The position numbers and the translations under genes were made by a program. From the UHGV virus genome UHGV-0231863: a stretch of 44,709 nucleotides of DNA; one strand, 5' to 3'. Shown here piece by piece: positions 1-44,709 of the stretch; positions within the stretch are counted from its first letter, which is position 1, and every line of letters begins with the position of its first letter. The stretch comes from a virus. The notes beneath the pieces were generated by a model. That model made no database searches. It had not been told where the DNA came from and worked only from the letters and a program-made list of their open reading frames with translations.

Positions 1-2
1 TA

Positions 3-116
3 CCCGTGCGCGGTGTTGTAGAGGCGGATGAGCTGGTTGCGACCCAACCGGACAACGAAGAAGCGCACAACAACGGCGGTGGCACTAAGCGTCGTCGCCG
101 TAAGTCTGAGGAATAG
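3..116 (+). CDS. partial CDS (3' end only), unknown product
   Basis: Frame open from the window edge to a stop near 114-116; basic C-terminal tail KRRRRKSEE; start lies outside the window. Confidence 0.3.
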   Translation, partial: PVRGVVEADELVATQPDNEEAHNNGGGTKRRRRKSEE

Positions 117-171
117 TAATATCTGGCGTAGTCGGTATAATGAATCCATCCTCCATTGAAAAGGGTGAATC

Positions 172-921
172 ATGAACTACGCCAAAATCTATGAACAGTT
201 AATATCGAACGCAAAAATCAATCCGTTTAGTGGATATACCGAAAAACATCACATAGTCCCGAAATGCATGGGTGGTGGAGATACTTTTGACAATATTGTA
301 TCTTTGAGCGCTAGACAGCATTTTATTGCGCATTGGCTTCTCTATAAGATACACGGGACTAAAGAACTAGCTTTCGCCTGGAGGGTTATGTGTATTAACC
401 CTAAAAACAATCAAAGGTCAAAAGTTACCTCACATTCCTTTAAGTTGGCGAAAGAGGCTTGGGCTATAGAGATGTCCATGTTGAATACTGGTGTTAAATT
501 TTCTGATAAACGTATAGAAAATCTCAGACAAGCACATCTAGGGCAAAAGGCGTGGAATAAAGGAATTGCTACCGGGGAAACTGCAAGTAGAAAAGCCAGA
601 ATAGAGCATTACATGGCAAACCCACAACGATGTGTAACATGCGACCAGCCGATCCCCTACCGTTTTAAATCACGAGCGCGTAAATATTGCTGCAAGAAAT
701 GCCAGTTCGCGGACCCAAATAGAATCGTTGGCAAGGTTAATAGAAAACCTAACTCCGGAAGTTTTAAGAAGGGCCATACGTTAAAGGGCGAGACTGTCAA
801 GAAAATTTCAGATAAACTTACTGGAATGAAACGCCCGCGCGGGGTATGCCCACATTGCGGAACCGAAGGGGCGCTATCTCTTCTAAAGAGGTGGCACTTT
901 GATAACTGTAAGAAGGGGTGA
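172..921 (+). CDS. HNH homing endonuclease with NUMOD-like DNA-binding repeats
   Basis: ATG at 172; HNH core EKHHIVPK...N...ARQHFIAH; C-terminal repeated SDKxxxxLxxxK modules and Cys pairs; visibly AT-rich compared with flanking structural genes. Confidence 0.85.
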   Translation: MNYAKIYEQLISNAKINPFSGYTEKHHIVPKCMGGGDTFDNIVSLSARQHFIAHWLLYKIHGTKELAFAWRVMCINPKNNQRSKVTSHSFKLAKEAWAIEMSMLNTGVKFSDKRIENLRQAHLGQKAWNKGIATGETASRKARIEHYMANPQRCVTCDQPIPYRFKSRARKYCCKKCQFADPNRIVGKVNRKPNSGSFKKGHTLKGETVKKISDKLTGMKRPRGVCPHCGTEGALSLLKRWHFDNCKKG

Positions 922-924
922 AAA

Positions 925-1437
925 GTGTCCTTAACCGTAGAAACAGGTCAAATTATAGAAGGGGCCGATTCGTACATCTCACTGGCTGACGCCCGCGCGT
1001 TAGCGGCTAATTACGGTCTTGAGTTACCTGCCGACGACACTGACGCCGAAGTAGCTCTGCGCAATGGTGCTACTTATGTTGGGCTTGCAGAACCTCAGAT
1101 GTGCGGGCGTCGCGTATCCGCTGAACAGTCTCTGGCGTATCCTCGCACTGGCGTTACGTTAAACGGGTTCCCCGTAGCTAACAACGTCATCCCGAAGCAG
1201 GTAATTCTTGCGCAGGTAATTGCTGCTGTTACCTATGGCGCGGGTACTGAGGTGCGGGCTAACTCAGACGGGCGTTCCGTGCAGACTGAGCGTGTTGAGG
1301 GTGCGGTGACAGTGACCTACTTCAACAACGGCAACAGCGGGGCTACAACTGCTATTACCGCTGCGGACGACGCTTTACGCCCGTTACTGTGTGGCGGTCT
1401 TAACAACGGCTTCTCATTTAATGTGTACCGGGGTTAA
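925..1437 (+). CDS. putative head-tail adaptor/connector protein
   Basis: Follows head genes; N-terminal ADSYISLADA motif reminiscent of gp6-like adaptors; translationally coupled to neighbours. Confidence 0.4.
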   Translation: MSLTVETGQIIEGADSYISLADARALAANYGLELPADDTDAEVALRNGATYVGLAEPQMCGRRVSAEQSLAYPRTGVTLNGFPVANNVIPKQVILAQVIAAVTYGAGTEVRANSDGRSVQTERVEGAVTVTYFNNGNSGATTAITAADDALRPLLCGGLNNGFSFNVYRG

Positions 1438-1439
1438 AA

Positions 1440-2054
1440 ATGGCGAAGACTAAAACAGAGATATTTACGCTAATCGGGTCCGAGCTACCTGACAGCACGA
1501 CCGGGAAAATTACACCAGCTAAATTGCGTGGCGTACTTACGCAGATGGCCGACTCGCCTATTTACACCACTCCTGGGGTGAAAGAGGTCGAAGTTCTCCG
1601 CGCTGCGTCGACCATAGCGCAAGCGCCGACCGCGGTAGATACAGCATTGCAATTAACTTTCGGCTCCGCTAAGGGAAGTGCATCTGACCCGGTAATGATT
1701 AATGCCGCAGGGCTTGTTACATTCAACACTGCGGGCAACTACACCGTTCGCATCAAGTTACAGGCGGGGCGTACTGGCGCTAGTGGGACATCAATCCTGC
1801 TATCACGTATTTTAGTAAACGGTGCTCAGTACGGCTCTCCCGCAGCAACTAAGCTGGTAAGCGCGGACGTGACCATCCCGATTGAATCCCGCGTCGTTAT
1901 TAACCCCGCAGCAGGCCAGACGTTTGCCGTTCAGATTATGCGGGATGGTGCCGGAAGCAACTTCGGCGGCGTGTACCCACAAGCCGCTACCGTAACAGCA
2001 TGGGGCACAGCACCGTCCGCGCTACTGGTTATTTCGAGACTGGAGGCCGCTTGA
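1440..2054 (+). CDS. hypothetical virion structural protein
   Basis: 204-aa ORF in the head-to-tail junction block, coupled to neighbours; no recognisable motif. Confidence 0.4.
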   Translation: MAKTKTEIFTLIGSELPDSTTGKITPAKLRGVLTQMADSPIYTTPGVKEVEVLRAASTIAQAPTAVDTALQLTFGSAKGSASDPVMINAAGLVTFNTAGNYTVRIKLQAGRTGASGTSILLSRILVNGAQYGSPAATKLVSADVTIPIESRVVINPAAGQTFAVQIMRDGAGSNFGGVYPQAATVTAWGTAPSALLVISRLEAA

Positions 2055-2148
2055 TGAATAAGTTCACATGTGGTGTAGTTTTTGGTTTTCTTACCGCGGT
2101 AGTCTTGCATAGTTACGGTGTTCTTTTGACGCTGCAAGAGGTGCTAAA

Positions 2149-2508
2149 ATGAGCACCGCTTTCAGTAAACGTATGCAAGGCGTGGGTACGCGCCTGCTAA
2201 CCAAATTCGGTAGCACGGTATCTCTGATTCGCGCTGGTTCAAAAGTATGGGATGAAGTTCTCGGTGAGTACGTCTGGTCTGCGGATGAAGTGTTGCCGTT
2301 GAAGGCCGTTCCGGTTCCGGTAAACGCGGGACTGGTAAACGGTACGACGATTCAGGCTGGCGACATGATTGTTAAAGCCGATTACAGCGTCGTTCCGAAG
2401 ATGGAAGACAAGGTGCAATTCGGCGGCGAGCAATGGTCCATCGTAGCTATTGAGAAGAAGATGGTTAACGATGACGTCGTGGCGTACTTTATTCAGGTGA
2501 GAAAATGA
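2149..2508 (+). CDS. putative head closure / neck protein
   Basis: 119-aa ORF with 4-nt overlap onto next gene; position in neck module. Confidence 0.35.
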   Translation: MSTAFSKRMQGVGTRLLTKFGSTVSLIRAGSKVWDEVLGEYVWSADEVLPLKAVPVPVNAGLVNGTTIQAGDMIVKADYSVVPKMEDKVQFGGEQWSIVAIEKKMVNDDVVAYFIQVRK

Positions 2509-2900
2509 GTTTCGCGCTCGATGTCTCTAAGTTCGTGGAAAAGGCGAAGAAGAACCCTGAGAAGGTGATGCGTCAGGTGTCTATCAAGCTGTTTTCCGCT
2601 ATTATAAAGGCGAGTCCGGTAGACACGGGCCGCTTTCGTATGAACTGGATGGCATCTGGCGGTACTCCTGCTTCCGGGATTACGGACGCTACGGATAAAT
2701 CAGGAAACACAGCAACCGGAAACGCTACGAGTTTCGTGCTGAAAGCCGCTGACTGGCATGAGTTCACGCTGACAAATAATCTGCCGTATGCGCAACGGCT
2801 GGAGTATGGTTGGTCGCAACAGGCGCCAGCCGGGGTTGTCAGGACTAATGTGTCTCGCTTCCAGCAACTCATTAACGAAGAAGCCAACAAGGTGAAATGA
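2505..2900 (+). CDS. HK97 gp10-like head-tail joining protein
   Basis: LPYAQRLEYGW motif typical of HK97 gp10 family; overlapping stop/start with neighbours. Confidence 0.5.
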   Translation: MSFALDVSKFVEKAKKNPEKVMRQVSIKLFSAIIKASPVDTGRFRMNWMASGGTPASGITDATDKSGNTATGNATSFVLKAADWHEFTLTNNLPYAQRLEYGWSQQAPAGVVRTNVSRFQQLINEEANKVK

Positions 2901-3313
2901 TGGGCTACTTTGAGGACTTAACAAAAGCGTTCGATGTTCCGCTGGTAGCCTTCGGAACCGCCAACGGCATCAAGGTCGCGCTTGAAAACATCGACGCGCC
3001 GACGTCAACCGATACGCCATATCTGGCAAGTTACATGTTACTGGCGGATACCGAGCAAGCAGATTTGTTCTTCACGGAACAACGCGCGGGTGTTTATCAG
3101 GTCGACATTAACTACGCATCGGTGAAAGGTAGCGCGCCAATCAATAAAATGGCAGACTTACTTAACACGGCATTCAAAGCAGGTAAGTCATTTTCTCGTA
3201 ACGACATCTGCGCCGAGGTTCAATCGGTTAGCCTGGGGCCGCTGATTGTAGAAAACGGATGGGCCAAACGACCATTGTCAATTAACTTTATTGCATTCAC
3301 CAAGAGGCTGTGA
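2897..3313 (+). CDS. putative tail terminator / tail completion protein
   Basis: 138-aa ORF immediately upstream of the major tail protein candidate. Confidence 0.35.
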   Translation: MMGYFEDLTKAFDVPLVAFGTANGIKVALENIDAPTSTDTPYLASYMLLADTEQADLFFTEQRAGVYQVDINYASVKGSAPINKMADLLNTAFKAGKSFSRNDICAEVQSVSLGPLIVENGWAKRPLSINFIAFTKRL

Positions 3314-4482
3314 ATATGGCTACAACTCCTTTTAAGGGCGCGAATACTGCGCAATTCTATGTGGCAGAAACTACCCCTGGCGTAACACCGACTAACCCGG
3401 TCTGGTCGCCATTGCGTAACACAGGTGGCGTTCCTGCCATTACCCGCGACACGCTGACCTCCAACGAACTGGACGGCAGCCGTGAAACTACGTCAATCCG
3501 CACCGGTAACAAGCAGGTTAGCGGAGAATACGCTATTGAGCTTAGCTCGAAAAGCCAGGACGACTGGCTGGCGGGTGCTTTAGGCTCTACATGGCAATCC
3601 GGTAGTTCTCTGACCGGGCTATCAATTACCGTCACGCCTGCAGGCAAGACCTTTACCCGTGCCGAAGGTAGCTTTATTTCTGACGGCGTTGAAGTGGGCG
3701 ACCTGATTGCGTTTACCGACTTAACCGGTGACAACGCAAAACCGTTTATCGTAACTGCAGTAGAGGCGCTGGTAGTGACCGGGGCGGGTATCCAGCATAC
3801 CCTGACCACAGAGACAGTAACTACCGCCGCTAAGACAGGGGATAAACTGGAAACGGGAAGCCGGTGCAAGACGTTCTCTATTCTCACCTGGTACAAAGGC
3901 CAGTGCGGCGGGACTGACGCGTACACACTAACCAAAGGCGTGGAAGTTTCTGGTTTTACCATCGAACAGGCTGTTAACGCTATGGTAACTGGCAGCTTCC
4001 CGTTCATCGGTCGCAGTCAGGAGATTCTCACCACGCGGCCGTCTGGTTCTGATTTCTCCTCTGTTACGTTTGGTGACGAGCCATTCTCCTCGGTCGATGT
4101 TTCTGTGTTCGACGGTTCTACGCCGTTGCGTTGCGACAGCCTGACCATCACCAACGACAACAGCGCGTCCGCACAGTTCGAACTCGGCAACACTAACGTA
4201 GCGTTTGTGGAGCGTAGCCGAGCAGCTAACACCTTCTCCATCTCCGGTAAGCTGTACGACATGGCGATGATTCAGAAGTTTATCAACGAGCAGCAGGTGG
4301 AGATTAACTCTATTCTGGCTGGGGTAAACGGGGCTATGTCTTTCAGTTTGAAACGTGCAGAACTTACGGCGGTTACACCTGAGATTGGAGGACCTGAGTC
4401 AATCACTCAGTCTATTGAAGGTCAGGCTACTGGCAACCAGTACCAGTCGTCTATTGTTATTCAGCGTATCACATACGCATAA
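3310..4482 (+). CDS. major tail protein (putative)
   Basis: 390-aa Thr/Ser/Gly-rich beta-type protein, last gene of neck block, followed by a strong terminator. Confidence 0.5.
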   Translation: MNMATTPFKGANTAQFYVAETTPGVTPTNPVWSPLRNTGGVPAITRDTLTSNELDGSRETTSIRTGNKQVSGEYAIELSSKSQDDWLAGALGSTWQSGSSLTGLSITVTPAGKTFTRAEGSFISDGVEVGDLIAFTDLTGDNAKPFIVTAVEALVVTGAGIQHTLTTETVTTAAKTGDKLETGSRCKTFSILTWYKGQCGGTDAYTLTKGVEVSGFTIEQAVNAMVTGSFPFIGRSQEILTTRPSGSDFSSVTFGDEPFSSVDVSVFDGSTPLRCDSLTITNDNSASAQFELGNTNVAFVERSRAANTFSISGKLYDMAMIQKFINEQQVEINSILAGVNGAMSFSLKRAELTAVTPEIGGPESITQSIEGQATGNQYQSSIVIQRITYA

Positions 4483-4486
4483 AACT

Positions 4487-4510
4487 AAGGCCCCGTTTGG
4501 GGCCTTTTTC
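4487..4510. terminator. bidirectional intrinsic terminator
   Basis: AAGGCCCC-gttt-GGGGCCTT hairpin flanked by A-run and T-run at a strand switch. Confidence 0.7.
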
Positions 4511-5065
4511 TTACAAACCTAATCTTAAAGCAATGCCTATAGCGTTCGATTTAACGTAACCCGGTATGATGTAGGTGTCATAATCTTTTACACCATCAAT
4601 ATCGTACAGGTAACCGCGGCTGTCCCCTTCAAACGTATGGCCGTCTCTGTGCAAGCGGACGATTCTCACATCATGCCCCGCGGCAACGATAGGGGCTACT
4701 TCGCTGGCGAACCCGCCATCAGACACCACAAAAACTTCGTCGCCGTCGGGCAAGTTTCCGGCAAGATACTTACCGAAATAATCATTACCGAATACCGGTT
4801 TAATGAATTGCTCGGAAATGGCAATCATGAACTGACGCCGAGACAACCCGTTAAGGAAACCCTCTGGCTTTTCTTTCCGCGCCCGGTCGTCGTAGCCGTC
4901 GAGAAACTCGCGGTAAGCATCCTGGCCTAACGCAGCCATAGCAATATTGAACATCGGATTCTTGAAACTGGCGACACCCTTCGCAAAGCCCATTTCTACC
5001 AGCGCCCTAGCAAGTGTGTCTTTCCCGCAGCCCGCAGGACCATTAAGAATAATTACCTTAGCCAT
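4511..5065 (-). CDS. dNMP kinase-like P-loop kinase
   Basis: Walker A GPAGCGKDT at N-terminus; later VSDGGF...HDVRIVRLHRDG block resembles T4 gp1-type deoxynucleoside monophosphate kinases. Confidence 0.55.
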   Translation of the reverse strand: MAKVIILNGPAGCGKDTLARALVEMGFAKGVASFKNPMFNIAMAALGQDAYREFLDGYDDRARKEKPEGFLNGLSRRQFMIAISEQFIKPVFGNDYFGKYLAGNLPDGDEVFVVSDGGFASEVAPIVAAGHDVRIVRLHRDGHTFEGDSRGYLYDIDGVKDYDTYIIPGYVKSNAIGIALRLGL

Positions 5066-5550
5066 TATTTATCACTCCCATGTGGTTTTAAGTGTGTAGA
5101 GTTCCCGTTACAGTCGTATTCAGTAACTGCGTGAGTGGTTATGCCGAGTTCGCGGAAATGCTTTATTACCGCTGGAGAGTCGTCGAATGCACACAAGATT
5201 CTCTCCGGCCCAATAGCACGCAACACCTCTTCTTTAATTACGATGTCTTTTCTGTTGTCGTGTTTGCTGCGCATGATTAACTGATAAAATTCTACGCGGT
5301 GGCGCTGCAACCACATTCTGGTTTCTTTTTCCGCGTCATCACTACGGCCTGTTAAGATAATAACGGCATAGCGACGATTAAGGGCGTTACACAGTTCGAT
5401 GTTATCTTTAATGGGTGCATCGTCTTTGCACGCCATGTTAAATGGTTTCCACGCCCAGGTTTCGCCGTAGTTATCTTTCGGCAGCAGGTGTAAACGATGA
5501 GTACCATCTGCCAATGTCCCGTCTAAATCGAAAATCACAATATCTTTCAT
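5065..5550 (-). CDS. HAD-superfamily phosphatase (nucleotidase / polynucleotide 3'-phosphatase-like)
   Basis: HAD motif I FDLDGTL at residues 7-13; start overlaps stop of the kinase gene. Confidence 0.6.
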   Translation of the reverse strand: MKDIVIFDLDGTLADGTHRLHLLPKDNYGETWAWKPFNMACKDDAPIKDNIELCNALNRRYAVIILTGRSDDAEKETRMWLQRHRVEFYQLIMRSKHDNRKDIVIKEEVLRAIGPERILCAFDDSPAVIKHFRELGITTHAVTEYDCNGNSTHLKPHGSDK

Positions 5551-6677
5551 CCAAGCATCTCCGGTGAAATAGTTAAACGTGCGACCTCGCCATATTCGGC
5601 GCTATAAGTAATTACGTTTGCACTGCGGCCCGACATCCACCCACCGCGGGAGGCATATGCATCTTTAGCCGCGAGAGTGCGGTGTTGCTCAACAATCATG
5701 TTACGGCTTTCTACAATCTTTTGGTGGTGCAGGTGACCCACGTGGGCGTAGCTGTAAACACTCTCGCCGAACGCTTTGCGGAACTTGGCGATCATAACCG
5801 GTTCGATAGCGTCGAATCGTGCTTTATGCCCATGATGGAAGAACAGCGTCGTTTTGCCGTGTTGCACCATCTTGTAAACATCCGGCGACGTATCGACGAA
5901 CACACGCGGCTCATTGTCGTACAGCGTACTAAACATCTCAGCTAACCAAATCATTCCGCTTTCGTCGTGGTTACCTTGCACGATAAGCAAGCGAACATTT
6001 TTATGTTTAACGAGAGCCATATCAATGACACGGCGGACCATACGAATCATGTAGCGTACAAGTTTCTGATAGCGGGTGTCAGCGTCAAGAACATGACCAC
6101 TGGCAGGTGTAACGGCGTCCAGACTATCGAAATGCGCAAGGTCGCCCAGCAGATTAATAACTCCTGTTCCGGCATCCGGTGCTTTCTGGAACGCTGCGTC
6201 GAACCAGCAGGAGAACAGGTCTTCCGCAATCTTCATGTCCCAGTCGTCGCCGCTCTCGTCAGCCCAGGCCAGCATACCGAGATGGAAATCAGACACAGTG
6301 TAAAGGTTGAGTAGCTTGTCGTCTCGTTTGGCGCGAACGGCTTTAACAGGTGCAACTGGTGTAATCTCCGACTTCATGCCTTCGATTACGGCTTTCATCA
6401 ATTCAACCTGACGTTCGGCATCGGTGTCGGTCTTAACCCATTGCAACTTGGTGTTGCCAAACTCATCCACCAGTGATGACGTTCCTTTAATCTTGTAGCC
6501 GTCCGGTACAAGGTAACTAACGTCACGCCCGTGGCCTACACCTTTCTTAGCCAGCTTCGCTTTACGGATACGAATAACGCGGTCGGAGATGCCGTATTTA
6601 CGGGCGATGTCGATATTCTTCATACCGGCGTTCAATTCTTCCTGTAACTGTTCGTCGGTTATTTTCTTCCTGGCCAT
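5547..6677 (-). CDS. calcineurin-like metallophosphoesterase with N-terminal HTH
   Basis: N-terminal HTH (IARKYGISDRVIRIRK) then phosphoesterase motifs DFHLG, GDLAHFD, GNHD, HHGH, GHLHH. Confidence 0.65.
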   Translation of the reverse strand: MARKKITDEQLQEELNAGMKNIDIARKYGISDRVIRIRKAKLAKKGVGHGRDVSYLVPDGYKIKGTSSLVDEFGNTKLQWVKTDTDAERQVELMKAVIEGMKSEITPVAPVKAVRAKRDDKLLNLYTVSDFHLGMLAWADESGDDWDMKIAEDLFSCWFDAAFQKAPDAGTGVINLLGDLAHFDSLDAVTPASGHVLDADTRYQKLVRYMIRMVRRVIDMALVKHKNVRLLIVQGNHDESGMIWLAEMFSTLYDNEPRVFVDTSPDVYKMVQHGKTTLFFHHGHKARFDAIEPVMIAKFRKAFGESVYSYAHVGHLHHQKIVESRNMIVEQHRTLAAKDAYASRGGWMSGRSANVITYSAEYGEVARLTISPEMLG

Positions 6678-6714
6678 GCTTATTCCTCGTGTTTAGGATT
6701 TGTCCTATACTAGC

Positions 6715-6921
6715 TCACTTCTCTTTGACATTCGAGTTGCACGCCCAGATTAAGATAAATACCCACGGCAGCAGAACCCAACCAAGAAACAGATTAGCCA
6801 TGAATATCGCTAACTTCGCTTTATGGTTACGGAAGTACGCAACCAGGAAAGGCGCGAAATAAGCGAGCAGTGCAAACAGAATTAAGGAAACTGGTAAACT
6901 GGACATTTTAAACCCCTTCAT
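6715..6921 (-). CDS. superinfection-immunity-like small membrane protein (Imm family)
   Basis: 68 aa, two predicted TM helices, NLFLGWVLLPWVFILIWA motif; own promoter upstream. Confidence 0.5.
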   Translation of the reverse strand: MKGFKMSSLPVSLILFALLAYFAPFLVAYFRNHKAKLAIFMANLFLGWVLLPWVFILIWACNSNVKEK

Positions 6922-6936
6922 TGTTGGTGTAAGTGA

Positions 6937-6965
6937 ATAGTACCCTATTATATTGGGGTGTGCAA
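6937..6965 (-). promoter_or_regulatory. promoter TTGCAC-17-TACTAT with AATAG-N4-CTATT operator (6936-6949)
   Basis: Minus strand CTTGCACACcccaatataatagggTACTATTCAC upstream of Imm-like gene; near-identical to cassettes at 28984 and 30284. Confidence 0.55.
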
Positions 6966-7073
6966 GTAATGTGATAGAATAAGTTTGCGCCTAGTGTCGC
7001 ACACGAAAAGCGGGTGGTTCCCGTCTGGCGCATTTATCGTTAACCTGTAACCTCTTAACCAAAGGATTAAAGA

Positions 7074-7490
7074 ATGAAACTTTCTGATTTTTATTTCGAA
7101 GAGAAAGCACTGGTAGGCAAGAAGATGCCCATTCTGCTGCCAAACGGCGAAGACTCCGGTGAATGGCTTAACGTTGTAAGTCCCGATGCGGATGTCGCCG
7201 TTAAAGCGGGGCGTGCTTTCATTATTGCGTACCGTCGCGGGTTGGCGCGTTTCGAAGAACTGGAAAAAGCCGCCAAAGAATCCGGCGACTATACTGAATA
7301 TAACCTGGCTATTAACGAACTGGCGGAAGACCTCAACCGGCAACTCGCGGCAGAAGTCGCAAACGGCTGGAGCTTTGATGAGCCTTTCTCTAAAGAAGCA
7401 TTTAACAAATTGCTGGACCAGTTCAAGGCATTAGGCACACAGGTAGCAGCGTTCCATAACGCTGAGCGCAAAGCATTACAGGAAAAGTAG
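7074..7490 (+). CDS. tail assembly chaperone (G-like)
   Basis: 138-aa acidic protein immediately upstream of the tape measure gene; downstream ORF is in the -1 frame. Confidence 0.5.
   Translation: MKLSDFYFEEKALVGKKMPILLPNGEDSGEWLNVVSPDADVAVKAGRAFIIAYRRGLARFEELEKAAKESGDYTEYNLAINELAEDLNRQLAAEVANGWSFDEPFSKEAFNKLLDQFKALGTQVAAFHNAERKALQEK
7481..7487 (+). other. candidate -1 programmed ribosomal frameshift site (GGAAAAG)
   Basis: Heptamer ending in AAAAG just before the stop of the upstream chaperone ORF; -1 frame is open from here to 7855. Confidence 0.35.
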
Positions 7491-7522
7491 ACGCGCTGTA
7501 CAGGTTCGCCACCTATGAGTTT

Positions 7523-7855
7523 GTGGATAAGCATAAAATCAGAGAGTTTGATTCTATAGCCGACGGACACGAACAGGCGCTTATCGCGATGGGTGTAATC
7601 GATAAGAAAAAACGTGCAGCGCGACGGGGTGGGCCAGAATGCCCGCCCCTTTTTATATCCACCTTCGAGACGTACTGCGACATTAAGTTTACGCGACACG
7701 TGCGCGAGGACGCTGTAGTATTGTTCGCAAGAGAATCCGTTACGTGGCAAGACCTGAAAGCCTATCTCGATGTTACGCAAAAACAGCTTAGCCTGTTCGA
7801 GATAGACATTATCATGGGCTTAGAAGCAATCTTTGAAGGTAGAAATCATGGCTGA
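7523..7855 (+). CDS. tail assembly chaperone extension (GT-like, -1 frame)
   Basis: ORF in the -1 frame relative to 7074..7490, open from ~7466; ends overlapping the tape measure start. Confidence 0.4.
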   Translation: MDKHKIREFDSIADGHEQALIAMGVIDKKKRAARRGGPECPPLFISTFETYCDIKFTRHVREDAVVLFARESVTWQDLKAYLDVTQKQLSLFEIDIIMGLEAIFEGRNHG

Positions 7856-10121
7856 TACCGCTAGCTTGATCGTACGAGTATCATCGACCGGCGTCGATAA
7901 AACCACATCACAACTGAACGGGCTTACCAAAGCCGCGGGGGCCGCCGCCGCTGCCGTTGTCAGTCTGGAAACTGCCAAACAGGTGTTCAGTGCGCTGGTG
8001 GACTCCCAGCGCAACTTCGATAAGCTGAACTCCGGCCTCATCACAATGACCGGGAGCGCCGAGAACGCTGCTAAGGCATTCAGCGTCCTGCAACAGTTCG
8101 CAAAAGAAACTCCGTATGGCCTCAATCAGGCGGTAGAGGGGTTTACCAAGCTCGTGGCGCTAGGTCTTAACCCCAGCAAAGAGGCGTTAATATCCTACGG
8201 CAACACCGCCGCAGCTATGGGCAAAGACCTTAACCAAATGATTGAGGCAGTTGCCGACGCCAGTACATTTGAATTTGAGCGCTTAAAAGAGTTCGGTATC
8301 AAGTCTTCCCAACAGGCGGATACAGTTTCGTTTACGTTCCGTGGCGTAACGACCACGGTTAAAAAGAACTCCGAAGAGATTCAGAAATACCTGCTAAATA
8401 TCGGTAACACTGATTTCGCCGGAGCGATGGAGACGCGCTCGAAGACCTTAGATGGTCAGTTATCTAGCCTGGCGGACTCCTTCGATGGTCTTGTTCTTGC
8501 GGTAGCGCAATCCGGTTTTGGCGACGCGGTAGGCGAACAAGCGGCAACAGCGGAAGATGCTATCACCGCACTCACCGACGCCATCGCGTCCAATGAGATC
8601 TCCGCCACGCTCCAGGATTGGGTGACACTGTTCAATGAGTCGTTCAAGTTTATTTCTGATGCCCTGAATGACCTGGCATTCGATACCGAGGACAAATCCG
8701 TTGATATGTCCGACTCGCTGGGGGATATACCGGATGCCATCCGTGAGTGGTTGCCGGATATCCAGCAGACATTCCACGAGGTTATTGCGTGGTTCCAGCG
8801 CATTGACGACTACGCGGTAGCGTTAGGCCAGACCCTTGCTGATGTGTTTGACCCGAGCAAAACGTCGGCGCTCACATTTAAAAAACTGACTGCAGAGGCT
8901 GATGCCGCATACGACGCCAGTATAAAACGTGCAGAGGCCGAATCCCAAGCCATTACCGACAGGTCTAAGCAGCGTAAGAAAGAAATTGAGGAACAGCGCA
9001 AGCAGTACGACGAGCGTAAGAAGCAAGAAATTGACTTAGCCAGCCTTGTTAATAAAAAGGGCGGAACTGGTGGGGTGGGGACAACCGACGATAAAGCAGC
9101 AAAAGCCGCCGCCAAGAAAGCAGAGCAATTGCGGAATCAGGCGCAAGATTACCTCGACACTTTGGCCCGTCAGAACAACGACGAGTTAAAGGCTATCGAC
9201 GCGCAGGAACAGCAGAAACTGGCTAAGGCAAAAGAGTTCTACAGCCAGGGCGCGTTGTCCCTGAAAGAATATGAACAAGCTAAAACAGCTATCGTCCTCG
9301 AAGCCGGGCAAAAACGACAAGATGAACTGGATAAACGCCAGAAAGAAGCCCAGGAAAAGCAGCAGAAAGGTGACGACTTCATGGCTCAGATTATGGGTCA
9401 GAACGCTACTGAGCTTGAGCTTCTCGACATCCAGGAACAGCAGAAACTGGCGGTAGCGGATAAGTACCGCGAGCAGGGTTTGATTAGCGAGAAGCAGTAT
9501 CAGGCCGCTCTTAACGCCATCAACGAGCAATACGCAACCAAACGTGCCGATGCAACGGCAACGGCCTTTGGTAACATGGCCTCAAACATCGGGTCTGCGT
9601 TGGGTGAGGCTTCTGGCGCGTACAAGGCATTCGCTATCGTACAGGCCACTATCGCCACGTACACCGCAGCTATTGAGGCGTACAAGTCAACGGCAGCTAT
9701 CCCTGTAGTTGGCCCGTTCCTGGCCCCTGTAGCCGCTGCCGCTGCCGTTGGTGCAGGTATGGCGCAGGTTTCCGCTATCCGGTCCGCGCGTGAACAGGGC
9801 GGACAGTTATCCGCAGGGCAGGCTTCCACCATCGCAGAACGCGGTAAACCAGAAGTTATTATGCCGGCTGGCGCATCTCGTGTTCGCACAGCACAGCAGA
9901 TGAAAGAAATTATGGGGCAAAACGGGTCTTCTTCCGGCCCGTCTAATGTTACTATCGTAAACAACACGAGTTCTCAAATCGGCAACGTATCCACTGAGCA
10001 AGATGATGAAGGCCGTTTGCGAATCATCATCGAGGAGCATGTGGCTGCCTCTTTGCAGAACAGCAACAGCAAGATTAGCAAGGCCCGCAAAGCCACAAGA
10101 AATGCGCCGGGGTTTAAATAA
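7848..10121 (+). CDS. tail tape measure protein
   Basis: ~758 aa from ATG 7848; long coiled-coil Ala/Gln/Lys/Glu-rich centre; follows chaperone pair. Confidence 0.85.
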   Translation: MADTASLIVRVSSTGVDKTTSQLNGLTKAAGAAAAAVVSLETAKQVFSALVDSQRNFDKLNSGLITMTGSAENAAKAFSVLQQFAKETPYGLNQAVEGFTKLVALGLNPSKEALISYGNTAAAMGKDLNQMIEAVADASTFEFERLKEFGIKSSQQADTVSFTFRGVTTTVKKNSEEIQKYLLNIGNTDFAGAMETRSKTLDGQLSSLADSFDGLVLAVAQSGFGDAVGEQAATAEDAITALTDAIASNEISATLQDWVTLFNESFKFISDALNDLAFDTEDKSVDMSDSLGDIPDAIREWLPDIQQTFHEVIAWFQRIDDYAVALGQTLADVFDPSKTSALTFKKLTAEADAAYDASIKRAEAESQAITDRSKQRKKEIEEQRKQYDERKKQEIDLASLVNKKGGTGGVGTTDDKAAKAAAKKAEQLRNQAQDYLDTLARQNNDELKAIDAQEQQKLAKAKEFYSQGALSLKEYEQAKTAIVLEAGQKRQDELDKRQKEAQEKQQKGDDFMAQIMGQNATELELLDIQEQQKLAVADKYREQGLISEKQYQAALNAINEQYATKRADATATAFGNMASNIGSALGEASGAYKAFAIVQATIATYTAAIEAYKSTAAIPVVGPFLAPVAAAAAVGAGMAQVSAIRSAREQGGQLSAGQASTIAERGKPEVIMPAGASRVRTAQQMKEIMGQNGSSSGPSNVTIVNNTSSQIGNVSTEQDDEGRLRIIIEEHVAASLQNSNSKISKARKATRNAPGFK

Positions 10122-10621
10122 TGAGCGACTTATATTTCCCACGTAGCCTTAAGCCAATTGTATCGAAAGGCTACTCAATGACCAGACGTAACAACGTCTG
10201 GAGTGTAGATTTAGCCGGTGGCGGGGTGCGTCAGGGCCGTGACACGTATTACGACGTGTTCCCTGTTAGCGTAACCCTGATTACATCCGCAATGGGTCGA
10301 CAGGCGTTTCTGTCGTTCCTCGAAAAAGTAGACGGCGGTGCGTCAAGTTTCTGGATGGCGCACGACTTCGGCATGGGCATCGAAGATTATCAGGTAACCA
10401 TTACGTCCACTATCGCCGAGTCCACCGAAGACGGGATTAACTGGACAATCACCTTCACGGCAACCGCCGAGAAATCGCCGTTCCAGGACCTTGAGAACCA
10501 GTGCCTGATTAACAATCTGCCAGATTTGTACGGTTGCTATGGTGACGGGCTGGGGTGTTTCCTTAAAGCCTACGGAACTGCACAATCAACGTTTCCACGA
10601 ATTTGGGACCCGATGCAATGA
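10121..10621 (+). CDS. minor tail protein (gpM-like position)
   Basis: First ORF after tape measure, start overlaps its stop. Confidence 0.45.
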   Translation: MSDLYFPRSLKPIVSKGYSMTRRNNVWSVDLAGGGVRQGRDTYYDVFPVSVTLITSAMGRQAFLSFLEKVDGGASSFWMAHDFGMGIEDYQVTITSTIAESTEDGINWTITFTATAEKSPFQDLENQCLINNLPDLYGCYGDGLGCFLKAYGTAQSTFPRIWDPMQ

Positions 10622-11133
10622 GTCAGGAATCAGTAGAAGCAGCCTATCGCCATAAGCTGGCCTCAAATCCCGACGGCGAGATGGACTACATCACGTTGCA
10701 AATCAGTCACCCGTTGCTATCGAAGACGTACTATCTTGTGCGCGGGCTGCAGGAACTTACGGCAACACTGGAGACGGGCGAAACAATCACGTTCGAACCT
10801 ACCCCGATGGAGGCGTCGGGTGCCGCTAACAACAGTGATATGGACCAGACGACCTCGTTTACTTTACCGGATATTCTCAATCAACTGGATGATGAGATGG
10901 ATAAAATCCCGATGAGTAACACCGAGTTGCCGAAGTTCGTCTTCCGCCGTTATGTCAGCACCGACCTGTCTTATCCCGCTGACGGTCCTGTCGTGTACGA
11001 GTTGCAGGCCATCAACCAGGAGAAAGGCGAGTTCTCTGCGGATGTTGGTACGCCTATGCTGAACCAACGAAGCACTGGTATACTGATGACACCTAAAGAG
11101 ATACCGTTATTACGCGGCCTGTTGACCACATGA
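10603..11133 (+). CDS. minor tail protein (gpL-like position)
   Basis: Second post-tape-measure ORF, overlapping neighbours. Confidence 0.45.
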   Translation: MGPDAMSQESVEAAYRHKLASNPDGEMDYITLQISHPLLSKTYYLVRGLQELTATLETGETITFEPTPMEASGAANNSDMDQTTSFTLPDILNQLDDEMDKIPMSNTELPKFVFRRYVSTDLSYPADGPVVYELQAINQEKGEFSADVGTPMLNQRSTGILMTPKEIPLLRGLLTT

Positions 11134-11495
11134 ATATTAACGACTACACGGGAATACCTTACGACTTTCGCAAACGCAATTGCTGGCATCACGTGCGCAT
11201 TGTACGTGCGGACGCCGGGTTAGAAACCCCGGCTTTCGATGTTACAAGCCCAACGGCAATTAACGACGCGTTTGACGAAGGGCATCGCAACACGAAGGGG
11301 CTTACAAAAATTGATAAGCCTGAAAACTTCTGTGCGGTGCTTATGGGGTATCGCCGTGGTGGTCGTATCGTGTGGCATGCAGGAGTATACTTCGACGGGA
11401 TGGTTAGCCATTGCGAGCTTGCTTCCCGTCAGGTACGGCTTGACAGGCTGGCGGACCTCAGAGACACGTACACGGAGATTGAATTTTGGCGATAA
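11130..11495 (+). CDS. tail assembly protein (gpK-like position)
   Basis: 121-aa ORF with conserved Cys/His residues (NCWHH), third post-tape-measure gene. Confidence 0.4.
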   Translation: MNINDYTGIPYDFRKRNCWHHVRIVRADAGLETPAFDVTSPTAINDAFDEGHRNTKGLTKIDKPENFCAVLMGYRRGGRIVWHAGVYFDGMVSHCELASRQVRLDRLADLRDTYTEIEFWR

Positions 11496-14041
11496 TCCTG
11501 CACTACACGCGAAACGCTGATGGCGCTTTTGACCGTACAAAACACGTCGGGATGCCGATGGAGTTTGTCGTTAACCGTATCCCGGACGGCGTGCCGGTGC
11601 GCGTCTACCTGGGCGAGATTGGCGATGATACTGATGTCACCGACGACTTCGACGCGCTTAAAGATGAAGACGCTGTGTACCACATTATTGAGGGTGCGGG
11701 TAGCGGGGCGCTCGGTGCGGTTAGTAAGGTGTTTGGTTTTATCCTTAAGCCAATCGCCAAGTTGTTTGGCCTGAACACGGACGCCAACGCCAACTACACG
11801 GCGACTAACAACCAGACAACATCGCCAAATAACAGCCTCACAGACCGCTCAAACAAACCACGCCCTTACGAGCGCTCCTATGACATCTGCGGGACTGTGC
11901 AGACAATCCCTAATGACCTGATGCAGACGTATAAGGCGTTCAACTCCACTGGTGCTTTGCTGGAGTATTCGTACTATGACGCAGGGCGCGGACATCTGCA
12001 TATTGAGGCTGATGGCGTCACAGAGGGCGACACCCTGATAAGCGACATCACAGGTTCATCGGTTGCCGTATATGCGCCGTATACGTCACCGAACAACACC
12101 GCATCTCCGCAACTACAAATCGGCGACGTCATTGACCAGAAACTCTATGTGACATACTCCAACGACGACGTTGACGGTATTGTGCTGAAAGCGCCAAACG
12201 ACATCGGAGCTAACCCAAGCGCCGACGGCACAGCTAAACGTATTTCAAACACTGGCTACATCTATGATCCGTCAGGCGACTCTGCTTTTTCTGAGTTTCT
12301 TAGTGTTGGTGATGTCGCAGTGTTGAGCAATTTCGACGTTAAGGACGTCACTAACCTGAACGGCTCGTTTGAAGTTTTATACGTCGACGACTTTGAGGTT
12401 CGGTTGTACGTCGGGGATATAGGTAACTGGGGCAACCTTAATAACGGAGAGACTTACGCACTTACAGAGCGTTCGGATACGTTTATAGGCCCAAGCAACA
12501 CCTATCACGTATCTCTTACGGACTGGTATTACATGGTGCGCGGAGAGGTTGACCGGGTACTTGCTAACGTTGCCGGGCAGAACGGCCTCTACAAATACGA
12601 CGGAGGCTATAACCGCACCAGTGTAACGGTGGAACTCCAGTACCAGATGATTGATTCTCAGCGTAACCCGTTGAGCGATATTTACACGGTACAGGCCACA
12701 ATTACAGGCAACAATACGGATTACGTCGGTACGTCTATCTACGGGCAATTGCCGACCGCGTCCCGTTTCCGCGCCCGTATGCGTCGTGTAACTAATTTCG
12801 ATAAAGACTACAACGGTACGGTAAGCGACGAGATAACATTCATTAACCTGTATGGGCAGTCTCTGGACACCACTCCACACTACGGCAACAGAACTACCGT
12901 ACATTGCACCCGTAAACAGACGCCGCGTGCCGCCAGCATAGACAACCCGGAACTGCGCATGATTGCAACCGAGATGTGTTACAAATACCTCGGCAATGGG
13001 GTATTCGATACAGTAATGACACCGAACACGCAAGCCGTACAATCTCTAATTCGACTGGCGCGCGACCCCGCAGTAGGCAATCTGGAACTGACAACGGCAA
13101 ACATGGACAAGTTACTTGCTGTGCAGGAAGAAATTGAGTCCTATTTCGGAAGTGAATTAGCAGGGCAATTCTGCTACACGTTCGACGACTATGACACAAC
13201 CATGCAGGACATCGTCCAGACCATAGCGGAAGCCGTTTTCTGTACTGCGTACCGTAAAGGTGCGGATATTATGCTGCGATTCGACCGTCCTGTCGCGGGG
13301 CCTGAAATGGTGTTCACCCACCGCAGCAAAACTACCGGTACCGAGAAATGGACCCGCACGTTCAACGATTCGACAACCTACGATAGCCTGTCGTTCTCAT
13401 ACATCGACCCGGATACTAACGTACAGGAAACGATTTACATCCCGGAAGAACTCGGGGCAAATACAGAGGAATACGAATCGAAGGGCGTACGTAACTATCA
13501 GCAGGCGTATTGGCTGGCGTGGCGTCGCTATCAGCGCAATGCGTTAAGTAAAGTTGTCGTAGAGTTTGAAGCTACCGAAGAAGGTGCGCTCGCTACTCCA
13601 GGCGGTGTAATCAGCGTAGTTAAAGGCTCGCGTATTGCGCCACAGGACGGCTATGTTGCTGCCGTTAATGGGCTTACGCTGGCACTGTCACAGCCGGTTA
13701 CGTTTACTCCGGGTGATGACCACTCCATCATCCTCAAGAAGCGCGATGGCTCTGTACAGAGTATCTCCGTTATCAAAGGAAGCCACGACCGCGAAGTGAT
13801 TATGCTCTCCGCGCCGGAAGAAGCAATCTACACGGGGAATAGCGCACTAAAAACTGAGTTTTCATTCGGCAACGAAGCAAGGCATAATGCTCAGAAGATA
13901 GTTGTTTCTTCAATCGACCCTGGCGACGACCGCACGGTCAAGATTACTGGCTACAACTATGACGACGGATTCTACAAATACGACGGCGTCGCGCCATACG
14001 GCAGCGGTTTCTCCGACGGATTCAGCAATGGTTTTAATTAA
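11486..14041 (+). CDS. tail tip / central fibre protein (gpJ-like)
   Basis: 851-aa protein closing the tail-tip block. Confidence 0.5.
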   Translation: MAIILHYTRNADGAFDRTKHVGMPMEFVVNRIPDGVPVRVYLGEIGDDTDVTDDFDALKDEDAVYHIIEGAGSGALGAVSKVFGFILKPIAKLFGLNTDANANYTATNNQTTSPNNSLTDRSNKPRPYERSYDICGTVQTIPNDLMQTYKAFNSTGALLEYSYYDAGRGHLHIEADGVTEGDTLISDITGSSVAVYAPYTSPNNTASPQLQIGDVIDQKLYVTYSNDDVDGIVLKAPNDIGANPSADGTAKRISNTGYIYDPSGDSAFSEFLSVGDVAVLSNFDVKDVTNLNGSFEVLYVDDFEVRLYVGDIGNWGNLNNGETYALTERSDTFIGPSNTYHVSLTDWYYMVRGEVDRVLANVAGQNGLYKYDGGYNRTSVTVELQYQMIDSQRNPLSDIYTVQATITGNNTDYVGTSIYGQLPTASRFRARMRRVTNFDKDYNGTVSDEITFINLYGQSLDTTPHYGNRTTVHCTRKQTPRAASIDNPELRMIATEMCYKYLGNGVFDTVMTPNTQAVQSLIRLARDPAVGNLELTTANMDKLLAVQEEIESYFGSELAGQFCYTFDDYDTTMQDIVQTIAEAVFCTAYRKGADIMLRFDRPVAGPEMVFTHRSKTTGTEKWTRTFNDSTTYDSLSFSYIDPDTNVQETIYIPEELGANTEEYESKGVRNYQQAYWLAWRRYQRNALSKVVVEFEATEEGALATPGGVISVVKGSRIAPQDGYVAAVNGLTLALSQPVTFTPGDDHSIILKKRDGSVQSISVIKGSHDREVIMLSAPEEAIYTGNSALKTEFSFGNEARHNAQKIVVSSIDPGDDRTVKITGYNYDDGFYKYDGVAPYGSGFSDGFSNGFN

Positions 14042-14053
14042 AGAGGACTCTAT

Positions 14054-17008
14054 ATGTCAAGCGGATGCGGTGACGTTTTAAGCCTGGCGGATTTACAAAC
14101 CGCCAAGAAACATCAGATTTTCGAGGCCGAGGTTATCACTGGCAAATCCGGCGGTGTCGCCGGTGGTGCCGATATTGATTACGCGACAAATCAGGTTACT
14201 GGACAGACCCAGAAGACGTTACCTGCCGTGTTGCGTGATGCTGGTTTTAAACTGGCAGATTTTGATTTCACGTCAGGCGGTACACTATCCGCTAACGACC
14301 GAAACACCGCAGTTTTGTGGCCGTCGTCCTCTGGCGGTGACGGGGATTGGTACTATTGGTTGGGTGCTCTACCAAAAATTATCCCGGCGTCATCTTCTCC
14401 GCAGTCCACCGGTGGCGTGGCAGATGGGGCGTGGCAGCCTGTCGGGTCGGTCATACTGCGGCAGCAAATATCTGATGTAAACGGTGCAATTCTGTACCCA
14501 GATTTACATGTGGCGCGATGGAAGGACGAATACGACCCGCGCGCATGGGGCGCCGTGGGCGACGGCGTAACTGATGATACTCAATCTATTTTTAATGTAT
14601 TAGCAGCTTCCCCCAACAATTGGATTATAGACGGCAGGGGTTTGACTTATAAAGTTTCCCAATTACCTGACATTAGTAAATTTAAGAATGCTGCATTCGT
14701 TTACGAGCGCGTAGCCGGGCAACCGCTTACTTATGTAGCTGATGGCTTCTTTAACGGCTCACTAACTAAGGTGACGGATACCCCGTTCTACAACGCATGG
14801 ACGCAGGATAAAACTTTCGTCTACGACCATGTTATTTACGCCCCGTTTATGGCGGGCGAACGACATGGTGTTCAAAACTTACATGTAGCTTGGGTTCGCT
14901 CTGGAGACGACGGGCAGACTTGGTCAATGCCTGAGTGGTTGACTCCAATCCATGCTGACTATAATGCTAGTGTTTCTACGGACAGAGTTAACTACCACTG
15001 CATGAGCATGGGTACGTGCGGCAACCGATTATATGCAGTTATAGAAACCCGCTACTTATCTAATATGCAGATGAAGAAGGCAGAACTTTGGTCACGCCCA
15101 ATGCCGTATTTTAGACACCCAACCGGCGGAATAACTATTAGTTCTGGCTCCACTACTGCTACCATTGTCATAGAAAATCATGGCCTAAAAGCAGGAGATG
15201 CGGTTAACTTCTCTAATACATCGGCAACCGGCGTATCGGGTAATATGACGGTTGCGTCTATAATTAACCGAAATACGTTCACTGTTACGCTCTCAAGCCC
15301 TGCGGGCTCCACCATAAACAATGCGGGGGTTACCTGGAACTTCGCAACGCGATTCTGGGACAGCCCATGGGAAATTACCGAATTGCCGGGGGTGGCATAC
15401 TCCACTAACGCTGATTTGTGTGTCACGGAGACACATAGTTTTGCGGTTATAGATGATGCTAACTACACTATCGCTGTCGGCTATCACAACGGCGATGTGT
15501 CTCCTCGGCGTCTCGGTGTCTTGTATTTTAGTAACGTGTATGACAATCCAGGCGTATTCGTTCGTCGCACTGTCGCTCAGGCATACGCTGATAACGCTTC
15601 TGAGCCGTGTGTGAAAAGTTATGGCGGTGTGCTCTACCTTACCACACGCGGCACATTACCTACTTCCCCCGGCTCTACACTGGCGATGAGCACCGATTCT
15701 GGGCAAAACTGGAGCTACTTGCGATTCCCGAACAATGTACATCACTCCAATCTTCCGTTCGCTAAAGTAGGTGACTATCTCTACATCTTTGGTACAGAAC
15801 GTGCATTTGGTGAGTGGGAAGGTGGCGAGCCGGACAGCCGCTATGAAGGTTCGTATCCGAGGACCTTTATGTGCAAAGTCGATGTGTCGTCCTGGCCTTC
15901 ATCTTTAGATGATGTTCAGTGGTTTAATATTACCGACCAAATATACCAGGGCCATATCGTTAACACTGCCGTCGGCGTCGGCTCTGTCTGTGTTAAAGAT
16001 GGCTGGTTGTACTATATCTTTGGAGGGGAAGACTTCTTCTCTCCCTGGAGCATCGGGGATAACAGTGCGAGGTTATGGTACAAACATGATGGGCACCCGG
16101 CTGACTTATATAGCTACCGGATAAAGATTGAAGACCACCCGTATGTATCACGTGATTTCAAATACGGAGCAACTCCTAACCGTACAATACCTGTCGCCAT
16201 GGGGGTAGATGGTGTACGCCATGTAGAAGCACCTTTAACGTTTGACAATGATGTAAGCGTGTACTCCCTGCATGTAACTGGTCTGGAATACGATGGCACA
16301 CAACAGTCTGCCGTGCGTGCACGGTTTGATGGTGATTACGGGCTGATTTCAAAAACAGTCCCCACTAAAACCCCATCGGGTCAAAGACTGATAGTTAGCG
16401 GTGGTGATGGTGCATCCCGTTCCGATGGTGCGTTGCTGCAACTGTACGGGGCAAACAATGCAACACCTAACAGGGCTATTATGTATGCGTCAGGAGGCTT
16501 CTACTCATACAACAATTTCCTTCCTTACTTAGACTCGCAAGTGTCTTTAGGTTCGGCGGGTAATAGGTGGACTACGGTGTACGCTACCACCGGTACGATA
16601 AACACGTCTGATGGTACACTTAAGACGAACAAAGAGGAAATTGAGGGACAACTCCTTACCGCATGGGAGGATATACATGTAATATCTTTTAAGTGGCTTG
16701 AAAGCCTAGCAATCAAGGGTGACACTGCAAGGATACACTTCGGTGTGATAGCCCAAGATGTGCGAGACATCTTGGTCAACCATGGGCTTATGGAGGAGGG
16801 TTCTACAGACTGTAAATATGCTTTCTTGTGCTACGACTCAATTGAAGCTACGTATGATATTGATGAAGATGGTCAGACTGTACAAGTACCCCCTCCCGGC
16901 GGCAGATGGGGGGTTAGGGCGGACCAGATGTTCTTCATAGAGATTGCGTATCAGCGTAAGAAGATGCGCGAGTTCGAGAAGAGGCTGGCAGCGCTAGAAG
17001 CCAAATAA
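14054..17008 (+). CDS. tailspike with sialidase-type (Asp-box) domain and C-terminal intramolecular chaperone
   Basis: GAVGDGVTDDT entry motif; two Asp-boxes SGDDGQTW and STDSGQNW; C-terminal SDGTLKTNKEEIEG auto-cleaving chaperone motif; central part AT-rich. Confidence 0.75.
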   Translation: MSSGCGDVLSLADLQTAKKHQIFEAEVITGKSGGVAGGADIDYATNQVTGQTQKTLPAVLRDAGFKLADFDFTSGGTLSANDRNTAVLWPSSSGGDGDWYYWLGALPKIIPASSSPQSTGGVADGAWQPVGSVILRQQISDVNGAILYPDLHVARWKDEYDPRAWGAVGDGVTDDTQSIFNVLAASPNNWIIDGRGLTYKVSQLPDISKFKNAAFVYERVAGQPLTYVADGFFNGSLTKVTDTPFYNAWTQDKTFVYDHVIYAPFMAGERHGVQNLHVAWVRSGDDGQTWSMPEWLTPIHADYNASVSTDRVNYHCMSMGTCGNRLYAVIETRYLSNMQMKKAELWSRPMPYFRHPTGGITISSGSTTATIVIENHGLKAGDAVNFSNTSATGVSGNMTVASIINRNTFTVTLSSPAGSTINNAGVTWNFATRFWDSPWEITELPGVAYSTNADLCVTETHSFAVIDDANYTIAVGYHNGDVSPRRLGVLYFSNVYDNPGVFVRRTVAQAYADNASEPCVKSYGGVLYLTTRGTLPTSPGSTLAMSTDSGQNWSYLRFPNNVHHSNLPFAKVGDYLYIFGTERAFGEWEGGEPDSRYEGSYPRTFMCKVDVSSWPSSLDDVQWFNITDQIYQGHIVNTAVGVGSVCVKDGWLYYIFGGEDFFSPWSIGDNSARLWYKHDGHPADLYSYRIKIEDHPYVSRDFKYGATPNRTIPVAMGVDGVRHVEAPLTFDNDVSVYSLHVTGLEYDGTQQSAVRARFDGDYGLISKTVPTKTPSGQRLIVSGGDGASRSDGALLQLYGANNATPNRAIMYASGGFYSYNNFLPYLDSQVSLGSAGNRWTTVYATTGTINTSDGTLKTNKEEIEGQLLTAWEDIHVISFKWLESLAIKGDTARIHFGVIAQDVRDILVNHGLMEEGSTDCKYAFLCYDSIEATYDIDEDGQTVQVPPPGGRWGVRADQMFFIEIAYQRKKMREFEKRLAALEAK

Positions 17009-17012
17009 AACT

Positions 17013-17036
17013 AAGGCCCCTTTCGGGGCCTTTTCT
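17013..17036. terminator. bidirectional intrinsic terminator
   Basis: AAGGCCCC-tttc-GGGGCCTT + TTTCT between convergent tailspike and leftward operon. Confidence 0.7.
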
Positions 17037-17240
17037 CTACTCTTCTGATAACTTCTCCAGTACAAACGCCAGTTGTGCATTAGCGGCGTCTCTTTGCTGC
17101 CGTAGTCGTAGAACCTCTTCTTCTAGTTCCTTGATACGTTTTATTTCTCGCTTTAACTGCATAGCAAGAAGTTGCTCGCGGGCATTAAGAGCAGATTTTA
17201 CCAATTCGTTGCAGGCGTCAATATCAAACTCATTATTCAT
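17037..17240 (-). CDS. small coiled-coil protein
   Basis: 67 aa, heptad-rich; last gene of leftward operon. Confidence 0.4.
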   Translation of the reverse strand: MNNEFDIDACNELVKSALNAREQLLAMQLKREIKRIKELEEEVLRLRQQRDAANAQLAFVLEKLSEE

Positions 17241-18661
17241 TTCTTACCTCGTCTCTTCATGTAATTAAGCAACTCTTCCTGGACCGATTTCTTCTCGTCA
17301 GTACGCGAGGCAACAACCTCGTCCAGCGTGTCTTTAGCAACGATGTGATAGAGGAACACTGGTCGCTCGTGGCCCGCCTGCTTCTGGCGCACCGGGCCTA
17401 TACGCTCGACAACCTGCAAATAGTGCTCAAGGTTCCAGCCTTGCGAAATAAACGCCAGATGATGTCCGCCGTCCTGTAAATTCAAACCATGGCCGGCTGA
17501 CGCGGGGTGCACGCATAGGATTTCGATTTCGCCACGGTTCCACGCTTCCATCTGCTTATTGCCCTTCGCGCCTTTTGCAAAAGCCTGCGCCTGCGGGAAG
17601 CGCTTGAGGATGCGCTCCAGTTCGTGCTTGAACTGATAGGCGACTAGTAACGGCGCACCCTGCAACTCCTCGGCAATGGACGCCAGCGCGTCCAGTTTCG
17701 TGTCGTGTACTTTCTCCCAGTCTTTGGTTGCTTCGCCGTCTGGCCCAGATACATATACGGCACCGGACGCAATTTGCAAGCACTTCGACGTCTTCGCCGC
17801 AGCGTTAGCAGCTTCCACTTCCCCGCTCTCAAGTTCCGCGAATAACTTCTCCTCCATATCGATGTACGCCTGACGTGCTTTCTTCGGCAGGTCGATTTCA
17901 ACCGTAACAATAATCGGCGCTTCACACCCGAACCACTCAGCGGCGTCAATAGTGAGACTAATGTCTTTCATCTTCTGATGAATCTCATTATCCGCACCCG
18001 GTCGTGCGTGATACTCCCGCGCCATCGCGGATTTCCCTTTCTGTACCGAGTTAAACCAGCGGTCTGTGAATGCCGTGTACGAAGAACCAAGGCGCTCGCC
18101 AGCGTCGATAAACCAGTTCTGCCCCCACAAGTCCTTGAGGCCGTTCGGCGACGGTGTGCCTGTCAGGTTAATGAAACGCTTAACCTTTCCGAACGCCACT
18201 TTGCTTAGCGCCTTAGCCCGTTTGCTTCCTCCAGAACGGCTACGGAAAGATTTAAGCTTCGTGCTCTCATCGGCAACGATAACGGTAAAAGGCCAGTCGT
18301 CTTTGCCGTAGTAGTCAATCAGCCACTCGATAACTTCGTAGTTGGTACACACCACGTTAGCATCTGACTCCAGCGCCGCGATACGGCGCTTCTCTGAACC
18401 TGTCGCGTCTACGACACGCAGACATGGGAAATTCCATTTCTCTTGTTCTGCGGGCCACGTACCGGACGCAACACGTAAAGGGGCCAGAATTAACACTCGG
18501 TCGTCGTCATTAAGTTGCCCATTACGGAACAGTCGATTGAGAACCCACAACGTTGACCCCGACTTACCGCTGCCCATGCTCGCCCAGATATTGCAGCGAT
18601 GGTGCCGCAGCATGAACGAAGTCATGAGCTTCTGGTATTCGCGCCTTTGAAACTTACTCAT
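17237..18661 (-). CDS. SF2 DNA helicase (SNF2/DEAD-like)
   Basis: Walker A GSGKSGST, motif II VIVADESTKLK, C-terminal helicase block. Confidence 0.75.
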   Translation of the reverse strand: MSKFQRREYQKLMTSFMLRHHRCNIWASMGSGKSGSTLWVLNRLFRNGQLNDDDRVLILAPLRVASGTWPAEQEKWNFPCLRVVDATGSEKRRIAALESDANVVCTNYEVIEWLIDYYGKDDWPFTVIVADESTKLKSFRSRSGGSKRAKALSKVAFGKVKRFINLTGTPSPNGLKDLWGQNWFIDAGERLGSSYTAFTDRWFNSVQKGKSAMAREYHARPGADNEIHQKMKDISLTIDAAEWFGCEAPIIVTVEIDLPKKARQAYIDMEEKLFAELESGEVEAANAAAKTSKCLQIASGAVYVSGPDGEATKDWEKVHDTKLDALASIAEELQGAPLLVAYQFKHELERILKRFPQAQAFAKGAKGNKQMEAWNRGEIEILCVHPASAGHGLNLQDGGHHLAFISQGWNLEHYLQVVERIGPVRQKQAGHERPVFLYHIVAKDTLDEVVASRTDEKKSVQEELLNYMKRRGKK

Positions 18662-19478
18662 TTACCGCCCCCATGAATGCCTTTATAAATTCAGCGGCTA
18701 CTTGCGGGACGATGGCATTGCCGTAACCGCGCAATCGTCCCACTCTTGCGGGTATCCCATTAGCCAGCGGGAATGCGCCGGGTTCAACCGGCCGGAACTT
18801 TCCATCACGGCATCCGAGCCAGTCAGCATCTGACCAGAAGCCGTGGTGCGGGTTGGTTGACTCGCTTTCAATCCCTGCTCTGTTGAGTAGTCCAGCCTGT
18901 CGAATGTTCTGTCCCTCCCGTCCGTGCGAATCACTGTCTCTCCGCTCCCTCTGAAGTCGTTCGCTGTCGGTGTAGGCCAGTTCGTGCGCGCCAAAGAAGA
19001 GTCGTTCTCTTTTGTGCGGTGCGCCGACGCTACAAGCTGGGAGTACAGCAAACCCGACGGCGTAGTCTTCTCCTTCCAGGTGAGCTTGTAAATCGCACAT
19101 CCACGATTTTGCAATTGCTGCCGCAACCTGCTCCCCAAAGATGACTGGAGGGCGGCACTCGCTGATGAGGTCGAGGAAGACCGGCGCGAGGTGTCTCGGG
19201 TCGAACTGTCCGAGTTGTTTTCCTGCCGTGCTAAACGGTTGGCAAGGCGGGCTTCCCGTCCAGAGAGGCGTATCCTCCGAAACTCCCGCAAGTCTGAGCG
19301 CGAGAGGCCAGCCGCCGATACCAGCGAAAAAATGACACTGGGTGAACCCGTCAAGGTCTTCTGGCTTAACTTCGGTAATGCTTCTTTCATCTACAACTCC
19401 AAAAGGTATGTGACCCTGTTTTATCAACTCACGCAGCCACGCGGCTGCGCCTTTATCCCATTCATTGTAATAGTTCAT
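18654..19478 (-). CDS. DNA (cytosine-5)-methyltransferase
   Basis: Motif I FFAGIGGW, motif [10 protein letters not shown], motif [12 protein letters not shown], motif [11 protein letters not shown]. Confidence 0.85.
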
Positions 19479-19666
19479 TTCGCCACCAGAACTAACTCTT
19501 TACGCCCGAACGCCGTAACGTTACCGGTTACATCTTCGATAACCAGTTTACCGTTTGACTCGACGTACACCGTATCAACGGCAACAGGGTGGCGGGTCTT
19601 AACGTTGAAAATCATATCGCCGGGTACGATCTCGCGTGCTGGTTTGCGGTCATATTCGTGTTTCAT
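19475..19666 (-). CDS. hypothetical protein
   Basis: 63-aa ORF with AAGGA SD; internal promoter just upstream. Confidence 0.4.
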   Translation of the reverse strand: MKHEYDRKPAREIVPGDMIFNVKTRHPVAVDTVYVESNGKLVIEDVTGNVTAFGRKELVLVAK

Positions 19667-19696
19667 TTCTCAATTCCTTATATTGTTGGTGTATGA

Positions 19697-19981
19697 CTAA
19701 CTATAATAGTTCGCTATTAGGTCGTCAACCTGTTTAAACGAACCAACGACAAAAACATTCGCACCACGTTTACGCATACGCTCGTGCTCACGTAACTGGT
19801 GTGGGTCTGGCTTCGTGTTTTCGTCTTTCTTAACCTCGACGAACAAGACGATGCCGACGGGTAGAATTACCAGCAGGTCTGGGGCGCCGGAACGCCCCTC
19901 GTAGGAGAGTTTGCGAACGAGGCCGCCAAGGGCCTCTAATCGGTCTTTTGCGTATTTCTGTACGCGGCCCTCTTTAGTCAT
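19697..19981 (-). CDS. VRR-NUC domain nuclease
   Basis: GAPDLLVI...VEVK...Q motif pattern of the PD-(D/E)XK VRR-NUC family; start taken at internal Met of the track ORF. Confidence 0.7.
   Translation of the reverse strand: MTKEGRVQKYAKDRLEALGGLVRKLSYEGRSGAPDLLVILPVGIVLFVEVKKDENTKPDPHQLREHERMRKRGANVFVVGSFKQVDDLIANYYS
19700..19728 (-). promoter_or_regulatory. promoter TTGACG-17-TATAGT with operator AATAGttcgCTATT (19705-19718)
   Basis: Read on minus strand; overlaps 3' end of VRR-NUC gene, upstream of 19475..19666. Confidence 0.5.
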
Positions 19982-20130
19982 GAGCGTAGATCCCAAGTAA
20001 GGAAAGCCCCTCCTAGAACGGCGACACCGACAAACTTAAAGAACAGGCCGTAACAGAACATCGCGGCTATTCCCGCACCGAGTAACAGCGCGAGCATGGT
20101 TACTATCGTCCAAAATACAAACATTGTCAT
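19978..20130 (-). CDS. small membrane protein (approximate coordinates)
   Basis: ~50-codon hydrophobic ORF read by eye; stop overlaps VRR-NUC start. Confidence 0.3.
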   Translation of the reverse strand: MTMFVFWTIVTMLALLLGAGIAAMFCYGLFFKFVGVAVLGGAFLTWDLRS

Positions 20131-20212
20131 AATACGCACCCCTCACGTTTCGTATGTTCAATACCACAGCGCGGGCAGATTCGACAGTCTTCTTCATAAA
20201 ACCAGTAAATTT

Positions 20213-20344
20213 TCATTCCAGCACCCACAGATAAATTGCGATGAACATGCCCAATATGGCAACCATCATGACGTATTGACCCTCGTGACAGTAAACACCG
20301 GCGGCGAATCCAGCCAGTACCGCGATAATCAGTTTACTTAGCAT
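20213..20344 (-). CDS. small membrane protein (approximate coordinates)
   Basis: ~43-codon hydrophobic ORF overlapping the polymerase stop; a further ~30-codon Cys-containing ORF (~20124..20216) lies between the two. Confidence 0.3.
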   Translation of the reverse strand: MLSKLIIAVLAGFAAGVYCHEGQYVMMVAILGMFIAIYLWVLE

Positions 20345-22514
20345 AACGCTTCATCTCCGCACCTTCTGCTACAAGAGGGAAGCCTTCTGCCCACTCAGGC
20401 AACGCACACATTAATTTCTCCAGTTCATCTACATTGTATTCCGGTAAATCTGGTGTCTCGCAGATAATCTCATCGTGTACGTGAAGAACAATCGGGTAGC
20501 CGTTTGCTTCGACGTTCAGCAGTGCATTAGCCAACAAATCACGGCACAGCGCCTGAGTGCAGTTTTCCACCAGTTTACCAGAGTAGGTGTACTGGAAGCC
20601 CCACTGACGGGTTAACTGGTTTTCGCCCTGGTACTTGATGCGCACGTTGGTAGACACCTTCCCGTCTTCGTCTGTCTCTTTCGACACGCTTAGCCCAACA
20701 CCCGGATAAGACATAACGCGGCCCGACGGCAACGTCATCCGCAACCACCAACCGGCGACTTTGTTGCCGTTGTTGTCCGTTTCTACGTTGCGCGAAAACT
20801 TAACTCCCCGCGGCCCTGCGGTGAACTCTTTGCCCGGATTGCGGATAGCTGCCATAGCTGCGTCTTCAATATCCCGCCAGAAAGCTACTGTTTCCGGGTG
20901 TGACTCACGCCACATACGCTTGATAGCGTCGCAGGTACGCCACACTTTCTTATCAAGAATATAAGATGGTCGGTCATCATTTTCACCTGGACGTGGCGGT
21001 CGCTTGGCTTCCTGAATACGCGCCCACTCATATCCACGTGCGGTAGCAGCCCAGATGTGGTCGGGGAAAGTCCCGTCCATTGTTTTTGTCATATCAACAA
21101 GGTCAAGGCCGAGGTTCTTGGCGAACTGTACGAATGCGCCGACACCACCCGCGTAGCCAAGTCCAAGTTCGCATGCCTTACCAATCTGGCGTAAGTCTTT
21201 ACGTTCTTTCTTAATGTAATCCGGCCCCATGCCGAACATCTTGCCTGCGGTTACGCAGTAAATATCCAGCCCGGCACGGAACGTATCAAGCGCGGTTTCT
21301 TCGCCAGCCAGCCACGCCAAACCCCGGCCTTCAACGTTCGAGTAGTCGGCGACGACAAACTTATGTCCGGCTTCCGGGATAATGCAGCTGCGAACCGTAG
21401 ATGCCGTTAGCTTGGCTACATCAAAACGGCGATGTGCTCGGCCCTTAAGTAATGCTGAAATACCTTTATCCAGTTCATCATCGTGATAGTACCCACGCGC
21501 CAGGTTCTGCGGCTGGAAGCCTTTACCCGCAAATCGTAACGTACGTTTAGCTCCACCATACTGGATGCAACCGCGACGGCGGTCGTCAGACGAGCGGCCT
21601 AACAGCAGCGGGTTATATTTCGTTGACGCAGTGGATGCCGCCCCGAGGCGCATTTCTATAATCGTGCGGGCGTCGTCCGGTAAATCATCGTCAGCAAGCA
21701 GGTCGTTAAGCGTAGACTTCTGCGCGTTGTGGATGCGATGCGCAGGCGCCAGTTCACGCAGAATCGGCAGGAAGTCCTTACCTGTAAGCGAGCCGCCGTA
21801 TTTACGTTGGGCTTCTTCCTGTAACTGTGCCTTGTGTTTCTCCACAGCTTCAATTGCGGCTTCCGCCAGCGCAACGTCGACCTTAAACCCGCGGTCGTTA
21901 ATTAACTGGTCCAGTTCCAGTACACGGTCTTCGAACTCGGAGTTACCCCAACGCGGCAACTTATGGAACACTTCACGCATCGCGGTGATGTCGCTAACGG
22001 CGTACTTGATGAACAGCGCCCACTCATCCGGGTGCGTTTCAGCAGTGTAGCGGCGAATTTTGTAGTTCTTCGGCGTCGGTTTAGAGAAACGCTGAATAAG
22101 CGCTTTGCCTCGTTTGTCTTTCGCGTTGTCTGCAGACACGCCAAGCACTTCGCACAATGCGTCGAGTGAACCCGGCAGCGCGTGACGAAACGCCCAAATC
22201 ATCGTATCAATGGTGTTGCTTACGGGAATATCAAAGCCCCAGCAGTGTTTCATGATGAGCCTGTCGAACATTGAGCCGTTGTGCCATACCATCTTAATGC
22301 GACTATTTGGTTTCACCAGACGGCGTAACGCGCGGTGCAAATCCCCCGGCATGTCGCTGCCGTCTGTGCAATCCCATACCCGCACAGGCTCGTCGTCAAA
22401 AGCATATGTACAAATAAGGACTTCGGTAGTTGGATGCTCAGCGTAAGCGTAGGAACCAACTTTCTTCAAATCGGCTTCGGAGAATGTTTCAAAGTCTAAG
22501 AACAGGTAACTCAT
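20334..22514 (-). CDS. family A DNA polymerase (Pol I-like, with 3'-5' exonuclease)
   Basis: N-terminal exo motif LFLDFETFS; pol motif A VVADYSNVE, motif B RQIGKACELGLGYAGG, motif C HVHDEII. Confidence 0.9.
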   Translation of the reverse strand: MSYLFLDFETFSEADLKKVGSYAYAEHPTTEVLICTYAFDDEPVRVWDCTDGSDMPGDLHRALRRLVKPNSRIKMVWHNGSMFDRLIMKHCWGFDIPVSNTIDTMIWAFRHALPGSLDALCEVLGVSADNAKDKRGKALIQRFSKPTPKNYKIRRYTAETHPDEWALFIKYAVSDITAMREVFHKLPRWGNSEFEDRVLELDQLINDRGFKVDVALAEAAIEAVEKHKAQLQEEAQRKYGGSLTGKDFLPILRELAPAHRIHNAQKSTLNDLLADDDLPDDARTIIEMRLGAASTASTKYNPLLLGRSSDDRRRGCIQYGGAKRTLRFAGKGFQPQNLARGYYHDDELDKGISALLKGRAHRRFDVAKLTASTVRSCIIPEAGHKFVVADYSNVEGRGLAWLAGEETALDTFRAGLDIYCVTAGKMFGMGPDYIKKERKDLRQIGKACELGLGYAGGVGAFVQFAKNLGLDLVDMTKTMDGTFPDHIWAATARGYEWARIQEAKRPPRPGENDDRPSYILDKKVWRTCDAIKRMWRESHPETVAFWRDIEDAAMAAIRNPGKEFTAGPRGVKFSRNVETDNNGNKVAGWWLRMTLPSGRVMSYPGVGLSVSKETDEDGKVSTNVRIKYQGENQLTRQWGFQYTYSGKLVENCTQALCRDLLANALLNVEANGYPIVLHVHDEIICETPDLPEYNVDELEKLMCALPEWAEGFPLVAEGAEMKRYAK

Positions 22515-22534
22515 TATTTTCGACCCTTAGTAAA

Positions 22535-22554
22535 AAGGCCCAATGAAGGGCCTT
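22535..22554 (-). terminator. intra-operon hairpin (attenuator-like)
   Basis: AAGGCCC-aatgaa-GGGCCTT between SSB-like gene and polymerase. Confidence 0.35.
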
Positions 22555-22573
22555 AGTTAAATTGATTCAGATA

Positions 22574-23200
22574 TTAACGGCGACGACGTTCGCGGCGCGG
22601 TGCTTCATCCTCTTCATCGTCTTCAAGGTCATCGACGCTTGCGGCTACTTTAGAACCGCCAAACGCTTTACCTTCACCAACGTATTTAATAGCCAGCAGG
22701 TTAACGCCGAGGACTTTGTATTTCTGGCTGAACCAGATTTCAACGCTTACGTTAGCGACGCAGCCGCTGTAAACCTGTTCACCTTCAATCTGTTCGCCGT
22801 CTACATTGAAGTCCTGTTCTACCTGAGTCTCGCCTTTTTTAGAGGTTACAATCAGTGGCTGTTTCTGTGCCTTCGCCTTGAAGTAGAAGCCTTCCGGGAA
22901 GTCTTCAAACGGATTGTCGCGCTCGGCAATGTCTTTAATCGCACATTTATCCATGTGCTTACCTTCGCCGTAGTTGGACTTCATCCACTTCTCAGCGGCA
23001 GCTGCGCCCAACGCTTCTTCAACCACAGCGTAAACGGTGTCGTAGAGCGCGTCGATTTGTGCGTGGTCAGACGGCAGGATGATAGTCGCGCTGTACTGGC
23101 CTTTAGTGATTGAGCCATCATCGTTTTCACGGTCTTTTTCGCGTTCGAATACGTTAACCCATGCAGTGTTTACTTTACGCAGATTCAGTTTAATACCCAT
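22574..23200 (-). CDS. putative ssDNA-binding protein (DUF2815-like, acidic C-terminal tail)
   Basis: Acidic C-terminal tail DDLEDDEEDE typical of phage SSBs; sits next to a Cas4-like nuclease. Confidence 0.4.
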   Translation of the reverse strand: MGIKLNLRKVNTAWVNVFEREKDRENDDGSITKGQYSATIILPSDHAQIDALYDTVYAVVEEALGAAAAEKWMKSNYGEGKHMDKCAIKDIAERDNPFEDFPEGFYFKAKAQKQPLIVTSKKGETQVEQDFNVDGEQIEGEQVYSGCVANVSVEIWFSQKYKVLGVNLLAIKYVGEGKAFGGSKVAASVDDLEDDEEDEAPRRERRRR

Positions 23201-23253
23201 CGTGATTTCTCGCTTTTCAGTTTACTCCGGGAACTGCCCGGCCAGTGATTAGA

Positions 23254-23282
23254 ACTATAATAGCTAGCTATTCAGGTGTCAA
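23254..23282 (-). promoter_or_regulatory. promoter TTGACA-17-TATAGT with perfect 14-bp palindrome AATAGCTAGCTATT (23259-23272)
   Basis: Minus strand, intergenic between nuclease and SSB-like genes. Confidence 0.6.
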
Positions 23283-23286
23283 CACT

Positions 23287-24537
23287 TTATTCCGAATCTT
23301 CTTCACTAACCTGATTCCACTCAGGACGTTTGTCGTCTGCCGTTGCGACACATGGTGCGCCTGGCTTACGGGTAATAAACGGCTCAAGCGCTGCCATCTC
23401 ATCCGCAGAAAGAACTTTTGCTGCCTCCGTAGGGGACATCAATACCTCTTTTTTGAGAATGTCGCCGTGTGACACTTCAATCGCATCGGCATCTTTCCAC
23501 GCACGATTGCCCGGGCGACCTTCTACCAGTTTGTACCCTGGCACTTTCTTACCGGAATGCAATGCGGCGGACATCGCTTTCTCAACCTTGTCGATGTGCT
23601 GGCGTAACAGCGGCAACTTCTCATACTCAACTACGAGTTGCTCCGTCGTCAGTTCCAGCACAAAGTCGTCTTCAAGTTCTTCCGCCAGTACAGAATTAAC
23701 CGTCTTTGTACGCGCGGCACACTGTTCAGAGAACCGGCACCACTGGCAACCATCGACCGACGGTTTAAAGTCCGACGCTTTCAGGTTCTTCTTTCCACGG
23801 AAATAAGCATCAAGCGCTAACAGTGCCCGTTTCTGTGCGAACTTAGCGAACAGTTCCAGACCTTCGACCGAGATGTCCCACTCTGACGCACCCCCCGCGT
23901 ACGGCTGGAAGATGACCAGGCGCACTACTGTGATGTTATAACGTCTCTTGAGTCGGCGATAAACACCGAGAGCGTAAAGCATAAGCTGCTTGTTTTCTTT
24001 CGCTTCGACGCGATGCCGTCCTGTTTTCAGGTCACCAATAATGAGCATGTGCTCGTCGGTGTTTGCCAGTTCCTGTACGGCAACAAGGTCAGCAGTTCCG
24101 AACGTTTCAACGCCTTCGTAGCCTGGGTGCAACACCTCAGTAAGATTGACGCGCATTTCCAGCTTAGCGTAAGTCGCTACGTCGATAATCGCTTTGCAGT
24201 AGTCGGTGTACTTGCGCACCTGCTCAATCATGTCCGCCGTAATCAGTACCGCGCCTTTCATTGGGCTGATTAGCGCCTTAATCTGGCCTTTACCTTCATC
24301 CAGCACGTAAGCGCCGACTTCACGCTCTAATGGCAGAGCAGTGCCTTTGATGTACTGGTTAAGGTGCATCTCCGCTATGGTGTGGCATGCAGTCCCTGTA
24401 ACGGCGGCTTTACCAGACGTGTTGGGAATATCTTTCTCACAGGCCAGTGATGCACTGCACGCCAGCCACTTTTTAGCGCCAGACGGCGACAGTAAGGCGT
24501 GCACATCGTTATTGCCGCCGCGTTCCTTTAAAATCAT
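23287..24537 (-). CDS. PD-(D/E)XK exonuclease, Cas4/RecB-like (DUF2800-like)
   Basis: N-terminal LSPSGAKKWLACSAS, central IGDLKTG nuclease core, C-terminal Cys cluster CQWCRFSEQC. Confidence 0.7.
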   Translation of the reverse strand: MILKERGGNNDVHALLSPSGAKKWLACSASLACEKDIPNTSGKAAVTGTACHTIAEMHLNQYIKGTALPLEREVGAYVLDEGKGQIKALISPMKGAVLITADMIEQVRKYTDYCKAIIDVATYAKLEMRVNLTEVLHPGYEGVETFGTADLVAVQELANTDEHMLIIGDLKTGRHRVEAKENKQLMLYALGVYRRLKRRYNITVVRLVIFQPYAGGASEWDISVEGLELFAKFAQKRALLALDAYFRGKKNLKASDFKPSVDGCQWCRFSEQCAARTKTVNSVLAEELEDDFVLELTTEQLVVEYEKLPLLRQHIDKVEKAMSAALHSGKKVPGYKLVEGRPGNRAWKDADAIEVSHGDILKKEVLMSPTEAAKVLSADEMAALEPFITRKPGAPCVATADDKRPEWNQVSEEDSE

Positions 24538-24806
24538 ACCCTGCTCTCCCACTGGTCAATTAAATGTCGTGTCTTATGGTCGCAGTGCATAGCCCAGCCA
24601 TACATCGACTCGAAGACGTAAAAGTCCGGTTTGGCGAAAGTCGTGCGCTTAATATGTGACACGTGGCAGCCTATGTCTTTAGGCCGTGGCACTTTGCCTA
24701 AGTACGCCATATCTTCCATCTGGTGTGCACCGGACGGCGCACGCAATAACCATAGTGCCTCTGTGTTATCCCGCCGGTCAACGGCGCGGTATAGTTGGTA
24801 AATCAT
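24534..24806 (-). CDS. hypothetical protein
   Basis: 90-aa ORF with GAGGG SD; overlaps downstream start. Confidence 0.4.
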   Translation of the reverse strand: MIYQLYRAVDRRDNTEALWLLRAPSGAHQMEDMAYLGKVPRPKDIGCHVSHIKRTTFAKPDFYVFESMYGWAMHCDHKTRHLIDQWESRV

Positions 24807-24826
24807 AATCCCGACCCTCAGTTAAA

Positions 24827-24842
24827 GCGGCCCGAAGGCCGC
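24827..24842 (-). terminator. intra-operon UUCG-tetraloop hairpin
   Basis: GCGGCC-cgaa-GGCCGC on plus strand (UUCG loop on the transcribed strand). Confidence 0.3.
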
Positions 24843-24849
24843 GGGATAG

Positions 24850-25371
24850 TTATTCTTCTTCGAAATACTTGTTCTTGATTGCTGTCAGGCGCTCCAGATA
24901 CTCAGCCAGGTCTTCGTCTTTAATCGCTGCAATCTTCATCTTCTTACCGGTAAACTCTTCCAGCAGTTCGTCAGAATCGTCGCACGCGGCATCGCTTGGG
25001 CCTTCGTTAATCGCATCGTCGATAGCCTGAATCTGGTCGCGCAGAGACTGGTAATCGACTTCTTCTTTCTCTTCTTCCGGCTCTGGCGTTGGTTCCTCTA
25101 CTTTGTCCTTACGCGGCTTGCGCTTCGGCTTCTCTTCTTCTGCTGGTTTAGTGTCGACGATGTCTTCACCTTCAACCGGGATTTCTTTCGCCTTCTCGAC
25201 TTCTTCAAGTGCTTTAGCCAGTTCTTTTTTAACTGTCTCTACCCCAGTTACCGCGACGTCAACAGTCAATTCACCTACAGATTTGCTAGTCGGTTGTTTC
25301 ACACTGTTTGCAGCAATCAGTTCGTGGGCGACTACGAAACGTTCCAGTAATACCAAGAATTTCTCTAACAT
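24850..25371 (-). CDS. acidic low-complexity protein
   Basis: 173 aa, Glu/Lys/Pro-rich centre and acidic C-terminus; first gene downstream of the 25402-25431 promoter. Confidence 0.45.
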   Translation of the reverse strand: MLEKFLVLLERFVVAHELIAANSVKQPTSKSVGELTVDVAVTGVETVKKELAKALEEVEKAKEIPVEGEDIVDTKPAEEEKPKRKPRKDKVEEPTPEPEEEKEEVDYQSLRDQIQAIDDAINEGPSDAACDDSDELLEEFTGKKMKIAAIKDEDLAEYLERLTAIKNKYFEEE

Positions 25372-25401
25372 TTGTTTCTCTCCTCTCGTTTGGTATGTGT
25401 T

Positions 25402-25431
25402 AACTATAATAGCGAACTATTCACGTTGTCA
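25402..25431 (-). promoter_or_regulatory. promoter TTGACA-18-TATAGT with operator AATAGcgaaCTATT (25407-25420)
   Basis: Minus strand, divergent from XRE regulator gene; second degenerate operator AATATggtaCTATT at 25452-25465. Confidence 0.6.
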
Positions 25432-25496
25432 ATGGGCTTTTCTAAAATAATTAATATGGTACTATTCACATATCAACTGACTAAGGAGTAATTGGC

Positions 25497-25712
25497 ATGC
25501 AACCATCTGAACTAGGTATCCGTGTAGAGCAACGCCGTAAAGAACTCGGTATCTCCCAGCGCCATCTGGCTGTCCTGGCCGGTGTTTCCCAAGGCGCGAT
25601 TAACCAGCTGGCACTTGGGGTAACTCAGGACGTCCGCCCAGCGACGCTGTTTAAACTGGCGGAAGTGCTGCAAGTAGACGCCAAGTGGCTGGCGTTGGGT
25701 GAAGGGGCTTAA
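25497..25712 (+). CDS. XRE-family HTH transcriptional regulator (Cro/CI-like)
   Basis: HTH LGISQRHLAVLAGVSQGAINQLALG; divergently placed in the leftward operon next to operator palindromes. Confidence 0.8.
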   Translation: MQPSELGIRVEQRRKELGISQRHLAVLAGVSQGAINQLALGVTQDVRPATLFKLAEVLQVDAKWLALGEGA

Positions 25713-25728
25713 CGCCCCTTTATTTTTA
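25702..25728. terminator. terminator hairpin after XRE gene / end of primase gene
   Basis: AAGGGG-cttaacg-CCCCTT then TATTTTT. Confidence 0.5.
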
Positions 25729-25729
25729 C

Positions 25730-27991
25730 CTATTCCAAATCCTCCTCTGTCACTGTCAGCATTTCATTCGGTTCGTATATTGTCTTAGGAATTTTGTTGT
25801 CGTTTATACCCCACGGCAACCTGTATTGCTTAGGGATGGGCCTGTTGTTGTTATCCAGCCCAGAGACGATAACCCCCGCCTCGTGCATCTCTTCCAGTTT
25901 CTTTCGAAGGTCGTTATTAGCGTTAATCGGTACGCCGTAACTATCTTCTTTCGCCGCTTTGACGATAGCTGACATAGAGAACCCTCGCTTGTCGTCGCCT
26001 TGCTCCTGCAATTTACCTAATGCGTAAATAACCGTAGCCTCTTTGGAATCCAGTTTCTCGAACTGGCCTACCTTTTCTTTAACGGCTTCCTTCTGTTCGT
26101 CAGTCATACCTTCTACTTTCTTCACAAAGACAGAGAAGGCGTTGAAGTTGACAAAGACATCAATATGCGGATTTCCCGCGTCAAAATCGCGCACATCATC
26201 ACTGCTATACCCTTCCGGAAGCCCCATGAAGTTGTGAGTTGGTTCTTTCTTTTCCGGCGGCTCCGCTATCTGAATCTTCTGTATTACGAATCCTCTGGCT
26301 TTCTGCCGTTCTCCATTTCGGTTCTTTATGTGATACAGGTTTATCTCTAAGTTATTGTCGTTGTCTGGTTTATGCAGGAACATCCCGTTATCGATGGAGT
26401 TGTGAAAATCACTTCCACCCTTCGGCATCATGCCGTTTTCAGACGGCACAGTTTCGTCGATGTTTTTAGTCGGGTGCACCATAGCGCCTACCGCAGCGTT
26501 AAGCGTCGACGCTATTTCGTTAAGCGCCTGCGCCGCTTCTTTCATCGACCTGTTGTCGTTCTCGTCGAAGCCAGGTATGCAAGTTTGTAGGGTATCAAAC
26601 GTAACCTTTACAATTTTCTCTTCACCGGCGACACGGCGCATCATTCTCACCGCCTGGCGGCGCCATGCTTCATCAAGTAAATTACACCCATCCGCAACAC
26701 AATCGATAATGTGCAAGCGGTCCAGGCTATCGCCGAGGGCAATCTGTAGAGATTTTTTATGTCGCTCGAACGACTGTGCGCCTTCACCGGCGAAGATAAA
26801 TGCGTGACCTTCTGCGACCTCAGCACCACCGAACGCATATCTTTTTTCGGCGGCGATAGCAGCGTCAATCGCCATACTAAATGTTGACTTACCAGTGTGG
26901 GACTTTGCGCAAATGTAGAACGATTCGTTGGTCTGCATAAGGCCGTCTACTACGGGGTAAGCAGGTTCTTTTTCTACTTCCGGCTCGTCTTCGAGGTCTT
27001 CAAGCGTACAAGTTACAGGCTCCTCGTTCTCTGTGCGGTGCAGTTCTTCAATCTCTTCGTCCGGTAAGTCAGGCAAAGCCGCACGAATGCTGTTAATACT
27101 GATAGGTTGCTTGTCTATGTTAAGCTCGTCGGGCAGGCCGCACATACGCAAGGCCAAATGTTGCCGACGGTTAAGCTCGGTACAAGCGCCGTTGTTTGTG
27201 TGCTGGCACACGAAGCGCACCTCTTTACCGTCAAGCATGATGCTGGTGGAGCCTTTGCCTGTATGCAGATGTTCGTTCGGACACGGTACTTCGTACCCAC
27301 GACCTGACGGCAGCGCATCAAGACCCAACTCCGCTTCGCAAAAATACGCTATGTCGGCATTCAGCCCACGCTCATCGGCGGCAAGTGTCTTAGCTTCACG
27401 TTTACGCAGACCCATCTCTTCGGCTTTCTTGATGTACCGCTCAGCACGGATAACACGCCCTTCTGTGACCGTTATCTTCGACTCTTTATGGGGAAGGTAG
27501 ATAAGACGGTTGCCGTCTTCCGTGCAGTGGTCGCGCAATGCTTCATCTATTTCTAACTCGGCACAAATAGCACGTTGCACCATCCACGCATCGTTAGAGT
27601 TAAACGGCGTGCGAGCCGGAACCAGAACGCGGAAGGCGTAATCCCCGTTTTTGCACGCGTGCCGGTGTGACGCCGTTGTATGCAGAATGTTGAAGAACGG
27701 CGCATTCTTAAATTTGCGTGTCAGGTTGCGGTACTGAGTACGGTTGAGATGGTCAAAGTCGAACTTAACCACACTGTCTTCCAGAATCGCGTTCTTACGG
27801 CGACCACCAACAGGTGCGATAGCTTTCTGTTTAATCTTGGCGGCGTCGTACTCTTCCTTAGTCCACGACGGGTCCACGGATAAACGCTTCGATGTATCAC
27901 AGACATACTCTACGAACTGCTCCAGCGGCATTTCACGCGCTACAGGGTTTTTATCGAATGTGTTACGCAGCGTTGCAAAAACAATATTCAT
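25730..27991 (-). CDS. primase-helicase / replication initiation protein
   Basis: 753 aa; central P-loop CAKSHTGKST (RecA/DnaB-like ATPase); N-terminal region with His/Cys clusters consistent with a primase domain. Confidence 0.65.
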   Translation of the reverse strand: MNIVFATLRNTFDKNPVAREMPLEQFVEYVCDTSKRLSVDPSWTKEEYDAAKIKQKAIAPVGGRRKNAILEDSVVKFDFDHLNRTQYRNLTRKFKNAPFFNILHTTASHRHACKNGDYAFRVLVPARTPFNSNDAWMVQRAICAELEIDEALRDHCTEDGNRLIYLPHKESKITVTEGRVIRAERYIKKAEEMGLRKREAKTLAADERGLNADIAYFCEAELGLDALPSGRGYEVPCPNEHLHTGKGSTSIMLDGKEVRFVCQHTNNGACTELNRRQHLALRMCGLPDELNIDKQPISINSIRAALPDLPDEEIEELHRTENEEPVTCTLEDLEDEPEVEKEPAYPVVDGLMQTNESFYICAKSHTGKSTFSMAIDAAIAAEKRYAFGGAEVAEGHAFIFAGEGAQSFERHKKSLQIALGDSLDRLHIIDCVADGCNLLDEAWRRQAVRMMRRVAGEEKIVKVTFDTLQTCIPGFDENDNRSMKEAAQALNEIASTLNAAVGAMVHPTKNIDETVPSENGMMPKGGSDFHNSIDNGMFLHKPDNDNNLEINLYHIKNRNGERQKARGFVIQKIQIAEPPEKKEPTHNFMGLPEGYSSDDVRDFDAGNPHIDVFVNFNAFSVFVKKVEGMTDEQKEAVKEKVGQFEKLDSKEATVIYALGKLQEQGDDKRGFSMSAIVKAAKEDSYGVPINANNDLRKKLEEMHEAGVIVSGLDNNNRPIPKQYRLPWGINDNKIPKTIYEPNEMLTVTEEDLE

Positions 27992-28116
27992 TTCTTTTTC
28001 TCCGCACGTTCTAAGGCTTCCTGCATACGGCGCATTGCGCGGTTCATCTTTACCGGTGCGAAGAAATCAGCGCCGTGTTTCTGGCGGCGTAGCTGTGGAA
28101 CTATTAACTTCGTCAT
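27988..28116 (-). CDS. small basic protein (approximate coordinates)
   Basis: ~42-codon ORF with AGGA SD whose stop overlaps the primase start. Confidence 0.3.
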   Translation of the reverse strand: MTKLIVPQLRRQKHGADFFAPVKMNRAMRRMQEALERAEKKK

Positions 28117-28166
28117 TGTATAATCCTTGTGCTTACTTTGATGATTTATGCTTCGGCCCCGACGTT

Positions 28167-28400
28167 CTAGCGTTGGGGTTTCTTTTGTCTACGCACCGCA
28201 TTAACCCACTCTCCTTCGCTACGGTAAAAACTGCAATCAAGGATATCCTCTATAGAAAATTTAACTATTTTAGTGGGTCCACAAAAGTTATAAGGGAAAA
28301 GTTCTACATAACACCCATCGTCGGTTATATTTGACGCAATCTTGAAATAATATTTAATGCTGCCGTCTTCGCGGAAGCTACAACCCATACGCCCAATCAT
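28167..28400 (-). CDS. hypothetical protein
   Basis: 77-aa ORF between AlpA-like gene and primase. Confidence 0.4.
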   Translation of the reverse strand: MIGRMGCSFREDGSIKYYFKIASNITDDGCYVELFPYNFCGPTKIVKFSIEDILDCSFYRSEGEWVNAVRRQKKPQR

Positions 28401-28579
28401 TTCACGTTCTCCTTAATCCACTCTTCAACTTTATTACGGTCGAATGTTCCCGGTAAACGGCGACCCATAACCTTAATACAGCAATCCGGGAATTTACCAC
28501 TGCGCAACCAGTTATTAATTGTCTGACGCGTCACCCCGATACGCTCGGCTACTTCATTCTGTGTCATGTAATGTTGCAT
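28397..28579 (-). CDS. AlpA/Xis-like winged-helix DNA-binding protein
   Basis: MTQNEVAERIGVTRQTINNWLRSGKFP; AGGAG SD before internal ATG at 28579; first gene of the leftward operon. Confidence 0.6.
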   Translation of the reverse strand: MQHYMTQNEVAERIGVTRQTINNWLRSGKFPDCCIKVMGRRLPGTFDRNKVEEWIKENVK

Positions 28580-28610
28580 TTTTAAATCTCCTGTTTGTTT
28601 GGTGAAGCCA

Positions 28611-28639
28611 AGTATAGGATAGCGGGAATGTAAAAGCAA
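28611..28639 (-). promoter_or_regulatory. promoter TTGCTT-17-TATACT for leftward operon (AlpA-like gene first)
   Basis: Read on minus strand; ~30 nt upstream of the AGGAG SD. Confidence 0.45.
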
Positions 28640-28686
28640 CCAAAACACCACACAAAGTTACTAAGATACAAAAGATGCTACCGGTA

Positions 28687-28715
28687 TTGACTTTTACTTA
28701 AAAATATGGTAAGCT
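28687..28715 (+). promoter_or_regulatory. promoter TTGACT-17-TAAGCT (copy 1 of duplicated cassette) with palindrome AAGCTCAGcCTGAGCTT
   Basis: Plus strand; palindrome 28711-28727 overlaps -10; followed by identical 38-mer shared with 41272-41309. Confidence 0.45.
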
Positions 28716-28718
28716 CAG

Positions 28719-28756
28719 CCTGAGCTTGTGAAGTATGAACAAGCGACCGCGGCGCG
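28719..28756 (+). repeat. 38-nt block identical to 41272-41309 (copy 1)
   Basis: CCTGAGCTTGTGAAGTATGAACAAGCGACCGCGGCGCG; contains hairpin GCTTGT-gaagtatga-ACAAGC and ATG of micro-ORF MNKRPRR. Confidence 0.85.
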
Positions 28757-28901
28757 CGGCGGGCGAAACGAGCACGTGTAGCGTGTGGAGTGAGGCTCGC
28801 TGGCGCGTTTGGGAGGCCCAAAGTCTATTGTAATTCCCGCCTAAATATCTAAGTTACTGATTTGCCGTTGGTTATATCCGCAAGCTCACTCACTCACTCT
28901 T

Positions 28902-28938
28902 GGTGCCTTCGGCACCACGTTCGTTTCGTTTCGCTTGC
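28902..28938 (+). terminator. UUCG-tetraloop hairpin plus U-rich tract
   Basis: GGTGCC-ttcg-GGCACC followed by ACGTTCGTTTCGTTTCGCTT; preceded by (CTCA)x3. Confidence 0.45.
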
Positions 28939-28983
28939 TACCCCATTAAACGAAAGAATCACAACGGCAACGTAACTATTCTC

Positions 28984-29012
28984 TTGCACACACCAACATA
29001 ATAGGATACTAT
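28984..29012 (+). promoter_or_regulatory. promoter TTGCAC-17-TACTAT with operator AATAGgataCTATT (29000-29013)
   Basis: CTTGCACACaccaacataataggaTACTATTCAC then conserved AAACGAGA leader and GGAG SD. Confidence 0.55.
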
Positions 29013-29046
29013 TCACTTATCGAAACGAGACAGAGGAGTGAGGGCT

Positions 29047-29244
29047 ATGTTTAAACGTGGTCAGTTGGTTAAATACTCCGACGATAAACACGGCATAATT
29101 GAATTAAAATCTGCTTTATTTCCAGGAAAGTACGTAGTTACCGTGCAAAATGTGAGAGGAGTAAATTCACAAATATACGTAGCGGAGGAGAACTTAAAAC
29201 TCATCGGCAACAATTTTAAATTTAAAGGGGGGAGGGTGAAGTGA
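29047..29244 (+). CDS. hypothetical early protein
   Basis: ATG with GGAG SD downstream of conserved promoter cassette; stop overlaps next start. Confidence 0.45.
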   Translation: MFKRGQLVKYSDDKHGIIELKSALFPGKYVVTVQNVRGVNSQIYVAEENLKLIGNNFKFKGGRVK

Positions 29245-29444
29245 TGGAAGAATTATTTGAAGAACTGAAACATCATGATTTCGAGGAAATATATTTCGTA
29301 GCTGAACGCTACGAGGTGCATCTGGCGGACGGTATAACGGTTATTACATCTACCAGCGAGCGAATGTTAAATAGCTTACGAGCAATACGAACGGCATCGA
29401 ATCATGATGCTTGTGCCGACGACGCTGAGGGAGGTTGCCGTTAA
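29244..29444 (+). CDS. hypothetical early protein
   Basis: Acidic 66-aa ORF, TGATG / TAATG coupling to neighbours. Confidence 0.45.
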   Translation: MEELFEELKHHDFEEIYFVAERYEVHLADGITVITSTSERMLNSLRAIRTASNHDACADDAEGGCR

Positions 29445-29623
29445 TGCGAATCCGTATAACTGACCGCAGGCTTATCCGTATAACTGACCGCAGGCTTATA
29501 GATTTCGGTATCTCGGTAGGTGATGTTTTTCCGGCGTTCAGAATCAACCATTATGGTTTTATGATTGAGTACAAAGGGTCGTTATTGTTCGTGTATCGGG
29601 ATGAATGTGAGGTTCTGGTATGA
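29444..29623 (+). CDS. hypothetical early protein containing tandem IRITDRRL repeat
   Basis: 59-aa ORF; includes the perfect 24-bp tandem duplication. Confidence 0.4.
   Translation: MRIRITDRRLIRITDRRLIDFGISVGDVFPAFRINHYGFMIEYKGSLLFVYRDECEVLV
29450..29497 (+). repeat. perfect 24-bp tandem duplication (2 copies)
   Basis: ATCCGTATAACTGACCGCAGGCTT repeated head-to-tail; encodes IRITDRRL twice in frame. Confidence 0.9.
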
Positions 29624-29775
29624 GAGAAGCATTTGAACGGTGGGCTGTGGTCGAGGGTCTGCCGGTTAACAAGGGTTCAAAGAAAGAGTACCTGAACGTT
29701 AAGACGCGTCTCGCGTGGCGGGCGTGGAAAGCTGGTGTGCAATCCTTGATTGAAAGAGGTGTGAGGTATGGGTGA
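29620..29775 (+). CDS. hypothetical early protein
   Basis: 51-codon ORF read by eye, ATGA-type overlaps at both ends. Confidence 0.35.
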   Translation: MREAFERWAVVEGLPVNKGSKKEYLNVKTRLAWRAWKAGVQSLIERGVRYG

Positions 29776-29968
29776 GTGGATTAAGTGTAGTGAGATGCTG
29801 CCGGGTAATGGGTATACGGATAAAGAGTTCCTGGTGTATGAAACGTTAAATAACGCAGTTCAGCACGATTATTACATAGTTCCTGATGACGGGAGAAAGC
29901 CTTTCTGGAATCACTACGATAATTACGTGACGCACTGGATGCCGTTACCCGAGCCGCCAGAAGTGTGA
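29768..29968 (+). CDS. DUF551-like small phage protein
   Basis: C-terminal THWMPLPEPP motif. Confidence 0.5.
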   Translation: MGEWIKCSEMLPGNGYTDKEFLVYETLNNAVQHDYYIVPDDGRKPFWNHYDNYVTHWMPLPEPPEV

Positions 29969-30035
29969 TGTTCAATAGTTTGGGATTTTACTGAGTGACT
30001 TACGCTGCTACACAGCAGCGTACAACTTTAACTTA

Positions 30036-30059
30036 GTGTCGTCAAAAGGCGACACTTTC
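30036..30059 (+). terminator. terminator-like hairpin
   Basis: GTGTCG-tcaaaagg-CGACAC + TTT; preceded by 9-bp-arm inverted repeat TACGCTGCT-acac-AGCAGCGTA (~30001-30022). Confidence 0.4.
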
Positions 30060-30102
30060 ATCAAACGCAACAATCGAAGCGACTATTGCAGGAGATGCAA
30101 CA

Positions 30103-30276
30103 ATGATTACTAAAGAACAGGCTGAACGACTAATCACGTTAATCGACACGATGGTTGATGCGAAAACCGATTTAGCAACGGCGACAGAGGAATCCGCTAC
30201 CTGGTCGCTTGAAGAAAGAGAGGCAGAAGCGGAAAGGGAGTTACTGGCGTTCATCGACTCTATAACACACCAATAA
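30103..30276 (+). CDS. hypothetical early protein (approximate coordinates)
   Basis: 57-codon ORF with AGGAG SD; opposite-strand track ORF 30042..30254 is low-complexity and judged spurious. Confidence 0.4.
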   Translation: MITKEQAERLITLIDTMVDAKTDLATATEESATWSLEEREAEAERELLAFIDSITHQ

Positions 30277-30283
30277 AATTTAC

Positions 30284-30312
30284 TTGCACACTAAGATAGA
30301 ATAGGCTACTAT
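30284..30312 (+). promoter_or_regulatory. promoter TTGCAC-17-TACTAT with operator AATAGgctaCTATT (30300-30313)
   Basis: CTTGCACACtaagatagaataggcTACTATTCAT then AAACGAGAGGAGAG leader. Confidence 0.55.
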
Positions 30313-30342
30313 TCATTTACACAAACGAGAGGAGAGACAGAG

Positions 30343-30480
30343 ATGGGCTGGTACGGTAGCTGGACTTTAGGCGAACCGGTAGACGCTTACGAAATAATTA
30401 GTAGCACTTCGGTGTGTGACGGCGACACTAAATCGCTGCTAGTCGGGGTGGATGAGAAAAGGGGTGAAGCTGATGAGTAA
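30343..30480 (+). CDS. hypothetical early protein
   Basis: 45-codon ORF directly downstream of promoter cassette at 30284-30312; stop overlaps next start. Confidence 0.35.
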   Translation: MGWYGSWTLGEPVDAYEIISSTSVCDGDTKSLLVGVDEKRGEADE

Positions 30481-31018
30481 CAAAAACGAAATATTCGAGT
30501 ACCTGATCGACCAGCTACGGCAGCAGGTAAATAACAGCCGGAGCGAAGACCTGGCTCATGAGGTGCAGTCACTTAAGAATCAGTTACGTGATGCTTCGGC
30601 GCAGATTAAGGAGTTGCGGGAAGACAACATTAAGAAATCTGAGCACATATCGCACCTGACATGGCAAGTTAAGGAGTTGCATCTGGCATTGGCCGAGGCT
30701 ACTGGTGACGTGGAGGCATACAAACTTATCCGCAAAGGTGCGTACGGTTCGGAGCAATCTGGTTGCCGAAAAGAAGATACGCAGGAATGTGACCACAATT
30801 GGATTATCGCTCCAGGATTGTTTATCGCCGAAGGCCACAAGGACAACGTGCCCGGTAGCCGGTTTTGCTGCGAATGCGGCAAGCGTGAGTGGGACGGACT
30901 TGAGTATGGGGCAACAGCCTGTACACAGGAGTGCAAACACAGTTTCTATTATGTAATAACAGATGGCTCAGCGCCGTTCGGTACGAAAGTATGTAAAACG
31001 TGCGGGGAATACTTCTGA
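30473..31018 (+). CDS. coiled-coil protein with C-terminal Cys-rich (zinc-binding-like) domain
   Basis: N-terminal heptad region; C-terminal CDHNW, CCECGK, CTQEC, CKTCGEYF. Confidence 0.5.
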   Translation: MSNKNEIFEYLIDQLRQQVNNSRSEDLAHEVQSLKNQLRDASAQIKELREDNIKKSEHISHLTWQVKELHLALAEATGDVEAYKLIRKGAYGSEQSGCRKEDTQECDHNWIIAPGLFIAEGHKDNVPGSRFCCECGKREWDGLEYGATACTQECKHSFYYVITDGSAPFGTKVCKTCGEYF

Positions 31019-31221
31019 TGACCAGCATCTTATTTATCTGGGTACTGTCGGCGGGCAAGATGCAACTAGCGGCATCGGAAACGTTTTATTCGACGGAGGC
31101 GTGCCAGTCCGCGGCACGCGCCGCAGAGAACGCACACTTCCTGTTTCAGGGCGACAAGCCCAACGATTCAGAGGTACGCGCTATCTGCTCACCTAAGCGA
31201 CTTGGCAATCAGGAGAAATAA
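31018..31221 (+). CDS. small protein with signal-peptide-like N-terminus
   Basis: Hydrophobic N-terminus MTSILFIWVLSAGKMQLAAS; TGATG coupling. Confidence 0.35.
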   Translation: MTSILFIWVLSAGKMQLAASETFYSTEACQSAARAAENAHFLFQGDKPNDSEVRAICSPKRLGNQEK

Positions 31222-31514
31222 TGTCGTTAGCAACTGACATCCTGAAACGAAGCGGCCTTGCGCCGCTGTCGCCGAGAGCTAAAACACGGGTATACAAGCG
31301 CCACCGTAACGCTCTGTACCCTGAGATTCAGGCCAGACGTAAAGCTATCCGCGCCTGTGGATTCCAGAACGGGAAGGCCGTGAATCTCGGTGAGTTCAAA
31401 ACACAGGAACGTGCAGCTATAGCTAATCGGTTATTTAATTACTGGAAATCGCTTGGATACGATGATATTCCAACGAAACCCCAGAGACGACAATACATCT
31501 GGAGACATAAATAA
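31221..31514 (+). CDS. hypothetical basic protein
   Basis: 97-aa Arg/Lys-rich ORF. Confidence 0.45.
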   Translation: MSLATDILKRSGLAPLSPRAKTRVYKRHRNALYPEIQARRKAIRACGFQNGKAVNLGEFKTQERAAIANRLFNYWKSLGYDDIPTKPQRRQYIWRHK

Positions 31515-31589
31515 ACCGTTATTAGGATAATTCCTAACCGTGCTATCCTCCAGTTACTGCATACTTAATACGCACCTGGAGGATTCATC

Positions 31590-31898
31590 TTGGATAAATT
31601 TACTGAAACAGTTACAGGCTGGCTTCTCGCTGCCGCACTGGTCGGTGGATTGGTCGGGCTAAGACAACATAAAAAGTCTATATCCGGGCCGATTGACGGA
31701 CTGGTATTTCTTCTCACCGGCTTCGCGTGTGCTATTTTCGGTGCACCTCTTGCCGCTCAATGGTTCGGTATTACCGGTGAGCGTGAGATAGCTGGCCTCG
31801 GATTCATCATTGCCATTCTCTGGATGCCTATCTATTCCCGCCTTTCTGGCATCGTATCGGGTGGCGATATTGCCCGCCCAGGAGGACCGCATGACTGA
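31590..31898 (+). CDS. holin (putative)
   Basis: 102 aa with three hydrophobic helices, directly upstream of endolysin. Confidence 0.55.
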   Translation: MDKFTETVTGWLLAAALVGGLVGLRQHKKSISGPIDGLVFLLTGFACAIFGAPLAAQWFGITGEREIAGLGFIIAILWMPIYSRLSGIVSGGDIARPGGPHD

Positions 31899-32163
31899 GC
31901 TATTCTGGTTTGTCACAATGCTTTCAATGGGCGCTTCGTCCCTGTTCAACGTGTATAATGAACGCGTGGACGACGGGCTGTTCGGGCGTGTTCTCTATAT
32001 CCTGACTGCTATCGTCTGTGCCGCCGGATGTATTCACCTGTTACAGGGCAGCATGTCGCCTACGCTGCCTGAGACATTAATCACATTAGTCGCGCTGCGC
32101 CAGATTCGCCAGGCGTGGCTGTCATACGGAGGGCATAAGCGTGTCTCGAAATATTTCAGATAA
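31891..32163 (+). CDS. membrane protein (second holin / antiholin-like)
   Basis: ~90 aa from internal ATG, two TM helices, overlaps holin end and endolysin start. Confidence 0.4.
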   Translation: MTELFWFVTMLSMGASSLFNVYNERVDDGLFGRVLYILTAIVCAAGCIHLLQGSMSPTLPETLITLVALRQIRQAWLSYGGHKRVSKYFR

Positions 32164-32626
32164 TGGATTGCATTTTACCGCCGCGTTCGAGGGATTCCGC
32201 GGAACTGCGTATCGCGCTACGCCGAACGAGAAGTACCTGACTATTGGTTATGGTCACTACGGGCCAGACGTAACACCAGGTAAGACCATCACGCCAGGGC
32301 AAGGCCTCCTGTTACTGAATCGCGATATGGCTAAGGCCGTAGCTGCGGTCGATGCAGCAGCACACCATTCGCTGACACAGGCACAGTTCGACGCTGTGTG
32401 CGACCTGGTCTATAACGCGGGTGCTGGTGTGATAGCAGCTACTACCGGAACCGGTAAGGCGCTGCGTTCGGGTGATACTGCAACACTGCGGGCTAAGCTG
32501 GCGCTGTTCATCAACCAGAACGGCAAACCGTTACTTGGCCTGCGTCGCCGTACCGCAGGACGTCTGGCATTGTTCGACGGTAAACCGTGGCAGGAGGCTG
32601 AGGCAATCGGTAGGGCGGTTAAATGA
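32141..32626 (+). CDS. endolysin, GH24 lysozyme-like
   Basis: AAFEGFRGTAYRATPNEKYLTIGYGH motif characteristic of T4-type lysozymes; apparent GTG start. Confidence 0.8.
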   Translation: MSRNISDNGLHFTAAFEGFRGTAYRATPNEKYLTIGYGHYGPDVTPGKTITPGQGLLLLNRDMAKAVAAVDAAAHHSLTQAQFDAVCDLVYNAGAGVIAATTGTGKALRSGDTATLRAKLALFINQNGKPLLGLRRRTAGRLALFDGKPWQEAEAIGRAVK

Positions 32627-32755
32627 TGGACGAATACGAAGGCGTTTAGTAAACTTATCCCTACGCTGTTTGTGCTTGCATACTAAGCCCCGGTAAACCC
32701 GAAGCAGCAGCCCAAGCGGTGGAGACTGCGTAGGGTTCAAGGGCTTATGACCGAA

Positions 32756-32784
32756 ACCCGGACCGCGAATCCGGGTTTTATTTT
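32756..32784 (+). terminator. intrinsic terminator after lysis cassette (first of two)
   Basis: ACCCGGA-ccgcgaa-TCCGGGT + TTTATTTT. Confidence 0.65.
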
Positions 32785-32859
32785 ACCAATTGACACCTAA
32801 GACTAATCCGACGATACTTAAATCACCTCCTGTTCCATCCCTCTGCTCTCCAGTTCTAT

Positions 32860-32890
32860 CCCGGCACTGACCCAGCCGGGATTTTTTTTT
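32860..32890 (+). terminator. intrinsic terminator (second of two)
   Basis: CCCGGC-actgaccca-GCCGGG + A T9. Confidence 0.7.
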
Positions 32891-32912
32891 ATCTGTTTTC
32901 TGTAATGACTAG

Positions 32913-32941
32913 TTGACTATTACCTTAGACCCTATTATATT
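32913..32941 (+). promoter_or_regulatory. promoter TTGACT-17-TATATT
   Basis: Follows two tandem terminators; leader contains ACAACGAGA and GGAG SD. Confidence 0.45.
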
Positions 32942-32974
32942 TACTCCATCGACAACGAGAACGGAGTAGAGAAA

Positions 32975-33124
32975 ATGAAAATCACAGACATCGAAGCATT
33001 CAAAGACGCACAACTGATGGCACGCATCGCCGTTAGTAACCTGAGCAACAGCATTCCAGCGGACGCGTTCTGGTTCGCTGCGATGCAGACACTTAAAGCA
33101 GCTTATGCAGGAGAGAAGAAATGA
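32975..33124 (+). CDS. hypothetical early protein
   Basis: 49-codon ORF following promoter 32913-32941 and GGAG SD. Confidence 0.35.
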   Translation: MKITDIEAFKDAQLMARIAVSNLSNSIPADAFWFAAMQTLKAAYAGEKK

Positions 33125-33279
33125 GCGAACAAGGCCCAGTAAGCCAGCCGTTACGAGTAGGCCGTAAAGTCAGCCACACCCCGTTCCCGCCACGCGAGGA
33201 ACTGATGAAACGCAACAGTTTCCCGGGGCCGGACAAGAACAAGTATCTCAATCGCATGTGGGGGGAGCGTAAAGAATGA
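33121..33279 (+). CDS. hypothetical early protein
   Basis: 52-codon ORF, ATGA overlaps at both ends. Confidence 0.35.
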   Translation: MSEQGPVSQPLRVGRKVSHTPFPPREELMKRNSFPGPDKNKYLNRMWGERKE

Positions 33280-33461
33280 CTGACCGTGAATACGAAAAGA
33301 TGATGGTAGAGGCTGTTAACGGCGGCGTAGACATCGGTCACGTGATGCACGTCCTGAATACTAAAATCGCAGTAGCTGAGCAGATGGTTGAGTCGCTTTA
33401 CGAGACACGCCGTGAACTGATTAACCGCTTCAACCTGAACAAGGGTGATACCAATGCCTAA
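33276..33461 (+). CDS. hypothetical early protein
   Basis: 61-aa track ORF, coupled. Confidence 0.4.
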   Translation: MTDREYEKMMVEAVNGGVDIGHVMHVLNTKIAVAEQMVESLYETRRELINRFNLNKGDTNA

Positions 33462-33702
33462 AATCACAATCGCATCACTCGAACGCCGTATTATGGTGCT
33501 CGAGTCAGAGAAACAGACGTTAGGCGGGCAACTGTCGATTAACGGTGAGTACCAGTTAGCCGCATTTAAGGTTCTTCTCATGTTGTTGAGAGGAGAAGAG
33601 GAAAAGATGAACGCCTGCGAGCATGATTACCGCCTGCATTTAGTTGATGGGGAGCATCGAGTCACATGCTTAAAATGCGGTAAAGCGTATGAAAGCGCCT
33701 GA
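33454..33702 (+). CDS. hypothetical protein with C-terminal zinc-ribbon-like Cys/His pairs
   Basis: CEHDYRLH...CLKCGKAY. Confidence 0.4.
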   Translation: MPKITIASLERRIMVLESEKQTLGGQLSINGEYQLAAFKVLLMLLRGEEEKMNACEHDYRLHLVDGEHRVTCLKCGKAYESA

Positions 33703-33871
33703 ACCCGTAGTTATCGATGGCGTCCTGTGGAAACCATACTCGGTTAACCACATCGACGCCGACGGGAAGAAGTTCAGCTTCTACATTTTTGCAATTAGCC
33801 GTGAGCACGCCGCTTGTGTGGTCGACGATATACGAGAAACGGCGTGGCTCGGTGATGAGATAGTGGGGTGA
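33689..33871 (+). CDS. hypothetical early protein
   Basis: 60-aa track ORF. Confidence 0.35.
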   Translation: MKAPEPVVIDGVLWKPYSVNHIDADGKKFSFYIFAISREHAACVVDDIRETAWLGDEIVG

Positions 33872-33873
33872 AT

Positions 33874-34044
33874 ATGTTCAGTGACATCAACGCAGCAATC
33901 GAAGAGGCAATCTGGCGTCGTTACAACGGCGAGCAACAACGGCACTTTTGCCTGGTGCAACGCGGAAACATGATTGCTGTGGTACAGGACCGCGATAACA
34001 AATATCCGAATGCGATGTGGACAACGAGGAATTTCTTAGGATGA
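33874..34044 (+). CDS. hypothetical early protein
   Basis: 56-codon ORF read by eye; stop overlaps next start. Confidence 0.35.
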   Translation: MFSDINAAIEEAIWRRYNGEQQRHFCLVQRGNMIAVVQDRDNKYPNAMWTTRNFLG

Positions 34045-34277
34045 TTACCAGCATTCCAAACCTGATTAAAGAATACGGCACGATGGCTGAGACATGCCGA
34101 CAAACCGGCATCAACGAAATGACGATTGCCAAGTACAGCAAAGACGTTAACTGCGAGCGCCATGTAATTTATAACAACCGTCTGATGACGCACGTTAAGA
34201 CAAGCCCGGTGTTATTCACGCGCCGGGGTATCACTAAAACGGAGCAACGTATCGCTAAAGAGGAGAGTGGGGAATGA
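34041..34277 (+). CDS. hypothetical early protein
   Basis: Internal ATG of track ORF 34017..34277. Confidence 0.4.
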   Translation: MITSIPNLIKEYGTMAETCRQTGINEMTIAKYSKDVNCERHVIYNNRLMTHVKTSPVLFTRRGITKTEQRIAKEESGE

Positions 34278-34432
34278 TTAGTATTCTGGAGTTCATCGAC
34301 AACCAAGTTTGGTACGAGCCCGAGTTAAATAAGTATTCAGTTAATGGGAAAATATTTCGGCGCAAAGGCCAGGCAGAGCGTTACGCAGCTAAACTATACC
34401 GTCAGCTTGTCAAGGATGGTTTCTTCAAATGA
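34274..34432 (+). CDS. hypothetical early protein
   Basis: 52-codon ORF with GGAGAG SD, ATGA overlap. Confidence 0.35.
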   Translation: MISILEFIDNQVWYEPELNKYSVNGKIFRRKGQAERYAAKLYRQLVKDGFFK

Positions 34433-34533
34433 GACTACTAATCATCCCTAACGCCCGGGCCATTCCCGTAGCTAACGACCATTACGGCGGCGACGGTAAA
34501 AGAGCACCACGCCACGGCCTATACAACTGATAC

Positions 34534-34557
34534 AAGCCCTCTACCGAGGGCTTTTCT
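34534..34557 (+). terminator. intrinsic terminator before terminase genes
   Basis: AAGCCCTC-tacc-GAGGGCTT + TTCT. Confidence 0.55.
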
Positions 34558-34651
34558 GTACATCCTGCCCAATCACCTTATATAATCCATTTAGACGCGT
34601 AGGGCGCGTCTGGTGCGCTCTGATGGTCAGACGCATATGCAAGGGGATTAT

Positions 34652-35197
34652 ATGAAGCTGAAACTCAAGCAGCCATCGCCAGAGGTGGTGCAAGCTGCAC
34701 ATGAAGAAGCTGTTAGCGCAAACCGCCGACGTAAACGACCGCGTGGGAAACAGAGCCTTTATCAATCGTCCAGTAATTCCGCCACGTTGTGGGACCCGGA
34801 CTATTGCGACGCGTTAATCGAGTTCTTCGACCGTACGTCGTGGGAACTTGTGCCTACGTCCAAGGGTGACGAACGTCCGCTGATTCAGGATAAACCGCCG
34901 TCACTGGCCCGCTTCGCCTTACACATCGGCGTAACTATCCCGATTATTAAGCTGTGGCTGCGTGAGATTCCCGCATTTGCAGAAGCCTATGAAACAGCAC
35001 AGGCGCTGGAAGAGGCATATTTCACTGAGACAGGGGCCGCGGGTATCTCTGCTACGTTCGCCGCAGCTAAACTGGGCCTCGGTAAAGAGAAACCAGTCGA
35101 ATCCACCGAAGAAACGGCACCGACTGAGATTATTTTTAGTGTTGCAGAGCCTGTAGGTAAAATTGTAACAACGAATATGGGTGAGGTAGAGGAATGA
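34652..35197 (+). CDS. terminase small subunit (putative)
   Basis: ATG with AAGGGG SD; basic N-terminus; immediately upstream of and overlapping the large terminase. Confidence 0.55.
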   Translation: MKLKLKQPSPEVVQAAHEEAVSANRRRKRPRGKQSLYQSSSNSATLWDPDYCDALIEFFDRTSWELVPTSKGDERPLIQDKPPSLARFALHIGVTIPIIKLWLREIPAFAEAYETAQALEEAYFTETGAAGISATFAAAKLGLGKEKPVESTEETAPTEIIFSVAEPVGKIVTTNMGEVEE

Positions 35198-36444
35198 GTA
35201 TTCAGCTATCCGCACCGCAGGCACTGTTCCTGAATTGCGATAACAAATACAAAGCCTATGTCGGCGGCTTCGGCAGCGGAAAGACATTTGTTGGCTGCCT
35301 TGACCTGCTTACGTTTATGCTCAAGCATCCAGGTACGCGCCTGGGTTACTTCGGCCCGACATACCCGGCTATCCGTGACATCTTCTACCCGACATTTGAG
35401 GAAGCCGCTAACCTGCTCGGCCTCGATGTGCTGGTTAAATCTGGCGACAAAGAAGTCGTGGTTACTCGCGGTAAGACGGTGCTCGGTACAGTTATCTGCC
35501 GTTCTATGGATAACCCAGGCTCGATAGTCGGCTTCAAAATCGCTGCTGCGGTCGTGGATGAGCTTGATGTATTGAGCCGTGAGAAAGCTGAGTTGGCGTG
35601 GAACAAAATAGTCGCCCGTATGCGTCTGGTTATCCCCGGCGTAACTAACCACATCTCTGTCACCACGACACCGGAAGGGTTCAAGTTCGTCTACGCCAAG
35701 TTCAAAGAGAACCCGACGCCGAGTTACTCGATGGTGCAGGCTTCTACACACGAGAACGCGCGATTCCTGCCGCCTGACTACATTAGCTCACTGACCGAGA
35801 CTTACCCCGCGCAACTGATTAACGCGTACCTGAACGGTGAGTTCGTTAACCTGACATCCGGCAGCGTGTATTATGCGTATGACCGTCGCAAGCACCGCAG
35901 CAAAGAGACAATTCAACCGGGCGATACACTGTACATCGGGCAGGACTTCAACGTTACGAAGAACGCCAGCGCCGTGTATGTGCAACGTAAAGACGGCTGG
36001 CACGCGGTGGCAGAACTGAAAGGTCTGTTTGATACGCCGGACACCGTGCGTGTAATTACTGAGAAGTGGAAGTCGCAGGGCCACCGCATAGTCGTTTACC
36101 CGGACGCCAGCGGCAAGAACCGCAAGACCAACTCGGCGTCCATCTCTGACATCGCCCTACTCCAGCAGGCCGGTTTCGATGTACGGGCTAAATCCGCCAA
36201 CCCACCAGTTAAAGACCGTGTTTTAGCCGTGAATACCGCGCTGGAAAAAGGTAAGCTGTGGGTTAACGACCACTTATGCCCGGAGATAGCCAAGACGCTG
36301 GAGCAACAGGCGTACGACGACAACGGAGAGCCAGCTAAAGACGGCATCATTGACCATATGGCGGATGCGCTTGGCTATCCTGTAGTTTACGAGATGCCGG
36401 TGGTTAAACCAGTAATCAACATCCCGGTGACTTTCGCACTTTAA
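35194..36444 (+). CDS. terminase large subunit
   Basis: Walker A YVGGFGSGKTFVG near N-terminus; C-terminal nuclease-type acidic residues; size 416 aa. Confidence 0.9.
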   Translation: MSIQLSAPQALFLNCDNKYKAYVGGFGSGKTFVGCLDLLTFMLKHPGTRLGYFGPTYPAIRDIFYPTFEEAANLLGLDVLVKSGDKEVVVTRGKTVLGTVICRSMDNPGSIVGFKIAAAVVDELDVLSREKAELAWNKIVARMRLVIPGVTNHISVTTTPEGFKFVYAKFKENPTPSYSMVQASTHENARFLPPDYISSLTETYPAQLINAYLNGEFVNLTSGSVYYAYDRRKHRSKETIQPGDTLYIGQDFNVTKNASAVYVQRKDGWHAVAELKGLFDTPDTVRVITEKWKSQGHRIVVYPDASGKNRKTNSASISDIALLQQAGFDVRAKSANPPVKDRVLAVNTALEKGKLWVNDHLCPEIAKTLEQQAYDDNGEPAKDGIIDHMADALGYPVVYEMPVVKPVINIPVTFAL

Positions 36445-36456
36445 GAGGATTATTCA

Positions 36457-37926
36457 ATGTTAACTATGAACGGTCAGAATCAGGGTGTTAAGACAAAACA
36501 CCGGGAATGGCTGCATCACTTCGATAAATGGCAGAAGGTGCGCCACGCACTGGAGGGTGACCTTATCCGCTATCTGCGAAACGTCGGGAAGAACGAGCCG
36601 GACCCAACTTATGCAGCCCAGCGCCAGGAAGAATACGAGAACGGCGCTATCTGCTACAATTTCACCAAGCGTACCCTGTCGGGTATGGTTGGCTCGGTAA
36701 TGCGAAAAGACCCGGAGCAGATTATTCCACGTGAACTGGAATACCTGTTACGCAATGCCGATGGCTCGGGTGTCGGCCTGTGGCAGCACGCGCAGGATAC
36801 GCTGATGGAGATTGACTCGGTGGGTCGTGGCGGTTTACTGGTGGATGCGCCGGAGACAGCGGCAGCGACGGCAGCCGAACAGAACGCCGGATTATTAAAC
36901 CCGGTCATCGCATTCTATACCGCAGAGAACATCATCAACTGGCGACTCACTCGCGTAGGCTCTGTTAACCGCGTTACGATGGTAGTGCTGCGTGAGGTAT
37001 GGGAATATTCAGAACCTCGAGCCGAGTTTGAAACCAAGTTTGGGGAACAATACCGCGTTCTCGACTTGATTGACGGGCGCTACCGTCAGCGCATATACCG
37101 ATTCGATGCGGAAGGCGGCGCGCAAGACGAAGTAATAGAAATCTTCCCGGAACTGGGCGAACAGTTGCGCGGCAAAATCCCGTTCACGTTCATCGGGGCC
37201 AGCAACAACGACGCGACGGTTGATGACGCGCCTTTGCTGCCGTTAGCTGAGCTTAATATCGGGCATTTTCGCAACAGCGCAGACAATGAGGAATCTAGCT
37301 TCGTTGTAGGCCAGCCCACTCTGTTCATCGCCCCCGGTGAGAACATGAGCATGGTACAATGGAAAGAAGCCAACCCTCGCGGAGTGCGTATGGGGTCACG
37401 TTCTGGCCATAACATCGGTTACGGCGGCAATGCGTTTCTGGTCCAGGCCGGTGAGAACAACCTAGCCAAGCAGAACATGTTGGATAAAGAGAACCAGGCC
37501 ATCCAGATTGGGGCGCAGCTTATCACCCCGACGCAGCAAATCACCGCGGAATCGGCCCGCCTGCAACGCGGAGCGGATACGTCTGTTATGGCGACAATCG
37601 CACGTAACGTAAGCATGGCGTATACCGATGCGTTGCGCTGGGTCGCGGGTATGCTTGGGATTAGCGACAGCACTGAAATTGAGTTCAAACTGAACATGGA
37701 GTTCTTCCTGCAACCGATGACAGCTCAGGACCGTTCTCAGTGGATGGCGGATATTAACGCTGGCTTGTTACCAGCTACTGCTTACTACGCCGCGCTGCGT
37801 AAGGCTGGCGTAACCGACTGGACCGATGAGGACATTCAGAACGCTATTGAGGACGCACCGCTGCCGTTGGGTGTAAATACTCAGGTAGCGGGGGATATTC
37901 CGCAGTCGGCGCAACAACAGGAGTAG
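36457..37926 (+). CDS. portal protein
   Basis: 489-aa protein directly after terminase, acidic C-terminus. Confidence 0.8.
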   Translation: MLTMNGQNQGVKTKHREWLHHFDKWQKVRHALEGDLIRYLRNVGKNEPDPTYAAQRQEEYENGAICYNFTKRTLSGMVGSVMRKDPEQIIPRELEYLLRNADGSGVGLWQHAQDTLMEIDSVGRGGLLVDAPETAAATAAEQNAGLLNPVIAFYTAENIINWRLTRVGSVNRVTMVVLREVWEYSEPRAEFETKFGEQYRVLDLIDGRYRQRIYRFDAEGGAQDEVIEIFPELGEQLRGKIPFTFIGASNNDATVDDAPLLPLAELNIGHFRNSADNEESSFVVGQPTLFIAPGENMSMVQWKEANPRGVRMGSRSGHNIGYGGNAFLVQAGENNLAKQNMLDKENQAIQIGAQLITPTQQITAESARLQRGADTSVMATIARNVSMAYTDALRWVAGMLGISDSTEIEFKLNMEFFLQPMTAQDRSQWMADINAGLLPATAYYAALRKAGVTDWTDEDIQNAIEDAPLPLGVNTQVAGDIPQSAQQQE

Positions 37927-37931
37927 ATAGA

Positions 37932-37955
37932 AAGGCCCCGCTAGGGGCCTTAGCT
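37932..37955. terminator. bidirectional terminator-like hairpin
   Basis: AAGGCCCC-gcta-GGGGCCTT between convergent portal and KilA-N genes; same stem as 4487 and 17013. Confidence 0.55.
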
Positions 37956-38609
37956 TTAACGTATATTAGCCGCACATTTACGCACAACCCGAGGTATCGC
38001 CTCTTTCAGTTCACCCCATGTATTAACGGCCTCCATGTCAAGAAGTGTCACCAGAGCTTTCTGGATGTCACTTCGCAACTGATTGGTCTTCGCATCCTGA
38101 GAGTCCCATGTATCGAAACCCGTTACGTCGCGGATATCTACGGATTCCTTTACCGCTTTAGCCACCTGTATGAAGTGTCCACTGTGGCCAATTCTTCCCT
38201 CCGTGCGCTCAATCATTCGACTAACGGCAGCGTTAAGCTCGACAAAGCTCACCGCGCCAATGTTTCGTAGTTCTACCTGCCGTTGTGTGATAAAGCGGTC
38301 GATAACGAGGAAATGGAAATAGGCGCTGTATTGCTCAGCAATATATACTGCCAGATGGAGACATGCAAAGGTGCGACCGTTTCGGCCTTTCGTCGCCCTT
38401 ATGGCATTCTCGATTCCGAGTTGTTTTTCGCATTCCTCCTTGAAAATCTTGAAGCCATCCGTTGACATGACCTGGCGAAGCTCTCTTGTCCCCATGCCGT
38501 TGTCTAAACGCCAACGGTTCATCTGGTCAACCAGCTCGTTTACGTTAATAAAGTTTTCACGGTCAAAAGTGATTTCTCCATAAGGGAACTCTAATGTTTG
38601 CAGTTTCAT
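37956..38609 (-). CDS. KilA-N domain protein (antirepressor-like regulator)
   Basis: GRNGRTFACLHLAVYIAEQYSAYFHFLV resembles the KilA-N/APSES core; lone minus-strand gene inside the head module with own promoter and AGGAG SD. Confidence 0.5.
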   Translation of the reverse strand: MKLQTLEFPYGEITFDRENFINVNELVDQMNRWRLDNGMGTRELRQVMSTDGFKIFKEECEKQLGIENAIRATKGRNGRTFACLHLAVYIAEQYSAYFHFLVIDRFITQRQVELRNIGAVSFVELNAAVSRMIERTEGRIGHSGHFIQVAKAVKESVDIRDVTGFDTWDSQDAKTNQLRSDIQKALVTLLDMEAVNTWGELKEAIPRVVRKCAANIR

Positions 38610-38637
38610 GCGTATTTCTCCTGTTTAAGTGTACGTT

Positions 38638-38665
38638 TAAATTCTACATTTGAATGTAGAATTTA
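38638..38665. promoter_or_regulatory. 28-bp palindrome (13-bp perfect arms)
   Basis: TAAATTCTACATT tg AATGTAGAATTTA in the divergent region between KilA-N and head morphogenesis genes. Confidence 0.6.
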
Positions 38666-38670
38666 ATCAA
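38641..38670 (-). promoter_or_regulatory. promoter TTGATT-18-TAGAAT for KilA-N gene, overlapped by 28-bp palindrome
   Basis: Minus strand; palindrome TAAATTCTACATT-tg-AATGTAGAATTTA at 38638-38665. Confidence 0.45.
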
Positions 38671-38751
38671 GCTCTTTTTAACCTTAAATGCGTATGATTA
38701 TGCCAATACGTTACCGACTGATATGATTGTCATATCGAAACAGGAGGGTAT

Positions 38752-40689
38752 ATGAGCTTACTGACATCTCTAATCAGCCACCAGATTTGGCTGCAACGCG
38801 CCGCATCCGGTGAAGTAAAAGACCTCGCACCATTCATTCAGGAAATGCGGGACGAAATCAAACGGCAGGTGCTGCTATTCGGCGACGACGGCCGCAGCAC
38901 CGCACGGCTGAATAAACTGTTACGTGACCTTGAAGAAGCTCTGACGGGGCTCACAGGTGACTGGCAAACAAAGCTGACAGAAGACCTTAAGGAACTGGCG
39001 GCGTATGAGGCTGAGTGGAACGTAAAGACACTGGCCACCAACGTTAACGCGGAATTTGTTACGCCTACCGCCGAGCAAGTGTGGGCCGCTGCCGAGTTTC
39101 AGCCGCTATCGTTAAGTGACAAGCCTGTTGATTTCACTAAGCTAATGTCAGGCTGGGGTGAAACCGAAGTCGCGCGCCTTGTGACCGGCGTTAAGATGGG
39201 CTTTGTACAAGGCCAGACAACACGGCAGATTGTTAAGAATGTCGTAGGCGCTGGTGGGCTGGCGGACATCTCTGAGCGTAACGCAGCTACGGTAATACGC
39301 ACCGCGCTGTCTCATGTATCCAACGAAGCCCGTAACGAGACGTACCGCCAGAACGATGACATCATCGAGAAATACGAGTGGGTGTCGACGCTGGACAGCC
39401 GTACCAGTACAACGTGTTTCACGGCTGAAACAGAATTAGCGCCCATCGCGGGGATGGACGCGGTAATGCGCGGACTCTATTCAGGAAAAATCCTTACCAT
39501 CGAACTTTCCAACGGCGAGAAGTTCAGTGGCACCCCGAAACACCCTGTACTCACGCAATACGGATGGACTCCGCTTGATGAACTCGACCCAACTAAGCAT
39601 GTCTTGTATACCACTGTTGACAAAGTGACTGTGCTCGAAACAGTGAAGAACATAAACATGCCAGCCAGAGCGGATTATATTTTTAATACGCTCGCTGATT
39701 TCCCCATCAGGAAAATGGTAAGCACGAGTCCCGCGGCAACAGATTTCTATGGCGATGGAGTGGGACTCAATGGCAAAATCGACATTGTACGGGCCGATTG
39801 CAAACTGCGGAACTACGTCCATGCCAGCGGAATTAAACAATTCAAAAGCGAGGGTTTCAGTCTTATTCATAGCGCCGCTTTGCTGTCGGACGATAGCTCT
39901 GGCGATTTTCTCCTCCGGGGTGAATGTCCTGTGAGTGTGCCCGCGCTTAGCGAGGCCAAGTGTTTTGACCATAGAATAGAAAACTGTTTTGCTTACTTGG
40001 GTCCTTCTTATGCACTCAATAGGCGGGACGCCGGACTCGAACAATTCTATAGCCCTTTTTTGATTCAAAATGGTGTCGTTAGAAACCCAACCACGGGGTC
40101 GATCATGCATGAGTCCGAGCTTCTTGAGAAATGTTGTTACCGTGGTGGTAGTGACGCCGTAATTCTTGGCTATGATGCTGGCGGGAGTGCCATCTCGGTA
40201 CAAAGAACAAATATCATCCGCATAAGCGTCGAGTTTAGAACGTGCCATGTTTATACCCTCTCTAGTAGTCAAGGATATTATACAGCAGGTAGTGCGATAG
40301 TCAAGAATTGCAGGGCCAGAGACGGGATGACGTGGGAAATCGGTAAAGGGCCGATGCCTCCGGCCCATTTTGGGTGCAGAAGCACCACTGCGCCTGTAAT
40401 CAGTTCGGAGTTCGACTTCCTCGATAAAGGCGCAAAACGCGCGGCTAAGGGTGCGGACGGCGGTATGCAGGTAAGTGCGGACACCACCTATTACGAGTTC
40501 CTGAAACAACAACCGGCATGGTTTCAGGACCAGGCGCTTGGTCCTGTTCGCGGTAAGATTTTCCGCAACAGCGGTATATCACCAGAGGAGTTTCGCGTAA
40601 TATCTGTAGATGGTTTCGGGAATCCGCTCACGCTTAAGCAGATGGCGGAACTCGATAAACGTGTTGCTGATTATCTGAAAGGGGAATAA
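38752..40689 (+). CDS. head morphogenesis protein (Mu F / SPP1 gp7-like) interrupted by an intein
   Basis: Extein junction reconstitutes DSRTSTT|CRARDGMTW...PPAHFGCRSTT, matching the D-x-R-x-R...H...G...CRC-type Mu F motif; 298 in-frame codons are inserted. Confidence 0.8.
   Translation: MSLLTSLISHQIWLQRAASGEVKDLAPFIQEMRDEIKRQVLLFGDDGRSTARLNKLLRDLEEALTGLTGDWQTKLTEDLKELAAYEAEWNVKTLATNVNAEFVTPTAEQVWAAAEFQPLSLSDKPVDFTKLMSGWGETEVARLVTGVKMGFVQGQTTRQIVKNVVGAGGLADISERNAATVIRTALSHVSNEARNETYRQNDDIIEKYEWVSTLDSRTSTTCFTAETELAPIAGMDAVMRGLYSGKILTIELSNGEKFSGTPKHPVLTQYGWTPLDELDPTKHVLYTTVDKVTVLETVKNINMPARADYIFNTLADFPIRKMVSTSPAATDFYGDGVGLNGKIDIVRADCKLRNYVHASGIKQFKSEGFSLIHSAALLSDDSSGDFLLRGECPVSVPALSEAKCFDHRIENCFAYLGPSYALNRRDAGLEQFYSPFLIQNGVVRNPTTGSIMHESELLEKCCYRGGSDAVILGYDAGGSAISVQRTNIIRISVEFRTCHVYTLSSSQGYYTAGSAIVKNCRARDGMTWEIGKGPMPPAHFGCRSTTAPVISSEFDFLDKGAKRAAKGADGGMQVSADTTYYEFLKQQPAWFQDQALGPVRGKIFRNSGISPEEFRVISVDGFGNPLTLKQMAELDKRVADYLKGE
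39481..40248 (-). CDS. antisense-nested gene: tandem HTH + DUF559/Vsr-like endonuclease-fold protein
   Basis: Minus-strand ORF from ATG 40248 (antisense to His499 codon) with GAGGG SD and TTGACT-16-TATAAT promoter; IIAKNYGVTTTTVTTFLKKLGL and IECIRRTQVSKTVFYSMVKTLGL HTH-like; QFAIGPYNVDFAIESHSIAIEI...GWHVYVL matches DUF559 pattern. Confidence 0.55.
   Translation of the reverse strand: MARSKLDAYADDICSLYRDGTPASIIAKNYGVTTTTVTTFLKKLGLMHDRPRGWVSNDTILNQKRAIELFESGVPPIECIRRTQVSKTVFYSMVKTLGLAKRGHTHRTFTPEEKIARAIVRQQSGAMNKTETLAFELFNSAGMDVVPQFAIGPYNVDFAIESHSIAIEICCRGTRAYHFPDGEISERIKNIIRSGWHVYVLHCFEHSHFVNSGIQDMLSWVEFIKRSPSVLREYRVFRGATELLAVGKFDGKDFS
40277..40304 (-). promoter_or_regulatory. sigma70-type promoter TTGACT-16-TATAAT for the antisense intein-nested gene
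   Basis: Minus strand reads TTGACTatcgcactacctgctgTATAAT, then GAGGG SD and ATG; lies within the intein C-terminal coding region. Confidence 0.55.
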
Positions 40690-41150
40690 TGATGGGCTTT
40701 TTCAAAGTAACTGACGTACCGTCACGCCGCGTAGTCCAGTACGCCCGCGTGTCTGGCTCTGGCGAGAACGTGGTGTTTATTGAAGACGAAAGTGTACTCG
40801 GAACACCAGTTGACGATATGCCGTTTGCGGACAAGACCGGTATTGCGCTGCCAGCGGCAGGTATGCTTTATGAGATTCAGTACCTGGCGGATGCCGGTGA
40901 TGTGTATTTCTCCGTACAACCGCAGGACGCTGAACTGGCAGACGGCAGCGCAAATATCGCTGTCGAAGTTAAGGCGGGCAAAGCACCATATGCGCTGACC
41001 TGGTACAAAGACGGGAAGGAAGTGGTAAACGCCCCGGAAGAGGCTCTGTCTCTGACGGTTAACGCAGTTGGTGAATACTTCGTTAAAGTCACTGATGCCG
41101 ATGGTATAGAGGCCGTAAGTAAAGCAGCGAAGGTTACTAAGCCAGAATAA
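40689..41150 (+). CDS. Ig-like domain virion protein
   Basis: C-terminal YALTWYKDGKEV...GEYFVKVTD pattern typical of Ig-like phage surface domains. Confidence 0.45.
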   Translation: MMGFFKVTDVPSRRVVQYARVSGSGENVVFIEDESVLGTPVDDMPFADKTGIALPAAGMLYEIQYLADAGDVYFSVQPQDAELADGSANIAVEVKAGKAPYALTWYKDGKEVVNAPEEALSLTVNAVGEYFVKVTDADGIEAVSKAAKVTKPE

Positions 41151-41154
41151 ACTG

Positions 41155-41176
41155 AAGCCCCGAAAGGGGCTTTTTA
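41155..41176 (+). terminator. intrinsic terminator
   Basis: AAGCCCC-gaaa-GGGGCTT + TTTAG. Confidence 0.6.
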
Positions 41177-41225
41177 GTGCCTGTGACTATTCCAGTTATT
41201 CCACTCAATTGTAAATGTTGGAATA

Positions 41226-41268
41226 AACTATTCGAATAGTTGACTTTTCACCAAAAATGTGCTAAGCT
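41226..41268 (+). promoter_or_regulatory. promoter TTGACT-17-TAAGCT (copy 2 of duplicated cassette) preceded by 16-bp palindrome AACTATTCGAATAGTT
   Basis: Palindrome 41226-41241 abuts -35 at 41240-41245; -10 at 41263-41268. Confidence 0.45.
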
Positions 41269-41271
41269 CCA

Positions 41272-41309
41272 CCTGAGCTTGTGAAGTATGAACAAGCGAC
41301 CGCGGCGCG
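41272..41309 (+). repeat. 38-nt block identical to 28719-28756 (copy 2)
   Basis: Same 38-mer downstream of homologous promoter; flanks diverge immediately afterwards. Confidence 0.85.
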
Positions 41310-41493
41310 GGCAGGTAACGGAGCGGGACGTAAGTCCTGAGTGTAGTTACGCTGACGCGTTCGGAAGGGCCATACCCTATTGCTTGTGTAAAAAGTAACT
41401 GGTTTACTGAGATTACGCCGTTTCTATGTTTAAATGATAAGGACTAGCGCCCCGCTTTAAGGCGGGGCTTTACTTATCGAGAAAGGGGGAAAC

Positions 41494-41880
41494 ATGAATC
41501 TTAAAGCAACTGTCGTAGCGGGGGCATGTTTCATCATCCTGGCTTACGCACACGGCATCTACCAGTATCGCAGCGGCTGGAACGAAGGCCGGGCGAATCT
41601 CGTTTCGCAGCAACAGCAGAAAGCACAGGCTGAGTTAGCGAAGAAAACACAACGGCAGCAGCAGGATGAATCAAAGGCCGCAGCCGCTGACAACGAAGGC
41701 AAGACGAAATCAGAGGTAATCACCCGTGAAGTCGTTAAGTACATTAAAACGCCTGGTCGCAGCGTGTGCACTTTTGACCCTGAGCGCGTGCAGCTCAAGT
41801 CCCGCGCCGTCGCAAACGCCAATTCCATCCCCGGATACGACGATGATGCAGCCGCCGTGCAAACTGGCGCCGCCAAGTAG
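41494..41880 (+). CDS. Rz: i-spanin (Rz-like)
   Basis: N-terminal TM helix then Gln/Ala-rich coiled coil; overlaps an out-of-frame lipoprotein ORF. Confidence 0.6.
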   Translation: MNLKATVVAGACFIILAYAHGIYQYRSGWNEGRANLVSQQQQKAQAELAKKTQRQQQDESKAAAADNEGKTKSEVITREVVKYIKTPGRSVCTFDPERVQLKSRAVANANSIPGYDDDAAAVQTGAAK

Positions 41881-41989
41881 CGACGCTGACGAGGATTTAG
41901 CTACCGACGTCCGGAACGCCGAATGCGCACGGCAACTGCGCCTGAAAGTATTCCAGTTGCAGGATTATGTGAGGAATATTCTGGAATAG
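41726..41989 (+). CDS. Rz1: o-spanin (Rz1-like lipoprotein)
   Basis: +1-frame ORF inside Rz; lipobox LTLSAC, Pro-rich mature region; apparent GTG start. Confidence 0.55.
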   Translation: MKSLSTLKRLVAACALLTLSACSSSPAPSQTPIPSPDTTMMQPPCKLAPPSSDADEDLATDVRNAECARQLRLKVFQLQDYVRNILE

Positions 41990-42018
41990 TTGCCTTGCAT
42001 GTTGGAATAATTTATTCT
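41990..42018 (+). promoter_or_regulatory. possible promoter TTGCCT-17-TATTCT upstream of scaffold/capsid genes
   Basis: Weak match; shares upstream ATGTTGGAATAA with region at 41213. Confidence 0.25.
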
Positions 42019-42071
42019 TGACATGTAAATCCGGGTGGCCCGGGTTCCAACGTCCAGGGGACATACTGACT

Positions 42072-42773
42072 ATGAATCGTTTTTTACGTTATCCGTTCCA
42101 GGAAGAAGCTGGAGCAGAAGATAAATCAGGCGGCGGTGACGCACCTAAAATGTACACAGCCGAAGAAGTGCAGGCGCTGATTGAGAAAGAAGTCGCCGGG
42201 CTTAAGGCTAACCAGGAAGCATTGCTGAACGAGAAGAAAGAAGCCGCTCGTAAAGCAAAAGAGGCCGAAGAAGAGCGGCAGCGTGCACACCAGGAGGCCC
42301 TGAAAGCCGCCGGTAAGATGGACGAGTTCGAAAAGACGATTCGTAGCCAGTATGACCCGGTGTTAGCCGAGAAAGATGGTCGCATCTCCAGAATGGCAGA
42401 GCGCATCCTCGGCAGCGAACGCAAAGCGGTGTTAGGTTCTTTCGCGGGTGACTTCATTACCCCGGAAGCAGTAGACATTCTCGCGCCGTTCGTTAAGACT
42501 GAGTTTGAAGGTGATGATGTGGTTACTAAGTTTGTCGGCGCGGATGGCAACGTAGTCACAACTGACCCGGAACAGTTCCGCAAATACCTGCGCGAACATA
42601 AAGCGTTTTCGCATTTGATTAAAGCAAATGCAGCTTCCGGCGGCGGGGCTTCCGGTAGCAAAGGCGGCGGGGCCGCACCAGCGTTTAAAGACATGAGTGA
42701 AGCAGAGCGTTTAGCCCTGTATAAATCGAACCCTGCCGAATTTGAACGGCAACTTAAAGCCCTGAGGAAATAA
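42072..42773 (+). CDS. scaffolding protein (putative)
   Basis: Internal ATG of track ORF; highly charged Ala/Glu/Lys coiled-coil protein immediately upstream of capsid gene. Confidence 0.6.
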   Translation: MNRFLRYPFQEEAGAEDKSGGGDAPKMYTAEEVQALIEKEVAGLKANQEALLNEKKEAARKAKEAEEERQRAHQEALKAAGKMDEFEKTIRSQYDPVLAEKDGRISRMAERILGSERKAVLGSFAGDFITPEAVDILAPFVKTEFEGDDVVTKFVGADGNVVTTDPEQFRKYLREHKAFSHLIKANAASGGGASGSKGGGAAPAFKDMSEAERLALYKSNPAEFERQLKALRK

Positions 42774-42775
42774 TA

Positions 42776-43825
42776 ATGGCAATTACCACTATCGGCGATA
42801 TCGTAACTGGCAACATCCCGGTCCTGGCGTCTTATATGACCGAGGACCCGGTAGAAAAAACCGCGTTCTTCCAGTCTGGTATTCTGACCCCGACTCCGTA
42901 CGCTGCCGAGATTGCTCGCGGTCCGTCCAACGTCGCCAACATTCCTTTCTGGAAAGCGATTGATACTTCTATCGAGCCTAACTACTCGAACGATGTTTAT
43001 CAGGACATCGCTACCCCGCGTAATGTGCAAACCGGTGAGATGATGGCCCGCGTTGCGTACCTGAACGAAGGTTTCGGTCAGGCGGACCTGACTGTCGAAC
43101 TGACCAGCCAGAACCCTCTGCAATCCGTAGCGTCCCGTCTGGATAACTTCTGGCAGCGTCAGGCACAACGCCGTCTGATTGCTACCGCGCTCGGTCTGTA
43201 CAACGACAACGTAGCTGCTACCGATGCTTACCATACGCAGAACGATATGGTTATCGACGTGTCCGCTACTCTGGGCTTCGACGCAGGTGCGTTCATCGAC
43301 GCCACTCAGACTATGGGCGATGCTCTGATGGGTAACGGTGGTGAGGTGCTGGGCGCTATCGCGATGCACAGTTTCGTTTATGCACAGGCGCGTAAGCAGC
43401 AGCTTATCGACTTCATTCGCGACGCTGACAACAACACCATGTTTGCTAGCTACCAGGGCTACCGTGTGATTGTTGACGACAGCATGACTGTAGTTGGTAC
43501 TGGTCCAAGCCGTAAGTTCATCTCCATCATCTTTGGCAACGGTGCCATCGGTTATGGTGAAGGCAACCCGTCCAACCCGCTGGAATACGAACGTGAAGCG
43601 TCCCGCGGCAATGGTGGCGGCGTTGAAACCCTGTGGACCCGTAAGACCTGGTTGCTGCACCCACTGGGCTACAGCTTCACCAGCGCGGTAATCACCGGCA
43701 ACGGCACCGAGACTGTAGCCCGCTCCGCTTCCTGGCAGGACCTGGCGAACGCCTCCAACTGGAACCGTGTGGTTGACCGTAAGCATGTACCGATTGCCTT
43801 CCTGGTAACTGGTGTCGGGGCTTAA
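42776..43825 (+). CDS. major capsid protein
   Basis: 349 aa following scaffold, strong hairpin immediately downstream; composition typical of capsid proteins. Confidence 0.8.
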   Translation: MAITTIGDIVTGNIPVLASYMTEDPVEKTAFFQSGILTPTPYAAEIARGPSNVANIPFWKAIDTSIEPNYSNDVYQDIATPRNVQTGEMMARVAYLNEGFGQADLTVELTSQNPLQSVASRLDNFWQRQAQRRLIATALGLYNDNVAATDAYHTQNDMVIDVSATLGFDAGAFIDATQTMGDALMGNGGEVLGAIAMHSFVYAQARKQQLIDFIRDADNNTMFASYQGYRVIVDDSMTVVGTGPSRKFISIIFGNGAIGYGEGNPSNPLEYEREASRGNGGGVETLWTRKTWLLHPLGYSFTSAVITGNGTETVARSASWQDLANASNWNRVVDRKHVPIAFLVTGVGA

Positions 43826-43842
43826 GGTTAAGATATAATCGA

Positions 43843-43868
43843 GAGGGACTTCGGTCCCTCTTTTCATT
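43843..43868 (+). terminator. hairpin/terminator after major capsid gene
   Basis: GAGGGAC-ttcg-GTCCCTC + TTTTCATTT. Confidence 0.6.
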
Positions 43869-43884
43869 TACTAAGAGGTAAATT

Positions 43885-44256
43885 ATGGCTAAGACCGGAA
43901 AAGGCTTGCCTCGCAGCCTTCAGAATGTCGACTTTAGCGACCTGGATATCAGCGTAGGATGGGAAGAAGTAACTGGCAAACCTGCGGTAATCGCCTCGGG
44001 GGCGACCCAAGAGGCGGCACGTACCGCTATTGGTGCGGGTACGTCAAGCCTTGTGATCGGAACAACTTCGACTACCGCGATGGCCGGGAATAAGTTCGTT
44101 CAGGGCACTGCGGTTACAGACGTCGGCTCACAGACCGTTACCGGTGAAGAGGCCACCGCGGTCGCTACGTCCGCACAGACCGCGGTTAACGCGGTAGGCA
44201 CTAAACTAAACCAACTTCTGGCGCAGCTTCGTGCCGCTAAAATCATCGCATCCTGA
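43885..44256 (+). CDS. hypothetical head-associated protein
   Basis: 123-aa Thr/Ala/Gly-rich ORF after capsid gene. Confidence 0.45.
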   Translation: MAKTGKGLPRSLQNVDFSDLDISVGWEEVTGKPAVIASGATQEAARTAIGAGTSSLVIGTTSTTAMAGNKFVQGTAVTDVGSQTVTGEEATAVATSAQTAVNAVGTKLNQLLAQLRAAKIIAS

Positions 44257-44267
44257 GGAGATTAAAA

Positions 44268-44609
44268 ATGGTTGATGTAATCAAACGTCGTGTTACCGGT
44301 GTGTCCGCCGATACCGTAGGTGCTAAAATCTATATGGCAAATATCGCACCTGCGTCTTTTTCTACTGCGCTTGACGCTACCACTACCAAGTCTACTGGGC
44401 GGACGATGGCTCTGACCGTAGTTGTAGCTGGTGGACTCGAGCCGTACTCTTACCAGTGGTACAAAGATAACAACGCTATCCCAGGCGCTACCGCCGCCAC
44501 CTACGAGAAAACTTCGCTCGCTACTACCGATTCCGGTACGTATAAAGTGGTTGTCCACGATGTATACGGTAATATTATCTCCAGCAGCACCGTAGCAACT
44601 GTAGCTTAA
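44268..44609 (+). CDS. Ig-like domain protein (possible capsid decoration)
   Basis: YSYQWYKDNNAIPG...GTYKVVVHD Ig-like pattern, paralogous in style to 40689..41150. Confidence 0.5.
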   Translation: MVDVIKRRVTGVSADTVGAKIYMANIAPASFSTALDATTTKSTGRTMALTVVVAGGLEPYSYQWYKDNNAIPGATAATYEKTSLATTDSGTYKVVVHDVYGNIISSSTVATVA

Positions 44610-44614
44610 TACCG

Positions 44615-44630
44615 CGGCCCTTCGGGGCCG
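44615..44630 (+). terminator. UUCG-tetraloop hairpin (no T-run)
   Basis: CGGCCC-ttcg-GGGCCG. Confidence 0.3.
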
Positions 44631-44645
44631 TAATAAGGAAAGGTC

Positions 44646-44709
44646 ATGGCAGATAATTATGTAATCCGCGAAAAGTACACCCACGTTGATATGGTTGATG
44701 GTCAGGTGA
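44646..44709 (+). CDS. partial CDS (5' end only), unknown
   Basis: ATG after AAGGAAAGG SD; runs off window edge. Confidence 0.3.
   Translation, partial: MADNYVIREKYTHVDMVDGQV

Follow-up and report, generated by a model that had tools for sequence, protein, structure and literature searches.

M.EcoHK31I belongs to the YGGCCR type II restriction-modification system of E. coli HK31 (Lee, Kam and Shaw 1995, as described in PMC2836561 and PMC3404938). According to the same two papers its β subunit is encoded entirely inside the α gene in another reading frame, carries motif IX and is required for activity. As presented in PMC2836561, M.EcoHK31I is the one characterised C5-methyltransferase with a motif IX subunit nested in the catalytic gene; the first 42 residues of β are described there as dispensable and internal starts as usable. 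M.AquI is a C5-methyltransferase that occurs naturally as two subunits, α and β, the division falling in the variable region (Karreman and de Waard 1990, as cited in PMC3404938), and fragment complementation is described for the monomeric C5-methyltransferases M.BspRI, M.BsuRI, M.HhaI and M.SssI (PMC3404938).

The window, 44,709 nt of viral DNA from genome UHGV-0231863, contains a 274-aa ORF running from ATG to stop at 18654..19478 on the minus strand (frame A); all features described below are on this strand. Frame A was matched by the Pfam model for C-5 cytosine DNA methylases (PF00145; E 4.1e-17, 63 bits against a cut-off of 22) and over its full length by phrog_363 'DNA methyltransferase' (E 4.5e-88), and hhalign also related it to M.HhaI. 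These matches identify the ORF as α-like, encoding the large domain of C5-cytosine methyltransferases, in which catalysis and AdoMet binding reside. It forms part of the replication module of a Kagunavirus resembling K1G and K1H and is packed tightly in the operon, sharing an ATGA with the ORF upstream and 8 nt with the helicase gene. Its neighbours encode an SNF2 helicase, a VRR-NUC nuclease and a family-A DNA polymerase, and no restriction endonuclease was found among them. Both the matches and the neighbourhood agree with an earlier note on this DNA, which had described an orphan C5-methyltransferase in the replication operon with no cognate endonuclease nearby. Its proposal that the phage methylates its own DNA against host restriction is a reasonable one, and we infer a protective role for the predicted methyltransferase.

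The earlier note had also credited the 274 residues with all core motifs, which the alignments did not bear out. The PF00145 match was limited to residues 73–168 (profile positions 65–164 of 324), and hhalign placed residues 36–166 on residues 3–173 of M.HhaI (probability 98.6%, E 6e-16). NCBIfam TIGR00675 scored 39.6 bits, under its cut-off of 100.65, and only profile positions 25–161 of 329 were covered. Past residue 168 no alignment was obtained with Pfam, TIGR00675 or hhalign to M.HhaI, so that the profiles and M.HhaI reached motifs I–VIII only, and motif IX was undetectable in frame A. Motif I (FFAGIGGW, 19308..19331), which would bind AdoMet, aligned to FAGLGGF of M.HhaI and was invariant. 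Motif IV (SPPCQPFS, 19230..19253) aligned to GFPCQAFS and contains the catalytic Cys79; C79, Q80 and P81 were invariant. Motif VI (FGEQV, 19125..19139), a variant of the ENV motif, aligned to FMENV, with G115, E116, Q117 and V118 each conserved at 1.00 in 76 sequences, and motif VIII (PHKRERLFF, 18993..19019) aligned to PQKRERIYM, with R157 and R159 at 1.00. At the N-terminus, YYNEWD (19455..19472) resembles motif II of M.HhaI (YSNEWD) in the TIGR00675 and hhalign comparisons, yet it precedes motif I. Frame A from residue 3 on aligned to TIGR00675 from profile position 25 on, the HMMER match itself not being significant, and residues 34–69 of M.HhaI, which lie between motifs I and IV, were missing from frame A in the hhalign alignment. 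It is possible from these alignments that the N-terminus of frame A is permuted.

The remainder of frame A is divided between an unconstrained linker and two conserved elements. The linker (residues 166–208, 18855..18983) is a low-complexity shadow of the overlapping frame described below and had no detectable amino-acid constraint in frame A, its dNN/dSN being 1.03 (0.78–1.34; columns 165–207). In one relative (L172) the linker has swollen to about 300 residues and is still open. It is followed by a conserved C-terminal block, W..DW..CRDGK.R (FW.DADWL.CRDGK.RPVEPG, 18756..18839), in which conservation was.99 for W215,.91 for D219,.95 for W220,.96 for C223,.95 for R224,.99 for D225 and.99 for R229, and dNN/dSN was 0.49 (0.32–0.73; columns 208–250). 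The putative motif X (GYGNAIVPQ, 18702..18728) was aligned by no profile tool and was recognised by pattern and eye only; across 76 sequences its conservation was.99 for Y252, 1.0 for G253 and N254,.99 for A255 and.97 for I256.

Wholly within frame A, in the +1 frame, lies a 230-aa ORF (frame B, 18698..19390) that the earlier note had overlooked. Its predicted product is basic (pI 10.4), matched phrog_1008 (E 3.7e-54) and resembles a β subunit. The frame B stop at 18698 is 44 nt short of the end of frame A, and the +1 frame contains four stops in the 29 codons ahead of frame B and none in the 230 that follow. A GGAG Shine-Dalgarno core (19397..19400), formed by frame A codons for Phe-Gly-Val, is positioned 6 nt upstream of the frame B ATG at 19388–19390 (TTGGAGTTGTAG followed by ATG), which is the sole ATG in this frame before residue 188. 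In 127 unique loci a strong Shine-Dalgarno core preceded the first frame B ATG in 43% of cases compared with 10% at other frame B codons, a fourfold difference.

Frame B can be divided into four parts. Its Ser-rich N-terminal tail (residues 1–74, 19169..19390) is open yet unconstrained, with a dNN/dNS of 0.90 (0.70–1.16; not significant; frame A columns 40–105) and an AF2 pLDDT below 50 across most of its length. Over frame A motifs VI–VIII lies a conserved block, LQSSL..RL ... L.ASAHRT (19013..19150), predicted to form a helix and a β-hairpin. It is the sole stretch of frame B that was modelled with confidence (AF2 pLDDT 71–89), its dNN/dNS was 0.52 (0.39–0.69), and conservation in it reached 1.00 for W134,.93 for K,.96 for T,.92 for P,.96 for S127,.96 for A150 and.97 for S151. 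A WPTP module follows (18941..18982), present here in a single copy and elsewhere in 0–7 copies; in its columns the frame B residues W, P, T and P were conserved at 1.00,.71, 1.00 and.83, compared with.70,.76,.42 and.42 for frame A. The last part resembles motif IX and overlaps the C-terminal region of frame A (18728..18793). Its frame B residues were 0.91–1.00 conserved in 76 genes of 45–68% GC, and its dNN/dNS was 0.32 (0.23–0.45).

The overlap extends far beyond the window. A +1 frame B homolog was found inside the methyltransferase gene at all 159 diverse loci surveyed, 80 of 80 picked via frame B and 79 of 79 picked via frame A, and also in T4-like and Vequintavirus genes of 45–49% GC. 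Gram-positive-phage relatives with 25–31% identity had been considered as outgroups without frame B and were rejected as such, since frame B is present there too; for the same reason the boundary of this architecture was not reached. Among distant relatives the same +1 ORF was found in 15 of 15 from Mycobacterium phages, one from a Lacticaseibacillus phage and one from the uncultured phage ctjLE16, and in 12 of 15 from Paenibacillus phages by a strict regular expression, the remaining three being recognised by eye. At 50% identity the frame B family falls into more than 21,000 clusters. Neither Pfam nor NCBIfam has a model for it, and its members are labelled 'Mte8-like', 'DNA methyltransferase', 'hypothetical' or even 'metabolic enzyme' in databases, where they sometimes displace the true methyltransferase call. 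We found no description in the literature of a nested gene in phage methyltransferases, 'Mte8-like' occurring only as an annotation label. In every context that we inspected, frame B lay inside a C5-methyltransferase gene, bar two natural fusions to a Dam-type adenine methyltransferase, at two loci, and one fusion to a DUF2800 nuclease; the Dam fusions suggest a link between frame B and DNA methylation. Among the matches listed and the extended members tested, frame B was never fused in frame with a C5 catalytic domain. A plasmid search returned 28 records, mostly plasmids of 43–70 kb or Ralstonia megaplasmids, and no restriction-modification setting was apparent from these records.

Several properties of the gene show that both frames are coding. 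The median open fraction of gene length was 0.89 for the +1 frame compared with 0.19 for the +2 frame. When frame A was shuffled synonymously, none of 2000 shuffles reached the observed length of frame B (230 codons in the window), either in the window or at four other loci. Where frame B is conserved, the wobble positions of frame A scarcely varied, and such variable sites as remained were silent in both frames. Selection was estimated with OLGenie-style ratios, dNN/dSN for frame A and dNN/dNS for frame B, and the N-terminal block of frame B served as an internal control (0.90, not significant). The result was a mosaic along the gene, with constraint on frame A only (0.11), on both frames (A 0.31, B 0.52), on frame B only (B 0.57, A 1.03), on both frames again (A 0.49, B 0.32) and finally on frame A only. 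Frame B was often more conserved in sequence than frame A in genes of 45–68% GC. Both frames remain open where the gene has grown to about 540 codons, and WPTP modules expand as repeats of frame B with just their shadow in frame A. We conclude that both ORFs occur at all of the loci tested and that both are under purifying selection. The 274-aa gene is of the Dcm type, as the earlier note proposed; its further view of one compact and complete enzyme is unsupported, because frame A lacks motif IX and an alignable region between motifs VIII and X, and because the +1 frame encodes a second conserved protein under purifying selection.

The end block of frame B may correspond to motif IX, although this assignment is not statistically supported. 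The sole hhalign match between frame B and M.HhaI joined frame B residues 200–218 to M.HhaI 272–290, which contain motif IX, with an E-value of 0.14 and a probability of 0.4% (not significant). A Paenibacillus-type relative carries MQGFPIGW at the same position of frame B. A frame B profile had no match among PDB sequences at E-values up to 10, and neither a virtual A-B-A chimera nor C-terminal fragments yielded an additional PF00145 match in Pfam. A chimera of frame B with the C-terminus of frame A matched aquaporin alone in the PDB, at an E-value of 0.45, and this match was rejected as chance. AF2 models of frame B alone (74-sequence alignment; pLDDT 53.9, pTM 0.22) and of frame A alone (54 sequences; pLDDT 41.9, pTM 0.32) were too poor for fold comparison.

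We consider it fairly probable that the locus is a single dual-coded gene for an orphan methyltransferase of two subunits, the products of frames A and B assembling into the active enzyme. In this model one stretch of DNA would be read in two frames to give two proteins. Frame A would constitute the large domain, with motif I, motif IV and its catalytic Cys, motifs VI and VIII, then the unconstrained linker and motif X. Translation of frame B would start from a separate ATG (19390), preceded by GGAG and located roughly 20 codons before motif I, and its product would consist of the presumably dispensable Ser-rich tail, the conserved block of helix and hairpin, a single WPTP module and the motif IX-like helix. 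Frame B would thereby provide what canonical enzymes place between motifs VIII and X, i.e. the small DNA-recognition domain. By analogy with M.EcoHK31I, frame B probably contributes, as a required subunit, what the enzyme lacks in frame A, the two polypeptides joining as the α and β chains of that enzyme do; therefore the determinants of target recognition may lie largely in the nested frame. Because its gene has the helicase gene on one side and the polymerase gene on the other, the assembled enzyme would methylate replicating phage DNA, with no partner endonuclease. We infer the assembly of A with B, the requirement for B, the activity and the target.

The least probable alternative is that frame B is a non-functional shadow ORF, held open by the sequence or composition of frame A, so that the locus would be a plain single-gene orphan methyltransferase. 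A +1 frame can indeed open by chance in GC-rich genes, as it did in 74–194 of 2000 shuffles at three loci (L006, L091 and L088), and the absence of the family from Pfam and NCBIfam would fit a spurious ORF. This reading is already contradicted by the shuffles of the window and of genes of 45–59% GC, by the conservation of frame B, often above that of frame A, across 45–68% GC, and by dNN/dNS values of 0.32–0.57 compared with 0.90 in the control block. Divergence that is synonymous in A and nonsynonymous in B also drops, from 0.66 to 0.22, and it is in frame B that the WPTP repeats expand. Programmed frameshifting into a single chain is likewise very doubtful, if slightly less so. Ribosomes would read frame A through motif VIII, shift +1 into frame B for WPTP and motif IX, and shift −1 back to frame A for motif X. 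The resulting order of I–VIII, target-recognition domain, IX and X would be canonical, and in the middle of the gene each frame is unconstrained exactly where the other would be used. However, a canonical −1 slippery heptamer (XXXYYYZ) near the B-to-A junction was found in 0 of 142 loci, and frame B, with its own ATG and Shine-Dalgarno sequence, is already kept open some 100 codons before a shift could be of use. Moreover, a single mosaic product would not need selection on both frames in the two shared blocks, and frame A stays open through some 300 junk codons in L172.

A more serious alternative, although we judge it unlikely, accepts that both proteins are made and holds that frame A alone is a complete minimal methyltransferase that recognises DNA through its own C-terminal block. 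Frame B would then be an independent accessory, e.g. a basic DNA-binding factor for specificity or processivity, a protein serving other enzymes such as Dam, or one with an unrelated function. The conservation of the C-terminal block and the selection on it are consistent with a minimal recognition element, while the basic character of frame B, its fusion to Dam-type methyltransferases at two loci and the statistical weakness of the motif IX assignment are consistent with an accessory. On the other hand, mycobacteriophage SG4 has no equivalent of CRDGK, and from motif VIII to motif X its frame A has the appearance of shadow sequence alone; at first sight the other Gram-positive-phage relatives seem alike in this, and frame B is nevertheless retained across these clades. 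Apart from the two Dam fusions and the nuclease fusion, all of the contexts inspected place frame B inside a C5-methyltransferase gene, which argues against an independent role. In addition, the sole nested case studied experimentally requires both chains, as described in PMC2836561.

If frame B is required, as the two-subunit model predicts, then expression, activity assays and specificity prediction based on the 274-aa protein alone would succeed only by accident, because cloning the gene brings frame B along, and the same would apply to thousands of phage relatives. Codon-optimised synthetic genes would wreck frame B and could yield an inactive enzyme. In addition, long same-strand dual coding has a strong natural example in this locus, with about 690 nt shared, a range from mycobacteriophages to coliphages and a clear mosaic of constraint. 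We suggest, tentatively and with more doubt than conviction, that, in phages of Gram-negative and of Gram-positive hosts alike, most compact 'orphan' C5-methyltransferases are obligate two-subunit enzymes, both chains of which come from a single dual-coded gene. Recognition would depend on an array of 0–7 WPTP modules that can expand or contract in the nested frame, so that target specificity, perhaps multispecificity, would be written there. Were this true for most of the compact phage enzymes, few known same-strand gene overlaps of prokaryotic viruses would be as long or as widespread, and thousands of database entries would cover half the enzyme.

Compared with the ordinary orphan Dcm-type enzymes of phages, which are single-chain members of PF00145, the locus has the same catalytic motifs, phage context, absence of an endonuclease and presumed anti-restriction role. 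Unlike them, frame A is matched by the family profiles in their N-terminal half and no further, and it contains a second conserved protein. The multispecific C5-methyltransferases of the Bacillus phages SPR, phi3T and rho11s carry variable tandem modules between motifs VIII and IX, with one target specificity each, in the same polypeptide, unlike the WPTP modules of the nested frame; we know of no evident sequence similarity between the two kinds of module. With M.AquI the locus shares a natural two-polypeptide C5-methyltransferase architecture, here predicted. The M.AquI split is linear, with motifs I–VIII on α and IX–X on β, whereas here the catalytic chain retains motif X and the second gene is nested. 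The complementing fragments of M.BspRI, M.BsuRI, M.HhaI and M.SssI were engineered, in contrast to the natural, ancient phage split in overlapping frames. M.EcoHK31I is the closest parallel, in that a second ORF lies fully within the gene of the catalytic subunit in a different frame and the larger chain has motifs I–VIII and X. The N-terminus of frame B, like that of β, appears dispensable, although by an evolutionary proxy only (residues ~10–75, dNN/dNS 0.90, not significant). The two differ in that M.EcoHK31I belongs to a restriction-modification system with a cognate endonuclease, whereas the phage gene is an orphan in a replication module. Its target-recognition domain is on α, whereas the phage locus has variable WPTP modules in the nested frame and a short W..DW..CRDGK.R block in frame A. 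The likeness is one of architecture rather than of compared sequences, and it sets an enzyme treated as a rare exception beside a frame B family of more than 21,000 clusters.

The window is a Kagunavirus genome, a K1G/K1H-like coliphage of the Guernseyvirinae, and phages MirsaeidiM_Esher4, K1H, K1ind and K1G were 93-97% identical to its methyltransferase region. The methyltransferase gene (frame A) is an ATG-to-stop ORF of 274 aa (18654..19478, minus strand) that matched Pfam PF00145 over residues 73-168 (E 4.1e-17) and, along its entire length, phrog_363 (E 4.5e-88). It is flanked by an SNF2 helicase gene (17237-18661) on one side and by genes for VRR-NUC and family-A DNA polymerase proteins on the other, its overlaps being ATGA with the upstream ORF and 8 nt with the helicase gene. 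No restriction endonuclease was found near it. These profile matches and neighbours bear out the earlier note, which had called the gene an orphan C5-cytosine methyltransferase within the replication operon. The sole nuclease close by is a 99-aa ORF (19697-19996, minus strand), labelled Holliday junction resolvase elsewhere, which scored 22.6 bits against VRR-NUC, just below the Pfam threshold of 23.8, and is not of a restriction enzyme type. Just upstream on the opposite strand, a 984-aa ORF (14054-17008, plus strand) is the counterpart of the K1H 'tail protein'; judging by K1-specific phages, it is probably the endosialidase tailspike.

A second ORF of 230 aa (frame B, 18698..19390, minus strand), absent from the earlier note, lies wholly inside frame A, starting 88 nt downstream of the frame A start and one base out of phase. 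It matched phrog_1008 (E 3.7e-54), a phage family other than that of frame A, and had no match in Pfam or NCBIfam. Some Kagunavirus records already list both ORFs: GenBank K1H, K1G, K1ind and fTaEco01 give them, without comment, as 'C-specific methylase' and 'Mte8-like protein'. Elsewhere frame B goes under 'hypothetical protein', 'Mte8-like' or 'DNA methyltransferase', and in Burkholderia phage vB_SR1 (PQ789825.1; L091:1114-2298) it is a 'putative metabolic enzyme' while the C5-methyltransferase, intact in the -1 frame, has no CDS. Annotation of such loci is therefore inconsistent.

Four independent lines of evidence, namely universality, an open frame, nucleotide pattern and selection, establish that frame B is a real gene. 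When frame B was searched against phage genomes with tblastn, matches always fell under annotated C5-methyltransferase genes, and frame B was the +1 frame in every case checked (Klebsiella Soft, Vibrio Baybae, Rhodobacter RcCWillis, KlebP_265, Edwardsiella eiAU, T4-like Aragogtheria, Vequintavirus pangalan and Pseudomonas phita81A). Both ORFs, with frame B at +1, were present in 80/80 IMG/VR loci fetched by frame-B peptides (overlap of 666-1041 nt) and in 79/79 fetched by frame-A peptides alone, retrieval through conserved peptide patterns favouring conserved members. Over 90 loci the median stop-free share of the gene was 0.89 for the +1 frame versus 0.19 for the +2 frame; stops in the +1 frame were frequent immediately before the frame-B start, and none followed it. 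None of 2000 synonymous-codon shuffles of frame A from the window reproduced the open frame (mean of 90 codons versus 230 observed), nor did shuffles of genes of 45-59% GC, the test being weak for GC-rich genes.

The nucleotide pattern was examined in a codon alignment of 76 genes (<80% identical, 45-68% GC). Third positions of frame A showed normal variation over motifs I-IV (commonest base 0.3-0.6) and were nearly fixed (0.9-1.0) at all conserved stretches of frame B. Residues of frame B often exceeded those of frame A that they overlap in conservation, as at columns 127 (0.96 versus 0.63) and 134 (Trp, 1.00 versus 0.78). The variable sites left within conserved blocks were silent in both frames, being first bases at columns 229, 238, 245 and 249 (0.57-0.74). 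Selection was estimated with our own implementation of an OLGenie-style classification, using 33 independent pairs and bootstrapping over columns. Columns 40-105, the internal control for estimator bias, gave a dNN/dSN of 0.11 for frame A and a dNN/dNS of 0.90 (0.70-1.16) for frame B. The corresponding values were 0.31 and 0.52 (0.39-0.69) for columns 107-160, 1.03 (0.78-1.34) and 0.57 (0.34-0.80) for columns 165-207, and 0.49 (0.32-0.73) and 0.32 (0.23-0.45) for columns 208-250; all ratios are approximate because doubly synonymous sites were saturated and the linker aligned poorly. A mosaic of constraint between the two frames is clear.

The frame-B ATG in the window arises from a conserved Val-Asp-Glu of frame A (GTA GAT GAA read as TAG ATG). 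A GGAG stands ahead of it with a 6-nt spacing, and frame B has no other ATG until residue 188. In a set of 127 unique loci, the distance from the upstream stop to the first ATG of frame B had a median of 7 codons; this ATG recurred at positions 14-24 codons ahead of motif I and had a strong Shine-Dalgarno core in 43% of cases versus 10% in the background. Programmed frameshifting out of frame A and back could also yield a product from both frames, but it is unlikely, as a search for -1 signals found a slippery heptamer near the required return point in 0/142 loci. With its own ATG and the Shine-Dalgarno enrichment, independent initiation of frame B is the best-supported reading.

Frame A contains, in order, YYNEWD, motifs I (FFAGIGGW), IV (SPPCQPFS), VI (FGEQV) and VIII (PHKRERLFF), a low-complexity linker without constraint (residues 166-208), a conserved C-terminal block (FW.DADWL.CRDGK.RPVEPG.FPLA.G) and motif X (GYGNAIVPQ). 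Its residues 36-166 aligned with residues 3-173 of the reference enzyme M.HhaI (hhalign probability 98.6%) and nothing aligned past them; Pfam and TIGR00675 profiles reached only the N-terminal half. YYNEWD (19455-19472, minus strand), which resembles M.HhaI motif II (YSNEWD), and a VDERSI..V..DL stretch both precede motif I (19308-19331, minus strand), and hhalign left a 36-residue gap in frame A between motifs I and IV, at M.HhaI motifs II-III. By motif order the N-terminus appears permuted; distant Gram-positive-phage relatives have the canonical order, motif I first. A 'cytosine methylase' match in Dunaliella viridis virus SI2 (NC_023841.1, 31175-31345; 68% identity) was confined to the last 57 residues of frame A (210-266), the doubly constrained block; the record is named for an algal virus, an odd host assignment.

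Frame B begins with an unconstrained Ser-rich tail of ~75 residues, followed by the block L.S.L..RL....GS.LY.LTWK...TP.GR....L.AS..RT, one WPTP.A.D.KG module and a final conserved block. AF2 predictions of both chains were poor overall; the sole confident part of frame B was the L.S.L..RL....GS.LY.LTWK block, modelled as a helix plus beta-hairpin. Relatives carried 0-7 WPTP-like modules. Locus L172, with about eight by eye and a frame B of 486 aa, kept frame A open across ~300 codons of 'GLADT' shadow sequence up to the C-terminal block while the third frame was full of stops, indicating that both full-length reading frames matter. In two loci (L174:2501-3994 and L008:1228-2652) no stop separates frame B from a following Dam-type N6-adenine methyltransferase domain (PF05869, E 4.4e-53; TIGR01712), which makes a frame B-Dam fusion, with the C5 catalytic frame still nested inside, and four further loci have a Dam-like ORF <=900 nt downstream. 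The frame-B homolog P0366 (758 aa) ends in a DUF2800 / PD-(D/E)XK nuclease domain (E 4.6e-50), probably through read-through into a neighbouring recombination gene.

The frame-B profile matched 21,702 of 1.84 billion 50%-identity cluster representatives at E <=1e-3, and 8,079 at E 1e-30. Frame-A homologs numbered at least 8,000, with PF00145 in 120/120 among the matches listed, and no frame-B homolog with visible Pfam content had PF00145 in the same polypeptide. Relatives only 25-31% identical to frame A and with canonical N-terminal motif order (among them Mycobacterium phage SG4 gp64, Lacticaseibacillus R23.9, Paenibacillus Callan and an uncultured phage) also had the nested +1 ORF, and in it the three blocks recurred, in SG4 as WHTPTTNDFKP ... 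NPVWIEWLMGFPPNWTD. Further sampling found it in 15/15 mycobacteriophage-type genes and in Paenibacillus-type genes (12/15 by regex, the other 3 by eye); one of these genes had MQGFPIGW, close to the canonical LQGFP core. No boundary of the dual-frame architecture was found among the relatives sampled, down to 25-31% identity. Locus L216 (IMGVR_UViG_2974763951_000001, 601-1357), 98% identical to SG4 gp64, is one base longer, and its +1 stretch continues into the frame A C-terminus (…LFALGNAVVPQISEHIGRMI); a sequencing indel or else a natural fusion of the frames accounts for this.

C5-methyltransferases have a large domain holding most conserved motifs and a small domain, comprising a variable region and motif IX, that makes all specific DNA contacts (PMC3404938). 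Frame A has the content of the large domain, and the constrained part of frame B falls exactly where a canonical gene encodes the small domain. The last block of frame B shares the layout of M.HhaI motif IX, LHPRECARVMGYPDSY (sequence identical to PDB 10mh_A). With hhalign, the frame-B profile matched M.HhaI only at the motif IX segment, at E 0.14, and PDB and Pfam searches returned nothing in support, so that the assignment is plausible, not proven.

One bacterial enzyme, M.EcoHK31I, characterised in 1995, is already known to follow the nested two-chain principle (PMC2836561, PMC3404938). Its alpha chain carries motifs I-VIII and X plus the target-recognition domain, its nested beta chain carries motif IX, and activity needs both; beta can do without its first 42 residues, and internal Met codons are usable as starts (PMC2836561, PMC3404938). 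We found no literature that analyses the overlap or connects this architecture with methyltransferases of phages, a weak negative as most subscription journals lay outside the search. M.EcoHK31I is the decisive precedent for a nested-gene two-chain enzyme, and on that analogy a natural orphan methyltransferase of two subunits is our preferred reading of the locus. Translation, assembly and activity of the pair are predicted from sequence: the two chains would assemble into a methyltransferase for which frame B would be required, and methylation may counter restriction. Unlike M.EcoHK31I, the present gene is an orphan in a phage, its nested chain bears variable modules and an additional conserved hairpin block, and the family to which it belongs is very large.

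What the first reader, a model, noticed from the sequence alone, without database searches (positions are those of the whole stretch)
25402..25465. Palindromic operator AATAG-N4-CTATT embedded in at least six promoters on both strands
Perfect copies of the 14-bp inverted repeat sit at 6936-6949, 19705-19718, 23259-23272 (fully palindromic AATAGCTAGCTATT), 25407-25420, 29000-29013 and 30300-30313, plus a degenerate copy at 25452-25465. In every case the site lies in the spacer/-10 region of a sigma70-like promoter. A 10-specified-base palindrome is expected far less than once by chance in 44.7 kb, so six copies indicate a dimeric regulator controlling a regulon of leftward and rightward early promoters. 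The XRE-type HTH gene (25497..25712) sits between two copies and is the obvious candidate.
Basis: seen in the sequence. Interest (0 to 1): 0.7.

Follow-up and report, generated by a model that had tools for sequence, protein, structure and literature searches.

The report
Repressor binding sites in phage promoters
A 14-base mirror-image DNA motif sits inside nearly every recognisable promoter of this E. coli-killing phage; it is most likely the docking site of a small phage repressor related to phage 434 Cro, an ordinary kind of switch not yet studied in this phage group.

Summary
AATAG-N4-CTATT occurs 6 times exactly (0.05 expected), and three further one-mismatch copies also lie in promoters (25453, 32908, 41235).

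The window is a Kagunavirus (Guernseyvirinae) genome, a group described as lytic. Every copy overlaps a sigma70-like promoter, in three registers: over the -10, in the spacer, or around the -35.

Across about 45 Kagunavirus and Jerseyvirus genomes the two half-sites are almost invariant, while the central four bases and the flanks vary. Pantoea phage AH01 carries AATAC-N4-GTATT at equivalent promoters. The TS6 group carries a different 16-bp dyad. So the binder is phage-encoded and co-evolves with the phage.

The best candidate is the 71-aa XRE protein (25497-25712). Its closest solved relative is phage 434 Cro, whose operators are also 14-bp dyads. It is the only helix-turn-helix protein I found in all motif-bearing lineages sampled, and two sites lie in its own control region. 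The KilA-N, NinH-like and AlpA-like proteins fit the distribution worse.

One caveat is that the XRE recognition helix differs between Kagunavirus and Jerseyvirus although the operator is the same. Binding is untested.

The repeat was already published, mislabelled as "phage RNA polymerase promoters". This is a new member of a known kind, of moderate interest.

The parts
25408..25421 (.). Operator O1, AATAGCGAACTATT. It lies in the spacer of the leftward promoter of the p173/nuclease block.
   Evidence: Exact match. Half-sites show no deviation in 40 related genomes, while N4 takes 6 forms.
25453..25466 (.). Operator O2, AATATGGTACTATT (one mismatch). It overlaps the core promoter or start region of the XRE gene.
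   Evidence: The same imperfect left half AATAT is present in all 40 Kagunavirus sequences compared.
25497..25712 (+). XRE / 434-Cro-like gene (71 aa), the proposed operator-binding repressor. It appears monocistronic.
   Evidence: Pfam HTH_3, E 9.7e-12. Best solved relative is phage 434 Cro, E 1.8e-6 over residues 6-68. Homologues are present in every related lineage sampled.
25691..25716 (+). Terminator-like hairpin with a T-rich tail at the end of the XRE gene.
25403..25432 (-). Class B promoter TTGACA-18-TATAGT, with O1 filling the spacer. Drives p173 (24850-25371) and downstream genes.
   Evidence: Promoter scan, 11 of 12 matches; sequence context.
23259..23272 (.). Operator AATAGCTAGCTATT, in the spacer of the promoter at 23254-23282 (minus strand, TTGACA-17-TATAGT). 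That promoter lies ahead of the DUF2815 and DNA polymerase genes.
   Evidence: The site is conserved in 47 genomes, with 10 different N4 sequences.
19705..19718 (.). Operator AATAGTTCGCTATT, in the spacer of the promoter at 19700-19728 (minus strand, TTGACG-17-TATAGT). It lies at the 3' end of the VRR-NUC gene, ahead of the methylase and helicase genes.
   Evidence: The site is conserved in 46 genomes, with 10 different N4 sequences.
29000..29013 (.). Operator AATAGGATACTATT. It overlaps the -10 (TACTAT, 29007-29012) of the class A promoter TTGCAC (28984-28989)-17-TACTAT, which drives the rightward small genes.
30300..30313 (.). Operator AATAGGCTACTATT. It overlaps the -10 (30307-30312) of the class A promoter with -35 TTGCAC at 30284-30289, which points rightward toward the holin and endolysin genes.
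6936..6949 (.). Operator AATAGTACCCTATT, in the divergent region between the superinfection-immunity/nucleotide-kinase operon (leftward) and the tail genes (rightward). The leftward class A promoter is TTGCAC (6965-6960)-17-TACTAT (6942-6937). A possible rightward partner is TTGGTG (6924-6929)-16-TATTAT (6946-6951).
   Evidence: The equivalent SETP7 site at 14330 has a -35-like hexamer 7 nt from each side of the dyad; the promoter reading is mine.
32908..32921 (.). Imperfect operator ACTAGTTGACTATT enclosing the -35 (TTGACT) of the class C promoter at 32913-32941 (TTGACT-17-TATATT). It follows the post-endolysin terminator and lies ahead of the small genes, terminase and portal.
   Evidence: The site reads ACTAG..CTATT in Kagunavirus and AATAG..CTAGT in Jerseyvirus, so it stays imperfect but a different half is degenerate.
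41235..41248 (.). Imperfect operator AATAGTTGACTTTT enclosing the -35 of the putative promoter TTGACT (41240-41245)-17-TAAGCT (41263-41268), ahead of the spanin, scaffold and capsid genes.
   Evidence: The same promoter sequence is listed as host promoter HP1 in fBC-Eco01. SETP7 has AGTAGACTTCTATT at the equivalent place.
28397..28579 (-). AlpA/excisionase-like HTH_17 gene (60 aa from the ATG at 28579), the rival candidate binder. Its own putative promoter, TTGCTT-17-TATACT at about 28636-28608, has no dyad.
   Evidence: Pfam HTH_17, E 3.1e-8. Found by tblastn only in Kagunavirus and Jerseyvirus. Upstream sequence read.

Best explanation
The 14-bp dyad AATAG-N4-CTATT is the operator of a phage-encoded dimeric helix-turn-helix repressor. 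The repressor is most probably the 71-aa XRE protein encoded at 25497-25712, a homologue of phage 434 Cro.

Proposed mechanism:
- One dimer binds each dyad, with each recognition helix reading the outer 4-5 bp of a half-site. The central 4 bp are not read.
- Every dyad overlaps the core of a sigma70-type promoter. It lies over the -10 (class A: 6936, 29000, 30300, 25453), in the spacer (class B: 19705, 23259, 25408), or around the -35 (class C: 32908, 41235). A bound dimer therefore blocks host RNA polymerase.
- The protein is made from its own promoter in the divergent O1/O2 region. As it accumulates it shuts down the replication and early operons, and feeds back on itself through O2.
- The evolutionarily fixed one-mismatch sites at its own promoter and at the two structural/lysis-block promoters should bind more weakly and be repressed later or less.

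What is shown: the sites exist, are enriched, lie in promoter-like sequence, are under selection, and vary between phage lineages. The XRE protein is homologous to 434 Cro.

What is inferred: that XRE is the binder, that binding represses, and the affinity hierarchy.
For: Enrichment: 6 exact copies against 0.05 expected.

Position: all copies lie in consensus sigma70 promoter contexts, in three different registers. That fits steric repression, not an RNA-polymerase recognition element or a position-dependent activator.

Selection: at equivalent promoters in about 45 Kagunavirus/Jerseyvirus genomes the half-sites are almost invariant. N4 varies (10, 10 and 6 different N4 sequences at the three class B sites) and so do the flanks. 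In class B the left half-site and most of the right lie in the spacer, which sigma70 does not read.

Lineage variation:
- Pantoea phage AH01 has AATAC-N4-GTATT five times (0.04 expected), in promoter-like contexts that include the XRE control region and the immunity/tail divergent region.
- phiEap-2-like phages have AATAN-N4-NTATT in the same promoter architecture.
- TS6-group phages have TATTA-N6-TAATA instead (3 exact copies against 0.03 expected).
- TS6 and Jerseyvirus both infect Salmonella, which argues against a host factor.

XRE candidacy:
- Pfam HTH_3.
- Closest solved relative is 434 Cro, itself 71 aa (E 1.8e-6). By established knowledge, 434 operators are 14-bp dyads, ACAA-N6-TTGT, with an unread centre.
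- The Gln that opens the recognition helix is invariant in the five aligned XRE sequences, which represent four lineages.
- Two dyads flank its promoter in Kagunavirus, Jerseyvirus and AH01.
- It is the only helix-turn-helix protein I found shared by all motif-bearing lineages.
Against: No binding or transcription data exist for this phage.

The XRE recognition helix differs between Kagunavirus (SQGAINQL) and Jerseyvirus (SQSLITHL) at four of eight positions, and the proteins are only 50% identical. Yet both genera use the same AATAG-N4-CTATT. No simple residue-to-base covariation separates motif types across the eight XRE groups.

The only RNA-seq time course of a Kagunavirus is asynchronous, with at most 9% phage reads. 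It classes XRE as 'middle', and classes the DNA polymerase, methylase and immunity genes as 'late'. That is not what simple early shut-off predicts.

Promoters are consensus predictions only. For class A an alternative -10 (TATAAT/CATAAT) just upstream of the dyad is possible.
Confidence: 0.6

Rival explanations
1. The dyads are operators, but the binder is the AlpA/excisionase-like HTH_17 protein (28397-28579, minus strand). It would be made first, from a dyad-free promoter, and would then act on all the dyad-bearing promoters.
For: It has an HTH_17 domain. It is much better conserved between Kagunavirus and Jerseyvirus than XRE is, roughly 80% over the 56-60-aa protein by my count of the alignment (which reports 63% over the whole 84-aa ORF), and those two genera share the identical operator. 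Its putative promoter lacks a dyad. The corresponding gene of phage K1B4 is one of four genes classed as early.
Against: No homologue was detected in AH01 (complete genome) or in the 20-kb phiEap-2-like locus, and both keep related dyads at the same promoter positions. By general knowledge, excisionase/AlpA-type winged helices usually bind direct repeats as monomers rather than 14-bp dyads. None of the dyads lies next to its gene.
Confidence: 0.12
2. The dyads are bound by a host transcription factor, or by an unrecognised small phage protein, and not by XRE.
For: The XRE recognition helix does not track operator type cleanly. Many small early ORFs have no assigned function.
Against: The dyad differs between phage lineages that share Salmonella as host: Jerseyvirus has AATAG-N4-CTATT and TS6 has TATTA-N6-TAATA. 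No other gene in the 17-35 kb region is shared by all motif-bearing lineages except replication enzymes and the acidic protein p173. I recall no E. coli factor with this consensus; that is from memory, not a test.
Confidence: 0.13
3. The repeat is a phage-specific promoter element, read by a phage RNA polymerase or by host polymerase redirected by a phage factor. This is how it was labelled for phage fBC-Eco01.
For: PHIRE finds it as the dominant repeat, and the fBC-Eco01 paper lists seven copies as 'phage RNAP promoters', with consensus tgAATAGTa-ccTATTat-T.
Against: No RNA polymerase gene is annotated in three related genomes, and Pfam scans of a sample of the window's other ORFs found none. 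The element is dyad-symmetric. It occupies three different registers relative to good -35 and -10 hexamers, and occurs in both orientations relative to transcription. The promoters already resemble sigma70 promoters.
Confidence: 0.05
4. The symmetry is a by-product of back-to-back divergent promoters whose -10 elements form the two halves, with no protein other than RNA polymerase involved.
For: At 6936, and at the equivalent SETP7 site 14330, a -35-like hexamer lies on each side of the dyad, and genes diverge from it.
Against: Most dyads are not in divergent regions: 19705, 23259 and 30300 have same-strand genes on both sides. In class B the left half-site lies in the spacer. In class A only one orientation gives a usable -10 (TACTAT against CCCTAT or TCCTAT). 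This idea also cannot explain the concerted G-to-C change of both halves in AH01.
Confidence: 0.05

Closest known systems
Phage 434 Cro / 434 repressor and their 14-bp operators (ACAA-N6-TTGT)
   Same: The regulator is the same size (71 aa) and homologous in sequence to 434 Cro (E 1.8e-6). It is an HTH_3 / lambda-repressor-like domain. The operator is a 14-bp dyad with conserved outer bases and a free centre. The operators overlap sigma70 promoters. The regulator gene is transcribed divergently from a repressed promoter, and there is a weaker site on its own promoter.
   Different: The half-site sequence is different. Single operators are scattered over about nine promoters around the genome, instead of two triple clusters (OR and OL). 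No partner CI repressor, integrase or lysogeny module is present. The phage group is described as lytic, and no prophage copy of the XRE control region was found in 5,426 complete E. coli genomes.
Dispersed-operator repressors of temperate phages: P1 C1 and mycobacteriophage L5 gp71 (from general knowledge)
   Same: One small repressor has many single binding sites spread across the whole genome, controlling many transcription units.
   Different: Those sites are asymmetric, and in L5 many of them lie inside transcription units as 'stoperators'. They maintain lysogeny. Here the sites are dyads, all lie in promoters, and no lysogeny genes are present.
'Phage RNAP promoters' PP1-PP7 of Escherichia phage fBC-Eco01 (PMC9825357) and the seven PHIRE promoters of VB_EcoS-Golestan (PMC7203180)
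   Same: For fBC-Eco01 it is the same sequence element in a sister Kagunavirus: TGAATAGTACCCTATTATAT and similar, including the imperfect O2 copy. The Golestan paper reports only a count of seven PHIRE hits; I did not read its Table S4, but Golestan's genome carries eight exact dyads.
   Different: Those papers report it as a promoter for a phage RNA polymerase. No such polymerase is encoded. The dyad symmetry, the link to an XRE protein and the lineage-specific variants were not noted there.

Membership tests
Cro/CI-type (XRE, HTH_3) phage repressor-operator system, 434-like | Regulator with a lambda-repressor-like HTH_3 domain | tested here: met
   Pfam HTH_3, E 9.7e-12. phmmer hits to 434 Cro (1.8e-6), 434 repressor (1.3e-5) and P22 C2 (3e-3).
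Cro/CI-type (XRE, HTH_3) phage repressor-operator system, 434-like | Dyad-symmetric operator of about 14-18 bp, with conserved outer bases and a variable centre | tested here: met
   AATAG-N4-CTATT. Half-sites are almost invariant and N4 is variable across about 45 genomes.
Cro/CI-type (XRE, HTH_3) phage repressor-operator system, 434-like | Operators overlap the core of the regulated promoters | tested here: met
   All nine sites overlap -35, spacer or -10 of consensus sigma70 promoters. These are sequence predictions only; start sites are not mapped.
Cro/CI-type (XRE, HTH_3) phage repressor-operator system, 434-like | Direct, sequence-specific binding of the regulator to the operator | not testable with these tools
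   Needs EMSA, footprinting or ChIP.
Cro/CI-type (XRE, HTH_3) phage repressor-operator system, 434-like | Lambdoid switch layout: tripartite OR/OL clusters shared by Cro and a CI repressor, plus a lysogeny module | tested here: not met
   Sites are single and dispersed; only O1/O2 are paired. No CI, integrase or S24 peptidase is annotated in fKuEco01, SETP7 or Golestan. No prophage copy was found in 5,426 E. coli genomes.
Phage-RNA-polymerase promoters (the label used in PMC9825357) | A phage-encoded RNA polymerase | tested here: not met
   None is annotated in three related genomes. The segments of the window that are absent from fKuEco01 lie in the structural-gene region or hold the KilA-N gene; the ORFs I scanned there gave no polymerase hit.
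Phage-RNA-polymerase promoters (the label used in PMC9825357) | Fixed orientation and fixed distance to the transcription start | tested here: not met
   The element is a dyad. It is found in three registers relative to the -35/-10 hexamers and on both strands.
MerR-type spacer-binding activators | Dyad in an over-long (19-20 bp) spacer, and a regulator with a MerR wHTH plus coiled coil | tested here: not met
   Class B spacers are 17-18 bp. The AlpA-like protein is 60 aa with only weak MerR_1 similarity (E 4.7e-3, below the cut-off).
Dispersed-operator immunity repressors (P1 C1, L5 gp71) | Asymmetric sites, some within transcription units, maintaining a prophage | tested here: not met
   The sites are symmetric and all lie in promoters. 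No prophage copies were found.

The most novel reading that the evidence does not exclude
A single 71-aa Cro-like protein acts as a genome-wide governor of a phage that lacks any lysogeny module. Perfect operators sit at the replication and early promoters. Evolutionarily fixed one-mismatch operators sit at its own promoter and at the two structural/lysis-block promoters. Together these would form an affinity ladder that times the whole infection programme. Because almost every promoter carries a site, the same protein might also allow a repressed carrier state. One hint for this is a Kagunavirus genome deposited as a 44-kb circular 'plasmid' of a clinical E. coli isolate (CP088689.1).
Probability: 0.2. 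Interest if true: 0.55.

Novelty: new member of a known kind. Interest (0 to 1): 0.35.

Why it matters
Kagunavirus and Jerseyvirus phages are among the E. coli and Salmonella phages most often isolated for therapy and food safety, and one of them (CM001) is cited as a synthetic-biology model. Their transcription programme has not been characterised, and the literature currently mislabels this element as a phage-polymerase promoter.

Recognising it as a Cro-type operator regulon has three consequences:
- It gives a testable map of promoters and their control.
- It provides a compact orthogonal repressor/operator pair, with natural specificity variants (AATAG, AATAC, and the 16-bp TS6 dyad).
- It flags a possible route to repressed persistence, which matters when such phages are declared strictly lytic.

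Tried and rejected
- **KilA-N protein (37956-38609, minus strand).** The Pfam hit is weak. The gene lies in a segment absent from fKuEco01 and Golestan, which keep all the dyads. Rejected as the binder.
- **NinH-like protein (34017-34277).** Not detected in AH01, which has the dyad. Present at 67% identity in TS6, which lacks it. Rejected.
- **AlpA-like protein.** Kept only as a minor rival (see rivals).
- **Residue-to-base covariation.** I compared the XRE recognition helix with dyad type over eight XRE groups from 80 IMG/VR loci. No clean rule emerged, so the result is inconclusive.
- **Other dyads in distant groups.** I did not run a systematic search in the L057, L063 and L070 groups. Reading their XRE-upstream regions by eye and testing the dyads found there for recurrence in the locus gave nothing convincing.
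- **Rfam scan of the whole window.** No hit, so there is no known RNA element at the sites.
- **Published RNA-seq of Kagunavirus K1B4.** Too asynchronous and coarse to assign promoter classes.
- **Literature searches** for an operator or Cro study in Guernseyvirinae. None found.
- **Cruciform or hairpin function.** Not computed. Rejected because 5-bp arms with a 4-nt loop are too short.
- **Minus-strand ORF 30042-30254.** It would have made 30300 a divergent region, but it is a low-complexity antisense artefact.

Full report
**1. The observation**

A pattern search finds AATAG-N4-CTATT exactly six times: at 6936, 19705, 23259, 25408, 29000 and 30300. The expectation from dinucleotide-preserving shuffles is 0.05, and no shuffle reached six. 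In my own shuffles no 5-N4-5 palindrome of any sequence exceeded three copies.

With one mismatch allowed there are eleven matches against 0.72 expected. Three of the extra five lie in promoter-like intergenic sequence:
- 32908;
- 41235.

The other two (13132, 39975) lie inside genes and are probably chance. Both copies near the XRE gene lie upstream of it, not on either side.

**2. What the window is**

The window is a near-complete Kagunavirus genome (subfamily Guernseyvirinae), about 96% identical over 12 kb to Escherichia phage vB_EcoS_fKuEco01. Annotated relatives show the usual siphovirus layout and no RNA polymerase, integrase or CI repressor. Pfam scans of a sample of the window's other ORFs found none either.

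The gene blocks relevant to the dyads are:
- a leftward replication block (17037-25371);
- the lone rightward XRE gene (25497-25712), followed by a terminator-like hairpin;
- a leftward primase-helicase block headed by an AlpA-like gene (25730-28579);
- rightward small genes, lysis genes, then packaging and structural genes;
- a small leftward operon (4511-6921) for the superinfection-immunity and nucleotide-kinase genes.

**3. Anatomy of the sites**

Oriented by the direction of transcription, the sites fall into three classes.

| Class | Sites | Layout |
|---|---|---|
| B (leftward) | 19705, 23259, 25408 | TTGAC(A/G), 4-5 nt, then AATAGnnnnCTAT-TATAGT. The dyad fills a 17-18-bp spacer and touches the -10 by one base. 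|
| A | 29000 and 30300 (rightward), 6936 (leftward), 25453 (rightward) | TTGCAC, 10 nt, then AATAGGnTACTATT. The -10 TACTAT lies inside the right half. At 25453, ahead of XRE, the -35 is weak in Kagunavirus but is TTGCAC in SETP7. |
| C | 32908, 41235 | The -35 TTGACT sits in the centre of an imperfect dyad (ACTAG-TTGA-CTATT; AATAG-TTGA-CTTTT). |

With start sites estimated about 7 nt downstream of each -10, the dyad centres lie near -12 (class A), -18 (class B) and -33 (class C). All three positions would block RNA polymerase. None fits an activator or a fixed promoter element.

The AlpA-like operon has a reasonable promoter (TTGCTT-17-TATACT, about 28636-28608) with no dyad.

At 6936 a second promoter may fire rightward toward the tail genes: TTGGTG-16-TATTAT, which uses the other half of the dyad. 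In SETP7 the equivalent dyad has a -35-like hexamer 7 nt away on each side. One bound dimer could therefore close a divergent promoter pair. This is inference.

**4. Comparative evidence that the dyad is a protein-binding site**

fKuEco01 has the same six sites, Golestan has eight, and the Salmonella Jerseyvirus SETP7 has five at equivalent promoters. SETP7's control and early regions are too diverged from the window to align at the DNA level.

I fetched 80 related loci from IMG/VR using an XRE protein alignment and compared equivalent sites in about 45 Kagunavirus and Jerseyvirus genomes. The results were:
- The half-sites are almost invariant. The number of genomes with a deviating half-site is 0 of 40 at P25408, 3 of 46 at P19705 and 4 of 47 at P23259.
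- The central four bases take 6-10 different forms per site.
- The neighbouring bases also vary.
- In class A only the last two central bases are fixed (TA, part of the -10).
- O2 has the same imperfect left half, AATAT, in all 40 Kagunavirus sequences.
- The 32908 site is always imperfect. The degenerate half is the left one in Kagunavirus and the right one in Jerseyvirus.

This is the pattern expected for a dimer that reads the outer bases only, with some sites held at lower affinity.

**5. The dyad changes with phage lineage, not with host**

- Pantoea phage AH01, a more distant member of the subfamily, has AATAC-N4-GTATT five times (0.04 expected). The copies lie in promoter-like contexts, including the immunity/tail divergent region and both sides of the XRE promoter. 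Both half-sites have changed in concert at all five exact sites.
- phiEap-2-like phages have AATAN-N4-NTATT in a TTGNNN-7 nt-dyad promoter layout.
- TS6-group phages lack the 14-bp dyad. They carry TATTA-N6-TAATA at promoters with the same architecture: three exact copies against 0.03 expected, plus one-mismatch copies conserved within the group.

TS6 and Jerseyvirus both infect Salmonella, so a host factor is an unlikely binder.

**6. Which protein binds**

The XRE protein matches Pfam HTH_3. Its best match among solved structures is phage 434 Cro, also 71 aa, followed by the 434 repressor and P22 C2. By established knowledge, 434 operators are 14-bp dyads (ACAA-N6-TTGT), and the Gln that opens the recognition helix contacts the outermost adenine. 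The corresponding Gln (Q32) is invariant in the five aligned XRE sequences, which represent four lineages.

XRE homologues sit at the same divergent position in every lineage sampled. Its promoter is flanked by two dyads in Kagunavirus, Jerseyvirus and AH01.

The alternatives fit worse:
- The AlpA-like HTH_17 protein is detectable only in Kagunavirus and Jerseyvirus. Ten AH01 proteins I scanned gave no HTH_17 hit.
- The NinH-like protein is not detected in AH01 but is present in TS6.
- The KilA-N-like gene lies in a window segment missing from fKuEco01 and Golestan.

The main caveat concerns the recognition helix. Kagunavirus and Jerseyvirus XRE proteins are only 50% identical, and their recognition helices differ (SQGAINQL against SQSLITHL), although the operator is identical. 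I could not derive a residue-to-base rule across the eight XRE groups. Lambda CI and Cro show that different helices can read one operator, so this weakens the assignment but does not refute it.

**7. Published data**

The repeat is already in print. The fBC-Eco01 paper lists seven copies, including the imperfect O2 copy, as 'phage RNAP promoters' with consensus tgAATAGTa-ccTATTat-T. The Golestan paper reports seven PHIRE promoters. Neither paper notes the dyad symmetry, the absence of a phage polymerase, or a regulator.

One RNA-seq time course exists for a Kagunavirus, K1B4. It is asynchronous, with at most 9% phage reads. It places the AlpA-like gene among four early genes, XRE among the middle genes, and the DNA polymerase, methylase and immunity genes among the late genes. 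This neither supports nor clearly contradicts the model, and I give it little weight.

I found no operator or Cro study for this subfamily.

**8. Verdict**

I put about 85% on the dyads being operators of a phage-encoded dimeric DNA-binding protein that represses sigma70 promoters. I put about 60% on XRE being that protein.

It works like 434 Cro but is not a lambdoid switch. The operators are single and spread over about nine promoters, there is no CI partner, and there is no lysogeny module. No prophage copy of the XRE control region was found in 5,426 complete E. coli genomes.

I rate it a new member of a known kind. The interest is moderate and mostly practical: it corrects the annotation, gives a promoter and regulon map for widely used therapeutic phages, and offers natural specificity variants.

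Noticed in passing
window 25428-25460: A type I-E CRISPR array in E. coli strain 2017.09.02CC (NZ_AP025214.2) holds a 33-nt spacer 100% identical to this stretch. The stretch runs from just after O1 into O2 of the XRE control region.
   Followed up: partly
L086 (CP088689.1, whole 44,086-bp record): A Kagunavirus genome is deposited as the circular, non-mobilizable 'plasmid pC16EC0033-2' of a human blood E. coli isolate. It is 92% identical over the XRE region. This could be a carrier state or a culture contaminant.
   Followed up: partly
window 38752-40689, extra segment 39411-40304: The Mu-F-like head morphogenesis gene encodes 645 aa here, against about 347 aa in fKuEco01, Golestan and SETP7. 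The extra ~0.9 kb is absent from all three and gives a weak Pfam Intein_splicing hit. It may be an intein.
   Followed up: no
window 37956-38609 (minus strand): A KilA-N-like gene lies on the opposite strand between the portal and head morphogenesis genes, with its own promoter-like site (38670-38641). It is absent from fKuEco01 and Golestan and present in SETP7.
   Followed up: partly
window 28580-28999: About 420 nt between the AlpA-like gene and the 29000 promoter are non-coding. They contain a GC-rich palindrome (28744-28765), the run GTGAGTGAGTGAG, and the hairpin GGTGCCGAAGGCACC. There is no Rfam hit. TS6 has iteron-like repeats at the equivalent place. This may be a replication origin.
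   Followed up: no
window 25303-25380 (minus strand): The ribosome-binding site and first ~23 codons of the acidic p173 gene (phrog_3127, function unknown) are conserved at the DNA level even in distant phages, including Serratia phage Otaku and Enterobacter phage phiEap-2.
   Followed up: no
L004 (Salmonella phage TS6) 872, 22955, 29675; L064, L069, L071, L073: TS6-group phages carry a different 16-bp dyad, TATTA-N6-TAATA, in promoters with the same architecture as the window's dyad-bearing promoters. There are 3 exact copies against 0.03 expected.
   Followed up: partly
window 29974-29987: AATAGTTTGGGATT is a two-mismatch remnant of a dyad that is perfect (AATAGGTTACTATT) in Golestan and several other Kagunaviruses. 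It lies just upstream of a conserved hairpin.
   Followed up: no
window 25408/25453; L002 32996/33051; L005 42398/42463: O1-to-O2 spacing is 45 bp in the window and 43-45 bp across Kagunavirus. It is 55 bp in SETP7 and 65 bp in AH01. The steps of about one helical turn may preserve the relative face of the two sites.
   Followed up: no

What the first reader, a model, noticed from the sequence alone, without database searches (positions are those of the whole stretch)
28687..28938. Duplicated promoter-leader cassette, copy 1: identical 38-mer, conserved micro-ORF start and hairpin-terminated short transcript
A promoter TTGACT-17-TAAGCT, overlapped by the palindrome AAGCTCAG-c-CTGAGCTT, is followed by a 38-nt block that is 100% identical to one at 41272-41309. 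The block contains a 6-bp-stem hairpin and the start of a micro-ORF beginning MNKRPRR (32 codons here, 36 in copy 2), after which the two copies diverge completely. This copy then runs about 200 nt with a (CTCA)x3 microsatellite to a UUCG-tetraloop hairpin and U-rich tract, with no SD for the micro-ORF. It could be a small RNA, a leader peptide or an operator-controlled decoy transcript.
Basis: seen in the sequence. Interest (0 to 1): 0.65.

Follow-up and report, generated by a model that had tools for sequence, protein, structure and literature searches.

The report
Duplicated structured phage leader RNA
Two copies of a strong promoter followed by a folded, non-coding RNA leader of about 110 nt head the two long rightward operons of this Kagunavirus-type phage; the fold is kept by compensatory mutations in about 450 related phage genomes, matches no described RNA family, and probably acts on transcription of the late genes, though that role is untested.

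Summary
The repeat is real: 38 nt are identical at 28719-28756 and 41272-41309. But the two copies do not "diverge completely". Homology runs from the -35 hexamer to about +110, and the differences are largely compensatory changes in one RNA fold: a 5' hairpin P1, a long imperfect hairpin P2a-e, and a conserved GG(A/G)AGG...CUAUUG tail. On 42 distinct homologues 94% of cells are paired (31-45% when partners are slid) and 17 pairs change on both sides. The micro-ORF is spurious: it is 9 to over 40 codons long, frameshifted, and its ATG is absent from whole clades. The copy-2 element, upstream of the spanin, scaffold, capsid and tail genes, is present in essentially all Guernseyvirinae. Copy 1 is a secondary transplant of the promoter-plus-leader module, found in a minority of Kagunaviruses. 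There is no Rfam match, no similarity to HK022 put by model search, no boxA, no N or Q protein among the ORFs screened or in Snoke's annotation, and no host homologue. My best reading (about 0.4) is a cis-acting leader that modifies the transcribing host RNA polymerase, put-like in logic, so that it reads through hairpins and terminators in the long late operons. Rivals are a factor-binding (nut-like) site, a 5' mRNA stabiliser, and a trans-acting small RNA. The motif is new; its function is inferred.

The parts
28687..28715 (+). Copy 1 promoter: -35 TTGACT (28687-28692), 17-nt spacer with TG at 28707-28708 (extended -10), -10 TAAGCT (28710-28715)
   Evidence: Read and matched. In the homologous promoters of all four leader types, T1, A2 and T6 of the -10 and the TGn extension are kept while positions 3-5 vary (TAAGCT, TACGCT, TAACCT, TATAAT).
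28711..28727 (.). Palindrome AAGCTCAG-c-CTGAGCTT spanning the -10 hexamer to about +6
   Evidence: The pattern AAGCTC-N5-GAGCTT is exact only at the two cassettes. The 8+8 arms are specific to this leader variant.
28724..28744 (+). Copy 1 helix P1: GCUUGU / 9-nt loop GAAGUAUGA / ACAAGC, starting about +3 of the inferred transcript (start about 28722)
   Evidence: Relatives keep the pairing through U-A to U-G changes, an 8-bp/tetraloop version (L048, L009, L033) and an entirely different sequence in the Jersey type.
28747..28813 (+). Copy 1 helix P2: long imperfect hairpin (P2a CCG/UGG, bulged C, P2b, P2c/d, asymmetric purine-rich internal loop, P2e CACGUG-UAG-CGUGUG)
   Evidence: z-score -2.13 for the 111-nt core. 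Covariation. The distal helices differ from copy 2 by compensatory changes.
28811..28830 (+). Copy 1 conserved 3' tail GGGAGG...CUAUUG, with a weak helix P3 (28814-28826)
   Evidence: GG(A/G)AGG and CUAUUG are near-invariant in the K and J types, and GGAAGGG recurs in the Cornellvirus-type C1 leaders. P3 is only 88% paired.
28735..28833 (+). Micro-ORF MNKRPRR... (32 codons): judged not to be a gene
   Evidence: the ATG is absent in many homologues, and the length and frame are not conserved.
28885..28899 (+). (CTCA)n microsatellite in the variable part of the copy-1 leader
   Evidence: A relative (L005) has a longer run of the same repeat.
28901..28936 (+). GC hairpin GGUGCC-UUCG-GGCACC followed by an interrupted U-tract; a weak terminator-like site
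28980..29014 (+). Second, operator-type promoter between the leader hairpin and the first gene (TTGCAC-17-TACTAT, with the palindrome ATAATAGGATACTATTC at 28998-29014)
   Evidence: Motif search (7 hits against 0.30 expected). The same segment is present in fBC-Eco01, which lacks the cassette. The promoter assignment is an inference.
41240..41268 (+). Copy 2 promoter: -35 TTGACT (41240-41245), TG at 41260-41261, -10 TAAGCT (41263-41268)
41277..41297 (+). Copy 2 helix P1 (identical to copy 1)
41300..41364 (+). Copy 2 helix P2 (P2a CCG/CGG, P2b GGCGCG/CGCGUU, P2c CAG/CUG, P2d GUAAC/GUUAC, P2e CGGGAC-GUAA-GUCCUG)
   Evidence: z-score -2.52; the MFE structure is the centroid. 140.9 bits in the model scan.
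41363..41382 (+). Copy 2 conserved tail GGAAGGG...CUAUUG, with the weak helix P3
41449..41478 (+). Leader hairpin GCCCCGC-UUUAAG-GCGGGGC followed by UUUACUUAUC (terminator-like), 15 nt before the spanin ribosome-binding site; the spanin ATG is at 41494
41154..41171 (.). Terminator-type hairpin that appears to insulate the copy-2 promoter from the upstream head genes
   Evidence: Repeat family D1, whose scan flagged it only on the - strand. The + strand T-tail is weaker.

Best explanation
The finding is one of two copies of a portable module. The module is a strong sigma-70 promoter with an extended -10, followed by a structured non-coding leader RNA of about 110 nt (P1 hairpin, long P2 hairpin, conserved purine-rich tail) that folds from the first transcribed bases. 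The ancestral copy, universal in the subfamily, heads the late operon (spanins, scaffold, capsid, connectors, tail). In this phage a second copy has been transplanted to the head of the other long rightward operon (small ORFs, holins, endolysin, Nin-like genes, terminase, portal). Shown: the duplication, promoter conservation, the RNA fold with covariation, its specificity for the sense strand, non-coding status, position, portability, and the absence of any known family match. Inferred: the nascent RNA acts in cis on the host RNA polymerase that made it, as HK022 put RNA does. [quoted passage not shown] The conserved junction (P2a/b plus the GGAAGGG tail) would be the contact surface, and the variable distal P2 a scaffold.
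For: Structure: on 42 distinct sequences 94.1% of cells are paired, against 31-45% with partners slid. 17 pairs change on both sides (shuffles 11.9; 0 of 500 reach it), as do 134 cells (shuffles 34; 0 of 500). Every variant folds alone into the same topology. Core z-scores are -2.1 to -2.8. Conserved G-U pairs (columns 42/114, 43/113 and 121/129) make the fold specific to the sense strand. Position and logic: the fold starts about +3 from a near-consensus extended -10 promoter, as HK022 putL does (first paired base +3; PMC9378689). A GC hairpin or terminator follows each copy before the first gene. The late unit contains strong + strand terminators after the capsid gene (43841-43862), after the tail tube gene (4487-4506) and inside the tail chaperone region (7626-7649). 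Phage Snoke's curated record also annotates terminators inside both rightward units. Portability: the segment from -35 to about +115 was transplanted as a unit. At the same site fBC-Eco01 has a different strong promoter, a different structured leader and a canonical terminator. So promoter, structured leader and hairpin form an interchangeable design that does not depend on the downstream hairpin's sequence. That argues against a switch based on alternative pairing. The conserved core is the junction: natural variant SLMP1 lacks all of distal P2 but keeps P1, P2a/b and the tail. No candidate protein partner was found: 20 small ORFs screened against PHROGs and 4 against Pfam gave no N, Q or other antiterminator, none is annotated in Snoke, and neither leader has a boxA. 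Distribution: 181 records carry the K type and 268 the J type, out of about 460 Guernseyvirinae genomes, always at the head of the late operon.
Against: No experiment or transcript data bear on this element, and I found no paper describing it. There is no homology to put: the model finds nothing in the HK022 immunity region (best 8.7 bits). The architecture also differs, with a 21-nt P1 and a 65-nt P2 against two stems totalling about 70 nt. The 'terminator' after the leader is canonical only in the K-type copy 2. Its U-tract is poor in copy 1, in the Jersey type (UUAGCGU) and in the Cornellvirus types (UGUUACG). So leader-proximal termination may not be the conserved target. Partial termination after a capsid gene is normal phage design and needs no antiterminator, and the tail genes seem to have their own operator-type promoter (6935-6951). 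In the Jersey and C1 types the P1 inverted repeat begins only 4-5 nt after the -10 hexamer, so with a canonical start site P1 would shrink to 3-4 bp. A constitutive promoter joined to a protein-independent antiterminator would give no temporal control of late genes.
Confidence: 0.4

Rival explanations
1. Factor-dependent (nut-like) regulatory site. The folded leader is the binding site for a phage-encoded or host protein that loads onto RNA polymerase, or blocks or permits termination. This would give temporal control: the late operon is read through only after an early or middle product accumulates.
For: Near-invariant single-stranded and junction sequences (ACCGCGG..., UUCGGAAGGG, CUAUUG) sit beside freely covarying distal helices, which is typical of a sequence-specific binding site. 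The promoter looks constitutive, so delaying late genes would need a step after initiation. Two copies at the heads of two operons recall lambda nutL and nutR. Most of the screened small ORFs have no known function.
Against: No N, Q or other antiterminator family matches the 20 ORFs screened, and none is annotated in Snoke. The one protein with an arginine-rich stretch (31221-31514) matches neither N peptides nor N families and looks like a weak AP2-type DNA-binding domain. Neither leader has a boxA. The apical loops are not conserved (GUAA, GUUA, UAG, CUCG, AUUA, CACA), so there is no boxB-like loop.
Confidence: 0.22
2. 5' mRNA stabiliser or expression enhancer. A stable structure at the very 5' end protects the long late transcripts from 5'-end-dependent RNase E/RppH decay, and a compact untranslated leader prevents Rho loading. 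RNA polymerase itself is not affected.
For: P1 begins within about 3 nt of the inferred 5' end in the K type, which is the geometry known for 5' stabilising hairpins such as the ompA leader (my own knowledge). P1 varies freely in sequence between clades while staying a hairpin. The module is portable and does not depend on downstream sequence. Distal P2 is dispensable in SLMP1.
Against: A stabiliser does not need an invariant 9-nt P1 loop within the K type, near-invariant P2a/b sequence, or a conserved unpaired GGAAGGG...CUAUUG tail across genera. It also does not explain co-conservation with the promoter.
Confidence: 0.2
3. Independent small RNA. Transcription mostly stops at the leader hairpin, releasing a structured RNA of about 190-200 nt that acts in trans on a host or phage target (base-pairing, protein sponge or anti-defence RNA). 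This would be analogous in layout to lambda 6S RNA from pR'-tR'.
For: The copy-2 hairpin with UUUACUUAU is a credible intrinsic terminator about 195 nt from the start. The promoter is strong. A downstream motif GAUUnnGCCGU is shared by all leaders.
Against: The U-tract is not conserved in copy 1 or in the J and C types. The region between the core and the hairpin varies in sequence and length and contains a microsatellite. The element always sits directly upstream of an operon in the same orientation. There is no complementarity-scale similarity to any of 5,426 E. coli genomes.
Confidence: 0.1
4. Leader peptide or micro-ORF. Translation of MNKRPRR... controls downstream expression or yields a functional arginine-rich peptide.
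For: An ATG-initiated ORF exists in both copies and encodes a basic N-terminus. Some GenBank records annotate it as a hypothetical protein (Snoke CPT_Snoke_007).
Against: The ATG is absent from all Jersey-type leaders (268 records) and from L048, L009, L033 and L051. ORF length is 9, 17, 19, 22, 32, 34, 36 or over 40 codons, with single-nucleotide indels. There is no Shine-Dalgarno sequence, and the AUG lies in the P1 loop 13 nt from the 5' end. The substitution pattern preserves base pairs, not codons.
Confidence: 0.02
5. The function lies mainly in the DNA. The inverted repeats around the -10 hexamer and the start site are an operator for a phage repressor or activator, and the RNA fold is secondary.
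For: The 17-bp palindrome overlaps the -10 to +6 region. In the Jersey and C1 types the 'P1' inverted repeat overlaps the predicted start site. The phage encodes two HTH proteins.
Against: Covariation including G-U pairs extends about 90 nt downstream of the start site and is strand-specific. No palindrome involving the -10 hexamer is seen in the C1 type. The phage's obvious operator is a different palindrome (AATAG-N5-CTATT, 7 copies) that is absent from the cassette promoters.
Confidence: 0.06

Closest known systems
HK022 put RNAs (putL, putR): protein-independent processive antiterminator RNAs
   Same: Both are cis-acting structured RNAs encoded directly downstream of strong sigma-70 promoters at the heads of long phage operons that contain terminators. 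Both occur as two related copies per genome. Folding starts at about +3 of the transcript, and the architecture is two stem-loops with bulges. The conserved residues cluster at the junction of the stems. No dedicated protein is evident (put facts from PMC9378689).
   Different: No sequence or structure homology was detected. Sizes differ (21 + 65 nt plus a tail, against about 70 nt). The host phage is a virulent siphovirus, not a lambdoid temperate phage. The element heads the late or lysis operons rather than the early ones. Function is untested here.
Lambda N / nut sites (boxA + boxB)
   Same: Duplicated RNA sites lie downstream of two promoters, and short conserved single-stranded motifs sit next to a hairpin.
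   Different: There is no boxA, no conserved boxB-type loop, and no N-like protein.
Lambda late-gene unit pR' - 6S RNA - tR' controlled by Q
   Same: The gene order is the same: constitutive-looking promoter, untranslated leader of about 200 nt, terminator-like hairpin, lysis genes, then head and tail genes.
   Different: No Q-like protein was found among the ORFs screened or in Snoke's annotation. Q acts through DNA sites and a sigma-dependent pause, whereas here the conserved feature is an RNA fold with covariation. A -10-like repeat after the promoter exists in the Jersey type (TACGCT-acc-TACGCT), but it lacks the key A2 in the K type (TGAGCT), so it is not a family feature.
5'-terminal stabilising stem-loops (e.g. 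the ompA 5' UTR)
   Same: A hairpin lies within a few nucleotides of the 5' end of a long mRNA.
   Different: This element adds a large second helix with conserved internal loops and a conserved unpaired tail. It is also co-inherited with its promoter.

Membership tests
HK022 put RNA | Sequence and secondary-structure similarity to putL or putR | tested here: not met
   Model R1, run with filters off over the HK022 immunity region (25500-30100), gave a best score of 8.7 bits at E = 0.23, which is noise. The reverse test, a put model against this window, was not possible because no put family came up in any Rfam scan.
HK022 put RNA | Encoded just downstream of a sigma-70 promoter and folding from the first few transcribed bases into two stem-loops | tested here: inconclusive
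   The geometry fits in the K type, where P1 runs from about +3 and is followed by P2. But the start site is inferred, stem sizes differ from put, and P1 may be truncated in the Jersey and C1 types.
HK022 put RNA | Binds the beta' zinc-binding domain and confers read-through of intrinsic and Rho-dependent terminators without protein factors | not testable with these tools
   This needs in vitro transcription, reporter assays and rpoC mutants.
Lambda-type N/nut antitermination | boxA element (CGCUCUUA or UGCUCUUUAACAA-like) in the leader | tested here: not met
   There is no match inside 28722-29040 or 41275-41493, and window-wide counts are at chance level.
Lambda-type N/nut antitermination | boxB hairpin with a conserved GNRA-like loop | tested here: not met
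   The apical loops of P2e vary freely (GUAA, GUUA, UAG, CUCG, AUUA, CACA, CUCA). The P1 loop also differs between clades.
Lambda-type N/nut antitermination | Phage-encoded N-like arginine-rich antiterminator protein | tested here: not met
   PHROGs on 20 small ORFs found no antiterminator family. The basic 97-aa protein (31221-31514) has no PDB or Pfam N match, and its best Pfam hint is AP2 at E = 0.31.
Lambda Q / qut late control | Q-family protein plus a sigma-dependent promoter-proximal pause element | tested here: inconclusive
   No Q family appears among the screened ORFs or in the curated Snoke annotation. A -10-like repeat is present in the Jersey type only. Not every ORF was screened.
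Riboswitch or classical attenuator | A conserved aptamer known to Rfam, and mutually exclusive terminator and antiterminator pairings | tested here: not met
   Rfam found nothing at gathering thresholds, and only noise up to E = 10 for the two window leaders and up to E = 1 for the J and C leaders. The downstream hairpins differ entirely in sequence between copy 1, copy 2 and the J and C types while the core stays constant, so no conserved alternative pairing is possible (inference).
Leader peptide / small protein gene | Start codon, reading frame and peptide conserved among homologues | tested here: not met
   (ATG missing in whole clades, lengths from 9 to over 40 codons, frameshifts). (single-nucleotide indels).
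Any described RNA family (Rfam 15) | A score at or above a family's gathering threshold | tested here: not met

The most novel reading that the evidence does not exclude
This is a second, evolutionarily independent family of protein-free RNA antiterminators, put-like in mechanism but unrelated in sequence. It would be native to virulent siphoviruses, present in more than 450 sequenced Guernseyvirinae genomes (many of them phage-therapy candidates), and packaged with its promoter as a portable 'terminator-proof transcription' cassette that phages swap between operons.
Probability: 0.3. Interest if true: 0.8.

Novelty: new variant of a known kind. Interest (0 to 1): 0.6.

Why it matters
RNA elements that reprogram RNA polymerase without any protein are known from essentially one small family: HK022 put, for which the 2022 structure paper aligned ten sequences. 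A well-supported, abundant and unrelated structured leader in the same position and operon logic would be a ready test of how general that mechanism is. It comes with natural mutants: a distal-P2 deletion and several sequence types that share one fold. Even if the function is different (factor binding or mRNA stabilisation), this is the main conserved non-coding element controlling the late genes of a phage subfamily widely isolated for therapy and biocontrol of E. coli and Salmonella. No transcription map of these phages turned up in my literature searches. On the practical side, GenBank records annotate spurious 'hypothetical proteins' on both strands of this RNA. The compact promoter-leader cassette could also be useful as a synthetic-biology part.

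Tried and rejected
(1) Rfam at gathering thresholds and permissive E-values, on both copies and on the Jersey and Cornellvirus-type leaders: only noise.

(2) put homology, by running my model over the HK022 immunity region: none.

(3) N-like protein. From memory, an arginine-rich stretch in the 97-aa ORF 31221-31514 looked like the P22 and phi21 N motifs. PDB, Pfam and PHROGs searches gave no N match, and the stretch lies in a weak AP2-like DNA-binding domain. Rejected.

(4) boxA: absent from both leaders.

(5) Micro-ORF: rejected by comparative data. The antisense ORF 28678-28821 (annotated in Snoke as CPT_Snoke_056) is likewise hit by the single-nucleotide indels between variants.

(6) Pseudoknot between the P1 loop (AGUAUG) and the tail (CAUACU): complementary in the commonest K variant but not in copy 1, L048 or the Jersey type. 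Rejected.

(7) Host mimicry or a host target: no similarity in 5,426 E. coli genomes.

(8) Occurrence outside the subfamily. In bacterial genomes the core pattern gave 15 hits. Only two tiny contaminant-like contigs score with the model, and the rest are chance GC-rich matches. The true metagenome hits with a known contig size lie mostly on phage-sized contigs of 40-45 kb.

(9) A third copy in the window: none.

(10) A 14-mer scan of viral contigs (GGAAGGGTCGAGGT) was too unspecific and returned chance hits. It was wasted.

(11) Literature searches for transcription work on MB78, Jersey, SETP3 or K1 phages, or for put-like RNAs elsewhere: nothing relevant.

(12) The CCCCGC...GCGGGG leader hairpin recalled a type I-E CRISPR repeat stem. 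No CRISPR-DR family came up, and the Jersey and C types have different stems. Treated as coincidence.
Full report
WHAT THE WINDOW IS. The 44.7-kb window is a complete or nearly complete genome of a Kagunavirus-type siphovirus (subfamily Guernseyvirinae). The regions around both copies match more than 180 Escherichia and Salmonella phage records, and the major capsid protein is 100% identical to that of phage K1G. No phage RNA polymerase is annotated in the curated record of the relative Snoke, so I assume these phages use the host RNA polymerase.

CHECKING THE OBSERVATION.
- TTGACT-17-TAAGCT at 28687-28715. I add that a TG at 28707-28708 makes it an extended -10 promoter.
- The palindrome at 28711-28727.
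- An identical 38-mer at 28719-28756 and 41272-41309 (2 matches against 0.00 expected).
- The 6-bp hairpin, the two ORFs starting MNKRPRR, (CTCA)n at 28885-28899, and the UUCG hairpin at 28901-28917.

One statement is wrong, and it matters: the copies do not diverge completely after the 38-mer. They align from the -35 hexamer to about +110. A covariance model built mainly from copy-2-type sequences scores copy 1 at 93 bits and copy 2 at 141 bits, and nothing else in the window exceeds 9.7 bits. There are exactly two copies.

THE LEADER IS A FOLDED RNA.
- I collected homologues from IMG/VR, GenBank phages and metagenomes.
- Folded independently, all 41 distinct leaders adopt one topology. A 5' hairpin P1 is followed by a long imperfect hairpin: P2a, a bulged C, P2b, P2c/d, a purine-rich asymmetric internal loop, and P2e with a small loop. 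A tail GG(A/G)AGGG...CUAUUG follows, with a weak helix P3.
- On the 27-sequence MAFFT alignment 93% of cells are paired, against 30-45% when partners are slid.
- On the 62-hit (42 distinct) model alignment 94.1% are paired, against 31-45% slid. 17 pairs change on both sides (shuffles 11.9; 0 of 500 reach it) and so do 134 cells (shuffles 34; 0 of 500).
- P2e exists in at least nine sequence versions. One pair in P2b takes C-G, U-A and A-U. One pair in P2d takes U-A, A-U and G-C. P1 is GCUUGU/ACAAGC, or an 8-bp tetraloop form, or ACGCU/AGCGU.
- Conserved G-U pairs make the fold specific to the sense strand.
- Core z-scores are -2.1 to -2.8.
- The two copies in this window differ mostly by such compensatory changes in P2c-e.

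THE MICRO-ORF IS NOT A GENE. Across homologues the ATG is absent in all Jersey-type leaders and in L048, L009, L033 and L051. Where it exists, the ORF is 9, 17, 19, 22, 32, 34, 36 or more than 40 codons long because of single-nucleotide indels. The AUG sits in the P1 loop 13 nt from the inferred 5' end, with no Shine-Dalgarno sequence. Some GenBank records nevertheless annotate it, and an antisense ORF, as hypothetical proteins.

DISTRIBUTION AND HISTORY.
- The element at the copy-2 position lies between the Hoc-like head-decoration gene, with its terminator, and the spanin, scaffold and capsid genes. It is essentially universal in the subfamily.
- 181 records carry the Kagunavirus (K) type and 268 the Jersey (J) type, out of about 460 records with a Guernseyvirinae capsid.
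- The J type has the promoter TTGACT-17-TGtTACGCT, different P1, P2c/d and P2e sequences, and an identical UUCGGAAGGG tail.
- Cornellvirus-like phages carry two further, more diverged leader types (C1 and C2). Both have an extended -10 promoter, GC-rich hairpins and recognisable tail motifs (CGGAAGGGUCGAG; GGGGAUAGUCUAUUC). My model does not detect them, so their homology rests on synteny and motifs.
- Copy 1, by contrast, exists only in a minority of Kagunaviruses: 224 places in 181 records, so at most 43 second copies.
- In fBC-Eco01, which lacks copy 1, the same site holds a different strong promoter (TTGAAA-18-TGTATAAT), a different structured leader and a canonical terminator. The sequence shared with this window follows. 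Jersey and SETP3 also have a different leader there.
- So the finding's copy is a transplanted promoter-plus-leader module.
- One natural variant (SLMP1) lacks distal P2 entirely but keeps P1, P2a/b and the tail. This points to the junction as the functional core.
- The element was not found in E. coli genomes. The only model-confirmed hits in bacterial assemblies are two contaminant-like fragments.

GENOMIC CONTEXT.
- Using Snoke's curated map and ORF positions, copy 1 heads the unit of small ORFs, holins, endolysin, Nin-like genes, terminase, portal and head genes. Copy 2 heads the unit of spanins, scaffold, capsid, connectors and tail genes.
- Strong + strand intrinsic terminators lie inside the late unit at 43841-43862, 4487-4506 and 7626-7649.
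- A second promoter class carries an AATAG-N5-CTATT palindrome (7 copies against 0.3 expected). It serves the leftward replication genes and the tail module.
- One copy of that palindrome (28998-29014) lies between the copy-1 leader hairpin and the first gene, so that operon has tandem promoters. The two cassette promoters lack this operator and form their own class.

MECHANISM. What is shown: a conserved promoter, a sense-strand RNA fold beginning at the start of the transcript, a hairpin before the first gene, long downstream operons containing terminators, portability of the module, and independence from the downstream hairpin's sequence.

What I infer: the nascent RNA acts in cis on the RNA polymerase that made it, as HK022 put does. 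HK022 putL likewise sits directly after its promoter, pairs from +3, has two stems, binds the beta' zinc-binding domain and needs no protein (PMC9378689). Consistent with this, I found no N, Q or other antiterminator protein among the screened ORFs. I also found no boxA and no conserved boxB-like loop.

I hold this at about 0.4 for these reasons:
- There is no homology to put.
- The U-tract after the leader hairpin is not conserved outside the K-type copy 2.
- P1 may be truncated in the J and C1 types if transcription starts at the canonical distance.
- A protein-free antiterminator on a constitutive promoter offers no timing control.

Rivals are a factor-binding (nut-like) site (0.22), a 5' stabiliser (0.20), a terminated trans-acting small RNA (0.10), a DNA operator (0.06) and a leader peptide (0.02).

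COMPARISON AND NOVELTY. The element works most like put in position and logic, but it fails the only membership feature I could test, which is similarity. It fails every tested feature of nut sites, riboswitches or attenuators, and leader peptides. No Rfam family matches, and I found no description in the literature. I therefore class it as a new variant of a known kind: structured cis-acting phage leader RNAs. The motif is well supported, but its function is only inferred.

LIMITS. The transcription start and termination sites are inferred from consensus geometry. The model-based alignment leans toward the structure it was built on, although the MAFFT alignment and the single-sequence folds agree with it. 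Homology of the C1 and C2 leaders is judged by eye. Only about 36 small ORFs were screened for arginine-rich stretches, 20 of them against PHROGs and 4 against Pfam.

Noticed in passing
window 6935-6951, 19704-19720, 23257-23273, 25406-25422, 25451-25467, 28998-29014, 30298-30314: A second promoter/operator class: the palindrome AATAG-N5-CTATT occurs 7 times against 0.30 expected. It is embedded in the spacer or -10 region of sigma-70-like promoters (for example GTTGACG-N17-TATAGT on the minus strand at 19.7, 23.3 and 25.4 kb). This is the motif a published genome paper (PMC9825357) called 'phage-RNA-polymerase promoters'. It is more likely the operator of a phage repressor, such as the Cro/CI-like gene at 25497-25712.
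   Followed up: partly
window 4487-4506, 17013-17032, 37932-37951, 41154-41171: A family of four near-identical hairpin terminators, AAGGCCCC-NNNN-GGGGCCTT, sits at the borders between gene modules. At least the first is flagged on both strands.
   Followed up: no
window 7626-7649: A very strong intrinsic-terminator-like hairpin (GGGGUGGGC...GCCCGCCCC followed by UUUUU) lies inside the tail assembly chaperone / frameshift region, just before the tape measure gene. It could be a frameshift stimulator, a real attenuator, or both.
   Followed up: no
window 31221-31514 (+): A 97-aa protein (pI 11.0) just upstream of the holins has a basic stretch, RAKTRVYKRHRNAL, that superficially resembles N-protein arginine-rich motifs. 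By profile search it is at best a weak AP2-type DNA-binding domain (Pfam E = 0.31). It may be a regulator of unknown role.
   Followed up: partly
window 29450-29497 (+), within ORF 29435-29623: A perfect 24-nt tandem duplication gives the repeat RITDRRLI-RITDRRLI at the N-terminus of a 62-aa arginine-rich protein of unknown function.
   Followed up: no
window 41228-41239: A perfect 12-bp palindrome, CTATTCGAATAG, lies immediately upstream of the -35 hexamer of the copy-2 promoter. It occurs once in the window and is absent from copy 1. It may be an activator or UP-like element.
   Followed up: partly
L069 (Salmonella phage SLMP1) 636-694: A natural deletion variant of the leader lacks all of distal P2 (P2c-e) but retains P1, a shortened P2a/b hairpin and the conserved tail. 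It could serve as a ready-made minimal element, unless it is an assembly artefact.
   Followed up: partly
L270 (phage fBC-Eco01) 320-590; L052 (Jersey) 38860-39240: Phages without the copy-1 cassette carry other long structured leaders plus a hairpin or terminator at the same site. The fBC-Eco01 promoter motif TTGACAC-N6-TGTATAAT is nearly the same as the late-operon promoter of the C2-type phages (Shemara, SE1, AH01). Promoter-leader modules therefore seem to be exchanged between operons and between phages.
   Followed up: partly
window 28885-28899; L005 about 4355-4385: The (CTCA)n run in the copy-1 leader varies in copy number between relatives. It behaves as a true microsatellite in a part of the leader that appears unconstrained.
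   Followed up: no
L043 (phage Snoke) 6449-6559 and 37709-37816: The GenBank annotation places 'hypothetical protein' CDSs on the micro-ORF and on the strand antisense to the leader. Both are probably annotation artefacts over a non-coding RNA.
   Followed up: partly
window 28703-28732 (-) and 28980-29014: Possible leftward promoters overlap or face the copy-1 cassette (TTCACA-18-CATATT on the minus strand; TCGATA-17-TATGTT within the operator motif). If active, leftward transcripts toward the HTH gene would be antisense to the copy-1 leader.
   Followed up: no

What the first reader, a model, noticed from the sequence alone, without database searches (positions are those of the whole stretch)
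28984..29013. Three near-identical ~45-bp promoter cassettes (CTTGCACAC...AATAGGnTACTATTCA) on both strands
Cassettes at 28981-29025 (+), 30281-30325 (+) and 6925-6968 (-) share the -35, spacer geometry, operator and -10 with only a few substitutions. The two plus-strand copies are followed by a conserved AAACGAGA-GGAG leader, which also occurs upstream of the leftward gene at 25371. This looks like a portable promoter module duplicated across the genome, including in front of the Imm-like gene inside the structural region.
Basis: seen in the sequence. Interest (0 to 1): 0.5.

Follow-up and report, generated by a model that had tools for sequence, protein, structure and literature searches.

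The report
Repressor-controlled promoter cassettes of a Kagunavirus
The three repeats are real host-type promoters of a K1-specific E. coli phage, each overlapped by a 14-bp palindrome that marks seven promoters and is probably the binding site of the phage's own Cro-like repressor; this is an ordinary kind of phage regulation, and the motif has already been tabulated in related genomes.

Summary
The pattern CTTGCACAC-N4-A-N-A-N-AATAGG-N-TACTATTCA matches exactly three times (28983-29015 +, 30283-30315 +, 6934-6966 -), against 0 expected. The window is a Kagunavirus (K1G-like virulent siphovirus).

Each cassette reads as a sigma-70-type promoter (TTGCAC-N17-TACTAT) plus a short leader. It is not limited to the cassettes:
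- It is the most over-represented gapped palindrome in the genome (6 perfect copies vs 0.03 expected).
- It also lies in the spacer of three near-consensus leftward promoters for replication genes.
- An imperfect copy covers the -10 of a 71-aa 434-Cro-like HTH gene.

The best reading is a seven-site regulon repressed by that protein. Binding is inferred, not shown.

Across about 40 related genomes each cassette is an 80-100-bp conserved island with unrelated flanks and many alternative first genes, so "portable module" is partly right. However, mosaic junctions occur at most small-gene boundaries, not only at cassettes.

Two published Kagunavirus genome papers already list the motif as PHIRE "phage promoters"; one wrongly ascribes it to a phage RNA polymerase. 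Interest is low to moderate.

The parts
28983..29046 (+). Cassette 1. -35 TTGCAC 28984-28989; palindrome AATAGGATACTATT 29000-13; -10 TACTAT 29007-12; leader with AAACGAGA 29023-30 and GGAG 29035-38; ATG at 29047 of the first small rightward early gene (MFKRGQLVK...).
30283..30342 (+). Cassette 2. -35 TTGCAC 30284-89; palindrome AATAGGCTACTATT 30300-13; -10 TACTAT 30307-12; leader AAACGAGAGGAGAG from 30323; ATG at 30343 of the second rightward cluster of small genes.
6907..6966 (-). Cassette 3. -35 TTGCAC 6965-6960; palindrome 6936-6949; -10 TACTAT 6942-6937. It drives the leftward operon Imm (6906..6715, Pfam Imm_superinfect), metallophosphoesterase, kinase genes, embedded among the tail genes.
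19700..19728 (-). Class-B promoter TTGACG-N17-TATAGT with palindrome AATAGCGAACTATT (19705-19718) in the spacer. Lies upstream of 19666..19475, the methyltransferase and the SNF2 helicase.
23254..23282 (-). Class-B promoter TTGACA-N17-TATAGT with palindrome AATAGCTAGCTATT (23259-23272) in the spacer. Lies upstream of the Gp2.5-like SSB gene (23200..22574) and the DNA polymerase gene.
25384..25432 (-). Class-B promoter TTGACA-N18-TATAGT (25432-25403) with palindrome 25408-25421, and leader AAACGAGAGGAG (25391-25380). Lies upstream of 25371..24850 and the DUF2800/PD-(D/E)XK nuclease gene.
25453..25468 (+). Imperfect palindrome AATATGGTACTATT overlapping an extended -10 (TGgTACTAT) in front of the HTH gene. 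It lies 45 bp from the 25408 site, in a divergent control region. The single mismatch is conserved in relatives.
25497..25712 (+). Gene for a 71-aa HTH_3/XRE protein, whose closest solved relative is 434 Cro. It is the candidate repressor that binds the palindromes. A terminator-like hairpin at 25691-25716 makes it monocistronic.

Best explanation
The three cassettes are host sigma-70-dependent promoters of a virulent Kagunavirus, each fused to a short 5' leader and ribosome-binding region.

What they drive:
- Cassettes 1 and 2 drive two rightward clusters of small early genes.
- Cassette 3 drives the leftward Imm / metallophosphoesterase / kinase operon, which is embedded among the tail genes.

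What they share: their conserved core is a 14-bp inverted repeat, AATAG-N4-CTATT, overlapping the -10 hexamer. The same palindrome fills the -35/-10 spacer of three near-consensus leftward promoters for the replication and recombination genes. A weakened copy covers the -10 of the gene for a 71-aa 434-Cro-like HTH protein.

Proposed mechanism (inferred): a dimer of this protein binds the palindromes and occludes RNA polymerase. This would turn down early and replication transcription as the protein accumulates, and at higher levels its own promoter through the imperfect site.

Secondary effect: because promoter, operator and leader are kept nearly constant while the genes around them are exchanged, the cassettes also serve as short homology patches at which early and superinfection-exclusion genes are swapped between related phages.

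Status of each step:
- Shown: sequence architecture, enrichment, conservation, family of the HTH protein.
- Inferred: promoter activity, which protein binds, repression.
For: Identity of the genome: Kagunavirus, no integrase or RNA polymerase genes annotated in relatives.

The repeats:
- Exact triple repeat, 0 expected by chance.
- Palindrome with up to 1 mismatch: 11 sites vs 0.72 expected.
- In an unbiased scan of all 5-N(0-8)-5 palindromes it ranks first in the window, in K1G and in Jerseyvirus Ent2 (6 observed vs 0.03 expected). The other enriched palindromes are GC-rich terminator stems.

The other promoters:
- The three class-B promoters are the top three hits of the consensus promoter scan, at 10-11 of 12.
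- When such promoters are selected only by their hexamers in all fetched loci, 48/48 carry (T/G)AATAG-N4-CTAT|T. The half-sites are invariant apart from one AATCG copy, while the centre and the nucleotides after the -35 vary.

Evidence for a repressor site rather than a polymerase-positioned element:
- The palindrome sits in three different registers relative to the -10 (-19..-6 in cassettes, -25..-12 in class B, -22..-9 at the Jerseyvirus Imm promoter), worked out.
- Sites are syntenic in K1G, Ent2 and SE2, and partly in a Serratia phage.

The candidate regulator:
- Pfam HTH_3 at 9.7e-12.
- Best solved relatives are 434 Cro (1.8e-6), 434 repressor and P22 C2. From established knowledge, these bind 14-18-bp dyad operators with conserved outer bases and a variable centre.
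- Two sites lie in the regulator's own divergent control region.
- The protein is conserved wherever the motif is: over 90% identity in Kagunaviruses, about 50% in Jerseyviruses.

Cassettes as conserved islands:
- Islands with diverse downstream genes, including hybrid P1/P2 leaders joined at AAACGAGA.
- Three alternative genes behind the cassette at the Imm locus.
Against: - No binding or transcript-start data exist. The only RNA-seq study of a Kagunavirus is coarse, has no 5'-end mapping, and puts the HTH gene in its 'middle' class.
- The cassette hexamers TTGCAC/TACTAT match the sigma-70 consensus at only 7/12 and fail the simple consensus scan. Their strength without a helper is uncertain.
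- The recognition-helix residues differ between Kagunavirus (QGAINQ) and Jerseyvirus (QSLITH) although the palindrome is the same. This is neutral to mildly negative for the assignment.
- A second small HTH protein (HTH_17, 28397..28651) and other small proteins are alternative binders.
- Conservation inside the cassette is partly forced, because 19 of 33 positions were fixed by the search pattern.
Confidence: 0.6

Rival explanations
1. The sites are operators, but they are bound by a different phage protein. Candidates are the 83-aa HTH_17/excisionase-like protein encoded at 28397..28651, or one of the many small unannotated early proteins, rather than the 434-Cro-like protein.
For: The HTH_17 protein is conserved, lies next to cassette 1, and was the only annotated 'early' gene in the K1B4 RNA-seq study. 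The recognition helices of the XRE protein differ between genera that share the palindrome.
Against: - HTH_17/excisionase-type proteins are not typical dimeric binders of 14-bp dyads (established knowledge).
- The XRE gene carries two sites in its own control region and is a full-length match to 434 Cro.
- No palindrome copy lies directly before the HTH_17 gene.
Confidence: 0.15
2. There is no dedicated regulator. The similarity of the three cassettes reflects only recent duplication or gene conversion of a good promoter plus leader, and the palindrome is incidental to an AT-rich -10 region.
For: Cassettes 1 and 3 share even their spacer sequence, and in some relatives they are 33/33 identical. 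The Jerseyvirus Imm promoter is built differently, which argues for copying within Kagunaviruses.
Against: - The same palindrome occurs in three promoters of different architecture and in a different register.
- It is the most enriched gapped palindrome in the genome.
- Its half-sites stay fixed while the centre varies.
- It is conserved across genera and in the HTH gene's own promoter.
Confidence: 0.1
3. The motif is a phage-specific promoter. It would be read either by a phage-encoded RNA polymerase (as stated for fBC-Eco01) or by host polymerase redirected by a phage factor that replaces -35 recognition (T4 MotA/AsiA-like).
For: - PHIRE picks the motif as 'phage promoters' in Golestan and fBC-Eco01.
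- The cassette -35 (TTGCAC) is a poor consensus match.
Against: - No RNA polymerase gene was found in the window's large ORFs, in the K1G annotation, or in the fBC-Eco01 gene table.
- The motif is a dyad, occurs in both orientations and in three registers relative to the -10, and sits between normal -35 and -10 hexamers at 17-18 bp.
- Together these do not fit a directional polymerase promoter or a fixed-position activator box.
Confidence: 0.05

Closest known systems
Phage 434 Cro / cI repressor with the 14-bp OR/OL operators (also P22 C2)
   Same: - A single-domain HTH_3 protein of 71 aa, with a significant full-length match to 434 Cro.
- 14-bp dyad sites with conserved outer bases and a variable centre that overlap promoter core elements.
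- Two sites in a divergent control region next to the regulator gene.
   Different: - The phage is virulent: no CI partner, no integrase, no lysogeny switch.
- Sites are dispersed at seven promoters over 24 kb instead of clustered in OR and OL.
- The half-site sequence is AATAG, not ACAA.
- Binding is untested.
PeSL (promoter-early stem-loop) regulatory cassettes of T4-like phages (PMC2839356, PMC4122927)
   Same: - A repeated sigma-70-like early promoter ending in a Shine-Dalgarno sequence and start codon.
- Located in front of variable small genes of unknown function and of accessory genes inside conserved modules.
- Conserved islands at which unrelated genes are exchanged.
   Different: - No terminator-grade stem-loop: the palindrome folds at only -2.3 kcal/mol with a 5-bp A/U stem.
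- 3 copies per genome instead of about 50.
- Siphovirus, not T4-like.
- Junctions are equally common at other gene boundaries.
- Mini-circles were not examined.
PHIRE-predicted 'conserved/phage promoters' of Kagunaviruses Golestan and fBC-Eco01
   Same: It is the same motif at the same seven kinds of position. Examples are TAATAGGATACTATTCACTT, GAATAGGCTACTATTCATTT and TAATATGGTACTATTCACAT in Golestan, and the consensus tgAATAGTa-ccTATTat-T in fBC-Eco01.
   Different: Those papers only list 20-mers. They do not note the dyad symmetry, the flanking -35/-10 hexamers, the two promoter architectures or the link to the HTH gene. One attributes the motif to a phage RNA polymerase that the genome does not encode.

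Membership tests
Sigma-70-type bacterial promoter | -35 and -10 hexamers resembling TTGACA/TATAAT, 17+/-1 bp apart | tested here: met
   - Cassettes: TTGCAC-N17-TACTAT. This is only 7/12, but it keeps TTG and the A2/T6 of the -10.
- Class B: TTGAC(A/G)-N17/18-TATAGT, 10-11/12.

Sigma-70-type bacterial promoter | Placed upstream of, and oriented with, a gene or operon start | tested here: met
   All seven sites precede the first gene of a co-oriented gene run. In nearly all of the 97 related cassette copies, a Shine-Dalgarno-preceded start codon follows at 22-39 nt.
Sigma-70-type bacterial promoter | Transcription initiates there with host holoenzyme | not testable with these tools
   No 5'-end mapping is available; the published RNA-seq is coarse.
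434 Cro/cI-type HTH repressor-operator system | HTH_3/XRE DNA-binding domain related to 434 Cro | tested here: met
   Pfam HTH_3 at 9.7e-12. 434 Cro at 1.8e-6 over residues 6-68 of 71.
434 Cro/cI-type HTH repressor-operator system | Dyad-symmetric operators of about 14 bp with conserved outer bases and a variable centre, overlapping promoter core elements | tested here: met
   AATAG-N4-CTATT at seven promoters, with invariant half-sites and a variable centre.
434 Cro/cI-type HTH repressor-operator system | Operators in the regulator's own control region (autoregulation) | tested here: met
   Sites at 25408-25421 and 25453-25466 lie between the HTH gene and the divergent operon.
434 Cro/cI-type HTH repressor-operator system | Paired CI repressor and lysogeny module (bistable switch) | tested here: not met
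   No CI-type repressor with a cleavage domain and no integrase in K1G or fTaEco03 annotations. Published relatives are described as lacking lysogeny genes.
434 Cro/cI-type HTH repressor-operator system | Protein shown to bind the operators and repress | not testable with these tools
   Needs EMSA, footprinting or reporter assays.
434 Cro/cI-type HTH repressor-operator system | Operator sequence co-varies with the recognition helix in diverged relatives | tested here: inconclusive
   - Jerseyvirus HTH (about 50% identity, helix QSLITH) keeps the same palindrome.
- The SE1-type phage (39% identity) lacks canonical sites.
- The Serratia phage (42%) has AGTAG/CGATT variants.
- There are too few sites to decide.
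PeSL cassettes (T4-like phages) | Strong sigma-70-like early promoter repeated in variable regions, ending at the SD and start codon of the downstream gene | tested here: met
PeSL cassettes (T4-like phages) | Stable stem-loop acting as terminator or attenuator within or next to the promoter | tested here: not met
   The palindrome hairpin folds at -2.3 kcal/mol. Whole-cassette folds have z = 0.09, -2.6 and -0.3. The only terminator-like hairpin nearby is 66 bp upstream of cassette 1 and belongs to another element.
PeSL cassettes (T4-like phages) | Indels and replacements between close relatives bounded by the cassettes | tested here: inconclusive
   Breakpoints cluster at cassette edges, but equally at other gene junctions. 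There are clear cases at the Imm locus and behind cassette 2.
Promoter for a phage-encoded RNA polymerase | Genome encodes an RNA polymerase | tested here: not met
   None among the window's large ORFs, in the K1G annotation, or in the fBC-Eco01 gene table.

The most novel reading that the evidence does not exclude
A strictly virulent siphovirus family (Guernseyvirinae) runs both its early and its replication transcription through one 434-Cro-like repressor acting at about seven dispersed operators.

In addition, the invariant promoter-operator-leader cassettes would work as PeSL-like homology linkers. Crossovers at the shared AAACGAGA leader would let early and superinfection-exclusion genes be swapped while staying under the same control.
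Probability: 0.3. Interest if true: 0.45.

Novelty: new member of a known kind. Interest (0 to 1): 0.3.

Why it matters
Kagunaviruses and Jerseyviruses are widely proposed for phage therapy and food biocontrol, yet their transcription programme is essentially undescribed.

- A defined seven-site regulon with a named candidate repressor gives a directly testable model of how these virulent phages time early and replication genes.
- It corrects a published misattribution of the motif to a phage RNA polymerase.
- It identifies compact, conserved promoter-operator-leader units that could be used for engineering payload expression.
- The cassette-bounded replacement of Imm by other membrane or secreted proteins also points to where superinfection-exclusion functions are exchanged.

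None of this is conceptually new for phage biology.

Tried and rejected
- **Rfam, whole window:** no family reached gathering score. The cassettes and the neighbouring non-coding element match no known RNA family.
- **PeSL-type stem-loop:** rejected, because the hairpin is too weak.
- **Covariation between HTH recognition helix and operator** in the SE1-type Salmonella phage and Serratia phage Smarc3: too few clear sites, inconclusive.
- **Published temporal RNA-seq for Kagunavirus K1B4:** sampling runs from 5 to 120 min with no TSS mapping, so the gene classes cannot test promoter use. It only notes that Imm, the methylases and DNA polymerase fall in one class.
- **Weak TACTATTCC hit at 110-118 (-):** lies inside coding sequence with no -35 or palindrome, so treated as chance.
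- **AATAG-like hits with one mismatch** at 13132, 39975, 32908 and 41235: the first two are intragenic with no promoter context. The last two overlap the -35 of other promoters and were not counted as sites.
- **TATTAT as an alternative -10 in class B:** rejected, because it would give a 14-15 bp spacer.
- **ArgR-box resemblance** (TGAAT...ATTCA), recalled from memory: rejected because the spacing differs.
- **Not run:** structure prediction and large protein-database searches, because the sequence-level match to 434 Cro was already significant.

Full report
**What the window is.** Megablast of 28000-31500 and 6400-7600 finds hundreds of Guernseyvirinae phages. The best matches (94-99.9%) are E. 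coli Kagunaviruses such as fTaEco03, fKuEco01 and K1G. Gene order follows K1G. The tailspike is an endosialidase, so this is a K1-capsule-specific, virulent K1G-like siphovirus. No integrase or RNA polymerase is annotated in relatives, and none of the window's large ORFs is an RNA polymerase.

**Check of the observation.**
- A degenerate 33-nt pattern derived from them matches only these three places even with 3 mismatches allowed, and never in 100 shuffles.
- Core identity is 30/33 (cassettes 1 vs 3), 26/33 (1 vs 2) and 27/33 (2 vs 3). Identity is at chance 10 bp upstream and beyond +45.
- AAACGAGA followed by GGAG lies downstream of cassettes 1 and 2 and upstream of the leftward gene ending at 25371. 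Cassette 3 has a different leader.

**Anatomy of a cassette.** Each cassette reads TTGCAC, 17 bp, TACTAT. About 20-30 nt of leader then follows, with a Shine-Dalgarno sequence and a start codon (29047, 30343, 6906).
- The hexamers match the consensus only 7/12, so the simple scanner misses them. They keep the most important bases (TTG; A2 and T6 of the -10) at the optimal spacing.
Its right arm lies inside and just past the -10.

**The palindrome is a genome-wide signal.**
- With up to 1 mismatch it occurs 11 times against 0.72 expected.
- In an unbiased count of all 5-mer/gap/5-mer palindromes it ranks first in the window, in K1G and in Salmonella Jerseyvirus Ent2 (6 or 4 observed vs 0.03 expected). 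The other enriched palindromes are GC-rich terminator stems.
- Besides the three cassettes, perfect copies lie at 19705, 23259 and 25408. Each sits in the spacer of a leftward promoter TTGAC(A/G)-N17/18-TATAGT.
- Those three promoters are the top three hits of the consensus scan over 19-33.5 kb. They head the replication and recombination operons: Gp2.5-like SSB and DNA polymerase; methyltransferase and SNF2 helicase; phrog_3127 protein and DUF2800 nuclease.
- A seventh, one-mismatch copy (25453-25466) overlaps an extended -10 (TGgTACTAT) in front of a 71-aa gene. The same mismatch is present in K1G and Golestan.

**Operator rather than promoter element.**
- I selected class-B promoters in all fetched loci by hexamers alone. 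All 48 (42 distinct sequences) contain (T/G)AATAG-N4-CTAT|T. The half-sites are invariant apart from one AATCG copy, while the central four bases and the 3-4 bases after the -35 vary. One-base indels are tolerated only between the -35 and the palindrome.
- The palindrome spans about -19..-6 in the cassettes, -25..-12 in class B, and -22..-9 at the Jerseyvirus Imm promoter.
- A dyad found in three registers and in either orientation fits a repressor that occludes polymerase. It does not fit an element read by polymerase or by a face-specific activator.
- As an RNA or DNA hairpin it is negligible, at -2.3 kcal/mol.

**The candidate regulator.** The gene at 25497..25712 encodes an HTH_3/XRE protein.
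- Its best solved relatives are 434 Cro (E 1.8e-6, nearly full length), 434 repressor and P22 C2. From established knowledge, these bind 14-18-bp dyad operators with conserved outer and variable central bases.
- The gene is monocistronic, with a terminator-like hairpin at its end (also annotated in phage Sciku).
- It sits in a divergent control region holding two of the seven sites.
- Homologues are over 90% identical in Kagunaviruses and about 50% identical in Jerseyviruses, which keep the palindrome at syntenic promoters.
- I therefore propose a Cro-like repressor regulon. This step is inferred.
- Points against: the recognition-helix residues differ between the two genera although the site is the same. 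Another small HTH protein (HTH_17, 28397..28651) is also available.

**Portability of the cassettes.** A scan of IMG/VR for CTTGCAC-N10-AATAG-N4-CTATTCA returned 65 loci, most of them from contigs of 41-45 kb. With the annotated genomes this gave 97 copies.
- Behind cassette 1 there are two patterns. In one, the leader and the first 8-9 codons (MFKKGQLV) are constant and the rest of the protein differs. In the other, homology ends right after AAACGAGACA.
- Behind cassette 2 the leader is constant up to the ATG, and at least 15 unrelated first genes follow.
- Some copies carry hybrid leaders, with the P1 5' part and the P2 3' part joined at AAACGAGA.
- Mean pairwise identity is 0.8-0.98 from about -20/-40 to +60/+80 and falls to 0.27-0.35 outside. 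As a caveat, 19 of 33 core positions were fixed by the search.
- At the Imm locus the same cassette precedes Imm type 1, Imm type 2 or a 108-aa signal-peptide protein. All three sit between the tail-assembly-chaperone and metallophosphoesterase genes.
- In some genomes the Imm-locus and early cassettes are identical over 33 bp. The Jerseyvirus Imm promoter has another -35 and spacer, which indicates copying or conversion within Kagunaviruses.
- However, BLAST block boundaries pile up at most small-gene junctions of the early region as much as at cassette edges. The cassettes are conserved patches in a generally hyperplastic region, not privileged crossover sites.

**Prior knowledge.**
- The Golestan paper lists seven PHIRE "conserved promoter sequences", and the fBC-Eco01 paper lists seven "phage RNAP promoters" with consensus tgAATAGTa-ccTATTat-T. 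These are the same sites.
- Neither paper mentions operators or the repressor. The fBC-Eco01 gene table contains no RNA polymerase.
- A temporal RNA-seq study of Kagunavirus K1B4 exists but lacks TSS resolution.
- The closest concept for conserved promoter cassettes that bound swapped genes is the PeSL of T4-like phages. The defining stem-loop is absent here.

**Verdict.** The repeat is real and functional-looking. Its core is an operator shared by seven promoters, most likely bound by the phage's 434-Cro-like protein. The 'portable module' idea is partly right. This is a new, uncharacterised example of a familiar kind of phage regulation, and the motif itself is already recorded in the literature.

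Noticed in passing
window 28687-28935 (+) and 41240-41475 (+): Two paralogous non-coding elements of about 230 nt. They are 75% identical overall, and the first ~90 nt are nearly identical.
- Each starts with a TTGACT-N17-TAAGCT promoter (28687-28715; 41240-41268).
- Each ends in a terminator-like hairpin (28901-28917; about 41448-41468).
- There is no Rfam match.
- The first lies immediately left of cassette 1.
- The promoter of the second is listed as a host promoter in the fBC-Eco01 paper.

These are possibly a pair of phage ncRNAs.
   Followed up: partly
window 28918-28933 (+): The tail of the first non-coding element (CGTTCGTTTCGTTTCG) contains TCGTTTCG, the reverse complement of the CGAAACGA leader motif of cassette 1. 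Antisense pairing between that RNA and the cassette leaders is conceivable but untested, and it could be chance.
   Followed up: no
window 32790-32890 (+): A TTGACA-N17-GATACT promoter-like site is followed about 40 nt later by the hairpin cccggcactgacccagccggg plus a run of nine T. It is preceded by another terminator-like hairpin near 32748-32775. This could be a ~60-nt small RNA gene between the lysis genes and the next gene cluster, or just tandem terminators.
   Followed up: no
window 38639-38670 (-): The leftward amidase gene (38609..37956, phrog_6095), embedded in the head module, has its own promoter TTGATT-N18-TAGAAT. A unique 26-bp perfect palindrome, AAATTCTACAT-TCAA-ATGTAGAATTT, covers that promoter. 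It is unrelated to the AATAG palindrome, so it may be a second operator type. In relatives (Golestan, fBC-Eco01) AATAG-type sites are reported in this part of the genome instead.
   Followed up: partly
window 41226-41241: A perfect 16-bp palindrome, AACTATTCGAATAGTT, overlaps the -35 of the second non-coding element's promoter. It carries the same half-sites as the operator but in the opposite (outward) order with a 2-bp gap. It is a single occurrence.
   Followed up: partly
L003 (Salmonella phage Ent2) about 37890-37970: This is the orthologue of cassette 1, with the same upstream flank and the same ACCCCAACAT spacer. It carries substitutions in the -35 (TTGTAT), the palindrome (AACAG) and the -10 (TGCTAT), and homology ends after CGAAATG. 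It appears to be a decaying copy, while a second intact site lies 500 bp downstream.
   Followed up: no
L007 (Serratia phage Smarc3) upstream of genes at 3826 (+) and 27522 (-): Class-A-like cassettes (TTGCA[AT]-N17-TAC[TG]AT followed by CATCGAAACGA...) are present in a Serratia phage. The left half-site there reads AGTAG. The ATCGAAACGAGA leader is thus conserved across three host genera, which suggests a function for the 5' leader beyond the Shine-Dalgarno sequence.
   Followed up: partly
window 172-921 (+): By synteny with K1G gp13, an ORF annotated as a homing endonuclease (mobE-like) sits among the head/neck genes. Jerseyvirus relatives carry inteins in their helicase and DNA polymerase genes (Ent2 annotation). 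Selfish elements therefore appear common in this phage group.
   Followed up: no

What the first reader, a model, noticed from the sequence alone, without database searches (positions are those of the whole stretch)
29047..34432. Block of about 20 tightly coupled small early genes, a candidate anti-defence region
From 29.0 to 34.4 kb nearly every gene is under 100 codons and linked to its neighbour by ATGA/TGATG/TAATG overlaps; several were missed by the 60-aa ORF cutoff. Only the DUF551-like protein and the lysis genes are recognisable. Such blocks commonly hold host-takeover and anti-restriction or anti-CRISPR proteins.
Basis: inference. Interest (0 to 1): 0.4.

Follow-up and report, generated by a model that had tools for sequence, protein, structure and literature searches.

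The report
Small-gene arm of a Kagunavirus phage
The block is a real run of 22 overlapping small genes in a K1G-like (Kagunavirus) coliphage, but it is a mosaic of several transcription units already annotated in many relatives, and nothing found here or published shows that it blocks host defences.

Summary
Window 29047-34530 carries 22 plus-strand genes: 19 are under 100 codons, 17 of 21 junctions overlap or leave at most 2 nt, 21 have a Shine-Dalgarno motif, and most show dN/dS of 0.02-0.35.

The window is a virulent Kagunavirus (Guernseyvirinae). This block is 96% identical to phages K1ind2 and K1ind3 and is annotated as hypothetical proteins in many GenBank genomes.

It is not one unit. 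Conserved sigma-70-type promoters and intrinsic terminators split it into three parts:
- **g01-g06:** low GC, highly variable, several strongly acidic proteins.
- **g07-g10 plus holin, holin and endolysin:** the conserved core and lysis genes.
- **g14-g22:** a nin-like cassette (DUF2737, NinH-like).

The first two promoters carry an operator-like palindrome. It has six copies in the genome, mostly in intergenic gaps of the DNA-metabolism gene clusters, and two flank an XRE regulator gene. "Early" is therefore plausible for those units only.

No protein matches a known anti-defence or defence family. Published work shows Kagunavirus relatives that share about half these genes are restricted 10^-4 to 10^-6 by six restriction-modification systems, and AntiDefenseFinder found nothing in them. 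Anti-defence remains an untested possibility, confined to the variable genes g01-g07.

A conserved promoter, CU-rich stretch and terminator that looks like a small RNA gene (32790-32891) was noticed in passing.

The parts
28984..29012 (+). P1: promoter TTGCAC-N17-TACTAT, with the operator-like palindrome ATAATAGGATACTATTCA at 28998-29015
   Evidence: Exact match, one of only 3 in the window. Part of a 53-nt repeat shared with P2. Conserved in 11 of 11 Kagunavirus loci. The palindrome occurs 6 times against 0.05 expected.
29047..29244 (+). g01, 65 aa, basic (pI 10.4), first gene behind P1
   Evidence: SD GAGGAG. phrog_12538, unknown function. 38-100% identity in Kagunavirus loci, absent from Jerseyvirus loci.
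29244..29444 (+). g02, 66 aa, acidic (pI 4.3), variable
   Evidence: TGATG overlap. Full length in only 5 of 14 loci. Charge. No family hits.
29444..29623 (+). g03, 59 aa, with a perfect in-frame 24-nt tandem repeat at 29450-29497 (8-aa unit IRITDRRL)
   Evidence: Repeat found. Present as 2 or 3 copies in relatives. phrog_30395. Annotators of fTaEco03 note an HHpred FeoA-like hit.
29620..29775 (+). g04, 51 aa, basic (pI 10.8)
   Evidence: ATGA overlap. phrog_15836. Present in 11 of 11 Kagunavirus loci. dN/dS 0.27.
29768..29968 (+). g05, 66 aa, DUF551, acidic (pI 4.3)
   Evidence: Pfam PF04448, 45.2 bits against a cutoff of 22. dN/dS 0.15.
30001..30056 (+). Two tandem 9-bp hairpins after g05 with weak U tracts: a possible attenuator or RNA-processing site
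   Evidence: Folding energy -29 kcal/mol, z = -5.7.
30103..30276 (+). g06, 57 aa, DUF7438, very acidic (pI 3.9), helical
   Evidence: Pfam PF24219, 49.9 bits against a cutoff of 25. Present in 6 of 14 loci. dN/dS 0.08.
30284..30312 (+). P2: second copy of TTGCAC-N17-TACTAT, with the palindrome at 30298-30315
30343..30480 (+). g07, 45 aa, acidic (pI 3.7), variable
   Evidence: SD GAGGAG. Present in 5 of 14 loci.
30473..31018 (+). g08, 181 aa: N-terminal coiled coil followed by two CxH...CxxCG zinc-ribbon-like modules. A modular, fast-diverging family.
   Evidence: phrog_6094. 1330 homologues; the 120 listed are 106-258 aa with 0-4 CxxCG motifs. The AF2 helix at 27-77 is confident; the C-terminal part is low confidence. 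dN/dS 0.35.
31018..31221 (+). g09, 67 aa, hydrophobic N-terminus and 2 Cys. The most conserved small gene in the block.
   Evidence: 85-96% identity in all 14 loci, including Jerseyvirus. dN/dS 0.13. phrog_3766.
31221..31514 (+). g10, 97 aa, very basic (pI 11.5), predicted AP2/ERF-like DNA-binding fold at residues ~43-78
   Evidence: AF2 pLDDT 74-87 over residues 41-80. BFVD top hits are consistently AP2/ERF or HNH-endonuclease DNA-binding domains, prob 0.8-1.0, E 1e-3 to 0.3. PDB hits to AtERF1 and TEM1 AP2 are weak. No Pfam AP2 hit.
31590..31898 (+). g11, holin-like protein (TTG start), 102 aa
   Evidence: Annotated as a holin in relatives. Hydrophobic segments.
31891..32163 (+). g12, second holin-like protein, 90 aa
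32141..32626 (+). g13, endolysin (phage lysozyme), 161 aa
   Evidence: Pfam PF00959, E = 8e-27.
32753..32788 (+). Intrinsic terminator after the endolysin: 10-bp stem followed by UUUUAUUUU
   Evidence: Present in about half of the relatives.
32790..32891 (+). Conserved element resembling a small RNA gene: TTGACA-N17-GATACT, then a ~40-nt CU-rich stretch, then an 8-bp hairpin and U9
   Evidence: Conserved in all Kagunavirus and Jerseyvirus loci, 34 distinct sequences, with promoter hexamers invariant. No Rfam family.
32913..32941 (+). Pb: promoter TTGACT-N17-TATATT for the nin-like unit. It lacks the palindrome.
   Evidence: Conserved across both genera.
32975..33124 (+). g14, 49 aa, conserved across the subfamily
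   Evidence: 83-100% identity in 14 of 14 loci. dN/dS 0.11. phrog_2180.
33121..33279 (+). g15, 52 aa, DUF2737. Homologues are annotated in the nin regions of P22- and Sf6-type phages.
   Evidence: Pfam PF10930, 34.8 bits against a cutoff of 25. Annotations in relatives.
33276..33461 (+). g16, 61 aa. Matches the N-terminal half of the PHROG whose C-terminal half matches g20.
   Evidence: phrog_1402 and phrog_268 positions 1-41. dN/dS 0.09.
33454..33702 (+). g17, 82 aa: coiled coil plus a CxH...CxxCG zinc-ribbon-like tail, with a variable C-terminus
   Evidence: phrog_9023. Weak similarity to the g08 modules, E = 0.09. Partial or absent in several loci.
33689..33871 (+). g18, 60 aa, acidic, found only in Kagunavirus loci
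   Evidence: dN/dS 0.07.
33874..34044 (+). g19, 56 aa, found only in Kagunavirus loci, under very strong purifying selection
   Evidence: 95-100% identity. dN/dS 0.02.
34041..34277 (+). g20, 78 aa, NinH-like (Fis-like helix-turn-helix) protein
   Evidence: Pfam Phage_NinH, E = 2.5e-5 but 24.6 bits, below the cutoff of 29.8. phrog_268, E = 2e-30. Orthologues are annotated as NinH family.
34274..34432 (+). g21, 52 aa, basic, variable
   Evidence: Present in 5 of 14 loci. phrog_22059.
34429..34530 (+). g22, 33 aa, last gene of the chain.
   Evidence: ATGA overlap. phrog_32259. Annotated in relatives.
34535..34560 (+). Intrinsic terminator that closes the nin-like unit
   Evidence: z = -4.1. A terminator is annotated at the same place in phage Snoke.
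34557..34586 (+). Promoter-like TGTACA-N18-TATAAT ahead of the small terminase gene
25497..25712 (+). XRE-type HTH regulator gene outside the block, flanked by two copies of the palindrome (25406-25423 and 25451-25468). It is the candidate regulator of P1 and P2.
   Evidence: Pfam HTH_3, E = 1e-11. Motif sites and sequence.

Best explanation
This is the arm of a virulent Kagunavirus genome that runs from the divergent control region to the terminase genes. It is a compact, mosaic set of host-RNA-polymerase transcription units, not one functional island.

**Unit 1 (P1 -> g01-g06).** A low-GC, high-turnover cassette of tiny proteins, four of them strongly acidic. These are most likely non-essential modulators of the host or of infection.

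**Unit 2 (P2 -> g07-g10 -> holin, holin, endolysin).** It holds the core genes of the subfamily:
- g08, a modular coiled-coil and zinc-ribbon protein.
- g09, a highly conserved small protein with a hydrophobic N-terminus.
- g10, a very basic AP2-like DNA-binding protein.
- The lysis cassette.

**A conserved promoter/terminator element** insulates Unit 2 from Unit 3.

**Unit 3 (Pb -> g14-g22 -> terminator).** It is related in part to the nin regions of lambdoid phages (DUF2737, NinH-like Fis mimic). Most likely it encodes small DNA-binding or regulatory accessory proteins.

**How it works.**
- The 1-, 4- and 8-nt overlaps with Shine-Dalgarno motifs inside the preceding gene give translational coupling and genome compaction.
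- P1 and P2 carry an AATAG-N4-CTATT palindrome over the -10 element. It is shared with four other sites: one carries the same promoter ahead of minus-strand genes whose Bas70 counterpart includes a DNA repair exonuclease, one lies in an intergenic gap of the replication gene cluster, and two flank the phage XRE regulator gene. Units 1 and 2 are therefore probably switched together with the DNA-metabolism genes, in the early or middle class, by that regulator.

**Shown:** gene structure, coding constraint, promoter and terminator conservation, the mosaic pattern, and the domain hits.

**Inferred:** timing, the identity of the regulator, and every protein function apart from lysis.
For: **Identity.** The block is 96% identical over 100% of its length to phages K1ind2 and K1ind3; 393 phage records match it and no complete E. 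coli genome does.

**Gene structure and coding constraint.**

**Promoters and the palindrome.**
- P1 and P2 are exact copies of TTGCAC-N17-TACTAT within a 53-nt repeat.
- Both are conserved in 11 of 11 Kagunavirus loci.
- The palindrome occurs 6 times against 0.05 expected by chance.
- Two copies flank an HTH_3 regulator gene.
- The copy at 6934-6951 sits in a third exact copy of the promoter, ahead of minus-strand genes whose counterpart in Bas70 includes a gene annotated DNA repair exonuclease.

**Terminators.** Strong hairpins with U tracts lie at 32753-32788, 32858-32891 and 34535-34560, and tandem hairpins at 30001-30056.

**Mosaicism.**
- g01-g03, g05-g07, g17, g21 and g22 are missing, truncated or below 50% identity in many of the 14 relatives. 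g04 is kept in all 11 Kagunavirus loci, and g18 and g19 are conserved within Kagunavirus.
- g09, g13-g16 and g20 are conserved even in Jerseyvirus; g10 drops to ~37% identity there.
- Sixteen genomes give 115 ORF families in this arm, 46 of them singletons. This is approximate and includes some spurious flank ORFs.
- GC is 44% at 29-30 kb, against about 51% for the genome.

**Domains.** DUF551, DUF7438, DUF2737, NinH-like and Phage_lysozyme; an AP2-like fold for g10.

**Published function of lambda NinH.** A Fis-like protein that binds and bends DNA (PMC7166090).
Against: - No expression data exist for this phage.
- Apart from the conserved sites, the promoter scan is not enriched over shuffled sequence: 11 found against 9.1 expected.
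- The one Kagunavirus transcriptome is coarse. It names only one of its four early genes, so the timing of units 1 and 2 is not established.
- The link between the XRE regulator and the palindrome is inference from position alone.
- The AP2-like assignment of g10 rests on a medium-confidence model (mean pLDDT 68), Foldseek E-values of 1e-3 or weaker, and no Pfam AP2 hit.
- NinH-like g20 scores below Pfam's gathering threshold, and tblastn does not reach lambda itself.
- Fourteen of the 19 non-lysis proteins still have no functional clue at all.
Confidence: 0.7

Rival explanations
1. Anti-defence island. Several of the small proteins, above all the variable acidic ones behind P1 and P2 (g02, g05, g06, g07) and perhaps the fast-evolving g08, bind and inhibit host immune proteins as DNA mimics or stoichiometric inhibitors. 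This is the role proposed for accessory regions of other coliphages.
For: - Position directly behind strong conserved promoters.
- High gene turnover and low GC.
- pI of 3.7-4.3 with 17-25% acidic residues in g02, g05, g06 and g07.
- g08 is modular and diverges fast: dN/dS 0.35, one of the higher values among the better-sampled genes, with 0-4 zinc-ribbon modules.
- General precedent that accessory regions hold counter-defence genes (bioRxiv 10.1101/2023.04.06.535777).
Against: - No similarity to any known anti-defence or defence protein in PHROGs, Pfam, NCBIfam, PADLOC or PDB sequences.
- AntiDefenseFinder reports nothing for Bas70-76.
- About half the block is conserved core or lysis genes, which is not the pattern of an arms-race locus.
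- g02, g03, g06, g07 and g21 are absent or truncated in Bas70, so the published phenotypes do not test them.
Confidence: 0.2
2. The ORFs are largely spurious. On this reading the region is non-coding or regulatory DNA whose short ORFs arise by chance.
For: - Many ORFs are under 60 aa.
- 14 of the 19 non-lysis proteins have only 'unknown function' PHROG matches.
- g02, g03 and g21 have too few substitutions among relatives for a dN/dS test.
Against: - The plus-strand chain covers 87%, against 52% +/- 7% in shuffles.
- 21 of 22 starts have SD motifs.
- dN/dS is 0.02-0.35 for 17 of the 22 genes; g01 and g07 are higher but rest on few substitutions.
- Every ORF matches a PHROG family.
- The same genes are called independently in many GenBank records.
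Confidence: 0.03
3. The whole arm is a late operon under antitermination control, like lambda. The constitutive promoter at 32790 makes a short terminated RNA, like PR'-tR' 6S RNA, and a phage factor lets RNA polymerase read through into g14-g22 and the packaging and structural genes. Those genes would then be late, not early.
For: - A conserved strong promoter followed about 65 nt later by a strong terminator, just upstream of the nin-like and terminase genes, in both genera.
- One relative carries a gene in this unit that its annotators call an 'early transcription antiterminator'.
- NinH was classed as middle, not early, in phage K1B4.
Against: - No Q-like or N-like protein was detected in the window.
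- A second conserved promoter (Pb) sits right after the terminator and could drive g14-g22 on its own.
- Another terminator and promoter pair separates g22 from the terminase genes.
Confidence: 0.07

Closest known systems
The same gene block in published Kagunavirus genomes (K1G, K1H, K1ind1-3, UTI-CM001, fTaEco03, Golestan, BASEL Bas70-76)
   Same: Same order: divergent control region, small genes, holin-holin-endolysin, small genes with NinH, terminase. Identity reaches 96% over the full length. The same P1 and P2 promoters are present in 11 of 11 loci.
   Different: Gene content differs slot by slot. Examples are an HslV-like protease in Snoke, an annotated antiterminator in phage 26, an HNH endonuclease in SETP13 and extra ORFs in K1ind3. 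This window's exact combination matches none of the records examined.
nin region of lambdoid phages (lambda, P22, Sf6)
   Same: A run of short, overlapping, mostly dispensable genes that includes NinH-like and DUF2737-type proteins. Lambda NinH is a Fis-like DNA-bending protein (PMC7166090).
   Different: Here the genes sit in a virulent siphovirus, between the lysis cassette and the terminase, with their own promoter and terminator. They are not between the replication genes and Q under N antitermination. Only 2-3 of the 9 genes have nin-region homologues, and the NinH match is below Pfam's threshold.
Phage accessory regions that hold counter-defence genes (for example T7 gene 0.3 ocr, lambda ral, P22 abc; Silas et al., bioRxiv 10.1101/2023.04.06.535777)
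   Same: Variable small genes between conserved flanks, promoter-proximal, low GC, some very acidic.
   Different: No member matches a known counter-defence family. Relatives sharing about half of the genes are fully sensitive to restriction-modification systems and have no AntiDefenseFinder hits. Half of the block is conserved core.
Early promoter and operator regulons controlled by a Cro/XRE-type phage regulator
   Same: A 14-bp inverted repeat overlapping the -10 element is repeated at several promoters and flanks the regulator's own gene.
   Different: Binding has not been shown. The phage is virulent, with no integrase found and no prophage copies in E. coli genomes.

Membership tests
Translationally coupled polycistronic operon | Stop and start codons overlap or abut, with a ribosome-binding site inside the upstream gene | tested here: met
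   17 of 21 junctions are 2 nt or less apart or overlap; 21 of 22 starts have SD-like motifs. Coupling itself is inferred, not measured.
Phage accessory (high-turnover) region | Gene content varies between close relatives while the flanks are conserved | tested here: met
   Met for g01-g03, g05-g07, g17, g21 and g22. Not met for g04, g09, g10, g13-g16, g19 and g20, which are kept in all Kagunavirus loci and most also in Jerseyvirus. 115 ORF families across 16 genomes, 46 of them singletons.
Anti-defence locus | At least one protein homologous to a known anti-restriction, anti-CRISPR or other counter-defence family | tested here: not met
   Nothing in PHROGs (all 'unknown function'), Pfam, NCBIfam, PADLOC or PDB sequences. 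AntiDefenseFinder lists no entry for Kagunavirus Bas70-76. No dedicated anti-defence HMM library could be run on this window.
Anti-defence locus | The phage resists the defence systems it is supposed to inhibit | tested here: not met
   Literature, on relatives only. Bas70 and Bas71 plate at about 1e-4 to 1e-6 on six RM systems and about 0.2-1.3 on RexAB, PifA, Fun/Z, Old and Tin. Bas70 shares 10 of the 19 non-lysis genes at 84% identity or more. This phage itself was not tested.
Early gene class | Transcribed from host-RNA-polymerase promoters immediately after infection | tested here: inconclusive
   P1 and P2 are good sigma-70-type promoters shared with intergenic sites in the DNA-metabolism gene clusters. 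The K1B4 transcriptome classes only 4 of 57 genes as early and names one of them. No data exist for this phage.
Lambdoid nin region | NinH family protein (Pfam PF06322) | tested here: inconclusive
   g20 scores 24.6 bits against a gathering score of 29.8, E = 2.5e-5. phrog_268 gives E = 2e-30. Orthologues in RefSeq are named NinH family. tblastn does not reach lambda at E <= 1e-3.
Lambdoid nin region | Located between the replication genes and the late regulator Q, and transcribed by N-antiterminated read-through | tested here: not met
   Here the genes lie between the endolysin and the terminase, with their own promoter and flanking terminators. No Q or N homologue was found.
Holin-endolysin lysis cassette | A muralytic enzyme next to small membrane proteins | tested here: met
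   g13 matches Phage_lysozyme at E = 8e-27. g11 and g12 have hydrophobic segments (maximum KD17 of 2.2) and are annotated as holins in relatives. The spanins lie elsewhere in the genome of relatives.
AP2/ERF-like DNA-binding domain (g10) | Three-stranded sheet packed on a helix, with a match to the AP2 profile | tested here: inconclusive
   The model shows a beta-hairpin at 43-59 and a helix at 62-78, pLDDT 74-87. BFVD hits are dominated by AP2/ERF and HNH-endonuclease DNA-binding domains, prob up to 1.0 but E >= 1e-3. PDB AP2 hits have E > 1. There is no Pfam AP2 hit.
Small regulatory RNA gene (element at 32790-32891) | Own promoter, short unstructured seed region, intrinsic terminator, and conservation | tested here: inconclusive
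   The promoter hexamers are invariant in two genera while the spacer diverges. The terminator shows one compensatory stem change. No Rfam family reaches threshold; the best is 22 bits against 50. No specific target was found in the phage. Expression was not testable.

The most novel reading that the evidence does not exclude
One or more of the variable proteins behind P1 and P2 found new families of host-defence inhibitors or triggers, aimed at systems other than classical restriction-modification. The candidates are the acidic g02, g05 (DUF551), g06 (DUF7438) and g07, and the modular coiled-coil and zinc-ribbon protein g08. In addition, the conserved CU-rich element at 32790-32891 is a genuine phage small RNA shared by all Guernseyvirinae.
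Probability: 0.2. Interest if true: 0.55.

Novelty: already known. Interest (0 to 1): 0.22.

Why it matters
As it stands this is ordinary. It is the standard small-gene arm of a well-sampled coliphage genus, already in GenBank as hypothetical proteins. Its value is practical, because Kagunavirus phages are used in phage therapy and in synthetic phage engineering (for example CM001). Three results could guide genome minimisation and function screens:
- A map of which small genes are core (g09, g10, g14-g16, g19, g20) and which are dispensable-looking accessories (g01-g07, g17, g21, g22).
- A map of where the promoters, the shared operator-like motif and the terminators lie.
- The point that published phenotypes already argue against anti-restriction activity, which saves effort.

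Any real novelty would come from experiments on the acidic variable proteins, on g08, and on the conserved small-RNA-like element.

Tried and rejected
- **PDB sequence searches.** Single-sequence searches for g01, g02, g05, g06, g08, g10 and g20 found nothing below E = 0.09, and the weak matches are coiled-coil or chance hits.
- **NCBIfam and PADLOC.** Only sub-threshold coiled-coil noise for g08.
- **g08 structure prediction.** The coiled coil is confident but the Cys-rich half is not (pLDDT below 50), so no fold search was run on it.
- **g08 and g17 sharing a zinc-ribbon module.** BLASTP gives E = 0.09, which is suggestive only.
- **g09 as a missing spanin.** Rejected. Rz-like spanins are annotated elsewhere in the genome of Bas70, and g09 has no lipobox.
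- **Generic promoter and terminator scan.** Not enriched over shuffled sequence. I relied only on sites that are conserved in relatives or that fold significantly.
- **Rfam.** No family at gathering scores in the whole window and no tRNAs.
- **Target search for the CU-rich RNA.** No outlier among the phage translation-initiation regions; the best z was -1.9.
- **K1B4 transcriptome.** Its text and supplements do not say which three unnamed genes are early.
- **Degenerate promoter pattern against viral contigs.** Most hits were chance matches and had to be filtered by the terminator.
- **tblastn from g20.** It does not reach lambda NinH.

Full report
**What the window is.** The block 29047-34432 matches 393 phage records. 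The best matches are Escherichia phages K1ind3 and K1ind2 (100% coverage, 96.0% identity), followed by other members of the genus Kagunavirus in the subfamily Guernseyvirinae. It has no match in 5,426 complete E. coli genomes, so it is not a prophage. The 44.7-kb window is essentially a whole genome of a virulent K1G-like siphovirus. A helicase-primase gene on the minus strand lies just upstream of the block, and the small and large terminase and portal genes lie just downstream. The same stretch is annotated in many GenBank records as rows of 'hypothetical protein' around a holin-holin-endolysin cassette.

**Checking the observation.**
- I placed 22 plus-strand genes between 29047 and 34530. 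Nineteen are shorter than 100 codons and nine are shorter than 60.
- Seventeen of the 21 junctions are overlaps of 1, 4, 8, 14 or 23 nt, or a 2-nt gap. Twenty-one starts have a Shine-Dalgarno-like motif.
- The best plus-strand ORF chain covers 87% of the region. That compares with 52% +/- 7% (maximum 70%) in 200 shuffles and 66% on the minus strand.
- Against orthologues in up to 14 related phages, pooled dN/dS is 0.02-0.35 for g04-g06, g08-g20 and g22. g01 (0.41) and g07 (0.60) rest on about 20 substitutions each. g02, g03 and g21 have too few substitutions to judge.
- Every ORF matches a PHROG family.

The genes are real and the description is right. The corrections are these:
- The chain runs on to 34530.
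- Three genes are not small (g08 181 aa, holin 102 aa, endolysin 161 aa).
- Four intergenic gaps interrupt the chain.

**Anatomy: several units, not one block.**
- *Shared promoter.* A 53-nt element containing TTGCAC-N17-TACTAT occurs upstream of g01 (28984-29012) and upstream of g07 (30284-30312). A third exact copy lies at 6965-6937 on the minus strand. Both plus-strand copies are present in 11 of 11 Kagunavirus loci.
- *Palindrome.* The -10 region is embedded in the palindrome ATAATAGGnTACTATTCA (half-sites AATAG and CTATT). It occurs six times in the window against 0.05 expected by chance. The other four sites are:
  - 6934-6951, within the third promoter copy. It stands ahead of minus-strand genes whose counterpart in Bas70 includes a gene annotated DNA repair exonuclease.
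  - 23257-23274, in an intergenic gap of the minus-strand replication gene cluster.
  - 25406-25423 and 25451-25468, which flank a 71-aa XRE-type HTH_3 regulator gene at 25497-25712.

  An earlier paper on phage fBC-Eco01 found the same repeated motif with PHIRE. It attributed the motif to a phage RNA polymerase (PMC9825357). None is annotated in the complete genome of the relative Bas70. The -35 and -10 spacing fits host sigma-70.
- *After g05.* Two tandem 9-bp hairpins (z = -5.7) follow g05.
- *After the endolysin.* A classical terminator lies at 32753-32788. It is followed by a conserved promoter-like TTGACA-N17-GATACT, a CU-rich stretch and a second strong terminator (32858-32891, U9). Then comes another conserved promoter, TTGACT-N17-TATATT at 32913-32941, directly ahead of g14.
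- *After g22.* A further terminator at 34535-34560 and a promoter-like site at 34557-34586 precede the terminase genes.

The arm therefore reads as P1 -> g01-g06, then P2 -> g07-g10 plus the lysis genes, then Pb -> g14-g22, then the packaging genes.

**Core versus accessory.**
- Protein-level comparison with 11 Kagunavirus and 3 Jerseyvirus loci shows two classes.
  - *Conserved:* g09 (85-96% identical even in Jerseyvirus), g10, the lysis genes, g14, g15, g16 and g20 are kept throughout. g04, g18 and g19 are kept within Kagunavirus.
  - *Variable:* g01, g02, g03, g05, g06, g07, the C-terminus of g17, g21 and g22 are missing, truncated or below 50% identity in many relatives.
- Other genes occupy those slots elsewhere. 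Examples are an HslV-like protease in Snoke, an annotated antiterminator in phage 26, and an HNH endonuclease in SETP13.
- A rough clustering of ORFs in this arm across 16 genomes gives 115 families, 46 of them singletons.
- The first kilobase of the block has 44% GC and strong positive GC skew, in a genome of about 51% GC.

Only the promoter-proximal part therefore behaves like a high-turnover accessory region.

**What the proteins look like.**
- *Curated hits above threshold:* DUF551 (g05), DUF7438 (g06), DUF2737 (g15) and Phage_lysozyme (g13).
- *g20 and g16.* g20 matches Phage_NinH below the gathering score (24.6 against 29.8 bits) but matches phrog_268 at 2e-30. g16 matches the N-terminal part of the same PHROG. 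Lambda NinH is a Fis-like protein that binds and bends DNA (PMC7166090).
- *DUF551.* It is described as a portable domain of unknown role in prophage proteins (PMC10834534).
- *g10.* It is very basic (pI 11.5). Its AlphaFold model (pLDDT 74-87 over residues 41-80) has a beta-hairpin plus helix. In BFVD this most resembles AP2/ERF-type DNA-binding domains of phage proteins and homing endonucleases. The hit list is consistent but the E-values are weak.
- *g08.* It is a coiled coil followed by CxH...CxxCG modules. It has 1330 homologues; the 120 listed range from 106 to 258 aa with 0-4 such motifs.
- *g17.* It has a similar tail.
- *Acidic proteins.* g02, g05, g06 and g07 have pI 3.7-4.3.

**Testing the anti-defence idea.**
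- No protein matches a known anti-defence or defence family in PHROGs, Pfam, NCBIfam, PADLOC or the sequences of solved structures.
- The BASEL collection paper characterised seven Kagunavirus phages. It reports 'high sensitivity to RM systems' (PMC11990801).
[quoted passage not shown] On RexAB, PifA, Fun/Z and Tin the values are near 1, and on Old they are 0.2-0.8.
- Its AntiDefenseFinder sheet has no entry for Bas70-76.
- Bas70 carries orthologues at 84% identity or more of g04, g09, g10, g14, g15, g16, g18, g19, g20 and g22. It carries distant versions of g01, g05 and g08. It lacks g03, g06, g07, g21 and most of g02.

A broad anti-restriction function is therefore excluded for the shared genes and unsupported for the rest. 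An activity against other systems by the variable acidic proteins cannot be excluded. I give it about 0.2.

**Timing.**
- P1 and P2 share their operator-like motif with sites in the DNA-metabolism gene clusters and with the XRE regulator's own gene. Units 1 and 2 therefore probably belong to the early or middle class. This is inference.
- The only Kagunavirus transcriptome (vB_Eco_K1B4) classed 4 of 57 genes as early, including the HTH gene next to the control region. It classed lysozyme and NinH as middle. Its sampling is coarse and it does not name the other three early genes (PMC12645636).

'Early' is thus plausible for part of the block and unlikely for all of it.

**Verdict.** The block is the ordinary, already annotated small-gene arm of a Kagunavirus. 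It combines three parts:
- a promoter-proximal hypervariable cassette;
- conserved small DNA-binding or regulatory proteins next to the lysis genes;
- a nin-like cassette.

These parts are held together by translational coupling and split by conserved promoters and terminators. Interest is low (about 0.2). The remaining upside lies in experiments on g01-g08 and on the conserved small-RNA-like element noted in passing.

Noticed in passing
window 32790-32891 (+): A conserved non-coding element lies between the endolysin gene and g14. It consists of TTGACA-N17-GATACT, then a ~40-nt CU-rich unstructured stretch (AAUCACCUCCUGUUCCAUCCCUCUGCUCUCC, containing the anti-Shine-Dalgarno-like CACCUCCU), then an 8-bp GC hairpin and U9. 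It is present in all 11 Kagunavirus and 3 Jerseyvirus loci and in 34 distinct sequences including IMG/VR contigs. The promoter hexamers are invariant while the spacer diverges 45% between genera, and the stem shows one compensatory change. It looks like a ~65-nt small RNA gene, or a lambda PR'-tR'-like terminated leader. No Rfam family matches (best 22 bits against 50), and no specific target was found in the phage.
   Followed up: partly
window 6934-6951(-), 23257-23274, 25406-25423, 25451-25468, 28998-29015, 30298-30315: There are six copies of the palindrome-containing motif ATAATAGGnTACTATTCA, against 0.05 expected by chance. Three of them lie within exact TTGCAC-N17-TACTAT promoters. Two flank the XRE-type HTH_3 regulator gene at 25497-25712, which suggests a phage-wide operator regulon. 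A published paper attributed the same motif to a phage RNA polymerase, but none is annotated in the relative Bas70.
   Followed up: partly
window 29450-29497 (inside g03): A perfect in-frame 24-nt tandem duplication encodes the 8-aa unit IRITDRRL. Relatives carry 2 copies (fTaEco03, K1ind2, K1ind3) or 3 copies (CM001, K1G), so copy number varies within the genus.
   Followed up: yes
window 30473-31018 (g08): This is a highly modular protein family: a conserved N-terminal helix, a coiled coil of variable length, and 0-4 repeats of an 'RKEDTQEC.H.W...C..CG' zinc-ribbon-like module. It has 1330 homologues; the 120 listed are 106-258 aa, and most of those whose longest contig is given come from ~40-45 kb contigs. 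Its dN/dS of 0.35 is among the higher values for the better-sampled genes.
   Followed up: partly
window 31018-31221 (g09): This 67-aa protein has a hydrophobic N-terminus and two cysteines. It is 85-96% identical across both genera, which is more conserved than the endolysin (78%). Its function is unknown. An alternative GTG start at 31000 would add a positively charged residue ahead of the hydrophobic stretch.
   Followed up: no
window 30001-30056 (+): Two adjacent perfect 9-bp hairpins (z = -5.7) lie between g05 and g06, each with only a weak U tract. They could be a partial terminator or an RNase processing or stability element inside unit 1.
   Followed up: no
window 28652-29046: This is a 395-nt divergent control region between the minus-strand HTH_17 gene (28397-28651) and g01. 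It contains a CACT repeat run, a GC hairpin at 28901-28917 and only very short ORFs. Some relatives annotate small genes here.
   Followed up: no
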